Assembly (NCBI GenBank): GCA_964016885.1 | Contig: OZ024747.1 | Coordinates: 90,334,001-90,398,000, forward strand | Length of the DNA stretch: 64,000 nucleotides | DNA from: Eledone cirrhosa | Lineage: Eukaryota | Reading direction: 5' to 3' | In this document: positions 1 through 64,000 of the stretch, in pieces | Position numbering within the stretch: position 1 is the stretch's first letter | Layout of the letters: each line of letters starts with the position of its first letter | Program-made: the position numbers and the translations under genes | The notes under the pieces: generated by a model | Told to the model about the DNA's origin: nothing | Databases searched by the model: none | Seen by the model: the letters and a program-made list of their open reading frames with translations, nothing else

Positions 1-172
1 AGATTGACTTTGTTAGTTTCAGAAGATCCCGTTAAGGGTGAAAGCAGCGATTCTTTGCTTAAACTTTAATCTGTTATTTTAATAAATATTTGCTCTACGG
101 TTCTTATATATTTGATATATATTTATCCTTATCGAGCCCTCTTTGGATTTTAGTCTTCAAATTTATTATTAT

Positions 173-199
<27 letters not shown>

Positions 200-209
<10 letters not shown>

Positions 210-619
210 AAGACAAACATAGAATATTCGAAAATATTCTGTATGTTTATAATAAACATTTTGAAGACCCAATCGCTATAGAATAGAATACGTCATGTAT
301 TACAATTTCAGATTCTCGACAAAAGTAAGGGAAGTAATCTACGCATTTCATTCTTGTTAGAAATCATCAGGATTACATATCCAATACTTTTATCGAGAAC
401 GACACAGCTAGAGACTTATAGAATACTTAGCTGTGTACAGGAACTGGTTTGATAGAGCGGTAGCCGGTCCGGCAGAAATTAGAATTTGGATTTAATGCTC
501 TGAAATAGTGATATATATGTGAAGACAAACATAGAATATTCGAAAATATTCTGTATGTTTATAATAAACATTTTGAAGACCCAATCGCTATAGAATAGAA
601 TACGTCATGTATTACAATT

Positions 620-620
<1 letters not shown>
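200..620. repeat. ~110-bp direct repeat pair between (TA)n tracts
   Basis: GTGAAGACAAACATAGAATATTCG...GTATTACAATTT at ~200-308 and ~512-620, apparently identical. Confidence 0.85.
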
Positions 621-677
<57 letters not shown>

Positions 678-1059
678 TTGAAAATATCAGAGGCCAAATG
701 CAGTTGTTTTAAGTTTATTTATATTTCCAAGATATATATTTTACTGATCTCATCAGATGGTAGTATAAAACCCTTTAAAAACTTTCCTTGAAAGTTTTTT
801 CATTTCATGATACAGGGGATGGCAGAATGAGTTGATGTTGTTTCCATGCCAACCAGCCCCAGTATCTACATAGATACAGGTTACTGACAAGAATTGTAGC
901 TGGAGCTATCACCTGTGTTGGCAATAAAAGTTTTCTCTCTGCGAAAGAGAGGCTGGCTATATGTTACCTATGTGTGATGCTTGGTGTTGCATGACAGTGA
1001 GACATGGGCAGGGAATGGAGAGGATATACAAAGGCTGGAGAGGAATGAAGTGAACATGC

Positions 1060-1370
1060 TTCATGAAGTGAACGAATGTGTAATGCTAATATGTGTGAAC
1101 AACAAAACGTGGATGAGCTGAGAGCAAAGCTGGTTATAAGAAATATAGTGTGCAGGGGAAAAAAACTGCTCTGGTATGGACATGTGATGTATATGGATGA
1201 TGATCATTGAGTGAAGGTGCCAAAATATTTCAGTGCAGCAGGGGGAGACCAAAGAAATTGTGGTAGAAGTTGTGAAAGCTGATCTCAAGTCACTGAATTT
1301 TGCAGATGAGATGACAAAAACTGCAGCAAGTGGAGGGATGCTGTGCTGTACAATTCCTATCCAACACATA
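1060..1370 (+). mobile_element. Degraded RTE-type LINE 3' fragment
   Basis: Translatable remnants LLWYGHVM and GRPKKLW..VVKADL. Confidence 0.6.
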
Positions 1371-1556
1371 TAAGGATGGAGATTCTGCTGTTAAATAATG
1401 ATATATGTCTCTATAGTTGTACGGTGTCTCTAAACTCAGAAACCCAACAACAGCCACATTGTCTCTGCCTCTGTGGGTAACAAGGACTTCCAACAGCTGA
1501 GAAGTTCAAACCCTCACTGTGGTGGACAAGTGTACTTGTCTCAATAAAAAATAAAA

Positions 1557-1590
<34 letters not shown>

Positions 1591-1594
<4 letters not shown>

Positions 1595-1998
1595 CGATAT
1601 TAACAAATGGAAACTATATTTATAAAACCATATTTATTTCATTATACATATTTCAAGGACACCAACTTAAATTATGGTGTGCTTTCATCAAAAAATGCAA
1701 CCATTACTGTTGGAAGCTCCCGGATAACTATCCGGGAGCTTCCAACAGTAATGGTTGCATTTTTTAAGAGTATGTCAATATTTATTTATAAAACTGATCT
1801 ATATTATATTTTATCTGATGAAAGCACACCATAATTTAACTTGGTGTCCTTGAAATATGTATAATGAAATAAATATGGTTTTATAAATATAGTTTCCATT
1901 TGTTAATATTGTATTTTTACTCCAAATATTTGTTGAGTGCTTTATATCAGTTATAAAAATATTTGCTTGTTGTATCCCAACAATTTAAATAGAACTTT

Positions 1999-2000
<2 letters not shown>
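1591..2000 (+). mobile_element. Fold-back PLE pseudo-LTR remnant in (TA)n
   Basis: ~100-bp inverted arms (1591-1690 / 1816-1916) enclose a perfect 37-bp palindrome (1690-1765). Contains a hammerhead and shares ACTCCA..TTTGTTGAGTGCT with the 18990-21521 element. Confidence 0.7.
1807..1871 (+). ncRNA. Minimal type-I hammerhead ribozyme motif
   Basis: TATTTTAT-CTGATGA-[AAGcACACCA..TGGTGTcCTT stem II]-GAAA-TATGTA-TA-ATGAAATA. Stem I pairs and stem III is short and self-complementary. Confidence 0.75.
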
Positions 2001-2033
<33 letters not shown>

Positions 2034-2081
2034 TCATCATTATCGTCATTGTTTAACATCCACTTTCCACGCTAGCATATA

Positions 2082-2932
2082 TATGTGAGTGTGTGTATGT
2101 GTGTTTGTGTGCATGTGTGCGTGTGTATGTACATATCTTATATGTATTTATTCAGGAAAATCCCCCCCGAAAAAAAATATATATCAACATCATTGTCGTT
2201 TAACGTCCACTTTCCATGCTAGCAGATATATGGGTTTATATATGTGTGAGAGTGTGTATGTGTACATGTGTGTGGGTGTAAGTGTGTCTGTGTGTGTGAG
2301 TGTATGTGTACATGTGTGTGTGTGTGTGAGTGTATCTGTGTGTGTGAATGTGTATGTGTGTATGTGTGTATGCGTGTGTATGTGTGAGTGTATCTGTGTG
2401 TGTGAGTGTGTGTAGAGTGTGTATGTGTACATGCGTGTGTGTGAGAGTGTGTATGTGTACATGTGTGTGTGAGTGTGTCCGTGTGTGTGAGTGTGTGTGC
2501 ATGTGTGTATATGTGTGTGTGTGTGTGTATGTACATATGTTTATATGTATTTATTCAAGAAAGTCAGTGAAATACAACATAAAAATATAGGAATAAAAAC
2601 ATGAGTAAATTAAGATAAAATAAATAACAGTTAATACTTTTACACTTTTACCTTATAGTTCCTAATATTTCGAGTTTAAAATCTACTTTTCAAACGAAAA
2701 ACAAAATGAAGCGCAATAGTTGTGATGGTGGTGATGGTGGTGGGGACGTATATACTTTTGTTATGTTTTATCTTAATTTACTCCTATTTTCACTCCATTA
2801 TTATCAATTTACATAGCACTGGGTTTTTTTAAACAATTTTAACAATTTATATGAGAGTGAGAGGGGGAAGAGGGAGAGGTAAATAGAAAGAATGAACCTG
2901 TTTGTGTGTTTGTATGTTTGCATTTATATATG

Positions 2933-2966
<34 letters not shown>

Positions 2967-3045
2967 TAAGTTATTCCGGATATATATATATATATACATT
3001 TATAAATACATAAATATATATGTATATATATATATATATATATAT

Positions 3046-3084
<39 letters not shown>

Positions 3085-3125
3085 CATTTATAAATACATA
3101 AATATATATGTATATATATATATTT

Positions 3126-3171
<46 letters not shown>

Positions 3172-3195
3172 AAATGTGAGATCCTTGGTACAGTT

Positions 3196-3248
<53 letters not shown>

Positions 3249-3929
3249 TATATGTATGCGTGTGTGTGTATGTGTGTGTGTGTGTCTTTGGCTATATGTA
3301 TTTATATATATATGTTATATATATGTAAGTGTATGTGAGTGACAGTAGAAACTGAGCAAAACACACTTAGATCTGACAAGAAAGTATCATATAGACAGAC
3401 ATAAACATACACACACACAAACACATACACATATACACATTTACACATTTACACACAAAGCATTAAACCAACACTTGTATGCAAAAGAAATTATACATCA
3501 TAAAGGTTCACACACTGATAAAAAGTTTTAAAAGAATTCAATAAGGTAACATACACATCTCTTAACGTAAAATTAAACTATAAAACAATTGTTAGCTAAA
3601 TAAGTAAAACCTTTCTACAATTATACAATTTCTGTTCAAACTATAAATTGTGATAAATTTTGGAGAAATATTTGATGTATGATTAAAATATTAAATATTT
3701 GATGTAATTTTCTTCACATACTTAAACAAAGTTACATATGAAAGTAGGGTGTTCATTTTTCCTGCTGATAAATGGCTTTTATGTTTATGAGGAATTTCTA
3801 TATAAACAAAGTAATCAAAATAAGTATTCTATATTAGTTATGAATGGAAATAGAGAATGTATTGTTTGGTTTTTGTTGTTTTTTCTTTTAGTTTTTTGTG
3901 TTTTTTTTTATGTAAGTGTAAGTAAGGAA

Positions 3930-3984
<55 letters not shown>

Positions 3985-4131
3985 ATGTATATATGTCTGT
4001 GTATATATATGTATATATATATGTGTGTGTATATATATATGTATATATATACATATGTATATCTATATATATAAGTATATATATATATATATATGTGTGT
4101 ATATATATATATACATTTATATATATGTGTG

Positions 4132-4180
<49 letters not shown>

Positions 4181-4590
4181 GTATATATACAAGTATACAT
4201 ATGTATATATATATATACACACACACACATATATATATGTGTGTGTATATATATATATATATATGTATATGCATGTGTTTGATTGGCAAAATAGATGTTA
4301 TTAAAAAAATAACTAAACTAAATAAAATTTACTAATATAAATATGAAGAAATAAAATATAAAATAAATTAACACATGCATAAAACACACAAAAACATTGA
4401 TTAATTAATTAAGTGAAGTATATGTTTATTAAATAGTCAGATATTTTACATATAGTAAGAAAAAATAGACTTAATGATGTTTTTATATATATATATATAC
4501 ACACACACACATATATATATATACACACACATATATATATATGTATATACATATGTATATATATATATGTGTGTGTGTGTGTGTGCGTGT
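2082..4590. repeat. Cluster of (TG)n/(TA)n/(CA)n microsatellites
   Basis: Tracts at ~2082-2535, 2925-3330, 3930-4275 and 4484-4590. Confidence 0.9.
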
Positions 4591-4850
4591 ATTTGCCAAT
4601 AGTTGTAAACAGATTGAATGAAATCAATAACAAACTATATATGTACATTAATTATATATATAGACATATATTCTTTTATTCTTTTACTGGTTTCAGTAAT
4701 TGAACTCTGACCAAGCTGGAGCATTACCATCAGGGGTTTAAATCAATCATATTAAACCTAGTCTGGTATTTATTTTTTCAATCTCTATTTATGAAATTGC
4801 TAAGTTATCCCATTATGTAATCTCAATAATTTTAGTAAAATACTAATATT

Positions 4851-4902
<52 letters not shown>

Positions 4903-4959
4903 AAAAGACTCAGGACCCCGAGGGCTGAGCTCCGGCCATTTCGACAGCTAGATCCGAAC

Positions 4960-4990
<31 letters not shown>

Positions 4991-5044
4991 CAGAATGACC
5001 TGCTCTATCCAGTGATGAACCAACAAACCTAAATAAATATATAT

Positions 5045-5424
<380 letters not shown>

Positions 5425-5430
5425 TATATG

Positions 5431-5461
<31 letters not shown>

Positions 5462-5524
5462 TACAGCCAGTAGGCACCTCTAACAAAATACACCCCCCCC
5501 ACCCCATCCACACCACCCCGTTCT

Positions 5525-5825
5525 ATGTAAAGTTATGTTGGTGCTGCGCCATCCAGGCCGAAACAAATGAGATCGTGTAGGTGTCACGACAAAAAAACAC
5601 ACAGTCCACGCTGTAATGTGGCCGTGTAGGCAACACGGTAAAAACCTCCCAGACCCACACTGTAAATGTGGTTGGTGTTAGGAAGGGCATCCAACTGTAG
5701 AAAACCTGCCAGACAGTCCTATGCGAGCAAGACAATCACTCTTGCCTCAAGTGGGAATACCCCCGTCCAAACCCATGCAAGCGTGGAACACGGACGTTAA
5801 ACGTTGATGATGATGATGATGATGA

Positions 5826-5829
<4 letters not shown>
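5525..5829 (+). mobile_element. SINE/LINE-tail repeat with (GAT)n tail
   Basis: Shares GGTTGGTGTTAGGAAGGGCATCCAACTGTAGAAA and the GGACGTTAAA..(GAT)n end with 5045-5312. Confidence 0.65.
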
Positions 5830-5873
<44 letters not shown>

Positions 5874-6653
5874 GGGGTACATATGAAGGCTTATACATTT
5901 TGGTTATGTATAATAAATATGCATGTCTTGCTATGCATATTTTAAGCTGTGATCATGTCACAGTCATCTTAGTAGTCATATGAGAATATTTCACATGTGT
6001 TTCTAGACTATTATGCCATATTGGTGACATTTATTCACTTGGTACTGAGACAAGAATAAGCTTATATCTTATATGTTCATACAGCTACTGGGATAGCTGT
6101 GATGTGATCACAGCTTAAAGGCAAACCTCATAACACAGTATTTTATGCTGAATCTCCCTGAAAAGAGTATTCTATATGAGTTGCAAACTAATTTTAAAAG
6201 CTGGCTATTCCACTGACTGAACAATTGGAACACACATCGTTGAAACAGACAGAGGTTCATTCATTTCTATACTATCATCATCATCATTGACAAAAATAAT
6301 CTGGACTCATTCAATTTGCTTTGTTGCTATTATGTGGTACTTCTTATCAGGTCGCTACACCACACCCATCCAGTGTTGCACATGAGATTTGCCTGGGAAG
6401 TTAAGGTTTCAAGGATGTTAAGTGCACATGAAACTGCAACATTGGGGCAAACTAGAAGCTGCTCCATAGTTTTTAATTACCTGCATTGACAGTAGGAATC
6501 ATCATCGGTGGCATATCCCCATTTCTGAAGGTTGGTTTTACAGTAACCAACAGCTGTTCGGAGGCAATTCAGCAGGTCTAAGAAGTAGACTGCTAGTATC
6601 TATAATAAATGGCAACCCAAGCAACCCTGGACTTGACTTATATTTTGAAAACT

Positions 6654-7173
6654 TACTATAATGACTTGCTGTATATAAGCTGATCCAAATATAAACCTAC
6701 CCCCTATTTTATGTTTGAAAAATAGGCAAACATCCAAACTCCCTTTATAAGCCGAGGTAGCTAATCAACACATTAATGTTCAGATGGTGGGGTTTTGAAA
6801 TTCTCATGAGTGGAAAACATATTTATGAAGTTTTAATGTTTTGATATTTAAAATGTTCTAAATGTTGTTTAGTGCAAAGCTTTGGATTCACATCTCCATT
6901 ATGTAATGATTTTTTAAACAATTTCTGACCCTTGAAGGCCATATTCATTCAAAACATATAAAAATCATTAGGAAATATGAATTTTGCATTGAAAGTGAAA
7001 CTGGTGCAATATTCACCTTCAAAGCAAACATTTTTTAGCACCACGTTTACATAGAATTTTGAAGTTGGTTAAAATCGGCAACATATTGACCTCGAATATA
7101 AGCCTTCCCCCTTTTTACCATTGATTGTTTTTTTTGTCACATACTTCTTGGCTTATATACAAGTATGTATAGT
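6654..7173. mobile_element. Degraded Tc1/mariner pogo-type non-autonomous element
   Basis: Left ..GTATATAAGCTGA, internal TATAAGCCGA/GAATATAAGCC motifs and right TTGGCTTATATACAAGTATGTATAGTA. Confidence 0.55.
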
Positions 7174-7387
7174 AACTATTCTTATGAAATAAGTAAGACA
7201 TTACTAGTCTGATGTTCCCAAAATGTCTACATGAATAGAAAATACTGTTGTGAGGCTTCTTTGAACATTTCTACTGATGGCTGACAGATGACAATTCCCA
7301 AACAAATACTGTCTTAATATGACATTTTTCACACTTAACAGTCTATGGAATACACTAACTTCAGATAGGCAGAAATAATTGCAAAAC

Positions 7388-7452
7388 CATATATATATAC
7401 AAATAAATGCATACATGCATACACATGTGCACACATGCACACAGACACAAAC

Positions 7453-7497
<45 letters not shown>

Positions 7498-7976
7498 TAC
7501 AAATGTATATATATATATATACACACAAATGCATATATATATATACACATACATTCATAAATATATATATATATATATACACATATATACATATACACAT
7601 ATATATACACACATACATACATAGGTACACACATATATATATATATATGTATGTATGTATTTATGTATGAATATTCGCATGTATGCATGTAGATATGTGC
7701 ATGTATGTGTGTGTCTGTGTATGTGTGCATGTGTGTGTGAATGTGTGTATATGTCTGTGTTTGGGTCTGTATGTAAGTCCACACAGACTTTGCAAAAAGT
7801 TAAAAATGAAATTAATGAATATCATTTAGTCAAATAAAAATTATGTATAATAAAAGTCTGCTGTCATTCATAATATACTTGAATAAATACGACACATTAC
7901 CATTTTTAGCGTGATATAAATACATACATATATAATATATATATATATATTTATTAGTCTTCAAATTTATTATTAT

Positions 7977-8055
<79 letters not shown>

Positions 8056-8160
8056 TATATACATATATATATACATATATATATACATATATATATACAT
8101 ATATATATACATATATATACATATATAAAGATACATATATATATATACATTATATATATA

Positions 8161-8234
<74 letters not shown>

Positions 8235-8397
8235 TATATATAATGTATATATATATATATATATATGTATCTTTTTATATACATGAATATATATATGTGT
8301 ATATATATGTATATATTTATATGTGTATATACATGTATATATGTATATATATATATTTATATATACATGTATATATGTATATATACATATATATATG

Positions 8398-8445
<48 letters not shown>

Positions 8446-8545
8446 AATATATATACATATATATATAAATATATGTATATATATATAAATATATATAAAT
8501 GATATATAAACAGAGAGAAAGAGAGAGAAGAGAGAGAGAGAAAGA
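7388..8545. repeat. Cluster of (TA)n/(CA)n/(GA)n microsatellites
   Basis: Direct reading. Confidence 0.9.
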
Positions 8546-8759
8546 AAGAGTAATCCAATGACAAAGTGTATATATTAAACCATAAAAAATACCTTTTAAT
8601 CATAGCTGTTTGGAAGTCTGTCTAACTTTCAAAGAACAGCTGTTATATATAACAGCAGACTTTTACTCCTTGTAAAGAAATTATGTTTACTTCTTTTGAA
8701 AGCAATCACCTGAGATCAATTCCTGTCTCCATGATATAAAAATAGCTGTTTTAAAGTGT

Positions 8760-10200
8760 TCATATTTCAATATAAAACATTCCATCATAATTTTAGGTGT
8801 CATTAAAGCATTGTATTTAATGCCTTGGTATTTGTTCTGGCACTTCGTCTGTGTGTTTTGGAAGGCTCAATATGAATAGAACATACTCTCTTGAAGACCA
8901 TCATCTTATAGAAATGTTCATTTCTATTCTACCATTCATTTTTATGATTGAGATAACCCCAAAAGGTTAGTTCCTTGGGATTAAACTCCATTGTGAATTG
9001 AATGTTGCTGTTTAGGTTATTAATCATATTCTTGTATTTTATGTAGGGATCTAAGTTTTCCTGCTATGAGGATAAATCAATCGTCCCGGGTACATTTTCC
9101 AGTTGTTTTTTTAGTTGTGTCTCCCAATAGTAGTAGTGATTGGCTGTAAATCGTTTGTTCAGGGAATCTCATGACTAAATTGATGTATGTGGAGGAATTG
9201 ATGTATGTGGAGGCTACTTTTGTGCCCATTGGTATGCAGATCCTTTGAAAATAATGTAATTATTTTGTAATATGTATCAGAGTCAATCAATATTGATGAT
9301 GTTTTGATGTGTATCAGTAATTTAAATTGGTATGTGTCTAGCCAATATTCATAGGAAATGTTTGTGTATAAGTTAGCAACGTCGAAGGAAACAAAAATTG
9401 TGTGTTCACTTACTGTTTTTTAGAAGATGATTCAACATGTCAAGGTCATATGTAGCTCTGTACATGTTTTAGGAAGGGCTTTAGCAGAATGTCCAAGAGG
9501 TTATTTAGTCTGTGGTCTAAGTATTAAATTGTCTAGAGGTGGTAACTGGATGTATTTGGTTGTCGAGGTTTTACAAGCATCATTTATCAGTTTGCATGTG
9601 TGTATTTTCAGTAGGCAAAAAATATGCTTGCTTTGCATTTGAAGTTGCTTATGTTGTCGGTTTCCCACGTGGTTAGGCCTTTGCAATACTTATTTAGTAA
9701 AGAGAGTAGATTTTTTAAAATGATTTTTGATTGTTTATGGTTGATTGTTTTTTTTATACTAATTGGTGTCTTCTAACATTTTAAGTGTAAAGATCTTTAT
9801 TTATGATGAGTACAGTGCAACCTCTATCGGCTTCTTTAATATTGATTTCAGTGTTTTCTTGTAAATCAATGAGATTCTTCCATTCACATTTTGAGAAATT
9901 CGATTTGATGTTTCTATTTTCAATATTTTCAAAGAAAAAATTCATGTGTTCACAGTTGGAATCTAATGCTTATTCCTTCTTTTCTTTGGACAGAAATCAC
10001 TTCTATTTCTAACTAGTGATTTGTCTTCATTGTCATTATTAACAGAGAAGTATTTGACTAGCCTAAGTTTTCAGCAGAATTCCGTGATGTTTTTCATTTT
10101 AGGAAATTTGATTTTTGTGGAGTGGGTGTAAATTTTAATCCCTTACTTTGGGTGTTTGTTAATATCTTGTTTGAATTTTTTTATCTTCCAAATCTTTCAA
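8760..10200 (-). pseudogene. Highly degraded Penelope-like RT
   Basis: The minus strand reads VSFDVANLYTNI (~9360-9395), PMGTKVA (~9212-9232) and LILRP (~9510). Many stops and frameshifts. Confidence 0.7.
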
Positions 10201-10356
10201 TAGAACTTTGACAAATGTAACCCTCTCCCTCCCCAAAGGAACCCTTTCAAACATCTTTATATCTGTATTTCTATTTTTATTCCTTATTCTTTTATCCTGT
10301 TTTTATCTACAAACTCTAAAATAGTCTTGAACTTTTGACATTACGGAACCCTACCT

Positions 10357-10657
10357 ATACACAAACATACATACACACACTCACACATACACACACATAT
10401 ACAGACATACGCACACACATATGCACACACACTCACACACGCACTTACACTCACACACACACTCACATACATACACACACTCACACGCACACACACTTAC
10501 ATTCACACACACTCACATACACATACATACACACTCACACTCACACATACTTTCACATACATACACACACTTACACTCACACACACTTACACATACACAT
10601 ACATACACACACTCACACACACGTTCACACATACTCACACACACACATACATACACA
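10357..10657. repeat. (CA)n-rich microsatellite
   Basis: Direct reading. Confidence 0.9.
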
Positions 10658-10762
10658 AACCACAGAACATCAAAATGACATCTGGATCTTTATTATGAAT
10701 AGAAAAAGAGTTTCTATCAGAATCAATAGAACCTTTACTGAATTAATTGAATCCTGACCTGC

Positions 10763-11375
10763 TTAACCCTACTTCCACCTTCACCACCCCACCTACATGA
10801 AAATATTTATAAGAAAATACCCACATGTTCAACCCTACTTCCACCTTCACCACCCCACCTACATGAAAATATTTATAAGAAAATACCCACATGTTTAACC
10901 CTACTTCCACATTCACCACCCCACCTACATGAAAATATTTATAAGAAAATACCCACATGTTTAACCCTACTTCCACATTCACCACCCCACCTACATGAAA
11001 ATATTTATAAGAAAATACCCACATGTTTAACCCTACTTCCACCTTCACCACCCCACCTACATGAAAATATTTATCAGAAAATACCCACATGTTTAACCCT
11101 ACTTCCACATTCACCACCACACCTACATGAAAATATTTATCAGAAAATACCCACATGTTTAACCCTACTTCCACCTTCACCACCCCACCTACATGAAAAT
11201 ATTTATAAGAAAATACCCACATGTTTAACCCTACTTCCACATTCACCACCCCACCTACATGAAAATATTTATCAGAAAATACCCACATGTTTAACTCTAC
11301 TACCACATTCACCATCTCACCTACATGAAACTATATATAACATGAAACTTTGAGAGAAAATGCTTACATGTTTAA
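10763..11375. repeat. 66-bp minisatellite (~9 units, plus one more at 11809-11890)
   Basis: AACCCTACTTCCAC recurs every 66 bp (10765, 10831, ...). Confidence 0.95.
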
Positions 11376-11808
11376 CCTTTTAGCATTTAAAGCAGCCATA
11401 TCCGGCCAAAATTCTCTTACCTCTTCCTGTTCAAACCAGCTGCTCATACTAATGTTAAGTTATTGTTCTCAAAATAAATAACATCAAAATCTCTTTATTC
11501 AATATTATGTGAGATAATAATGTAAGATAAAGTCTTTACCACAAAAATACAATAGTATATATAGAATAATTGTTTCTATTTTTGGCACAAGGCCAGCAAT
11601 TATCCCAGTGCATTACTGGTACTTTATTTTATCGACCCCGTAAGGATGAAAAGCAAAGTTAACCTCGGCGTGATTTGAACTCAGACCGTAAAGGGCATAA
11701 CTCTATGATGCAAAGCATGGTGTCCAACCCTCTACTGATACTGGAAATCCATTGCCCTTGTATATATGTAGGATATTGTATATATAGAATAATGTAAATG
11801 CTAATGCG
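11376..11808. mobile_element. TTAA-specific MITE carrying a SINE, inserted in 66-bp minisatellite
   Basis: TTAA on both sides. The minisatellite unit resumes at 11809. Confidence 0.8.
11571..11757 (-). mobile_element. tRNA-derived SINE copy inside TTAA MITE
   Basis: Reverse complement of the 25691 family. 16-bp duplication GTATATATAGAATAAT at 11555-11570 and 11778-11793. Confidence 0.85.
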
Positions 11809-12125
11809 TTAACCCTATTTCCACCTTTACCACACCACCTACATGAAAATATATAATGAAACTTTGAGAGAAAATACCCAAATATTTAACAGCTTACAAA
11901 CTATAAAAACAAATTTTTTAATGTAGATTAATCATCATTTGATAAGGTTGACATAACCAATTAAAACTGGGAATATATGATAAAATTTAAATTCATTTAT
12001 TGTAAAAGATATCAAAATATTTATTCTGTGAGATTAAGGAAAAAAGAATCTTCAACTATACTTCTGTGCTTTTCCATTGTTACTTTTCACCCATCATTTT
12101 CAATTTGTATAGAACTTTTAAACAT

Positions 12126-12319
<194 letters not shown>

Positions 12320-12484
12320 ATATATATATATCAGCCGTACTAAGAGTATGAAATGAAATTTCATTTTTTCCATTTATATATATATATATATATATAATGA
12401 AGGAAATGTGATAAGGAACCAGGTGGACCATAACGCACCAAAGTACTCAATACTTGAGGTAGTAGAGTGGGTAATATATATATA

Positions 12485-13145
12485 TATAAATGGAAAAAAT
12501 GAAATTTCATTTCTCACTCTTAGTACGGCTGATACTTAAATATAAGTATGTATACGTACATACATACATGTATACAGATGTACAGTAGTATGTATATACA
12601 TACATACATGCACACATATATATATATGTACGTATGGGTTTACCGAACATTTATTATAATTTGGGCTGTTTGTTTACAAACAGCCCAAATTATTAGCCGT
12701 ACAGTGTTTGGCAACCATCGTTGCCATTTTGTTCAACACTGACAAAGGAACGATGAACTAGTTTCAAGCTTATTAGCTGTCATCAGCACCGTATACCTTC
12801 CTGTCAGTTGATTGAATGTTTGAACGTATATACTTTCCTTATTTAGGCTGAGCAGCCTAATTTGCATATCGAGTGAGTTAGTCGGCCGGGCATACTGAAA
12901 ACAATAATGGCAACGATGGTTGCCGAACACTGTATGGCTAATAATTCGGGCTGTTTCTTTACAAACAAACTGAGCATTATAATAAATGTTCAGTAAACCC
13001 ATACATATATATATATGTGTGTGCATGTATGTATATACATACTACTGTACGTCTGTATACATATATGTATGTACGTATACATACTTATATTTAAGTATCA
13101 GCCGTACTAAGAGTGAGAAATGAAATTTCATTTTTTCCATTTATA
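12485..13145 (-). mobile_element. Fold-back cassette with ~245-bp inverted arms and central hammerhead (PLE-derived non-autonomous element)
   Basis: 12485-12728 is the reverse complement of ~12906-13145. An extra partial arm copy lies at 12330-12378. (TA)n flanks. Confidence 0.7.
12750..12792 (-). ncRNA. Minimal type-I hammerhead ribozyme motif
   Basis: Reverse complement: ACGGTG-CTGATGA-cAGCtaataaGCTt-GAAA-CTAG-TT-CATCGT. 6-bp stem I, palindromic CTAG stem III, GUU site. The closing pair of stem II is mismatched. Confidence 0.75.
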
Positions 13146-13255
13146 TGTATATATATATATATATATATGTAAAAGGTAAACAGAAATAACAAAAATAACG
13201 GCACTGTACATGGAAGAAATATATTAGTTTGATGCTTGAAATAGCAGGAAGAGAG

Positions 13256-13291
13256 TCTTAACGTTTTGCACACTAGTCCTTCATTAGAAGA
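13256..13291 (-). ncRNA. Degenerate hammerhead motif (probably inactive)
   Basis: Reverse complement: TCTT-CTAATGA-aggactagtgtgc-AAAA-CG-TT-AAGA. Two G>A changes in the catalytic core and a weak stem II. Confidence 0.4.
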
Positions 13292-13645
13292 TAGAGTTAG
13301 AAATAGAAGATAAACAGGAAGTAACGAGTGATGAGAGGAAGTAACGAGGAAAAAGAGAAAAAAAATTTGAGAGAAAAAACACAGGCATATTCAGTCAGCC
13401 ATCATATATTTATCATGGCCCTGGGACTATAGAATATGTTGCATGCTCATCTAGATAAAAGAGTCCTCTCAAAACCTGTAAAAAAATACTATACATATAT
13501 TTCAAATAATTTTTCAAGTAACCAGAAATGAAGAATTTGAAAGGATTTAGTAAAATAACTAAATTTTTTCTTAAAAACTTGTTTCGAATATAAACTAATA
13601 AAAAATACTTTGATAAAATTATGAAAAAAATGTTTAACTATTTAA

Positions 13646-14024
13646 CCCTTTAGCATTTAAACCAGCCATATCCAGCCAGAATTTGCTCATCTCTTTCTGT
13701 TAAAACCAGCTGTAACTTGTTACTCATAATGATGTTAAGGTATTGTTCTAAAAAAAAATAGTATCAAAATCTCATAGATTCGATATTATGTGAGATAATT
13801 GTGTGCCTTTACAATGAAAATATAATAGTATATATAGAATAATTGTTTCTACTTTTAGCACAAGGCCAGCAAATTACCCAGTACATTACTGGTACTTTAT
13901 TTTATCGATCCCATAAGGAGGATAGGCAAAGTTAAGCTCGACGGGATTTGAACTGAGACCATAAAGTGACGTAACTATGCTGGAAAGAATGGTGTCCGAC
14001 CCTCTACCAGTAAATGCTAAAGAG
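13646..14024. mobile_element. TTAA-specific MITE carrying a SINE
   Basis: Same termini and internal sequence, with a SINE near the right end. Confidence 0.8.
13844..14010 (-). mobile_element. tRNA-derived SINE copy (5'-truncated) inside TTAA MITE
   Basis: Same family, with the same junction GTATATATAGAATAAT|TGTTTCTA. Confidence 0.8.
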
Positions 14025-14904
14025 TTAAATGTGAACAATTTAAAACAGACTGTATTTTGCCAGTGTCTGAGGTGTGTTATTATAAAAAGGGTTAAAGTAT
14101 TGAACCTTATTGACCTACATGGTGATGTGATCAAACCTTATCATAACTATTATGTTGTGTCCCTTGAACAAGGAACACAATCCTGTTTGCTTGAATTAAC
14201 TTGACAGACAACACATTCCACTCCTACTTCACAGTTCAATGACTTAATTCAATTACTCTGTCCAAAGAAAAGGAAAACAACAAGCAAACAGCAAGACTTA
14301 TGTTAACAAGAAAAAAATTAGATTTAACACAGGAAGAAAAAAATATATATATACAAGAGAAATTTAATAAAAAAAAACAAAAAAAAAAACAGAATAAATA
14401 AATATAGAAATAAAAAATAAATATAATATAAAGAAAATTTGATATTAAAAATAAAAGAAATAAAATATAGATTATAAAAAAAGCATATTAAAAACAAAAC
14501 AAATATTTTTTTTTTTAAATAACATATTTAAAAATACAGAAATAAAAAATAGATATTACAAAAACTATAAAATACAAAACAGTGAAAAAAAGACAAAATG
14601 AAATTAACTGATACTATAGATTTCTAATTAAAGAAATATTTCCAATATTGCAAAGCTTCATATATTTCGATGATTTAGTTTCAATTTCAATGAGGAACAA
14701 CTGCAAATGAATCTGAAAACATAAATCAAATTAAAAAGATATTGAAATATAATAAAGATGTCATTTATAGTCAACTCTGTTGTACAAAGGTTTTTAACAA
14801 AATGTTTAACTCTTAACATCCTCTTATGATTTAGCATAAAGTTGATTCATGTAATGCTGCTACTTCTCTGAATTGAGATATCATAGCTCCAATATTACTT
14901 AACT

Positions 14905-15660
14905 TGACAGAAGGTCATTTCTGACATACACTTGATAGGTTTGATGTATGTTGCATGGCTGGAATGAAAATCAGTGCTGCAAAGACTGAGACATTTGTCC
15001 TCTCAAGGAAGCCTGCATAATGCACCCTACATGTGAATGGTGTTCCATTGAAGCGGGTGGAGGAGTGCAAGTATCTTAGAGCCGTGTACATGAGCTATGG
15101 AAGGCAGGAGGCTGAATTAAGTACAAGAATTGCAGGAGCTGGTGCACCAGCATTCGGTAATTATAAGAAGGGAGGTAAGTGTAAAAGCCAAACTCACTAT
15201 CTTCAATTCGATGTTTGTGCCAGCCCTCACCTATGGTAATGAATCTTGGGTAATGACCAAAAGAATATGATCGCAAATACAAGCAGCTGAAATGGGGTTC
15301 CTCCAAAGGGTCTTTGGAGTAATGTTACTCAATAGAGTGTGTAGCTTGGAGACCAAAGAGTCACTCCAGGTAGAGCTGCTATTTCTCTGAAATGAGAGAT
15401 TACAGCTCCGATATTATGGACATGTTGTTAGAAAGTCTCAGGAAAGAATTGCTGGATGGATTTTAGGGGCAAAACCTAACTGGTAGGAGACCCAAGGGTA
15501 GACCCCAAGGATGATGGCTGGATAATATCCATGAGCTGGTCTCACTTGGGGATCCAGCCAGATCAATTGGAGACAGTTGCTTATGACGGGATCTGCTGGA
15601 AGGAGTACTTGAGGACTCTACCCCCAAAACTCTCCCAGAAATAAGAGGGTAAAAAAGAAG
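14905..15660 (+). mobile_element. 5'-truncated, degraded RTE-clade LINE (3' part of RT ORF)
   Basis: Frames give GMKISAAKTE, LKRVEECKYL, PALTYGNESWVMT, IQAAEMGFLQRV, YYGHVVR and GRRPKGRP. Confidence 0.8.
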
Positions 15661-16186
15661 ACGTAATAGTTGTTTTATAAAAATGTGTCATATAGTTGAA
15701 ACTAGTCTGGCTATGAGGGGTTGAATATGAAGTGACCAGGGCATACACAACCACATTTATATATAAAACCCCCAAAATTCTTTCTTACCAAGGCAGTGAC
15801 TGTTGTAACACTGCACTTTTGAGCAATCAATGTATCCTGTGGTGAGTACATTTTCTCATTTACTTAAGCTGGAAGCTGAGCTAAATCATTAGTTGTTGAA
15901 GAAAGTTTTTAATTTAACTGAACTCTTATGGTTTATATATTAAATAAAGTTTATACTAAAGTTATAGCAATTTATTCAATGACTGTAATATGAACAGAGT
16001 TCTGCATACTGAAAGATGTAACACATTACTTCTCAATTAGTATCATGCTCCTCATAGTTCAAACACTAGTAATGTACATTTTGAAACTTTCTTGTTGGTA
16101 TTTCAGTTATTTATTAAACTTCAAATATCATGAAATATTTGAATTCATCAGTGATTATGATAACATGGCTGCAATAAATTACTTAA

Positions 16187-16372
16187 CTCTTTACCATTTA
16201 CATTACTCTATATTTACTATTTTCACAGTAAATGCTTTACCTCATATAATATCGAATCTATGAGATTTTGATATTATTTATTTCGAGAAAATTACCTTAA
16301 CATAAGTATGCATGGTTGGTTATGGCCAGTTTGAATAGAAAGAGGTGAGAGAATTCTGGCTGGATATTGCTG
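16187..16372 (-). mobile_element. TTAA-specific MITE, partial reverse copy
   Basis: Reverse complement of the family's internal sequence, with only one terminus present. Confidence 0.7.
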
Positions 16373-17106
16373 AAAGAACATCTACATTAAACAAAGGAAT
16401 AAGGACATTTAGAGACACCAGCTCACCACTGGCAAACAACAGCCAACTGATTCCTGGCTCAACTTTCTCAAGTCATAGAACTACAGGCTAAAGCAATGTT
16501 GTTGGAACTATATACAACATATTCAAACAAGCTTGCTTTTATTTCTGGTATAAATATCAATACAAATAGCATTTATAATTTTCAATTTGAAAGTTAAAAG
16601 CATCAATGTTGTTTGACAACGAAACAGTCTATTAAGTTAGACTTATAAACCCTGGAAATGGACAGGTGGTGCTGTACAAATTTTTTTGTGTCTCTAAGTT
16701 TTATATGCCTAACGTAGGCTATTCTTCATAGTCAAACAACATTGATTCTTCTAACTTTCAAATTCAAAAACTTTCTATTGCTCGACAGTTCTAAAAATAG
16801 ATTGTTAACATTTATATTATTTGAGAATAAACTGCTAAATAAGGAAGCATAATTTTCACAAGAATGCCAATAGTTTCAATCAACATATCACAGACACTCT
16901 TACCGTTACAAAGAGAGGTGTTGAATAGGAATCTAGTTTCCCATAAGTGTTTTGTATGTGTGTATGTATATATGTATATGTGTGAATTGGTGTATGTGCG
17001 TGTGTGTGTGTATATTGGTGTGCATGCATGTATCTATGTATATTTGTAAATTGGTGTATGTGCATGTGTGTATATAGGTGTGCGTGCTTGTATATATGTT
17101 TATGTG

Positions 17107-18820
17107 TGTAACAAACACATTTTTTTTCTCTGTTCCTGGCTTGTAATCACTTTTTTGTGTTGCTTAGGTCCCAAATAAATAAAAAAGTGCTATTAAACAG
17201 TTAAAAGTTGGGGTTTGTAAAAATTCTAAGCTATTCACTAGAATTATTTGTATGCTGGATTTTACGTTATATGTAAGTTTAATTTGCTTATGTTAAATGA
17301 TTTTTTATATATATGTTTCAGGTTAAATTAAAATTATAAAATAAAGAGTAATACCTAAAGAAAATTATAAAAGTGCAATAAAGTATAAAATTGTTAAAAA
17401 GTGGATTAAAGAGATTTATTGATACTGGATTTTCGCACCCTGAATAAAGGGTAAGTTGTGTTTTAAGCATTCGTCTCCAGAATGAAGCAGTGGAACTTGG
17501 TCAAGGAAGAAGTGCAGGTGACAAGTCAGAGAAGTCGACACGAACCTTTCTCAGGCTTTTACACTCTTAGGGATGGCCTCTGCTTCTGCCATGACGTGCC
17601 TTGACTGTTTGACGTTATTGGGGTGCCGTTTGTGCCCAAGGAGTGACAGCTGTTTATAGACAGCTCCACCACAAGTTTGAAGGCTGTCCTCCTCCACAAT
17701 GGAAACAAGTTCCCGACACTGCCCCTAGCTCATTCAGTCTGCCTGAAGGAAGATTACTACAGTGTGAAAGTCCTCTTGAAAGCTCTGCAATACAACCAGT
17801 ACAATTGGGAAATCATTGGAGACTTCAAGATGGTGGCTTTCCTGCTTGGACTCCAAGGAGGCTTTATCAAATTCCAATGCTTCCTCTGCCTTTTGGACAG
17901 CAGAGCCACCTCTGACCACTACAAAAGAAAGAACTGGGAGCAGCGAACAGAATTTGTAGTTGGGACCCGGAACGTCATGTGGGAGCCACTGGTTGATCCC
18001 AGGATTGTGCTCATGCTGCCACTGCACATTAAGTTGGGGTTGATGAAGCAGTTTGTGAAGGCTCTCAACCCAGAATCAGTCGCTTTTAAGTACCTTCTTG
18101 AGTTCTTCCCCAAGTTATCTGAGGCCAAAATCAAAGGTGGAATTTTTGTTGGACCTCAGATAAAGAAGGTGTTTGAGTCTACTGAGTTCTCCAATAAGCT
18201 CAATAGGATTGAGAGAACAGCATGGAACTGTTTCAAGGCAGTTGTTAAGGGCTTCCTGGGCAACTACAGAGCTGAAAACTACCAGCAACTGGTGCAGGAT
18301 CTGATAAAGGCTTTTGGCGCCATGGGATGCAGAATGTCGCTTAAACTCCATATGTTGGACGCTCACCTGTAAAAATTCAAGGACAATATGGGCACCTACT
18401 CAGAAGAACAAGGCGAACGATTCCACCAAGATGTGAAAGAGATAGAGCGGAGGTGCCAGGGCCACTTCAATGAAAAAATGATGGGGGACTATATCTGGGG
18501 GCTAGTGCGGGAATGCGACCTGGACTACAACCGCAAATCCAGGAAATCCAGTCATTTATAAGTGTTATTTGTTTTTTCTTGTTTGCTTTTGATAAGCTTG
18601 TGTAATAAAATAAATATATACTCTGTTGATTTAATTATATAAACTGATAAATTTTAAAAAAATGTGTTTTTTCTTGAAAAATATGAAAATTTTGAAATAT
18701 CAAACTCCTGACCACAAACCCAAACTTCTGATTAAATAATAGTGTTTTTTTTATAATAATGGGATATAACAAACCATGAAATGACACTTAGAACCGGGGA
18801 ACAAAAAATATGTTACAGGT
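17107..18820 (+). mobile_element. Internally deleted DNA transposon, probably CMC/Chapaev3-like
   Basis: Transposase relic with degraded termini: TGTAACA..TTTT..TGTTCC on the left and GGGACAAAAAATATGTTACAGGTG on the right. Family assignment is from recalled motif similarity. Confidence 0.6.
17467..18561 (+). pseudogene. Transposase pseudogene (C-terminal catalytic part)
   Basis: A single frame reads SRMKQWNL..FCHDV..E*QLFIDSS..LKAVLLHNGN..GDFKMV..CFLC..PLHIKLGLMKQFVKAL..GIFVGPQI..MSLKLH..HL*..YSEEQGERFHQD..MMGDYIW, with three in-frame stops. Confidence 0.85.
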
Positions 18821-19133
18821 GTGGATTGCAAAATGAGTTAATCTGTTGTTGTAATGGCATTATTATATTTAGACTCTGTTTAGCTCTACACCTTGCTACA
18901 GACATGATCCTAAACATCGAGTGCTCACGTGGGTGAACCTACAGTAGCTTCACGTTACACTCCCTGGGTATATATATATATATATATATATAATCAAAAA
19001 TTTAACAAGGTTCATTGATTAACCAATGAATAAAGTTTTACAATAGATTAGAAGCACTCAACAAAGAGGTTTTCTGGAGTTATTAATATTACTTCAAAAT
19101 ATTAATAAATATAGACATTTATGTGATCAAATA

Positions 19134-19199
19134 TATTTTATTATACATATTTCAAGAGTACTGAGCTATTTCATCAGTACGTCCTCATCAGATAAAATA
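19134..19199 (-). ncRNA. Minimal type-I hammerhead ribozyme motif in PLE pseudo-LTR
   Basis: Reverse complement: TATTTTAT-CTGATGA-ggacGTACTGA..TCAGTACtctt-GAAA-TATGTA-TA-ATAAAATA. Confidence 0.75.
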
Positions 19200-19927
19200 A
19201 ATTCATGTCTGACATCAACTGTGCTGATGTTTCAATTCCAGTCTTGGCAGTGATTAGTTATGACAAAACTCAATATTTATATACCATAAGTTGTAACATG
19301 ACAAACTACATACAACTGAGAGGGTACGTATGAGAACTTGTATAAAAAATATAATAAGTATATATAAAAAATATATAAAGACAAGACAAAAAATATATAA
19401 ACCTACAACTAGATAACTGTTAAAAATTTAAATAATTAAATATGTAAACATCTGTATTAGAGAAGGAGCATATGAGAGAAAAAGAGAGCTAAATAAAGGA
19501 GAGTAAGAAAAAAAATATAGAGAGATGATACTAAAAACAAAGAGGGGAGATATGTATTGTATATTATAATTACTCTAGGAAAAGAAGAATAAAGGTATGT
19601 GATGCGTGACCGTTTTTTTTTCAAATATTAAGTTAGGTAGAAATAATCAATTAAATATGATGAAATTTTTAGTCTATAATATTTGAAAGAAGTTATACTA
19701 TTATATTATATCATAGTTAAAACAATATAAAATGAAAAAGATAATTTGACATAATTTCAAGGGTAAACATGGGTATATTTAAATTAGTAAATATACTCAA
19801 TAATTTGGTTACAAAAATCAAAATAAAAAATATTATTAACTAACAATGGTGCTTATAAATATAGTAAATATGGTATTATTAAACCGGACTTAATTAGATA
19901 TCATCATTTGTATAGTTCTTTTATAAA

Positions 19928-20545
19928 CTAATTTTTAAAGAATTCTATAATTGTTTTCTTTACCCTATTTAGTTCACTATTGCTATGTTTAACTACAGTA
20001 AATAATATATCATCCCTATATAAACCACCGGTAATCTCCGGCAGTTTTCTATTTATTGTATTAAGGATAAAAATTCCCAGAAGATCGGTAATCTGCGCAG
20101 AATCAGACGATCCCATGGTAATATCGAAATTTTTATGCCTATCAGCACGAGTCCAAAAATCATTATTAAATCAAGGTTCGTCTAGCCGTTAATATGATAT
20201 TAATCTCCTCACTAGATATATCAGTGTGTTTAAATGCGTAAGATAAAGCCTTATTCAAAAGATTAGGTGTTATAGATGAGTAGCAACTCGCTATGTCCAT
20301 TTGAATAAATTTATGATCTTTCTTATTTTCAATGTTCTTAAACCAATCTATTACTTCACTAGTGTCCTTCCATAAGTTAAGCTTTGACTTCAATTTCAAT
20401 GTTGGCAAAATTCTATCTATAATATTTTTACTAATTATTCCAATGTCCGACTTAGAAGGTGCTATAAGTCTAAGCGGCAAGTCTTCTTCGAAATTTCCTT
20501 TGTGGTGTTTAAAATTTATCCTCGGTTGCCTTGGTATGAAAATTG
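19928..20545 (-). pseudogene. Penelope-like reverse transcriptase fragment (YRDD type), frameshifted and truncated
   Basis: Minus-strand ORFs give RLIAPSKSDIGIISK, FIQMDIASCYSSIT (motif A), MGSSDSAQITDLLG (motif B) and GLYRDD (motif C). Confidence 0.85.
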
Positions 20546-21407
20546 ATTAATAATCTGTACTTAACTTGATTTATAGTATTGACTACGGTAAAATTTAGTT
20601 AAATCAAAATAATAATACTCTTTAGTGTAATTATAACTAATAATTAATCTTATATATAATTGATAGATATCGATTTAAATCATATAGTTTATAAAAGAAC
20701 TATACAAATGATAATATCTAATTAAGTCCGGTTTAATAATATCATATTTACTATATTTATAAGCACCATTGTTAGTTAATAATATTTTTAATTTTGATTT
20801 TTGTAACCAAATTATTGAGTATATTTACTAATTTAAATATACCCATGTTTACCCTTGAAATTATGTCAAATTATCTTTTTCATTTTATATTGTTTTAACT
20901 ATGATATAATATAATAGTATAACTTCTTTCAAATATTATAGACTAAAAATTTCATCATATTTAATTGATTATTTCTTAATATTTGATATATTTGAAAAAA
21001 AAACGGTCACGCATCACATACCTTTATTCTTCTTTTCCTTGAGTAATTATAATATACAATACATATCTCCCCTCTTTGTTTTTAGTATCATCTCTCTATT
21101 TTTTTTCTTACTCTCCCTTATTTTGCTCTCTCTTTCTCTCATTTTCTCCTTCTCTAATACAGATGTTTACATATTTAATTATTTAAATTTTTAAGAGTTA
21201 TGTAGTTGTAGGTTTATATATTTTTTGCTTTTCTTTATATATTTTTTATATATACTTAATATATTTTTTATACAAGTTCTCATACGTACCCTCTCAGTTG
21301 TAAGTAGTTTGTCATGTTACAACTTATGGTATATAAATATTGAGTTTTGTCATAACTAATCACTGCCAAGACTGGAATTGAAACATCAGGTATGTCAGAC
21401 ATCAATT

Positions 21408-21473
21408 TATTTTATCTGATGAGGACGTACCGATGAAATAGCTCAGTACCCCTGAAATATGTATAATAAAATA
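21408..21473 (+). ncRNA. Minimal type-I hammerhead ribozyme motif (inverted copy in second pseudo-LTR)
   Basis: TATTTTAT-CTGATGA-ggacGTAC..GTACccct-GAAA-TATGTA-TA-ATAAAATA. Confidence 0.7.
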
Positions 21474-21767
21474 TATTTGATCACATAAATGTCTATATTT
21501 ATTAATATTTTGAAGTAATATATATATATATATTTATACTATAAAGTATGTCCATAGAATCATTTGATATTATATATACACCATTTCCTCTCCCAATTAG
21601 CATAATCAACCACACATATCAAATGATTCTATGGACATACTTTATAGTATATTTCTCTGATTATTTAATTTATTAATTCATCATTGAGCTACATCGTGAA
21701 TGGTTGCCAAAACATATATATATCTGTGACTTTGTCTAGTTTGTGTATATGTAAATCTTTATATATA

Positions 21768-22359
21768 TATATGTATAGAAATTTCGTATTGCTAAAGAAA
21801 TACGGTTTTAGGAAGCTGTAGCTATGCAAACACTGGGGCTAACGCCCTCTGGTGGTGTCCAGCAGAAGCAAGGGGCACAACCATCTATGCATTTCAGGCT
21901 TGACTGGCCTTCGTCAGGACGGTCCCTCCCACCGCTTGCAACTGCTGGACTTGAAAACAGTCGAGAATATATAGTTTTCTCGTCTGTGTAAATCAGATGA
22001 TTAATCTCATTTGCATATGAAGCTGCATAAGTTGGCTCAACTTATAATAGAAAAGAAATAAAATTTCGCTTCAAGCATAGCTTTAAACAATATGTCCTGG
22101 ACACCACCAGAGGGCATTAGCCTCAGTGTTTGCATAGCTACGGCTTCCTAAAACTGTATTTCTTTAGCAATACAAAATTTCTATACATATTGTATAAAGC
22201 TATGCTTGAAGCGAAATCTTATTTCTTTTCTATTATAAGTTGAGCCAACTTATGCAGCTTCATATGCAAATGAGATTAATCACCTCATTTACATAGACGA
22301 GAAAACTATATATTCTCGACTGTTTTCAAGTCCAGCAGTTGCAAGCGGTGGGAGGGACC
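21768..22359 (-). mobile_element. Interleaved double inverted-repeat cassette with hammerhead
   Basis: A (21768-21862) pairs with A' (22097-22190), and B (21921-22085) pairs with B' (22195-22359). The hammerhead lies between A and B. Confidence 0.7.
21880..21923 (-). ncRNA. Minimal type-I hammerhead ribozyme motif (best-formed copy)
   Basis: Reverse complement: ACCGTC-CTGACGA-AGGCcagtcaaGCCT-GAAA-TGCA-TA-GATGGT. All stems pair and stem III is the palindrome TGCA. Confidence 0.85.
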
Positions 22360-22962
22360 AATGAATTATTGACTTGATTTTCTCATTTTTTCCTCTCTTT
22401 ACGTTGCCTCACCATTCATGTTTGTTTACCTGTCTCTCTTTCTCCACCCAACTCTTTTTATCCCAATAACTTAATTTAGTTATTGTATCGCCCTAGCTTG
22501 AGGTATATGGTCGGTAATGCGAAGAATTATGATGGCTAGTAGACCACTGATGACGGATATTCCTGGCTTCTATTTCTAATTCTTCATTTATTATATATAT
22601 CATATTTGCAACAACACAGCTCGCCATTTTTCATTTATATATATATATATATACATATATATATAGATAGATAGATAGATACAAGCACACATATACATAT
22701 ATACAAATGCATAAATCACTTTTCAATGAAGATATCTGGTAGAAACCTTAGATATTTCTATTTCCTCTCGGCAACCTAATACACCTCATTTTTGTTTACA
22801 TACATGAAAATAGAAATATATGATCTCACACACACACACATACACACACCCACAAACACAGACAAACTCATATACACACACATATGCAAACACAAGCAGA
22901 CACACTCACAAAGAGGCACATTCAAAATATTTACACATATATAAACATCAAATGCATATTTG

Positions 22963-23006
<44 letters not shown>

Positions 23007-23759
23007 AATATATATATAAACACACACATATATATATGTATATATATATATATATATATACACACACGCATATATATATATATATATATATGAAAACAAA
23101 AAACAATACTGATAGACTTATAGCAATGTTGTATTTTCTGCATATAAAAATTAAAATTTCTGATAAGAAAGTGGTATTCTAGTTGATATGTCTGTGTATT
23201 TGAGAGAAAGAGAAAAAGATTTCAATATTTTGAATAAGAACAAAAAACAACTAATTCACACAGAATCCAATTAACTAGAAAGGTTTTCATTTCAATGCTA
23301 AAAATTTATTCTTTTCAGAGAATTGAAAAGAAATGAGATTAAATGTCTATCTAGATTATGGCCAAAGAGGGTATGTATGGCTTTTATTGTGTACTTTAGT
23401 AGAAGAAGGACTTAGTTTTTATTTCTAAGGAAATTTCTTCACATCCATTTTATCATCTTCAAATTTCTTCTTAATCCTTCCTTGTATAGGATATTATAAT
23501 AGTTAAGACAATCATTTTTTGTTGTTCAAAAATACCTTGTATATAAACAAATTTAAGGTAGTTTCAACAGAACCATTTTATCATACGTCACTTCATATTT
23601 GTTAATGCTATTTTCCTGTGTTTAGCGCCATCTTCCACCTGCTTGCAACATTCTCCTTGTGTTAACATCAACTCCCTCTTGTTAACACCATTTCCCACCT
23701 GATAATGCCAGTATACATCATCTACTTTTTGTTAATGCCACCTCACATATTTCTACACT

Positions 23760-25172
23760 ATCTCCCACCTGTTAACACTACCTTACATACCTCCCACCTG
23801 CTGACACTTACCTCCCACCTGACACCACCTCCCACCTGGTGACACTACCTCCCACCTGCTACCCCCCCCCCCGTATGATACTTACCTCTCACCTGGTGAC
23901 ACCTACCTCTCGCCTGCTGCCAACACCTCCCACCTGGCACCACCTCTCACCTGCTAACACCACCTCCCACCTGACACCACCTCCCACCTGCTAACACCAC
24001 CTCTCACCTGCTAACACCACCTCCCACCTGACACCACCTCCCACCTGCTAACACCACCTCCCACCTGCTAACACCACCTCCCACCTGCTAACACCACCTC
24101 CCACCTGATGACACCACCTCCCACCTGCTAACACCACCTCCCACCTGCTAACACCACCTCCCACCTGCTAACACCACCTCCCACCTAATAACACAACCTC
24201 CCACCTGACACCACCTGACACCACCTCCCACCTGACACCACCTCCCACCTAACACCACCTCCCACCTGGTGACACCCACCTCCTACCTGGTGACACCCAC
24301 CTCCTACCTGACACCACCTTCCACCTGCTAACACCACCCCCGACCTGCTGACACCTACCTCCCACCTGCTAACACCACCTCCCATCTGATACTTACCTCT
24401 CACCTGGTGACACCAACGTCTCACCTGCTAACACCACCTCCCACCTAACACCAGCCCCCACCTGCTAACACCATATCACATTTGTTAATATACCCACCCA
24501 CACTTGTTAACACTACCCAACCACACCTGTTAACACTACCTACCCACTATTCACACCTGTTACCACTACCCACCCACACCTGTTAACACTACCTCACACC
24601 TGTTAACACTACCCATCCACACCTGTTAACACCACCCCATCACACCTGTTAATACTGCCCCACCACACCTGTTAACACCACTTCACACCTGTTACCACTA
24701 CCCACCCACACCTGTTAACACTACCTCACACCTGTTAACACTACCCATCCACACCTGTTAACACCACTTCACACCTGTTAACACTACCCACCCACACCTG
24801 TTAACACCAGCCCACCACACATGTTAACACCCCCCTCCCCCACCACACCTGTTAACACCACTTCACACTTGTTAACACCACCCCACCACACCCGTTAACA
24901 CCATTTCACACCTGTTAACACGACTTCACACTTGTTAACACCACCCCACCACACCTGTTAACACCATTTCACACCTGTTAACACGACTTCACACTTGTTA
25001 ACACCACCCCACCACACCTGTTAACACCATTTCACACCTGTTAACACGACTTCACACTTGTTAACACCACCCCACCACACCTGTTAACACCACTTCACAC
25101 CTGTTAACACTAATTCACACTTGTTAACACCACCTTCTACCTGTTAACATCACCTCACAGGTGTTAACATCA
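23760..25172. repeat. ~20-bp C/A-rich minisatellite with drifting unit
   Basis: CCACCTGCTAACACCACCTC units change into CACACCTGTTAACACCAC-type units. A 63-bp trimer repeat has CGAC at 24921, 24984 and 25047. Confidence 0.9.
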
Positions 25173-25690
25173 CCCCTATCTTCAACCTTTAAAACCTCCA
25201 TGCTTTCTGAAATTTTGCCAACACTACACCTGATATCCCCCCTCCATACACATGCACACATGTTCAGTTTCACTGTTCAGTTTCCTGACATTTGTACATT
25301 ATTCTATGTATTACACATGCACCTTTGATGAGTTGTATTGCACCTGAGCACTGTACATAATAATTTCATTATTATTATTATTAAAATCAGGACTTATTTA
25401 TTAACATTACCTCACTCCAGTAAATACCATTTCTCATCTATTCACACCAGCTCCATCTCACCTGTAGCAAACCACCTTCTGTCAGCTAACATCAACTCCT
25501 CACTGTGTATGCCACAAACTGTAACTTGATTTGTAAATATAGGCCCAAAGTCTCATTTTGGGAGAAGGAGTATAACTAATATTTGTTTCTACTTTTGACA
25601 CAGAGGCAGCAATCACCCAGGGCATTACTGTTACTTTATTTTATTGATGAATTGTAGTTCACCTAAGCACTGTACACAATAATTTTCATT

Positions 25691-25885
25691 GCGGTGGATT
25701 GGCAGTATCGGTAGAGAGTCGGACGCCATACTTTAACGCATAGAGTTATGGCCCTTGCCATTCTGAGTTCAAATCCCACCGAGGTTAACTTTGCCTTTCA
25801 TCCTTACGGGGTCGATAAAATAAAGTACCAGTAATACACTGGGTAATTGCTGGCCTTGTGCCAAAAGTAGAAACAATTATTATTA
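25691..25885 (+). mobile_element. tRNA-derived SINE (near full length)
   Basis: A-box-like TGGCAGTATCGG, B-box GAGTTCAAATCC, central CTTTGCCTTTCATCCTTACGGGGTCGATAAAATAAAGTACCAG (resembles the Meta/MESC domain) and an (ATT)n tail. Confidence 0.85.
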
Positions 25886-26639
25886 TTTTATAATTTAACA
25901 AAGGTTTTTACATAAAATTATGATGGAAGATTTTTAGATAAACCTAAATTCTTTTAAATAAATAGTTTTTGTTTCATAGAACCAAGGAAAGTTTCAGGCA
26001 ATTATGTTAATGGTTTCGCTTAACCACTAGCTTCTACAAACCATATATTAACACCACTTTTCCTAAGTAAAGTCCACTTTTCCACTGTTGAAATTATTCC
26101 CATCCTTTCATTAACACCACCTGCCACCACCTGCCACCACCATAATAAGGTGGTGGCCAGTCACAGAGATTATAATGGAAGAAAGCTGGAAGCTGCCAGT
26201 AATGTTGATGAAAAGCAATAAAGGTGTTATAGCATCTAATAAATAAAATCTATCTGTAGCTACAAGTCTATTGGTTTAGAATTAAGAGAGCAGATGTAGT
26301 TACATGGGTAGATATAATCACAAAGATATGTATATTCATAAGGAAATATCTATACCTATTTTTTGTACTCACAAAGAGAGATGTTTTCACAAGGATAAAT
26401 GATTTCACAAGGGTAGATGTACTTTTAAGGGTGAATACATTCACAAGGATATGTGTACTCTTAAGGATGTACAAACAAAGCTAGATATATATATAGAGAT
26501 AGATGTAGGTATGAATATGTATTGAGAGCCTTACTTAGCCAGAATGTAGCTATAATACTCTATCCTATAATAGTTTAAATAAATCTACTATAGTCCATTC
26601 TATCTTAGTTTTAATCTTTTCATTATTATATGAAATACA

Positions 26640-26794
26640 CCATGCTTTGCTGCATAGTTACGGCCCTTTACGGTCTGAGTTCAAATCCTGCCGAGGTTAA
26701 TTTTGCCTTTCATCCTTACGTGGTCGATAAAATAAAGTACCAGTAATGCACTGGGATAATTGCTGGCCTTGTGCCAATAGTAGAAACAATTATT
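26640..26794 (+). mobile_element. tRNA-derived SINE copy (5'-truncated)
   Basis: GAGTTCAAATCC B-box plus the central domain and tail. Confidence 0.8.
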
Positions 26795-26880
26795 ATATAC
26801 ACTATATTTAGATTAACTAATAAAGAATTTGAAGGGTTTTACCATAATTTATTTCAATGAATGAACAAATCTTATCCTCT

Positions 26881-27090
26881 TAAGTATCGGAGGCCTCAGA
26901 TACAACCACCCTTAATTGAGTATCGGAGGCCTCAGATACAACCACCCTTAATTGAGTATCGGAGGCCTCAGATACAACCACCCTTAATTGAGTATCAGAG
27001 GCCTCAGATATAACCACCCTTAATTGAGTATCGGAGGCCTCAGATATAACCACCCTTAATTGAGTATCGGAGGCCTCAGATACAACCACC
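26881..27090. repeat. 36-bp minisatellite (~6 units)
   Basis: Tandem GAGTATCGGAGGCCTCAGATACAACCACCCTTAATT. Confidence 0.95.
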
Positions 27091-27210
27091 ATTCATCTCC
27101 TCACACTGAACCACTCATTGTCTTCATGCTCACTATGGGATAAATAGGACTTGAAGGCCCTGAATTCTCTTCCATGCCTATTTACTATTGGGATTGACTC
27201 CCTTAGCATT

Positions 27211-27494
27211 CACACCGGATTTAATAGGGTGCAAAGGGAGCAATTATTCTGGGACCCTCTGCAGTGGGGGCCCCACCATCAACGGATATAGCAATTTATT
27301 TGAGCCCTCAGCTGGGCTTTTTAGTTTTAGGATATATAGAATGTTTCTAATCTAATACCTGTATGTATAACTTTTAAATTCCAATTACTTGCACCAAGCT
27401 AACTTTGATATGTAAAGTTGGGCGGGGGGTGGGGGTTGCTGTTTATTCTAATGTTTTGTGTATGAGGGGCCCCTAAGGTCTAAATCCAATCCTG
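27211..27494. mobile_element. Possible old hAT-like MITE
   Basis: CCGGATTTA ... TAAATCCAATCCTG termini with subterminal GGGGCCCC motifs. Confidence 0.45.
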
Positions 27495-27931
27495 CACTCA
27501 TAGTCAGTGAAGGTTTATGCTCAGAGTTGTCCTTCTGATCCGGCAATGGGCTACCACCAGATAATTCAGAGACTCAAGCCGTGAAGAATAAATCTTAAAT
27601 CATTCTTTTCTCTTCCTCCTCCTCAAGTTAGTGATTAGTGTTCCTTTTGAACAACCTCATAATTTTAAGAAGCTAATTTGGTATCACTAACTCCAAATGG
27701 AAAGGCCTGTATGTAGTCACTCAACCTGCTAAAAACAGCAGCTAAATGCATCTTCCTCATATCACACCTTACATTCTTAAGAAAAGGGAAAAATATATGA
27801 ATAATATAATCACTGATATACAAAAAGACAAGATCATTGCTAGAATGCTTTTTATTATAGCTTAACCCTACTATGATTCTAAAATTTCTATTTTCAAGCT
27901 TGCTTGCTGTTTCAAAGTTTCAAAATAAACT

Positions 27932-27964
<33 letters not shown>

Positions 27965-27965
27965 T

Positions 27966-27996
<31 letters not shown>

Positions 27997-29607
27997 ATTT
28001 TTTTTTGTGTGTGTGTTTGCATGTGTAGTTTTATTTTATTTTTCCTTTCCTTCTTCCTTCTCCAGCCTCACTTTCATATAGATTGCATTTTTGTTTTTAA
28101 AATCCAAATTCAATAAACAGACCAGGATTTTTTCATTCTGAGGATTGAAAGCAAAATCTTTTGCTTTTAAGAAACCACTGGTAAATGGAATAATTGCCTT
28201 ATGTTGTTTATTACATAACTATATATATATAATATATATACACACATGTACATGCAAATATATATATTGGTTGAGTTGAGTAAGAAAGTGCTATTTTTTG
28301 TTTCCTTGTTATTTGTTCACTGAAAACTTTATGCAATCTGCTAATTTCTGTTAATTGTTTTCATGTTGACTCAGAATAAACTTTTTCTTCTCATAAAATT
28401 TACTTTAAAAAATATTTTTAAAAATAAAACAACCTTATTAGCAGCAGGAACTAGATAACAATTTTTATACATCAGACATAATACATACAATTTTTTATAT
28501 TTTATTTCAAATTCAAACGAAAAAAAAGTTTTTTAAATTGTTAAAAATGGTAAAAATTCATAGTTATCAACAGATTTACTAAAGAAGTTCTAAATATCAA
28601 ATCTAATGATTGAAATTGTCTAGCAATAGCAAGATTTTGAGGTATTTTGTCATAGGTATTAGCTTTTGTTATATATGTAATTCCAGCTGAGGTTATTGTG
28701 TAACTCTTACTTTTATTTAGCAAGCTGTTGTTGTAGACTTTTAAAGAAGTGTTGTCACACCAATCAAATCGTTGACTAATTATTCCTTTCAATAGTTTTA
28801 GACTACAACAGTCAGGTCTTAAGACTGGAGACAAGCTTTTCTCTTTGCTTTCTTTTCAATTTGTAATAAATTGTCTCAAAGTAATATTCAAGAGGAAGAA
28901 ATGATTTTTAGATTTGTTGAAAAAAATATATATATAAACAAAAAAAATGTAAGTAAATAGAAATAATTTTCTTAGCTGTTTATTTATTTATTTAGTTAGT
29001 TATTTTTCAAAAAATAAATATAATAACATAAATATATTCTCCCAATGTGTCTTCATTAGGTTGCTTTATTGACTGAAAAAAAATGCCAATCTTTGGAAGT
29101 CTATATACAAATTGTATTTATAAAGATGTTTTTATTAAATAGCAAAATGTGAGACTAAAAACTGCTCAAGATGAGAATATTGGAAGTCTTGATTGAATAT
29201 TTCTTTGTTAAATATGAAGATTAATATAAAGAATTCAACAATGAGTTGTTAGTTCTCAATACTTTGCGTTTTTCTATAGTTTTTCAATATTTTTTCATCA
29301 TTTTATCTATTATCCGTTGTGTTTTTTGAGTATATGTCTCTGTTTAACTTTCAATCCATAAAGGTTTTTGCAGTAAACAAACATTACATGGATAGCAAGA
29401 AACTTAATGACACTATTTCAAAGGGTCTTGCTTCATGTTATTCCTTCCAGAGTCATTTCTTGTTGTTTTACTATGTTTCTTTAAACTTCTCTGCGTGATG
29501 AAGTTTCAAGTTGCCATCAGTAACTTTTCTGCAAGAATTTTTCTCTTGATATTCATTTCTCTATCGTTATTAGTAATTTTATTATTATTTTTTATCATTA
29601 TGATTGA

Positions 29608-29826
29608 GGACAGTGGATTGGCAGAGCCAGTAGAGCATTGAGCAAATTGTTTTGCTGCATTTGTCCCAACACTTTACACCCTGAGTTCAAATCCTGCTGA
29701 AGTCAATTTTGCCTTTCATCCTTCTCAGGTTGATAAAATAAAGAACCAGTCATGCACTAGGGTTGATATAATTAACTTTCCCCTTGAACCAAATTGCTAG
29801 CTTTGTGCCTATGTTAGAAATCATTA
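29608..29826 (+). mobile_element. tRNA-derived SINE copy (older, long-tail subfamily)
   Basis: GTGGATTGGCAGAG head, GAGTTCAAATCC and the central domain. Confidence 0.75.
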
Positions 29827-29897
29827 TCATTGTTATGATTATTGTTATAATTTTAATATAAATTTTATTATTACTATCATTATTGTTATTATTATTA

Positions 29898-30063
29898 GAG
29901 TTACAGCCCTTTACATTCTGAGTTCAAATCCCACTGAGGTTAGCTTTACATTTCATTCTTACAGGGTTGATGAAATAAAATACCAGTAATGTACTGGGGT
30001 CGATTTGATCGACTTTCCCTTTCCCCCAAAATTGTTGACCTTGTGTCTAAATCAGAAACCATT
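29898..30063 (+). mobile_element. tRNA-derived SINE copy (5'-truncated)
   Basis: GAGTTCAAATCCCACTGAGG plus the central domain. Confidence 0.75.
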
Positions 30064-30400
30064 ATACTTATCATTGGTGTTATTGTTATCATTGTTGTTG
30101 TTTACTATGAATGGTGACATGTTACAGAACTCCATATAGATAATATTTGCTTCCAGAGCTCTCATATGAAAAATATTTTTTCCCATTCTTTTTACTACCA
30201 AAACAGAACATTTTAACATTTACTACATTCAATGAAGTGGAGGAAAGGTTTATTTCTAGATATTTCAAAAATGTTTATATATTTTGACAAATAACCATTG
30301 CTATAGTTACATGGTGGTTTCTATAAATAAAAAAAATGTCCAACTCCCTTCAAGTGCTTGTACTTTACCATAAAGGTCAATCATAGCTCAGCTCACTTAA

Positions 30401-30623
30401 CTCTTTAGCATTTAAACCAGCTGTATCAGGCCAGAATTCTCTCACTTCTTTCTATTCAAACTGGCCCTAACTGGCAACTTATACTGATGTTAAGGTGTTG
30501 TTCACAAAATAAATAACAGCAAAATCTCATAGCTTTGATATTATATGAGATAATTATGTGAGGTAAAGCTTTTGCCACAAAAATACAATAATAAATATAT
30601 AGAGTAATGTAAATGCTAAAGGG
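30401..30623. mobile_element. TTAA-specific MITE, same family
   Basis: TTAA|CTCTTTAGCATTT ... AAATGCTAAAGGG|TTAA. The internal sequence matches 34706-34925. Confidence 0.85.
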
Positions 30624-30952
30624 TTAATGCTGATTCTAAAAGAGTTATTCAAATACTGTACTAATTGAGGAATTCTAAGACCACAGCTAAGAAATCTCAG
30701 ATAACAGATAAATACCATGTCAGCATTCTAGCAACAGCTAAAGGATTATGCCCCAGAGGTTGTGGGGCCCTTAACAGCTTGGCCAAGTCTGATGTTACTC
30801 AAATACGATTTTGGAGAAGCCAGTGTGATGAAGACATCAGAACAGGTGGTGTTATGATTGATGAGGTAACTTGACCCTACTAAGGCAGTAGCCAACATGA
30901 CTGCTTTACAGTGCGGGCTGGGTGCTTTTTTTGTCACAACTCCTACACCAAT

Positions 30953-31145
30953 CATCATCATCGTCATTTTACGTCCGCTTTTCCCTGCTTGCAAGAGTGG
31001 GACGGATCCTATTCAGCACAGCATCTCTCCACTTGTCACGGTCCTTCGTCATCTCCTCCGTGAGCTTCAACAATCTGAGGTCTGCTCTCACCACCTCCGC
31101 CCATGTTTTTCATGGTCTTCCTCTGCTGCATCTTCCTTCTACATC
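30953..31145 (-). mobile_element. 3' end of an RTE-type LINE with (GAT)n tail
   Basis: The reverse complement encodes GRP*KTWAEVVRADLR. Its tail CTTGCAAGCAGGGAAAAGCGGACGTAAAATGA matches 5270-5300. Confidence 0.65.
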
Positions 31146-31666
31146 CGATAATTTAGTTACAACTCTTCAAATTCCATTGAGGTCAAGTTTGCTTTTTATC
31201 ATTCTAGAGATCAATAAAACAAAATATCTGTCACGTACTGGGGTCAACATAATACACTCTTTTACTTTCTACCCCTCAAATTTATAACCCTGTGCCTCTG
31301 CTAGAAATTATTGTTATTATCATAAACACAGTTGTTATTTTTATTATTGTTATTATTTCTAAGTGGGATTTTGTTAATATTTTCTATCAGCTTTTTTTAT
31401 TTAAACTTTACTTATCTTTTATTTCCTCTTGCATTCATTTCTTTTTCTTTTCCAGTAATGTTGGCTAGAAGAGTATTGTTAAAGCTGCTCAGCAAGTTTG
31501 CATTCTCCACTTGGCAATTATCAAGGAGAGAGAAGGAAAATGGATAAAGTAAAAAAAAATAATAATAACTATATGAAAATACAAACTACAGAAGAAAAAA
31601 AAACACAAAAAAAAACAACTTTGTGAAGTGGTAGTCAAAGTTTTGCTTCAAATCTTGGATTAACTT

Positions 31667-32135
31667 TGCAAGTGGTGGCAGTGGTAGGGATAATGGTGGC
31701 AGTAGTAGTAGTGGTAGATGGTGGTAGTAGTGGTAGAGATGGTGGTGGTGGTAGTGGTGGAGATGGTGGTGGTAGTGGTGGAGATGGTGGTGGTAGTGGT
31801 GTTGATAGTGGATTTGGTAGTGGTGATGGTTGCAAGTGGTGGCAGTGGTAGAGATGGTGATGGTAGTGGTAGGTTTGGTAGTGGTGATGGGTGCAAGTGG
31901 TGGCAGTGGTAGAGATGGTGGTGGTAGTGGTAGGTTTGCTAGTGGTGATGGGTGCAAGTGGTGGTAGTGGTAGAGATGGTGGTGGTAGTGGTAGGTTTGG
32001 TAGTGGTGATGGGTGCAAGTGGTGGCAGTGGTAGAGATGGTGGTGGTAGTGGTAGGTTTGGTAGTAGTGATGGGTGCAAGTGGTGGGGGTGGTGGTGGTA
32101 GCGTTGGTGGTGGTAGCGTTGGTGGTGGTAGCATT
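31667..32135. repeat. (GGT)-rich compound repeat with 61-bp period
   Basis: GCAAGTGGTGG recurs at 31832, 31893 and onward at 61-bp steps. Confidence 0.9.
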
Positions 32136-32399
32136 GATGGTGGATTCCATAGTGGTGATGGTTGGCTGACTAGTGGTAGAAGTTATAGTAGTAGTAATAA
32201 CAGCAGTAGTAATAGTAGAAGTAGTAGCAACAGCAGCAGTCTTAAATGTTATTGTTGTTGTTGTTGCAGGTCTTTATTAGCTCTTTCTTTCTTCAAGTAT
32301 GCTTTCTCTTCATTCTTCATATTTCTATGGTCTATATATGTATCTATGTTCAGTTATTTAACTAAGATTCCTGGGGTCGTGCTGGTTGGCTACTCTCTA

Positions 32400-32945
32400 C
32401 CACCATCATCATCATCATCATCACCCTCATCATCATCATTATCATCATCACAGTCATCACTACTATCATCATCATTACCATCATCATCACTACTATCATC
32501 ATCATCACCATCATCATCACAGTCATCACTACTATCATCATTACCATCATCATCACTACTATCATCATCATCATCACCATCACCACTACCATCATTAACA
32601 TTAGTGTCATCATCAACATCACCATCACCACCATCATCATCATCACCATCATCACCGTCACCAGTACTATCATCATCATCATACATACATACATGCAGAT
32701 ATGCATGTACAGACAACAACAAAATAACAGAAATAGTGTTAGGGATAACAACATCATCAGCAGCAACAGCAGCAACAGCAACAACAGCAACAACAGCAAC
32801 AACAGCAACAGCAATAACAACATCAGCAGCAACAGCAATAGCAGATACAGCAACAGCAACAATAACAGAAACAGCAACAGCAACAACAACTTCTGCTATT
32901 ACAACCACAGTAAAAACAATAACATAACAACAACAACAATAACAA
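32400..32945. repeat. (CAT)n and (CAA/CAG)n trinucleotide tracts
   Basis: Direct reading. Confidence 0.9.
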
Positions 32946-34153
32946 TGGTAAGTTAAGCAAAAGGAATGAAACAATATCAATAATTAGGAAGAATTTTGTA
33001 AAAATCAATGAGTAACTTATTTTAATTAGACGAAAACTTGTGATGCTTCTCAGATAGTTTGAGTGCACTTGAAAACAATCAGGAATTTTTGTGACAAGCA
33101 CAGAGAAATGGAGCATAAGAACAAAGCAGTGAAAAGCAAATATATGAAATAATAAATCTCAAGTGTTATATTGGTGAAGAAAAACCACTGAAGACAAGAC
33201 TTTTCTTCTAGAACAATAGAATAATATAGCATGAATATATTTCATATATGTTCTGTTAGAGATTTTAATTAATAAACAAAATAAAGATTTATTTTTAAAA
33301 AAATTCTAAGTATCTCTCAATAATGAATCACTGCTTACCATCAACTTTAACTACAGCAATAATAACAACAACAATGAAAGTGAGAGAACCAGCAATCCTT
33401 TTATAACGACATTAGACCTCAAAATACAATTGAAAACTATTACAATTGTTACAAGTATTATACAACACAGTAGTAACTGCGATACTGACCTCACTGTATC
33501 ACTATATTACACACTGATGTACCTAGATGAAATAATATCGCCCACATATGCCAATAATAAGAGTTTGCATTAGATATTTCTGCAGTAGCAGCTGCTGTAG
33601 TAGCCATTACTACAAACTACACAAATATAACAGAATCATAAAACACTACTTAATGCATCTTTTATCTAAACTATGATTTAATGTTCTTAAAACAAAATCT
33701 AAATCAAGCTTCATAACCTTCCTTCATATCATTCTCTCTCTTATCCATTCAATATGACTTCTGACCTCTTCACTTCAGCAGTAAAGTACACTTTAACTTA
33801 TTTCAACAGAATATCAAGGAATAAAAAAAAAAAAAAAGTAATTTCATTTACCATGGAAACCAAAATTGACATGAACAGAAAAAAGAAAACAAAAAAAAAA
33901 AAAGGCATCAAAGAAAACTCATAGGGATTTCTTTTTATAAGTTATCATTGTTGTTGTTATCATTTAATCTCAGGTCAACATTGATTGACAAAGATTATGA
34001 TAATAAATATCCCAGCCATGACCATCTTATATTGTTAGGACGACTTTGTCCAAGTCTCTCTACAACTGCATTATCCAATTTGACCTCTTTAGTTTTAGAT
34101 AAAATCTATCACCAAGTTTAGCTCAGCTACCTGTTTCTTAGATGCATTTAGTA

Positions 34154-34491
34154 CAGAAGTTCTCAAACTTTTTGGACCGCCCCACCCCCTCTTGACCATG
34201 TAATACCCTTAGCATCCCTCACCCCTATTTCCTGAGAGATCTGCCTAGACGCAAATTCTAAATAATATATAATAAATAATATAGTATATACTATGTATAA
34301 ATAAATATTATATATGTTTTTATTTTATTATATTTATATATAATATATATCATTTGATATTTAATATACTATTATATCATCTCTACCTCCCTGCCCCAGC
34401 ATCCCGTTAGGCCCCAGCACCCACTGGACCTTCTTTTGGTTTCCATGGTAAATGAAAATAATTTTTTTTTTCACTCCTTTCAGAACCTCTG
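34154..34491. mobile_element. hAT-type MITE
   Basis: Termini CAGAAGTTCTCAAA / TTTCAGAACCTCTG, with an 8-bp TSD ATTTAGTA / ATTTAGTG. Confidence 0.7.
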
Positions 34492-34705
34492 ATTTAGTGT
34501 ATTCCACTCTGTTGCCACATCTCTGATCTAAGGATATCATCCTGCCAACTGGGAAACCATGGGAAAGATCATAGATGCTGTGCTTTCTCCTCAGTCTGCG
34601 TCATTAAAAAATAATCTGTAAGGGAAAATTTGACTATTATTTCTAGCAGACCAGACAAGCATGTAAAAGTAGAAACTCTGTTATTGGTTCAGTCTGTAGG
34701 TTTAA

Positions 34706-34925
34706 CCCTTTAGCATTTAAACCAGTCATATCTGGCCAGAATTCTCTCACTTCTTTCTTTTCAAATCGGCTGTAACTGGTCACTCATACTGATGTTAAAG
34801 TATTGCTCTCAAATAAATAACATCAAAGTCTCATAGATTCGATATTATGTGAGATAATTATGTCAGATAAAACCTTTGCCACAAAAATACAATAGTATAT
34901 ATAGAGTAATGTGAATGCTAAAGGG
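34706..34925. mobile_element. ~220-bp TTAA-specific (piggyBac-like) MITE
   Basis: TTAA|CCCTTTAGCATT ... AATGCTAAAGGG|TTAA termini. Confidence 0.85.
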
Positions 34926-35806
34926 TTAACAGACTGGGGACATTGTAGTGGTTAGTGCCGTTCTGTTGTAACAGCTTTATGTTAATAACTGCAAGAAAAA
35001 TTGTAATGACTTGGGAAGAAATTCAAGAGGGAGGATTCAGTTCTGGAAAAGAATGGATCAAAGTATTTAATGGATGGTTGAAGAGGGACTTTAAATGTTG
35101 AGTAGTATGTCATGCATGGGAAGGATTCTGTTATTGGCTAAAACCTGGAAATTTGTCAGTGTCAGCATAATGATCAATAGGGATTTTGAAACTGGTTTCA
35201 ACCACTAAGCTATGGCCATGCTGGGGCACCACCTTGAAGGGCTTTTCTTGTTCATCGTATCAATGCTAGTACATGTTTTCTTTTTGTTTTGTTTTGTTTT
35301 TGTTTTTTAAAGTGTGGTACTTATTTTATCAAACTACTAAGTTATGGGACATTTGAACAGAAGGAGGTGAGAGAATTCTGGCTGAATACAACCAGTTAAA
35401 ATTATAAAGGGTTAAGCAAAATAAAAGAAAAGACTGGTGTTCAATTAACCAGTGAATGATTAGGAGGAACTGGTAAATAGAAGGATCAGACAAAAGCTGC
35501 AATATTAAGGAAGCTCTTTAAGTATAGAGGCACCTCAAAATTTATAAAAGTTAGAATGACTGAATTATTTGGCCAGTAGTAGTAACATGTAAAATATTCT
35601 TATTTACAAGCACTCACATATACAAATATATATGTAAACACAAGTACTTTTGCTAAATTTCTCCAGATGCTGAAAGATCACAGATATATGTAGCAGGAAG
35701 CAATTCACTTGTAGATATGATTAGAGAAAACCATATTGTGGTTATCAAAGCAGATATTAGAATGTTTCATTCATGTAAAATTGACTCTGTTTCTTACAAA
35801 AAGTAA

Positions 35807-35993
35807 ATAATTGTTTCTACTTTTGGTACAAGGCCAGCAATTACCCAGTACATTACTGGTACTTTATTTTATCGACCACATAAGGATGAAAGGCAAAGTT
35901 AACCTCAGCGGGATTTGAACTCAGAATGGCAAGGGCCGTAACTCTATGCATCAAAGCATGGCATCTGACCCTCTACTGATACTGCCAATCCAC
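35807..35993 (-). mobile_element. tRNA-derived SINE copy
   Basis: Reverse complement of the 25691 family. Confidence 0.85.
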
Positions 35994-36119
35994 AGTAAAT
36001 AATGTTGCTAATTGGAGTCAGAAGATAGACAATTATATTTCTCTAATGCTAACAAGTGGTTAGAATATATGTAAACAAATGTATCTCAAATATTGAGTTT
36101 GAAGCACAAGTGTATTAGA

Positions 36120-36376
36120 ATTCATAGAGTAATTGGAAGGGGGATCTGTGGTTCCGACAATTTATAAGGTGGTCTTAAAGCTGATCAGAAAATTTAATGT
36201 TTGTGAGATCCCCTTCTTATCTATTTTATCCCTTTCTCATTTCTTCCTATCACTTCTATGAGCCAACACACTTCTAGCCACTGATTTGAGGTAAATTTTA
36301 TCCAACGCCACTATTGACAGCATTTTGTTGTTTTAAAAGCTTCCTTGGGCTGACTTCTTCCAATTACTCTATGAAT
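36120..36376. mobile_element. Unclassified MITE-like element with 20-bp terminal inverted repeats
   Basis: ATTCATAGAGTAATTGGAAG / CTTCCAATTACTCTATGAAT form a perfect inverted pair. Confidence 0.45.
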
Positions 36377-36509
36377 ATTAGGGTATATGTTTGAAGTTCT
36401 TTTATATGTATTGAAATTATTTGATATACTGTACAGTATATCAAATCTATATGGAATGAATAAGCTTGTGGAAATTTTGCGCATTAATATATTTTAAGTA
36501 GGGTAGGAA

Positions 36510-36697
36510 ATAATGATTTCTAGTATAGGCACAAGGCCAGTAATTTTAAGGAGGGGAAAGTCGATTAAATTGACCCCAGTACATTACTGGTACTTTATTT
36601 TATCGACCCCCGTAAGGATGAAAGGCAAATTAACCTCGGCGGGAGTTGAACTCCGACCATAAAGGGCGTCAGACCCTCTACCGATACTGCCAATCCA
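36510..36697 (-). mobile_element. tRNA-derived SINE copy with internal deletion
   Basis: Reverse complement of the same family. The head is shortened between the A and B boxes. Confidence 0.8.
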
Positions 36698-37010
36698 TAG
36701 AGTAGAAATAATAATATAAAACTAGACTTTTGAATAAAGCATTAGACTTTTAGTAATATTTGTAAAAATTGTTTGAACATTCTAACAATTTCTATGCAGA
36801 CAACATTCTAGTTTTGTTGGTGTCATGAGTTACTTTAACCAATCAGAAATGTTAGCTCTCTGACTTATAGTCAGTGAGTAATCTTTTGTTAGTTTAACAA
36901 ACTTTGTCAGCATTATATAAATGCAAAATATTTTTTTTATTTTTTAAATAGCTGAAGTAAGCAACAAATGAAAATGAAAAGAGATAATGAAATTTTTCTA
37001 CTGGACATGA

Positions 37011-37220
37011 TCTTCTTCTTCTTCTTCTTCTTCTTCTTCTTCTTCTTCTTCATTTTGTTTTTGTATTTGTTTTTGTTTTTGTTTTTCTTTTCCTTTTTCT
37101 TTTTCTTTTTCTTTTTCTTTTTCTTTTTCTTTTTCTTCTCTTCCTGCTCTTCCTTGTTCTTTTTCTTCTTCTCTTTCTCCTCCTCCTCCTCCTCACCCTT
37201 CTTCTTCTTCTTCTTCTTCT
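37011..37220. repeat. (TTC)n / polypyrimidine tract abutting the satellite
   Basis: Direct reading. Confidence 0.95.
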
Positions 37221-37603
37221 TCCTTATCTCACCTCTATCTCTGTAAACACACTATGTCTCCCTTTCCTTATCTCACCTCTATCTCTGTAAACACAATATG
37301 TCTCCCTTTCCTTATCTCACCCCTATCTTTATAAACACACTATGTCTCCCTTTCCTTATGTCACCTCTATCTCTGTAAACACACTATGTCTCCCTTTCCT
37401 TATCTCACCTCTATCTTTATAAACACATTATGTCTCTCTTTCCTTATCTCACCTCTATCTTTATAAACACACTATGTCTCCCTTTCCTTATCTCACCTCT
37501 ATCTCTGTAAACACACTATGTCTCCCTTTCCTTATCTCACCTCTATTTTTATAAATACACTATGTCTCCCTTTCCTTATCTCACCTCTATCTTTATAAAC
37601 ACA
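37219..37603. repeat. 44-bp satellite, left remnant (~9 units) upstream of the Tx1 insertion
   Basis: Tandem TATGTCTCCCTTTCCTTATCTCACCTCTATCTCTGTAAACACAC units starting directly from a (TTC)n tract. Confidence 0.97.
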
Positions 37604-37837
37604 ATAATCTAGCTGTCGTCTGTTCTACAGTGTGGATGTCATTCACTTCGCACAGAAGTTTTGTTCAAATTTATTGAGGAAATTTTGTGAGTTCAAACTT
37701 AATTTTGATACAATTGTGTAGCTTGACCCTCCGTCTGAACTGTCAGGCGGTGGGTCAGCTCAACTTTACCCCTCCTAGAGGTGAAAAACCTGTTTTAAAA
37801 AAAATTTTGTGTAAAAAATTTCAATCGTCTAACAGAA

Positions 37838-39715
37838 ATGTTAAACGCAGCGAACGAAAATAGTGGTGGGGGGACAGCGGTAAGAGTTGTAAGCTCGCAC
37901 GCTTTAGTCCTCCCTTCCTTCCCAACTAACGTCATAGAGAAGGAAGGAAAAATGAAAATAAAAACGGACGAATCTGCGGAGGAAAAATTAAATGTCGAAA
38001 ACAACGAAGAAAAAAAATTTGAAAAATTGCATGACAATACTAATAACACAAACAAAGACACAACAAACAAAAAAATAACAGTTGAAAATAACATAACATC
38101 AGAAAACAAAGCAGACGACAAGATTTCATTTGCACAGAAAACAAAGAAATCTTTGACTTATATAGCGGAAAACATTTCAGATGTGGTACGAAGGATCACG
38201 GACGCAAAACAATACATAAGTGAAGGTGAGAATGGTATTTTATTGGTAAAAATGCCTCAAGAATTCACGAAAGACATTGAAAGCCGAACGGTCAAGTTTC
38301 GGACCATCAACAACAGTACAAAAAAACCTGAACAGCCTTCTCAAGCAGATATCAAAACAGTACTCGCAGAAGTACTGAATGAAACAACTTTCATAAGAAA
38401 AGACAGACTGTATGGAAGCCTAGCAATTATCATGAAGAACGAATCGGCGGCAAAAAAATGTGCTTTGTCACCGATTCGTTCGAAAAATTTCACCTTTTAT
38501 CCATCTTATATGGGAAAAAAAACTCAACGCATATGGCTGGATGCGATGATGCCAGATGTGGACTACTGCTGGCTCATAGCTGGCTTCATCGATCCAGTGA
38601 ATGACAACGTGATTTCCATTGGGAAAACCACAGGCAATGCGTTCAGTGGAACAGGTATAGAGCTGGTAGTACAAATGAAGCCTGAACGCATCGCCCAAAT
38701 ACCCGACAGAATCCTATTAGAGGACCACGGGTATATAAACATTAGCGTGGAGGGGAGAAGGCCGTCCTGCCATATCTGTGCAGGCAGAGGGCACCTGAAG
38801 GCCGCTTGTCCCCAACTCAACAAAAAGAAAACCCTGCTACCAACACCAGCTCCACCACCACCATCACAACAGATAAACAAACAACAAAACTCAGTCCCAC
38901 CCAACCCGTCCCTCAGTAACACCACAACACCACCACAACACAAACAGTCACAACACATTACCCCAAAACAAAATACAGGCCCACCCAACCTCTCACTCAA
39001 TAAAACAACACAACCACCGCAGACACAACACACAACACAGTCTAACATAGTGACATCCATCTCCCCCACAAAGAAAACCAACACGGAAACATTACCAGCA
39101 AACATACCTCTTCCCTCCAACACTGAAGATAACCCAACGAATTCGGAGGAAGAAACGGAGTCCTTCAGACAGATTAAAAGGAAAAAAAGAAAACATGTGC
39201 AAAACACACAAGGACAAACAACCCCCACCCAAATCGCAACACAATCTAACAAAACAGAAAACACCCCTCCAGCAACAAACAAAACCAAACCTGCCCCTCC
39301 CCTCTTCGAAACACTCACACCATCGGAAAAAAAGACATTACACTATACTTACATCAACAGAAACAATAATAAATTAAATGAACTCATATACAATAATCCT
39401 TCGGTACAAACCGAAGGTGTAAACTTTGTTTCATCAGAAAACCACCCACATTTAAAACTAATAAAAATCCCAATGAACCTCTACCAAAAACTAAAAAAGG
39501 ATTTTAAGGAGGACGTAGGACCACCCTCTGTCAAACCCATAAACCGCGTCCTACTAAAAAGCTTTCCCCCTCCCCTTCCCCTCCCCAACACAACTCCAAA
39601 CACCCCAACCCCACCACACACCGACGACCCCACACCACCACAAGACACCCCTTCACCCAACACCCCCGACCCCATGGAAGTCGTGCAACCCGAACCCCGG
39701 GAAGCGGAAAGGTAG
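37838..39715 (+). CDS. ORF1p (gag-like nucleic-acid-binding protein) of Tx1-like element
   Basis: 625-aa ORF with a CX2CX4HX4C zinc knuckle (CHICAGRGHLKAAC), a basic KRKKRK stretch and a Pro/Thr/Gln-rich C-terminal half. Lies 33 nt upstream of ORF2. Confidence 0.9.
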   Translation: MLNAANENSGGGTAVRVVSSHALVLPSFPTNVIEKEGKMKIKTDESAEEKLNVENNEEKKFEKLHDNTNNTNKDTTNKKITVENNITSENKADDKISFAQKTKKSLTYIAENISDVVRRITDAKQYISEGENGILLVKMPQEFTKDIESRTVKFRTINNSTKKPEQPSQADIKTVLAEVLNETTFIRKDRLYGSLAIIMKNESAAKKCALSPIRSKNFTFYPSYMGKKTQRIWLDAMMPDVDYCWLIAGFIDPVNDNVISIGKTTGNAFSGTGIELVVQMKPERIAQIPDRILLEDHGYINISVEGRRPSCHICAGRGHLKAACPQLNKKKTLLPTPAPPPPSQQINKQQNSVPPNPSLSNTTTPPQHKQSQHITPKQNTGPPNLSLNKTTQPPQTQHTTQSNIVTSISPTKKTNTETLPANIPLPSNTEDNPTNSEEETESFRQIKRKKRKHVQNTQGQTTPTQIATQSNKTENTPPATNKTKPAPPLFETLTPSEKKTLHYTYINRNNNKLNELIYNNPSVQTEGVNFVSSENHPHLKLIKIPMNLYQKLKKDFKEDVGPPSVKPINRVLLKSFPPPLPLPNTTPNTPTPPHTDDPTPPQDTPSPNTPDPMEVVQPEPREAER

Positions 39716-39748
39716 GTCTCTACACTCTCCTTTGGCTCTGCCGCCCAC

Positions 39749-42700
39749 ATGGATGTGTTAAGAGTAGGATGTTTGAATGCACGTGGCCTGGGCTCAACTT
39801 GGAAGCAAGCAAAGCTTCTAAATGACCTCAGGTCATGTAGTATAAATGTAATGGTTATCTGTGAGACTCGAATCAGCGTCATGCGGCAGCTGGCCCCCAC
39901 CTTCGATGACTTTGAGGTGCATGCATCTCTCTGTCAACCTGGAGGTGGGGGTGGGGTTGTCGTGCTGATGCAAAAACACCTGGGTCTTGCCGTACAGGTT
40001 GTGCACTCGGACCCGGAGGGTCGTTTGTTGGTGCTAGACGTTGGCAGTAGTGAAAGTGCGGCCTTGAGACTGGTCGCCGTCTACTCCCCTTTCGGAGCTG
40101 AACGGCCCGACTTCTTCCAGCGTTTGGAGACTTTTCTGGGAACGTCGCGTTCCCTGCTTCTAGCGGGGGATTGGAATGACATCCTAGATGCACGTTGGGA
40201 CTATGCAGGAGCATGTCCTAATAGAGGGGGGTGTAACAGCCTCAAGGGGTTACTCGACCGTTTTAACTTGGTCGATAGATATCGACTAGATTTTCCAACT
40301 GTGCCTACCTGGACTTGGAGAAACCACAGTGGTCAATCTAGATCGTACTTAGATAGATTCTTAGTTAGAAGTAAGGATAGGGACATATTAAGCTGTCCAG
40401 AAATGCGCACGGTTGGCTACACGGATCACAAATTAGTGACCTGCGTGGTCAATCTCGAGAAAACACATAGACAGGGTCCCGGTTACTGGAAACTTAATTT
40501 GTCTTTACCGGCAAAAGAGACTTACAGAAACCGGATTAGCAGATTAGTTAAGGAGAGGTTGACGGGTGCAATCGTCAACAACCGATGGTGGGCATCTCTC
40601 AAAAGAGAGATTAGAACAGAATCAATAAGTTATAGCAAGATGTTAGCTGCCAATAGGAATAGAAACGAGAAAGAATTAACAGGTAAATTAGAAGAGGCAA
40701 TCAAGAGCGAAGATGTGGCCAGAGTGCTGGCATCGAGGACGGCCTTGAACCAGTTTTTCGATGCAAAGCATGAAGGCTGCGTCATTCGAAGTAAAATACG
40801 TGCTCTAGGTAATGAGGGGGCCAAAGCCGTTGGATGGGCCCGCGTGACAGAAGCTAAAAGTGGAAATCGATCCACCATCCGGTCGTTGCAAGACGAAGAT
40901 GGACGAGTGATCCGGGAGCCTAAGCAGATGTGCGAGGCCTTTCAAAAGCACTTTGCCCGATTGTTCGGGGGAGGCGAGGGTCCGGGCCGGGGCGTGGATT
41001 TCGGTCCATACCTCGACGGCCTGCCGCGTCTCTCGAACAAAGAGGCGGAGTCCTGCGAGGGACCAATCTCGGCTGATGAGATCGGAGATGCGCTGAGCCA
41101 ATGCAGCAGACGCAAATCTCCAGGTCTCGATGGTATACCTTACGAACTTTATTTAGCAATGCCGGTCTTCTTCTCCGAACTCCTCGAAGCGGTCTACTGC
41201 AATTGGCAGCAGAACGGGAGAATTCCTTGTTCTGTAGCCAAGGGCGTAGTCACGCTGGTGAGGAAGGACGAGAACAAGGGGGATAGTATAAATAATTTTC
41301 GGCCCATAACCCTGCTAAACACAGAGTTAAAGATTTTGGCCAAGGTGTTAGCAAAGAGGTTGGCGCTTGTCGTGGGTGGCCTGGTGGGAGATGCGCAGAC
41401 ATGTGCTATCCCATCCAGGTCCATTCACGATAACCTCCACCTCATGCGATACATCATAGAGAGGGTTGGCAACAAACCCGGCTTCGGTGGGGCCCTGATC
41501 AACTTGGATCAGTCTAAGGCCTTCGATAGGGTCGACCATGGTTACCTGGATGCGGTGCTAGCGGCGGCTGGGTTCGGTCCTGTTTTCAGAGGCTGGATCA
41601 CTGCCCTACATAGCAACCACATCTGTTCTAGGATCAAGGTGAACGGCTACCTTTCGAAGCCGTTCGAAATCACACGATCCATTCGACAGGGGTGCCCTCT
41701 CTCCTCCCTTCTGTACGTATTGACTCTCGAGCCTTTACTGAGGAAGTTGGAGTTGTTGCAGGGTATCCCCCTGGAACCAGGATTGAGCAAAGCGGTGTCG
41801 GCCTACGCCGATGACGTAACAGTAATGGTATCAACCGACTCGGAGATCGAGGCGATCGGTACCTTACTGGAGGAGTACGAAAGGTTGTCAGGAGCGAAAC
41901 TGAACCGGGAAAAATCCATCGGGCTGCAACTCGGAACGTGGAGAGGCAGACCGATGCCTCCCGATGGTGTCGTCGGACACTGGACGGAGGGCCCGGTAAA
42001 GTTGCTTGGGGTCTGGTTTGGACCGGACCTCCAGGTGGAAAAGAACTGGAACGAGGTTACGAACAAGGTGTTTGCACTAACCCAGAAATGGGCCAAGTGT
42101 AAGCTGTCCCTAAAAGGCCGGGCGGAGGTGGCGAACATTTACATAGCGTCCGTCACTTACTACCGCCTGACTGTCGTGCCTTGCCCTAAGGAAACACTCA
42201 CCACCATGGAACGCATGCTCTTCCAATTTCTTTGGAAGAAGCGTCCTCCTATGGTGAGAAGATCCATCTGCTGCCAACAACCTTCGAAAGGAGGGCTGGG
42301 GATGCCGTGGTTGATGATGCGTAGGCACGCATTAAGGCTACGGCACCTACAGGTATTCCTCACCGGTCAACCGGTGTGGGCTCCGTTCGTGAAACGAGCC
42401 TTTCCGAGACTCGTCTCACTCACCGAGCTACAGTCCTGGGTCAAGCAAAGATCCGGAAAACTGGGAGACTGGCACACTGAGTGTGCTCAGGCGCTCAGGG
42501 CTCTCTGGCAAGCGGGCCGGGCCATCGGTGGAGAATCCACCTCATCATTCTATAGAGGGCTGGTGGCTAGCAGGGGCGATGACACCCTTGGAGAGTCGCT
42601 GGACATGGAAGAAGACGAACTGGCCAGCCTGTTCGGTAGGACTTTCGGCCCAGGACCAATGGACAACTTCCAGAAGTCACTGGCCTGGCAGTGCTACCGA

Positions 42701-43186
42701 GGGGCTCTACCCGTTCGAGAGAGGCTCTACAGACACGGGCGCCCGGGCAGGGATCCCTCAAAAAAGATTTGCCCTAGATGCGTGCGTCACGAAGAAACCG
42801 TGGCGCACGCATTGGTGCAATGTCCGGGCGTGGCTGATCTGTGGGGCTACGCCGAACAACTGCTGTCGCGGGTGGCGCCGATTAAATTGACAGCCGAGTC
42901 CGTGATGACAATCAAACCGCCTCCCCTCTTCACAAAGGAAGCAAAGGCGGTTTTTCTGTGCGTAATAGCCATGTTGAAAGAGGTTGTTTGGTGGACACGA
43001 TTGAAAGGTCTGAGGTCAGGCAACTTCCTCTCTGGCCATAGTCTGGTCTACTTCTTCCGATATCACTTCGGAAGAAGGATAAGAATGGAGAGAGAGGTGC
43101 TTGGCCACAGGCAGTTTTATGAAAGGTGGGTGATAGTGGCGAGAATGGCTCGTGTAAATGGGCCTTCTCTGTATACCATCCTGTAG
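39749..43186 (+). CDS. ORF2p: APE endonuclease + reverse transcriptase + C-terminal Zn finger (Tx1/L1 clade)
   Basis: 1145 aa. APE motifs LNARGL, ICET, VYSP, GDWN, LDRFL, TDH and GYWKLN. RT motifs KSPGLDG, NFRPITLLNTELKILAK, LDQSKAFDRVDH, RQGCPLS, YADD, KLLGVWF and GGLG. C-terminal CPRC-x8-H-x4-C. Confidence 0.97.
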   Translation: MDVLRVGCLNARGLGSTWKQAKLLNDLRSCSINVMVICETRISVMRQLAPTFDDFEVHASLCQPGGGGGVVVLMQKHLGLAVQVVHSDPEGRLLVLDVGSSESAALRLVAVYSPFGAERPDFFQRLETFLGTSRSLLLAGDWNDILDARWDYAGACPNRGGCNSLKGLLDRFNLVDRYRLDFPTVPTWTWRNHSGQSRSYLDRFLVRSKDRDILSCPEMRTVGYTDHKLVTCVVNLEKTHRQGPGYWKLNLSLPAKETYRNRISRLVKERLTGAIVNNRWWASLKREIRTESISYSKMLAANRNRNEKELTGKLEEAIKSEDVARVLASRTALNQFFDAKHEGCVIRSKIRALGNEGAKAVGWARVTEAKSGNRSTIRSLQDEDGRVIREPKQMCEAFQKHFARLFGGGEGPGRGVDFGPYLDGLPRLSNKEAESCEGPISADEIGDALSQCSRRKSPGLDGIPYELYLAMPVFFSELLEAVYCNWQQNGRIPCSVAKGVVTLVRKDENKGDSINNFRPITLLNTELKILAKVLAKRLALVVGGLVGDAQTCAIPSRSIHDNLHLMRYIIERVGNKPGFGGALINLDQSKAFDRVDHGYLDAVLAAAGFGPVFRGWITALHSNHICSRIKVNGYLSKPFEITRSIRQGCPLSSLLYVLTLEPLLRKLELLQGIPLEPGLSKAVSAYADDVTVMVSTDSEIEAIGTLLEEYERLSGAKLNREKSIGLQLGTWRGRPMPPDGVVGHWTEGPVKLLGVWFGPDLQVEKNWNEVTNKVFALTQKWAKCKLSLKGRAEVANIYIASVTYYRLTVVPCPKETLTTMERMLFQFLWKKRPPMVRRSICCQQPSKGGLGMPWLMMRRHALRLRHLQVFLTGQPVWAPFVKRAFPRLVSLTELQSWVKQRSGKLGDWHTECAQALRALWQAGRAIGGESTSSFYRGLVASRGDDTLGESLDMEEDELASLFGRTFGPGPMDNFQKSLAWQCYRGALPVRERLYRHGRPGRDPSKKICPRCVRHEETVAHALVQCPGVADLWGYAEQLLSRVAPIKLTAESVMTIKPPPLFTKEAKAVFLCVIAMLKEVVWWTRLKGLRSGNFLSGHSLVYFFRYHFGRRIRMEREVLGHRQFYERWVIVARMARVNGPSLYTIL

Positions 43187-43401
43187 GTAAAGAAGTAAAG
43201 GAGAGGGGGGCACCTTCTCCATGTGCTCCCCGGGCAAAGGATTGCACACTTTTTCGGGGGTGTGTGCAACCCCCATCACGTCCCCTCCCTTTTGAGGTTA
43301 TTTTCGATTATTTTCATGTTACACCCTTTTTACTCGATTATATGTAAACTCCCCCTTTGTATTTGTCCCTTCTTTTTATGCCTTTATGGTAAATAAAGAA
43401 A

Positions 43402-46400
43402 TCTATCTTTATAAACACACTATGTCTCCCTTTCCTTATCTCACCTCTATCTCTGTAAACACACTATGTCTCCCTTTCCTTATCTCACCTCTATCTTTAT
43501 AAACACACTATGTCTCCCTTTCCTTATCTCACCTCTATCTTTATAAACACACTATGTCTCCCTTTCCTTATCTCACCGCTATCTTTATAAACACACTATG
43601 TCTCCCTTTCCTTATCTCACCTCTATCTCTGTAAACACACTATGTCTCCCTTTCCTTATCTCACCTCTATCTCTGTAAACACACTATGTCTCCCTTTCCT
43701 TATCTCACCTCTATCTCTGTAAACACACTATGTCTCCCTTTCCTTATCTCACCTCTATCTTTATAAACACACTATGTCTCCCTTTCCTTATCTCACCTCT
43801 ATCTTTGTAAACACACTATGTCTCCCTTTCCTTATCTCACCGCTATCTTTATAAACACACTATGTCTCCCTTTCCTTATCTCACCTCTATCTCTGTAAAC
43901 ACACTATGTCTCCCTTTCCTTATCTCACCTCTATCTCTGTAAACACATTATGTCTCCCTTTCCTTATCTCACCTCTATCTCTGTAAACACACTATGTCTC
44001 CCTTTCCTTATCTCACCTCTATCTTTATAAACACACTATGTCTCCCTTTCCTTATCTCACCTCTATCTTTGTAAACACACTATGTCTCCCTTTCCTTATC
44101 TCACCTCTATCTCTGTAAACACACTATGTCTCCCTTTCCTTATCTCACCTCTCTCTCTGTAAACACACTATGTCTCCCTTTCCTTATCTCACCTCTCTCT
44201 CTGTAAACACACTATGTCTCCCTTTCCTTATCTCACCTCTATCTCTGTAAACACACTATGTCTCCCTTTCCTTATCTCACCTCTATCTCTGTAAACACAC
44301 TATGTCTCCCTTTCCTTATCTCACCTCTATCTCTGTAAACACACTATGTCTCCCTTTCCTTATCTCACCTCTATCTCTGTAAACACACTATGTCTCCCTT
44401 TCCTTATCTCACCCCTATCTTTATAAACACACTATGTCTCCCTTTCCTTATCTCACCTCTATCTCTGTAAACACACTATGTCTCCCTTTCCTTATCTCAC
44501 CTCTATCTTTGTAAACACACTATGTCTCCCTTTCCTTATCTCACCTCTATCTCTGTAAACACACTATGTCTCCCTTTCCTTATCTCACCTCTATCTCTGT
44601 AAACACACTATGTCTCCCTTTCTTTATCTCACCTCTATCTCTGTAAACACACTATGTCTCCCTTTCCTTATCTCACCTCTATCTCTGTAAACACACTATG
44701 TCTCCCATCCCTTATCTCACCCCTATCTTTATAAACACACTTTGTCACCCTTTCCTTATCTCACCTCTATCTTTGTAAACACAATATGTCTCCCCTTCCT
44801 TATCTCACCCCTATGTCTGTAAACACACTATGTCTCTCTTTCCTTATCTCACCTCTATCTTTATAAACACACTTTGTCTCCCTTTGCTTATCTCACCTCT
44901 ATCTCTGTAAACACACTATGTCTCCCTTTCCTTATCTCACCTCTATCTCTGTAAACACACTATGTCTCCCTTTCCTTATCTCACCTCTATCTTTGTAAAC
45001 ACACTATGTCTCCCTTTCCTTATCTCACCTCTATCTTTATAAACACACTATGTCTCCCTTTCCTTATCTCACCCCTATCTTTGTAAACACACTATGTCTC
45101 TCTTTCCTTATCTCACCTCTATCTCTGTAAACACACTATGTCTCTCTTTCCTTGTCTCACCTCTATCTTTGTAAACACACTATGTCTCCCTTTCCTTATC
45201 TCACCTCTATCTTTATAAACACACTATGTCTCCCTTTCCTTATCTCACCTCTATCTTTATAAACACACTATGTCTCCCTTTCCTTATCTCACCGCTATCT
45301 TTATAAACACACTATGTCTCCCTTTCCTTATCTCACCTCTATCTCTGTAAACACACTATGTCTCCCTTTCCTTATCTCACCTCTATCTCTGTAAACACAC
45401 TATGTCTCCCTTTCCTTATCTCACCTCTATCTCTGTAAACACACTATGTCTCCCTTTCCTTATCTCACCTCTATCTTTATAAACACACTATGTCTCCCTT
45501 TCCTTATCTCACCTCTATCTTTGTAAACACACTATGTCTCCCTTTCCTTATCTCACCGCTATCTTTATAAACACACTATGTCTCCCTTTCCTTATCTCAC
45601 CTCTATCTCTGTAAACACACTATGTCTCCCTTTCCTTATCTCACCTCTATCTCTGTAAACACATTATGTCTCCCTTTCCTTATCTCACCTCTATCTCTGT
45701 AAACACACTATGTCTCCCTTTCCTTATCTCACCTCTATCTTTATAAACACACTATGTCTCCCTTTCCTTATCTCACCTCTATCTTTGTAAACACACTATG
45801 TCTCCCTTTCCTTATCTCACCTCTATCTCTGTAAACACACTATGTCTCCCTTTCCTTATCTCACCTCTCTCTCTGTAAACACACTATGTCTCCCTTTCCT
45901 TATCTCACCTCTCTCTCTGTAAACACACTATGTCTCCCTTTCCTTATCTCACCTCTATCTCTGTAAACACACTATGTCTCCCTTTCCTTATCTCACCTCT
46001 ATCTCTGTAAACACACTATGTCTCCCTTTCCTTATCTCACCTCTATCTCTGTAAACACACTATGTCTCCCTTTCCTTATCTCACCTCTATCTCTGTAAAC
46101 ACACTATGTCTCCCTTTCCTTATCTCACCCCTATCTTTATAAACACACTATGTCTCCCTTTCCTTATCTCACCTCTATCTCTGTAAACACACTATGTCTC
46201 CCTTTCCTTATCTCACCTCTATCTTTGTAAACACACTATGTCTCCCTTTCCTTATCTCACCTCTATCTCTGTAAACACACTATGTCTCCCTTTCCTTATC
46301 TCACCTCTATCTCTGTAAACACACTATGTCTCCCTTTCTTTATCTCACCTCTATCTCTGTAAACACACTATGTCTCCCTTTCCTTATCTCACCTCTATCT

Positions 46401-49400
46401 CTGTAAACACACTATGTCTCCCATCCCTTATCTCACCCCTATCTTTATAAACACACTTTGTCACCCTTTCCTTATCTCACCTCTATCTTTGTAAACACAA
46501 TATGTCTCCCCTTCCTTATCTCACCCCTATGTCTGTAAACACACTATGTCTCTCTTTCCTTATCTCACCTCTATCTTTATAAACACACTTTGTCTCCCTT
46601 TGCTTATCTCACCTCTATCTCTGTAAACACACTATGTCTCCCTTTCCTTATCTCACCTCTATCTCTGTAAACACACTATGTCTCCCTTTCCTTATCTCAC
46701 CTCTATCTTTGTAAACACACTATGTCTCCCTTTCCTTATCTCACCTCTATCTTTATAAACACACTATGTCTCCCTTTCCTTATCTCACCCCTATCTTTGT
46801 AAACACACTATGTCTCTCTTTCCTTATCTCACCTCTATCTCTGTAAACACACTATGTCTCTCTTTCCTTGTCTCACCTCTATCTTTGTAAACACACTATG
46901 TCTCCCTTTCCTTATCTCACCTCTATCTCTGTAAACACACTATGTCTCCCTTTCCTTATCTCACCTCTATCTTTATAAACACACTTTGTCTCCCTTTGCT
47001 TATCTCACCTCTATCTCTGTAAACACACTATGTCTCCCTTTCCTTATCTTACCTCTATCTCTGTAAACACACTATGTCTCCCTTTCCTTATCTCACCGCT
47101 ATCTCTGTAAACACACTATGTCTCCCTTTCCTTATCTCACCTCTATCTTTATAAACACACTATGTCTCCCTTTCCTTATCTCACCTCTATCTTTATAAAC
47201 ACACTATGTCTCCCTTTCCTTATCTCACCTCTATCTCTGTAAACACACTATGTCTCCCTTTCCTTATCTCACCCCTATCTTTATAAACACACTATGTCTC
47301 CCTTTCCTTATCTCACCTCTATCTCTGTAAACACATTATGTCCCCCTTTCCTTATCTCACCTCTATCTTTGTAAACACACTATGTCCCCCTTTCCTTATC
47401 TCACCTCTATCTTTATAAACACACTATGTCTCCCTTTCCTTATCTCACCTCTATCTTTATAAACACACTATGTCTCCCTTTCCTTATCTCACCTCTATCT
47501 CTGTAAACACATTATGTCCCCCTTTCCTTATCTCACCTCTATCTTTGTAAACACACTATGTCTCCCTTTCCTTATCTCACCTCTAACTCTGTAAACACAC
47601 TATGTCTCCCTTTCCTTATCTCACCCCTATGTCTGTAAACACACTATGTCTCCCTTTCCTTATCTCACCTCTATCTTTATAAACACACTATGTCTCCCTT
47701 TCCTTATCTCACCTCTATCTCTGTAAACACACTATGTCTTCCTTTCCTTATCTCACCTCTATCTTTATAAACACACTATATCAACCTTTCCTTATCTCAC
47801 CTCTATCTATGTAAACACACTATGTCTCCCTTTCCTTATCTCACCTCTATCTCTATAAACACACTATGTCTCCCTTTCCTTATCTCACCCCTATGTCTGT
47901 AAACACACTATGTCTCCCTTTCCTTATCTCACCTCTATCTCTGTAAACACACTATGTCTCCCTTTCCTTATCTCACCTCTATCTCTGTAAATACACTATG
48001 TCTCCCTTTCCTTATCTCACCTCTATCTCTGTAAATACACTATGTCTCCCTTTCCTTATCTCACCTCTAACTCTGTAAACACACTATGTCTCTCTTTCCT
48101 TATCTCACCTCTAACTCTGTAAACACACTATGTCTCCCTTTCCTTATCTCACCTCTATCTCTGTAAACACACTATGTCTCCCTTTCCTTATCTCACCTCT
48201 ATCTCTGTAAACACACTATGTCTCCCTTTCCTTATCTCACCTCTAACTCTGTAAACACACTATGTCTCCCTTTCCTTATCTCACCTCTATCTCTGTAAAC
48301 ACACTATGTCTCCCTTTCCTTATCTCACCTCTATCTCTGTAAACACACTATGTCTCCCTTTCCTTATCTCACCTCTATCTCTGTAAACACACTATGTCTC
48401 CCTTTCCTTATCTCACCTCTATCTATGTAAACACACTATGTCTCCCTTTCCTTATCTCACCTCTATCTCTGTAAACACACTATGTCTCCCTTTCCTTATC
48501 TCACCCCTATGTCTGTAAACACACTATGTCTCCCTTTCCTTATCTCACCTCTATCTCTGTAAACACACTGTGTCTCCCTTTCCTTATCTCACCTCTATCT
48601 CTGTAAACACACTATGTCTCCCTTTCCTTATCTCACCTCCATCTCTGTAAACACACTATGTCTCCCTTTCCTTATCTCACCCCTATCTCTGTAAACACAC
48701 TATGTCTCCCTTTCCTTATCTCACCTCTATCTCTGTAAACACACTATGTCTCCCTTTCCTTATCTCACCTCTATCTCTGTAAACACACTATGTCTCCCTT
48801 TCCTTATCTCACCTCTCTCTCTGTAAACACACTATGTCTCCCTTTCCTTATCTCACCTCTATCTTTATAAACACACTATGTCTCTCATTCCTTATCTCAC
48901 CTCTATCTCTGTAAACACACTATGTCTCCCTTTCCTTATCTCACCTCTATCTCTATAAACACACTATGTCTCCCTTTCCTTATCTCACCTCTATCTTTAT
49001 AAACACACTATGTCTCTCATTCCTTATCTCACCTCTATCTCTGTAAACACACTATGTCTCCCTTTCCTTATCTCACCTCTATCTCTGTAAACACACTGTG
49101 TCTCCCTTTCCTTATCTCACATCTATCTCTGTAAACACACTATGTCTCCCTTTCCTTATCTCACCTCTATCTCTGTAAACACACTATGTCTCCCTTTCCT
49201 TATCTCACCTCTATCTCTGTAAACACACTATGTCTCCCTTTCCTTATCTCACCTCTCTCTCTGTAAACACACTATGTCTCCCTTTCCTTATCTCACCTCT
49301 ATCTTTATAAACACACTATGTCTCTCATTCCTTATCTCACCTCTATCTCTGTAAACACACTATGTCTCCCTTTCCTTATCTCACCTCTATCTCTATAAAC

Positions 49401-52400
49401 ACACTATGTCTCCCTTTCCTTATCTCACCTCTATCTTTATAAACACACTATGTCTCTCATTCCTTATCTCACCTCTATCTCTGTAAACACACTATGTCTC
49501 CCTTTCCTTATCTCACCTCTATCTTTGTAAACACACTATGTCTCTCTTTCCTTATCTCACCTCTATCTTTGTAAACACACTATGTCTCCCTTTCCTTATC
49601 TCACCTCTATCTCTGTAAACACACTGTGTCTCCCTTTCCTTATCTCACCCCTATCTTTATAAACACACTATGTCTCCCTTTCCTTATCTCACCTCTATCT
49701 TTGTAAACACACTATGTCTCCCTGTCCTTATCTCAACTCTATCTCTGTAAACACACTATGTCTCCCTTTCCTTATCTCACCCCTATCTTTATAAACACAC
49801 TATGTCTCCCTTTCCTTATCTCACCTCTATCTCTGTAAACACACTATGTCTCCCTTTCCTTATCTCACCTCTAACTCTGTAAACACACTATGTCTCCCTT
49901 TCCTTATCTCACCTCTATCTCTGTAAACACACTATGTCTCCCTTTCCTTATCTCACCTCTATCTATGTAAACACACTATGTCTCCCTTTCCTTATCTCAC
50001 CTCTATCTCTATAAACACACTATGTCTCCCTTTCCTTATCTCACCCCTATCTCTGTAAACACACTATGTCTCCCTTTCCTTATCTCACCTCTATCTCTGT
50101 AAACACACTATGTCTCCCTTTCCTTATCTCACCTCTATCTCTATAAACACACTATGTCTCCCTTTCCTTATCTCACCTCTATCTTTATAAACACACTATG
50201 TCTCCCTTTCCTTATCTCACCTCTATCTCTGTAAACACACTATGTCTCCCTTTCCTTATCTCACCTCTATCTATGTAAACACACTATGTCTCCCTTTCCT
50301 TATCTCACCTCTATCTCTGTAAACACACTATGTCTCCCTTTCCTTATCTCACCTCTATCTTTATAAACACACTATGTCTCCCTTTCCTTATCTCACCTCT
50401 ATCTCTGTAAACACACTATGTCTCCCTTTCCTTATCTCACCTCTATCTCTGTAAACACACTATGTCTCCCTTTCATTATCTCACCTCTAACTCTGTAAAC
50501 ACACTATGTCTCCCTTTCCTTATCTCACCTCTCTCTCTGTAAACACACTATGTCTCCCTTTCCTTATCTCACCTCTATCTCTGTAAACACACTATGTCTC
50601 CCTTTCCTTATCTCACCTCTATCTCTGTAAACACACTATGTCTCCCTTTCATTATCTCACCTCTAACTCTGTAAACACACTATGTCTCCCTTTCCTTATC
50701 TCACCTCTAACTCTGTAAACACACTATGTCTCCCTTTCCTTATCTCACCTCTATCTCTGTAAACACACTATGTCTCCCTTTCCTTATCTCACCTCTATAT
50801 TTTATAAACACACTGTGTCTTCCTTTCCTTATCTCACCCCTATCTTTATAAACACACTATGTCTCCCTTTCCTTATCTCACCTCTATCTTTGTAAACACA
50901 CTATGTCTCCCTGTCCTTATCTCACCTCTATCTCTGTAAACACACTATGTCTCCCTTTCCTTATCTCACCTCTATCTTTGTAAACACACTATGTCTCTCT
51001 TTCCTTATCTCACCCCTATGTCTGTAAACACACTATGTCTCCCTTCCCTTATCTCACCCCTATCTTTATAAACACACTATGTCTCCCTTTCCTTATCTCA
51101 CCCCTATGTCTGTAAACACACTATGTCTCCCTTTCCTTATCTCATCTCTATCTTTATAAACACACTATGTCTTCCTTTCCTTATCTCACCTCTATCTCTG
51201 TAAACACACTATGTCTCCCTTTCCTTATCTCACCTCTATCTCTGTAAACACACTATGTCTCCCTTTCCTTATCTCACCTCTATCTCTGTAAACACACTAT
51301 GTCTCCCTTTCCTTATCTCACCTCTATCTCTGTAAACACACTATGTCTCCCTTTCCTTATCTCACCTCTATCTATGTAAACACACTATGTCTCCCTTTCC
51401 TTATCTCACCTCTATCTCTATAAACACACTATGTCTCCCTTTCCTTATCTCACCCCTATCTCTGTAAACACACTATGTCTCCCTTTCCTTATCTCACCTC
51501 TATCTCTGTAAACACACTATGTCTCCCTTTCCTTATCTCACCTCTATCTCTATAAACACACTATGTCTCCCTTTCCTTATCTCACCTCTATCTTTATAAA
51601 CACACTATGTCTCCCTTTCCTTATCTCACCTCTATCTCTGTAAACACACTATGTCTCCCTTTCCTTATCTCACCTCTATCTATGTAAACACACTATGTCT
51701 CCCTTTCCTTATCTCACCTCTATCTCTGTAAACACACTATGTCTCCCTTTCCTTATCTCACCTCTATCTTTATAAACACACTATGTCTCCCTTTCCTTAT
51801 CTCACCTCTATCTCTGTAAACACACTATGTCTCCCTTTCCTTATCTCACCTCTATCTCTGTAAACACACTATGTCTCCCTTTCATTATCTCACCTCTAAC
51901 TCTGTAAACACACTATGTCTCCCTTTCCTTATCTCACCTCTCTCTCTGTAAACACACTATGTCTCCCTTTCCTTATCTCACCTCTATCTCTGTAAACACA
52001 CTATGTCTCCCTTTCCTTATCTCACCTCTATCTCTGTAAACACACTATGTCTCCCTTTCATTATCTCACCTCTAACTCTGTAAACACACTATGTCTCCCT
52101 TTCCTTATCTCACCTCTAACTCTGTAAACACACTATGTCTCCCTTTCCTTATCTCACCTCTATCTCTGTAAACACACTATGTCTCCCTTTCCTTATCTCA
52201 CCTCTATCTTTATAAACACACTATGTCTCCCTTTCCTTATCTCACCTCTATCTCTGTAAACACACTATGTCTCCCTTTCCTTATCTCACCTCTATCTCTG
52301 TAAACACACTATGTCTCCCTTTCATTATCTCACCTCTAACTCTGTAAACACACTATGTCTCCCTTTCCTTATCTCACCTCTCTCTCTGTAAACACACTAT

Positions 52401-55400
52401 GTCTCCCTTTCCTTATCTCACCTCTATCTCTGTAAACACACTATGTCTCCCTTTCCTTATCTCACCTCTATCTCTGTAAACACACTATGTCTCCCTTTCA
52501 TTATCTCACCTCTAACTCTGTAAACACACTATGTCTCCCTTTCCTTATCTCACCTCTAACTCTGTAAACACACTATGTCTCCCTTTCCTTATCTCACCTC
52601 TATCTCTGTAAACACACTATGTCTCCCTTTCCTTATCTCACCTCTATATTTTATAAACACACTGTGTCTTCCTTTCCTTATCTCACCCCTATCTTTATAA
52701 ACACACTATGTCTCCCTTTCCTTATCTCACCTCTATCTCTGTAAACACACTATGTCTCCCTTTCCTTATCTCACCTCTATATTTTATAAACACACTGTGT
52801 CTTCCTTTCCTTATCTCACCCCTATCTTTATAAACACACTATGTCTCCCTTTCCTTATCTCACCTCTATCTTTGTAAACACACTATGTCTCCCTGTCCTT
52901 ATCTCACCTCTATCTCTGTAAACACACTATGTCTCCCTTTCCTTATCTCACCTCTATCTTTGTAAACACACTATGTCTCTCTTTCCTTATCTCACCCCTA
53001 TGTCTGTAAACACACTATGTCTCCCTTCCCTTATCTCACCCCTATCTTTATAAACACACTATGTCTCCCTTTCCTTATCTCACCCCTATGTCTGTAAACA
53101 CACTATGTCTCCCTTTCCTTATCTCATCTCTATCTTTATAAACACACTATGTCTTCCTTTCCTTATCTCACCTCTATCTCTGTAAACACACTATGTCTCC
53201 CTTTCCTTATCTCACCTCTATCTCTGTAAACACACTATGTCTCCCTTTCCTTATCTCACCTCTATCTCTGTAAACACACTATGTCTCCCTTTCCTTATCT
53301 CACCTCTATCTCTGTAAACACACTATGTCTCCCTTTCCTTATCTCACCTCTATCTATGTAAACACACTATGTCTCCCTTTCCTTATCTCACCTCTATCTC
53401 TATAAACACACTATGTCTCCCTTTCCTTATCTCACCCCTATCTCTGTAAACACACTATGTCTCCCTTTCCTTATCTCACCTCTATCTCTGTAAACACACT
53501 ATGTCTCCCTTTCCTTATCTCACCTCTATCTCTATAAACACACTATGTCTCCCTTTCCTTATCTCACCTCTATCTTTATAAACACACTATGTCTCCCTTT
53601 CCTTATCTCACCTCTATCTCTGTAAACACACTATGTCTCCCTTTCCTTATCTCACCTCTATCTATGTAAACACACTATGTCTCCCTTTCCTTATCTCACC
53701 TCTATCTCTGTAAACACACTATGTCTCCCTTTCCTTATCTCACCTCTATCTTTATAAACACACTATGTCTCCCTTTCCTTATCTCACCTCTATCTCTGTA
53801 AACACACTATGTCTCCCTTTCCTTATCTCACCTCTATCTCTGTAAACACACTATGTCTCCCTTTCATTATCTCACCTCTAACTCTGTAAACACACTATGT
53901 CTCCCTTTCCTTATCTCACCTCTCTCTCTGTAAACACACTATGTCTCCCTTTCCTTATCTCACCTCTATCTCTGTAAACACACTATGTCTCCCTTTCCTT
54001 ATCTCACCTCTATCTCTGTAAACACACTATGTCTCCCTTTCATTATCTCACCTCTAACTCTGTAAACACACTATGTCTCCCTTTCCTTATCTCACCTCTA
54101 ACTCTGTAAACACACTATGTCTCCCTTTCCTTATCTCACCTCTATCTCTGTAAACACACTATGTCTCCCTTTCCTTATCTCACCTCTATCTTTATAAACA
54201 CACTATGTCTCCCTTTCCTTATCTCACCTCTATCTCTGTAAACACACTATGTCTCCCTTTCCTTATCTCACCTCTATCTCTGTAAACACACTATGTCTCC
54301 CTTTCATTATCTCACCTCTAACTCTGTAAACACACTATGTCTCCCTTTCCTTATCTCACCTCTCTCTCTGTAAACACACTATGTCTCCCTTTCCTTATCT
54401 CACCTCTATCTCTGTAAACACACTATGTCTCCCTTTCCTTATCTCACCTCTATCTCTGTAAACACACTATGTCTCCCTTTCATTATCTCACCTCTAACTC
54501 TGTAAACACACTATGTCTCCCTTTCCTTATCTCACCTCTAACTCTGTAAACACACTATGTCTCCCTTTCCTTATCTCACCTCTATCTCTGTAAACACACT
54601 ATGTCTCCCTTTCCTTATCTCACCTCTATATTTTATAAACACACTGTGTCTTCCTTTCCTTATCTCACCCCTATCTTTATAAACACACTATGTCTCCCTT
54701 TCCTTATCTCACCTCTATCTTTGTAAACACACTATGTCTCCCTGTCCTTATCTCACCTCTATCTCTGTAAACACACTATGTCTCCCTTTCCTTATCTCAC
54801 CTCTATCTTTGTAAACACACTATGTCTCTCTTTCCTTATCTCACCCCTATGTCTGTAAACACACTATGTCTCCCTTCCCTTATCTCACCCCTATCTTTAT
54901 AAACACACTATGTCTCCCTTTCCTTATCTCACCCCTATGTCTGTAAACACACTATGTCTCCCTTTCCTTATCTCATCTCTATCTTTATAAACACACTATG
55001 TCTTCCTTTCCTTATCTCACCTCTATCTCTGTAAACACACTATGTCTCCCTTTCCTTATCTCACCTCTATCTCTGTAAACACACTATGTCTCCCTTTCCT
55101 TATCTCACCTCTATCTCTGTAAACACACTATGTCTCCCTTTCCTTATCTCACCTCTATCTCTGTAAACACACTATGTCTCCCTTTCCTTATCTCACCTCT
55201 ATCTATGTAAACACACTATGTCTCCCTTTCCTTATCTCACCTCTATCTCTATAAACACACTATGTCTCCCTTTCCTTATCTCACCCCTATCTCTGTAAAC
55301 ACACTATGTCTCCCTTTCCTTATCTCACCTCTATCTCTGTAAACACACTATGTCTCCCTTTCCTTATCTCACCTCTATCTCTATAAACACACTATGTCTC

Positions 55401-58400
55401 CCTTTCCTTATCTCACCTCTATCTTTATAAACACACTATGTCTCCCTTTCCTTATCTCACCTCTATCTCTGTAAACACACTATGTCTCCCTTTCCTTATC
55501 TCACCTCTATCTATGTAAACACACTATGTCTCCCTTTCCTTATCTCACCTCTATCTCTGTAAACACACTATGTCTCCCTTTCCTTATCTCACCTCTATCT
55601 TTATAAACACACTATGTCTCCCTTTCCTTATCTCACCTCTATCTCTGTAAACACACTATGTCTCCCTTTCCTTATCTCACCTCTATCTCTGTAAACACAC
55701 TATGTCTCCCTTTCATTATCTCACCTCTAACTCTGTAAACACACTATGTCTCCCTTTCCTTATCTCACCTCTCTCTCTGTAAACACACTATGTCTCCCTT
55801 TCCTTATCTCACCTCTATCTCTGTAAACACACTATGTCTCCCTTTCCTTATCTCACCTCTATCTCTGTAAACACACTATGTCTCCCTTTCATTATCTCAC
55901 CTCTAACTCTGTAAACACACTATGTCTCCCTTTCCTTATCTCACCTCTAACTCTGTAAACACACTATGTCTCCCTTTCCTTATCTCACCTCTCTCTCTGT
56001 AAACACACTATGTCTCCCTTTCCTTATCTCACCTCTATCTCTGTAAACACACTATGTCTCCCTTTCCTTATCTCACCTCTATCTCTGTAAACACACTATG
56101 TCTCCCTTTCATTATCTCACCTCTATCTCTGTAAACACACTATGTCTCCCTTTCCTTATCTCACCTCTATCTCTGTAAACACACTATGTCTCCCATCCCT
56201 TATCTCACCCCTATCTTTATAAACACACTTTGTCACCCTTTCCTTATCTCACCTCTATCTTTGTAAACACAATATGTCTCCCCTTCCTTATCTCACCCCT
56301 ATGTCTGTAAACACACTATGTCTCTCTTTCCTTATCTCACCTCTATCTTTATAAACACACTTTGTCTCCCTTTGCTTATCTCACCTCTATCTCTGTAAAC
56401 ACACTATGTCTCCCTTTCCTTATCTCACCTCTATCTCTGTAAACACACTATGTCTCCCTTTCCTTATCTCACCTCTATCTTTGTAAACACACTATGTCTC
56501 CCTTTCCTTATCTCACCTCTATCTTTATAAACACACTATGTCTCCCTTTCCTTATCTCACCCCTATCTTTGTAAACACACTATGTCTCTCTTTCCTTATC
56601 TCACCTCTATCTCTGTAAACACACTATGTCTCTCTTTCCTTGTCTCACCTCTATCTTTGTAAACACACTATGTCTCCCTTTCCTTATCTCACCTCTATCT
56701 CTGTAAACACACTATGTCTCCCTTTCCTTATCTCACCTCTATCTTTATAAACACACTATGTCTCCCTTTCCTTATCTCACCGCTATCTCTGTAAACACAC
56801 TATGTCTCCCTTTGCTTATCTCACCTCTATCTTTATAAACACACTTTGTCTCCCTTTGCTTATCTCACCTCTATCTCTGTAAACACACTATGTCTCCCTT
56901 TCCTTATCTTACCTCTATCTCTGTAAACACACTATGTCTCCCTTTCCTTATCTTACCTCTATCTCTGTAAACACACTATGTCTCCCTTTCCTTATCTCAC
57001 CGCTATCTCTGTAAACACACTATGTCTCCCTTTCCTTATCTCACCTCTATCTTTATAAACACACTATGTCTCCCTTTCCTTATCTCACCTCTATCTTTAT
57101 AAACACACTATGTCTCCCTTTCCTTATCTCACCTCTATCTCTGTAAACACACTATGTCTCCCTTTCCTTATCTCACCCCTATCTTTATAAACACACTATG
57201 TCTCCCTTTCCTTATCTCACCTCTATCTCTGTAAACACATTATGTCCCCCTTTCCTTATCTCACCTCTATCTTTGTAAACACACTATGTCCCCCTTTCCT
57301 TATCTCACCTCTATCTTTATAAACACACTATGTCTCCCTTTCCTTATCTCACCTCTATCTTTATAAACACACTATGTCTCCCTTTCCTTATCTCACCTCT
57401 ATCTCTGTAAACACATTATGTCCCCCTTTCCTTATCTCACCTCTATCTTTGTAAACACACTATGTCTCCCTTTCCTTATCTCACCTCTAACTCTGTAAAC
57501 ACACTATGTCTCCCTTTCCTTATCTCACCCCTATGTCTGTAAACACACTATGTCTCCCTTTCCTTATCTCACCTCTATCTTTGTAAACACACTATGTCTC
57601 TCTTTCCTTATCTCACCCCTATGTCTGTAAACACACTATGTCTCCCTTCCCTTATCTCACCCCTATCTTTATAAACACACTATGTCTCCCTTTCCTTATC
57701 TCACCCCTATGTCTGTAAACACACTATGTCTCCCTTTCCTTATCTCATCTCTATCTTTATAAACACACTATGTCTTCCTTTCCTTATCTCACCTCTATCT
57801 CTGTAAACACACTATGTCTCCCTTTCCTTATCTCACCTCTATCTCTGTAAACACACTATGTCTCCCTTTCCTTATCTCACCTCTATCTCTGTAAACACAC
57901 TATGTCTCCCTTTCCTTATCTCACCTCTATCTCTGTAAACACACTATGTCTCCCTTTCCTTATCTCACCTCTATCTATGTAAACACACTATGTCTCCCTT
58001 TCCTTATCTCACCTCTATCTCTATAAACACACTATGTCTCCCTTTCCTTATCTCACCCCTATCTCTGTAAACACACTATGTCTCCCTTTCCTTATCTCAC
58101 CTCTATCTCTGTAAACACACTATGTCTCCCTTTCCTTATCTCACCTCTATCTCTATAAACACACTATGTCTCCCTTTCCTTATCTCACCTCTATCTTTAT
58201 AAACACACTATGTCTCCCTTTCCTTATCTCACCTCTATCTCTGTAAACACACTATGTCTCCCTTTCCTTATCTCACCTCTATCTATGTAAACACACTATG
58301 TCTCCCTTTCCTTATCTCACCTCTATCTCTGTAAACACACTATGTCTCCCTTTCCTTATCTCACCTCTATCTTTATAAACACACTATGTCTCCCTTTCCT

Positions 58401-61400
58401 TATCTCACCTCTATCTCTGTAAACACACTATGTCTCCCTTTCCTTATCTCACCTCTATCTCTGTAAACACACTATGTCTCCCTTTCATTATCTCACCTCT
58501 AACTCTGTAAACACACTATGTCTCCCTTTCCTTATCTCACCTCTCTCTCTGTAAACACACTATGTCTCCCTTTCCTTATCTCACCTCTATCTCTGTAAAC
58601 ACACTATGTCTCCCTTTCCTTATCTCACCTCTATCTCTGTAAACACACTATGTCTCCCTTTCATTATCTCACCTCTAACTCTGTAAACACACTATGTCTC
58701 CCTTTCCTTATCTCACCTCTAACTCTGTAAACACACTATGTCTCCCTTTCCTTATCTCACCTCTCTCTCTGTAAACACACTATGTCTCCCTTTCCTTATC
58801 TCACCTCTATCTCTGTAAACACACTATGTCTCCCTTTCCTTATCTCACCTCTATCTCTGTAAACACACTATGTCTCCCTTTCATTATCTCACCTCTATCT
58901 CTGTAAACACACTATGTCTCCCTTTCCTTATCTCACCTCTATCTCTGTAAACACACTATGTCTCCCATCCCTTATCTCACCCCTATCTTTATAAACACAC
59001 TTTGTCACCCTTTCCTTATCTCACCTCTATCTTTGTAAACACAATATGTCTCCCCTTCCTTATCTCACCCCTATGTCTGTAAACACACTATGTCTCTCTT
59101 TCCTTATCTCACCTCTATCTTTATAAACACACTTTGTCTCCCTTTGCTTATCTCACCTCTATCTCTGTAAACACACTATGTCTCCCTTTCCTTATCTCAC
59201 CTCTATCTCTGTAAACACACTATGTCTCCCTTTCCTTATCTCACCTCTATCTTTGTAAACACACTATGTCTCCCTTTCCTTATCTCACCTCTATCTTTAT
59301 AAACACACTATGTCTCCCTTTCCTTATCTCACCCCTATCTTTGTAAACACACTATGTCTCTCTTTCCTTATCTCACCTCTATCTCTGTAAACACACTATG
59401 TCTCTCTTTCCTTGTCTCACCTCTATCTTTGTAAACACACTATGTCTCCCTTTCCTTATCTCACCTCTATCTCTGTAAACACACTATGTCTCCCTTTCCT
59501 TATCTCACCTCTATCTTTATAAACACACTATGTCTCCCTTTCCTTATCTCACCGCTATCTCTGTAAACACACTATGTCTCCCTTTGCTTATCTCACCTCT
59601 ATCTTTATAAACACACTTTGTCTCCCTTTGCTTATCTCACCTCTATCTCTGTAAACACACTATGTCTCCCTTTCCTTATCTTACCTCTATCTCTGTAAAC
59701 ACACTATGTCTCCCTTTCCTTATCTTACCTCTATCTCTGTAAACACACTATGTCTCCCTTTCCTTATCTCACCGCTATCTCTGTAAACACACTATGTCTC
59801 CCTTTCCTTATCTCACCTCTATCTTTATAAACACACTATGTCTCCCTTTCCTTATCTCACCTCTATCTTTATAAACACACTATGTCTCCCTTTCCTTATC
59901 TCACCTCTATCTCTGTAAACACACTATGTCTCCCTTTCCTTATCTCACCCCTATCTTTATAAACACACTATGTCTCCCTTTCCTTATCTCACCTCTATCT
60001 CTGTAAACACATTATGTCCCCCTTTCCTTATCTCACCTCTATCTTTGTAAACACACTATGTCCCCCTTTCCTTATCTCACCTCTATCTTTATAAACACAC
60101 TATGTCTCCCTTTCCTTATCTCACCTCTATCTTTATAAACACACTATGTCTCCCTTTCCTTATCTCACCTCTATCTCTGTAAACACATTATGTCCCCCTT
60201 TCCTTATCTCACCTCTATCTTTGTAAACACACTATGTCTCCCTTTCCTTATCTCACCTCTAACTCTGTAAACACACTATGTCTCCCTTTCCTTATCTCAC
60301 CCCTATGTCTGTAAACACACTATGTCTCCCTTTCCTTATCTCACCTCTATCTTTATAAACAGACTATGTCTCCCTTTCCTTATCTCACCTCTATCTCTGT
60401 AAACACACTATGTCTTCCTTTCCTTATCTCACCTCTATCTTTATAAACACACTATATCTCCCTTTCCTTATCTCACCTCTATCTATGTAAACACACTATG
60501 TCTCCCTTTCCTTATCTCACCTCTATCTCTATAAACACACTATGTCTCCCTTTCCTTATCTCACCCCTATGTCTGTAAACACACTATGTCTCCCTTTCCT
60601 TATCTCACCTCTATCTTTATAAACACACTATGTCTCCCTTTCCTTATCTCACCTCTATCTCTGTAAATACACTATGTCTCCCTTTCCTTATCTCACCTCT
60701 ATCTCTGTAAATACACTATGTCTCCCTTTCCTTATCTCACCTCTAACTCTGTAAACACACTATGTCTCCCTTTCCTTATCTCACCTCTAACTCTGTAAAC
60801 ACACTATGTCTCCCTTTCCTTATCTCACCTCTATCTCTGTAAACACACTATGTCTCCCTTTCCTTATCTCACCTCTATCTCTGTAAACACACTATGTCTC
60901 CCTTTCCTTATCTCACCTCTAACTCTGTAAACACACTATGTCTCCCTTTCCTTATCTCACCTCTATCTCTGTAAACACACTATGTCTCCCTTTCCTTATC
61001 TCACCTCTATCTCTGTAAACACACTATGTCTCCCTTTCCTTATCTCACCTCTATCTCTGTAAACACACTATGTCTCCCTTTCCTTATCTCACCTCTATCT
61101 ATGTAAACACACTATGTCTCCCTTTCCTTATCTCACCTCTATCTCTGTAAACACACTATGTCTCCCTTTCCTTATCTCACCCCTATGTCTGTAAACACAC
61201 TATGTCTCCCTTTCCTTATCTCACCTCTATCTCTGTAAACACACTGTGTCTCCCTTTCCTTATCTCACCTCTATCTCTGTAAACACACTATGTCTCCCTT
61301 TCCTTATCTCACCTCTATCTCTGTAAACACACTATGTCTCCCTTTCCTTATCTCACCCCTATCTCTGTAAACACACTATGTCTCCCTTTCCTTATCTCAC

Positions 61401-64000
61401 CTCTATCTCTGTAAACACACTATGTCTCCCTTTCCTTATCTCACCTCTATCTCTGTAAACACACTATGTCTCCCTTTCCTTATCTCACCTCTAACTCTGT
61501 AAACACACTATGTCTCCCTTTCCTTATCTCACCTCTATCTCTGTAAACACACTATGTCTCCCTTTCCTTATCTCACCTCTATATTTTATAAACACACTGT
61601 GTCTTCCTTTCCTTATCTCACCCCTATCTTTATAAACACACTATGTCTCCCTTTCCTTATCTCACCTCTATCTCTGTAAACACACTATGTCTCCCTTTCC
61701 TTATCTCACCTCTATATTTTATAAACACACTGTGTCTTCCTTTCCTTATCTCACCCCTATCTTTATAAACACACTATGTCTCCCTTTCCTTATCTCACCT
61801 CTATCTTTGTAAACACACTATGTCTCCCTGTCCTTATCTCATCTCTATCTCTGTAAACACACTATGTCTCCCTTTCCTTATCTCACCTCTATCTTTGTAA
61901 ACACACTATGTCTCTCTTTCCTTATCTCACCCCTATGTCTGTAAACACACTATGTCTCCCTTCCCTTATCTCACCCCTATCTTTATAAACACACTATGTC
62001 TCCCTTTCCTTATCTCACCCCTATGTCTGTAAACACACTATGTCTCCCTTTCCTTATCTCATCTCTATCTTTATAAACACACTATGTCTTCCTTTCCTTA
62101 TCTCACCTCTATCTCTGTAAACACACTATGTCTCCCTTTCCTTATCTCACCTCTATCTCTGTAAACACACTATGTCTCCCTTTCCTTATCTCACCTCTAT
62201 CTCTGTAAACACACTATGTCTCCCTTTCCTTATCTCACCTCTATCTCTGTAAACACACTATGTCTCCCTTTCCTTATCTCACCTCTATCTATGTAAACAC
62301 ACTATGTCTCCCTTTCCTTATCTCACCTCTATCTCTATAAACACACTATGTCTCCCTTTCCTTATCTCACCCCTATCTCTGTAAACACACTATGTCTCCC
62401 TTTCCTTATCTCACCTCTATCTCTGTAAACACACTATGTCTCCCTTTCCTTATCTCACCTCTATCTCTATAAACACACTATGTCTCCCTTTCCTTATCTC
62501 ACCTCTATCTTTATAAACACACTATGTCTCCCTTTCCTTATCTCACCTCTATCTCTGTAAACACACTATGTCTCCCTTTCCTTATCTCACCTCTATCTAT
62601 GTAAACACACTATGTCTCCCTTTCCTTATCTCACCTCTATCTCTGTAAACACACTATGTCTCCCTTTCCTTATCTCACCTCTATCTTTATAAACACACTA
62701 TGTCTCCCTTTCCTTATCTCACCTCTATCTCTGTAAACACACTATGTCTCCCTTTCCTTATCTCACCTCTATCTCTGTAAACACACTATGTCTCCCTTTC
62801 ATTATCTCACCTCTAACTCTGTAAACACACTATGTCTCCCTTTCCTTATCTCACCTCTCTCTCTGTAAACACACTATGTCTCCCTTTCCTTATCTCACCT
62901 CTATCTCTGTAAACACACTATGTCTCCCTTTCCTTATCTCACCTCTATCTCTGTAAACACACTATGTCTCCCTTTCATTATCTCACCTCTAACTCTGTAA
63001 ACACACTATGTCTCCCTTTCCTTATCTCACCTCTAACTCTGTAAACACACTATGTCTCCCTTTCCTTATCTCACCTCTATCTCTGTAAACACACTATGTC
63101 TCCCTTTCCTTATCTCACCTCTATCTTTATAAACACACTATGTCTCCCTTTCCTTATCTCACCTCTATCTCTGTAAACACACTATGTCTCCCTTTCCTTA
63201 TCTCACCTCTATCTCTGTAAACACACTATGTCTCCCTTTCATTATCTCACCTCTAACTCTGTAAACACACTATGTCTCCCTTTCCTTATCTCACCTCTCT
63301 CTCTGTAAACACACTATGTCTCCCTTTCCTTATCTCACCTCTATCTCTGTAAACACACTATGTCTCCCTTTCCTTATCTCACCTCTATCTCTGTAAACAC
63401 ACTATGTCTCCCTTTCATTATCTCACCTCTAACTCTGTAAACACACTATGTCTCCCTTTCCTTATCTCACCTCTAACTCTGTAAACACACTATGTCTCCC
63501 TTTCCTTATCTCACCTCTATCTCTGTAAACACACTATGTCTCCCTTTCCTTATCTCACCTCTATATTTTATAAACACACTGTGTCTTCCTTTCCTTATCT
63601 CACCCCTATCTTTATAAACACACTATGTCTCCCTTTCCTTATCTCACCTCTATCTTTGTAAACACACTATGTCTCCCTGTCCTTATCTCACCTCTATCTC
63701 TGTAAACACACTATGTCTCCCTTTCCTTATCTCACCTCTATCTTTGTAAACACACTATGTCTCTCTTTCCTTATCTCACCCCTATGTCTGTAAACACACT
63801 ATGTCTCCCTTCCCTTATCTCACCCCTATCTTTATAAACACACTATGTCTCCCTTTCCTTATCTCACCCCTATGTCTGTAAACACACTATGTCTCCCTTT
63901 CCTTATCTCATCTCTATCTTTATAAACACACTATGTCTTCCTTTCCTTATCTCACCTCTATCTCTGTAAACACACTATGTCTCCCTTTCCTTATCTCACC
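43402..64000. repeat. 44-bp satellite array (~468 units, runs off window end) with higher-order repeats
   Basis: Same 44-bp monomer throughout. Rare variants recur at spacings of 1716 bp (39 units), 1849 bp (42 units + 1 nt) and 2772 bp (63 units). Confidence 0.99.

Follow-up and report, generated by a model that had tools for sequence, protein, structure and literature searches.

Waldo and Mino, of the R1 clade, and Dong, of the R4 clade, are non-LTR retrotransposons that belong to clades other than Tx1. These elements also target microsatellites, with repeat units different from the one reported here (ACAY and AC for Waldo/Mino, TAA for Dong; PMC3812793). Within the Tx1 clade, the teleost Kibi and Koshi are likewise APE-type, L1-group elements with microsatellite targets on the pyrimidine strand (PMC4494074, PMC3812793). 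The targets of Kibi and Koshi are (TC)n and (TTC)n, while those of the crocodilian Tx1-1_Crp group are (TTCC)n/(TTTC)n (PMC4494074). Satellites are already among the Tx1 targets listed in the legend of Fig. 3 of that paper. The same source regards a Tx1 family as target-specific when more than 20% of its flanks share a sequence type (PMC4494074). The U2 flank of Keno begins at nucleotide 39, TA^TCTG (PMC4640811). Whether the nuclease or pairing chooses the site is described as not well understood (PMC3812793); Tx1L-EN nicks its own target almost exclusively (PMC1950540), and R2Ol integration is raised by annealing of read-through RNA (PMC6530143). In Octopus vulgaris, 421 insertions have been counted for 13 L1-Tx1 families that were recently active (PMC13282606, Table 1), and 80 families appear in the supplement; the words 'target' and 'satellite' are absent from the main text of that report, as are 'target' and 'TSD' from one of its supplements. 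Our literature search turned up no (TATC)n-targeting Tx1 element, an earlier entry in Repbase or in Kojima and Fujiwara 2004 being possible.

The element described here lies in the window, by which we mean the whole stretch of 64,000 nucleotides that was analysed, and interrupts a 44-bp tandem array. Its features are as follows.

37220..37603, + strand: left arm of the 44-bp tandem array (TRF, 8.7 units)
37586..37603, + strand: 5' direct-repeat copy, made up of target TC (37586-37587) and the probable 16-bp TSD TATCTTTATAAACACA (37588-37603)
37604..43403, + strand: full-length Tx1-type non-LTR retrotransposon, 5,800 bp, terminating in AATAAAGAAATC
37604..37837, + strand: 5' UTR, with a start that differs from that of the sister family
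37838..39715, + strand: ORF1, 625 aa; it carries a CCHC zinc knuckle, and its C-terminal half is of low complexity (Pro/Thr/Asn)
about 38768-38809, + strand: ORF1 zinc knuckle CHICAGRGHLKAAC, CX2CX4HX4C
39749..43186, + strand: ORF2, 1145 aa, with APE endonuclease, reverse transcriptase and a C-terminal CX2CX8HX4C zinc finger
43187..43403, + strand: 3' UTR, with AATAAA at 43392-43397, GAAA and the inherited terminal dinucleotide TC, and without poly(A)
43404..43419, + strand: 3' copy of the probable 16-bp TSD
43404..64000, + strand: right arm of the 44-bp array, which runs on past the window to contig position 90459224

Both reading frames are open. The ORF scan, Pfam (Exo_endo_phos, RVT_1 and zf-RVT in ORF2) and the catalytic motifs of ORF2 (N10, E39, Y112, GDWN 140, D202, TDH 225, QGCPLS 647 and YADD 686) agree with the predicted APE, RT and zinc-finger motifs, and the catalytic residues of the endonuclease are intact. 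The best solved-structure match of ORF2 is human L1 ORF2p (E 1e-50), ahead of R2 (1e-20). ORF1 gave zero Pfam matches at E 0.1; its residues 120-335 resemble zf-CCHC and ZCCHC3-RBD clusters with scores of 0.89-0.91, which serves as a lead only. ORF1 is followed by an ORF2 that starts with the APE domain, continues with the RT and ends in a CCHC finger, the layout of the APE-type L1 group. The sparse tail noted at the outset is also present, with GAAA alone following the AATAAA. We call the element young because only a single substitution and one indel separate it from the nearest other copy across 5,798 nt. The original suggestion of an active, sequence-specific Tx1-type family is supported. 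That every other element is decayed was checked by an ORF scan only, which gave five stop-free frames of at least 200 aa upstream of 37.5 kb, four of them low-complexity or repeat-derived.

A zinc knuckle in ORF1 is a feature of the Tx1 clade and is found in this element (CX2CX4HX4C), which likely belongs to that clade. In the RT tree, where two U2-flanked Keno-like elements (L248 and L254) stand as surrogates for named Tx1 and L1 references, the window element falls within a 63-row group alongside both of them (SH-aLRT 89, not starred), and the named sequences closest to it are proteins of fish and turtles (support 98). An origin from within Keno is unsupported, as the tree places the element and the Keno-like pair in separate clades. 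L248 and L254 are APE elements adjoining U2 fragments (Rfam) with RTs 38-39% identical to that of the window element. They score 407-466 bits against its ORF2, compared with 175 for human L1, a comparison unaffected by the differing database sizes. Their flank, GTATCTGT, is close to the CTATCTAT of the window family, and the Keno U2 junction TA^TCTG is 2 nt off the family's minimal junction; the Keno-like elements end in A-rich tails, whereas the window family has none. Read by eye, none of 82 junction pairs of the family had a U2 flank, and the flanks were microsatellite-like. The nearest named relative of the lineage is from Argonauta hians (63-68%); of 20 homologue clusters looked up, one had a name. 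A metagenome scan, aimed at the target in relatives of about 50% identity, gave distant relatives only (33 loci, with full-length matches 26-31% identical to the first sequence of the alignment).

The flanks of other copies define the target of the family. Exact matches to the element termini number 691 for the 5' end and 1,661 for the 3' end, and more than 8,000 family 3' ends occur genome-wide, concentrated in microsatellites and also interrupting satellites. Extraction of the 3' ends, the check proposed at the outset, revealed junctions that follow a fixed motif and are not random. T[C/A]TAT directly follows 1,603 of the 1,661 exact 3' ends and NN-TATCTAT follows 1,319 of them, against a background of 3.2e-4 per position (12 random 10-kb loci). 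Likewise, (TATC)3 lies within 45 bp at 57 of 82 inspected junction pairs compared with 0.14% of random positions; both shares exceed the 20% used to recognise target-specific Tx1 families. TA sites are tolerated (TATATAT in 8/82), while TCTCTCT follows only two of the 82 junctions, both chosen as exceptions. The target is thus TATCTAT, mostly in (TATC)n microsatellites throughout the genome; the specificity is real and the satellite is not the target. Compared with Kibi, Koshi and Tx1-1_Crp, the family has TATC as its unit, accepts TA and resides in an octopod-like host lineage. It does not share the (TC)n or (TTC)n target of Kibi and Koshi, and it is by target that it is set apart from them. 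TATCTAT/(TATC)n is therefore likely a new target motif for an already known kind of sequence-specific element. It extends the target range of APE-type sequence-specific LINEs to (TATC)n/(GATA)n, in a lineage whose L1-Tx1 families have been counted and whose targets are undescribed in the literature found.

Random insertion followed by survival in microsatellite-rich neutral DNA, or later growth of repeats from the element tail, might produce a similar distribution, given how frequent TA and TATC repeats are in the genome and that passive accumulation is reported for Drosophila Waldo (PMC3812793). However, copies 99.5-100% identical to the window copy have base-precise, strand-specific junctions in fixed phase, where the duplicated motif stands on either side, and these include non-repetitive sites (L103, L106 and the window insertion). 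We consider such an origin highly improbable. The abundance of the motif argues against the proposed site-specific integration tool: the minor variant TCTATCTTT alone occurs 94,468 times, far too often for single-site use.

Target duplications separate the repeat from the element. TSD matching was forced to begin at the first base past the terminal dinucleotide, and filtering for lengths of 13-22 nt and against pure repeats left 27 unambiguous TSDs from the 82 copies, with a modal length of 19 bp and the motif also present in the 5' copy. Ten of the 27 sites lacked an upstream TATC unit, and at all ten the 3' junction had gained no unit. The motif in the 5' copy and the absence of added units therefore identify the repeat as target rather than tail, and a (TATC)n copied from the RNA is rejected. 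Element and target dinucleotides mismatch in 13/27 cases, and the dinucleotide clusters on the copy tree (6 changes versus 15.9 when shuffled, reached in 0/500 shuffles); on this sequence evidence it is inherited with the element. Truncation at the 5' end (21/82 inspected copies), TSDs and the fixed 3' end form a TPRT signature. A TSD of at least 6 nt was not found at 10 of the 21 truncated and 2 of the 61 full-length copies, and short 4-7 bp duplications occur at three other insertions (L061 and two sister-family copies in the array).

These results make it probable, with good confidence, that a young, high-copy LINE inserts directly 5' of TAT(C/A)T(A/t)T, mostly in (TATC)n, with its APE likely recognising and nicking the (GATA)n strand and the satellite likely an incidental near-match. 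The APE would nick the bottom strand near 5'-ATAGATA^GA-3', or perhaps a little deeper into TAT, by a few bases. A transcript running 10-20 nt beyond AATAAA into the flanking TATC repeat could then pair with the nicked primer before TPRT; through this pairing, reverse transcription would begin at a fixed internal point and poly(A) would not be copied. The top strand would be cut at a stagger of 16-20 nt downstream to yield the TSD, whose formation would regenerate the target and favour tandem and nested clusters. The family has re-inserted beside older members: another member's 3' end lies no more than 120 bp upstream of 29 of the 82 copies. Genomic junctions alone cannot distinguish endonuclease recognition from RNA-primer pairing, and a weakly specific endonuclease making AT-rich nicks, with the preference arising from primers that pair with UAUC repeats at the RNA 3' end, would share several of these features: the lack of poly(A), the fixed 3' end, AATAAA 6 nt before the junction as if the transcript entered the flank, tolerance of (TA)n sites, and the RNA-target annealing that matters for R2Ol (PMC6530143). 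We regard it as improbable, since the target is conserved upstream of the junction (positions -4 to -1: T22, A21, T24 and C23 of 27), beyond the reach of such pairing, although microsatellite context may account for this conservation; moreover, the ten informative sites show no variable count of added units and the related Tx1L-EN is specific by itself (PMC1950540). The thousands of dated junctions profile specificity in vivo to an unusual depth, and the intact copies permit a direct test of nuclease against RNA-primer pairing as the site chooser.

The 44-bp satellite itself is a single array of about 71 kb (1,110 of 1,111 pattern matches at one locus). An 18-bp direct repeat TCTATCTTTATAAACACA, extendable in neither direction, flanks the element at 37586-37603 and 43402-43419. 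Of the 18-bp TSD originally predicted, the direct repeat stands; the duplication is probably 16 bp, with the first two bases TC (43402-43403) probably element-encoded and matching the target by coincidence. The 18-mer is a monomer variant that occurs 66 times in the window, and therefore the unbroken monomer register across the insertion point is the real evidence. The cut, placed earlier at CACC|TCTATC, lies at least 2 nt further right. Two sister-family insertions reside in the right arm beyond the window, and all three insertions found in the array fall at CACCTC^TATCTTT, in identical monomer position and orientation and in the TATCTTT variant (443 of the 1,252 TCTATCT sites). This supports a fixed position within the array and is what would be expected if the family were specific for the satellite, as first proposed. 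However, only 1 of the 1,661 exact 3' ends has a satellite junction, a share well below 20%, and the satellite is confined to one locus. About one array insertion is expected from motif content against the three observed for family and sister (P=0.08, not significant), and an unrelated 32-bp satellite with TATCTTTATA in common and other short tandem repeats carrying TATCTTT are struck in the same way. Satellite specificity of the family as a whole is refuted by the junction counts over the 1,661 ends and is scarcely credible. The presence of the element in this satellite most likely reflects no more than a near-match to TATCTAT in the repeat unit.

The sister family is 83% identical to that of the window element. 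Its termini are TA, CT, CA or TC, yet TAT[C/A]T comes next in 30/30 cases. It is over-represented in the 44-bp array (2 copies versus 0.19 expected, P=0.016, post hoc), and 8 of the 40 TATCTTT junctions of the sister family fall in one other satellite; there may thus be a real preference for TATCTTTATA arrays. A broader reading, which we find doubtful, is of an octopod Tx1 radiation that is undescribed and still active, numbers more than 8,000 copies and has an APE that would read a TATCT core as at the U2 site of Keno. The targeting of microsatellites, satellites and U2 would then be variants of one code, with TATCTTTATA arrays as hotspots and self-regenerating nested clusters. Both sister copies in the array share one 7-bp TSD, yet a single duplicated event is unlikely: they differ by 24 mismatches over 5,239 nt, their 5' ends are not the same, and the monomer variants that flank them differ too.

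The LINE of the window is bordered by a short direct repeat:

Window 37604-43403: probable Tx1-type LINE, 5.8 kb, ORF1 and ORF2 open
Window 37586-37603 and 43402-43419: 18-bp direct repeat flanking the element

ORF1 encodes 625 aa with a CCHC knuckle, while ORF2 encodes 1145 aa with APE, RT and zf-RVT domains and catalytic motifs that align with human L1 ORF2p. These domain and motif matches bear out the original prediction of two open frames with APE, RT and Zn-finger motifs. The near absence of poly(A) that it reported was likewise confirmed, as AATAAA (window 43392-43397) is followed by GAAA and no poly(A). The 44-bp monomer register of the surrounding satellite is unbroken across the insertion. 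Only one substitution and one indel separate this copy from its closest relative in the family, and both ORFs are open in 12 of 59 full-length copies inspected, a sample biased to close copies (about half are best BLAST hits). Elsewhere in the window, a stop-free frame of 241 aa at 17647-18370 (+) looks like a DNA-transposase fragment. Further tandem repeats (66-bp, 20-bp and 36-bp units) and a TTC/T-rich tract occupy 10763-11340, 23789-25173, 26883-27090 and 37011-37222, the tract adjoining the 44-bp array on its left.

In the searched genome (G000, 3.0 Gb), the last 21 nt of the element have 1,661 exact matches and an 18-nt 5' motif has 691. T[C/A]TAT directly follows 1,603 of these 1,661 3' ends and NN-TATCTAT follows 1,319; the background of TATCTAT is 3.2e-4 per position (12 random 10-kb loci). 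A further 79 regions were fetched (39 around the best hits, 35 with full-length pairs taken from where C1 begins, and 5 picked exceptions), and the junction pairs numbered 83 including the window's, or 82 once one duplicate was removed. The junction is followed by TATCTAT in 63 of the 82 pairs, by TATATAT in eight and by TATCTTT in two, and (TATC)3 lies within 45 bp in 57 pairs versus 0.14% of random positions. A looser 3'-end pattern, this family included, returned 6,211 ends followed by TATCTATCT. A sister family (83% identity in DNA and ORF2) contributes 1,974 3' ends, and TAT[C/A]T follows all 30 that were read. Related subfamilies show like target behavior. Two copies (L109 and L110) carry one and the same AT-rich stretch after GAAATATA; it is probably another transposon inserted at the junction's TA, which would account for some non-motif exceptions.

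Target site duplications could be placed unambiguously in 27 of the 82 pairs (13-22 nt permitted; pure repeats and one tandem cluster left out), with lengths of 14-22 nt and 19 nt in ten of them. Of the truncated copies, 10 of 21 show no duplication of at least 6 nt, as do 2 of the 61 full-length ones. The target motif is found in the 5' copy and therefore predates insertion, and none of the ten sites (of 27) lacking an upstream TATC unit acquired one at the 3' junction; on both grounds, (TATC)n as the element's own tail was rejected. The dinucleotide after GAAA is unlike the target in 13 of 27 sites, falls into clusters on the tree of copies (6 changes, against 15.9 after shuffling) and is TA, CT, CA or TC in the sister family, and is therefore element-encoded. 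The 18-bp duplication originally predicted for the window copy is present as a repeat, but the true duplication is probably 16 bp plus a coincidental 2-bp match. As TAT never varies on either side, a nick a few bases to the right of the drawn junction is also possible.

The original prediction was that this element may be specific for the 44-bp satellite, inserting at a fixed monomer position. Genome-wide, 1,110 of 1,111 exact monomer-pattern matches fall in one array, listed here with its two sister-family insertions and with a separate 32-bp satellite:

G000:C7:90371220-90459224: 44-bp array, about 71 kb, 1,619 units
G000:C7:90434872-90440110: sister-family insertion 1 in the array, CACCTC^TATCTTT, 7-bp TSD
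G000:C7:90448776-90454510: sister-family insertion 2 in the array, CACCTC^TATCTTT, 7-bp TSD
G000:C17:4785001-4845000 (L242-L247): 32-bp satellite with TATCTTTATA, nine sister-family 3' ends

The fixed position holds for all three array insertions. Specificity for the satellite is excluded, a satellite junction occurring at one of 1,661 3' ends, the window's own. The two sister copies (L114-L116), one with ORF2 open and one with a stop in it, are probably independent insertions. The genome has 94,468 TCTATCTTT sites, and TATCTTT follows 172 junctions of the family and 40 of the sister family. From the array's 443 TATCTTT sites about one insertion is expected (P = 0.08 for three or more), a rough figure whose numerator takes no account of upstream bases and leaves out diverged subfamilies; for the sister family alone, two were seen vs 0.19 expected (P = 0.016, post hoc). 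The C17 satellite is unrelated, and its nine ends go back to roughly 4-5 different 5' truncations, of which some were copied along with the array. Sister-family 3' junctions also occur in other short tandem repeats with TATCTTT or TATCTT (L218, L219, L220, L222). A mild preference for TATCTTT-bearing arrays is possible. Among the C17 ends are segmental duplicates of 15 kb and tandem fragments of 1.3 kb. By eye, the right end of the C7 array (from G000:C7:90459240 on, in locus L117 past position 1240 or so) adjoins an RT-like coding fragment of another retroelement.

In this family TAT(C/A)T(A/t)T lies directly after a fixed 3' junction, the modal duplication is 19 bp, poly(A) is absent and some copies are 5'-truncated. 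We propose that APE would nick the (GATA)n strand, that RNA running past AATAAA into the flank would pair with the primer and so set the start point of reverse transcription, and that a second cut 16-20 nt downstream would duplicate and regenerate the site. As precedents, Tx1L-EN nicks its own target (PMC1950540) and read-through RNA of R2Ol pairs with the primer (PMC6530143). The main rival, a lax nuclease with sites chosen by RNA pairing, is considered improbable. Another member's 3' end lies at most 120 bp upstream in 29 of 82 copies. Some tandem neighbors, identical across the 2.5 kb that was compared, may have arisen by duplication; others differ, which we ascribe to re-insertion. Three to four copies stand head-to-tail at loci L039-L040, L055-L056 and L036, with TATC spacers alone between them.

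PMC4494074 gives (TC)n for Kibi, (TTC)n for Koshi and (TTCC)n/(TTTC)n for crocodilian families, and lists satellites among Tx1 targets. These families target microsatellites, as here, but their units differ from TATC. The target list seen in PMC3812793 (ACAY, AC, TC, TTC, TAA) lacks TATC, the text seen of PMC13282606 reports active L1-Tx1 families in Octopus vulgaris with no target described, and the sections seen of PMC5753468 and PMC10294476 add nothing on targets. A (TATC)n-specific Tx1 was not found in the literature searched, and the motif is apparently unreported.

The closest named relative, from Argonauta hians (63-68%), points to an octopod host; proteins without a name at about 50% in RT come next, then fish and turtle proteins at 36-40%. 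An RT tree of 93 rows (quick IQ-TREE, fungal protein root, no L1 or named Tx1 row) joins the lineage to fish and turtle proteins (SH-aLRT 98), with a separate Keno-like clade in the same 63-row group (support 89). Tx1 membership is likely. Keno is defined by APE together with U2 (PMC4640811). A metagenome scan recovered three APE elements adjoining snRNA fragments, all on marine metagenome contigs:

L248:4675-4885: APE LINE flanked by U2 snRNA, Keno-like
L254:5815-5977: APE LINE flanked by U2 snRNA, Keno-like
L257:9076-9230: APE LINE flanked by U1 snRNA

The L257 element may belong to a family that targets U1. Loci L250 and L254 may also begin with snRNA-like bases. As a lead only, the Keno-like U2 flank GTATCTGT resembles CTATCTAT of the family.
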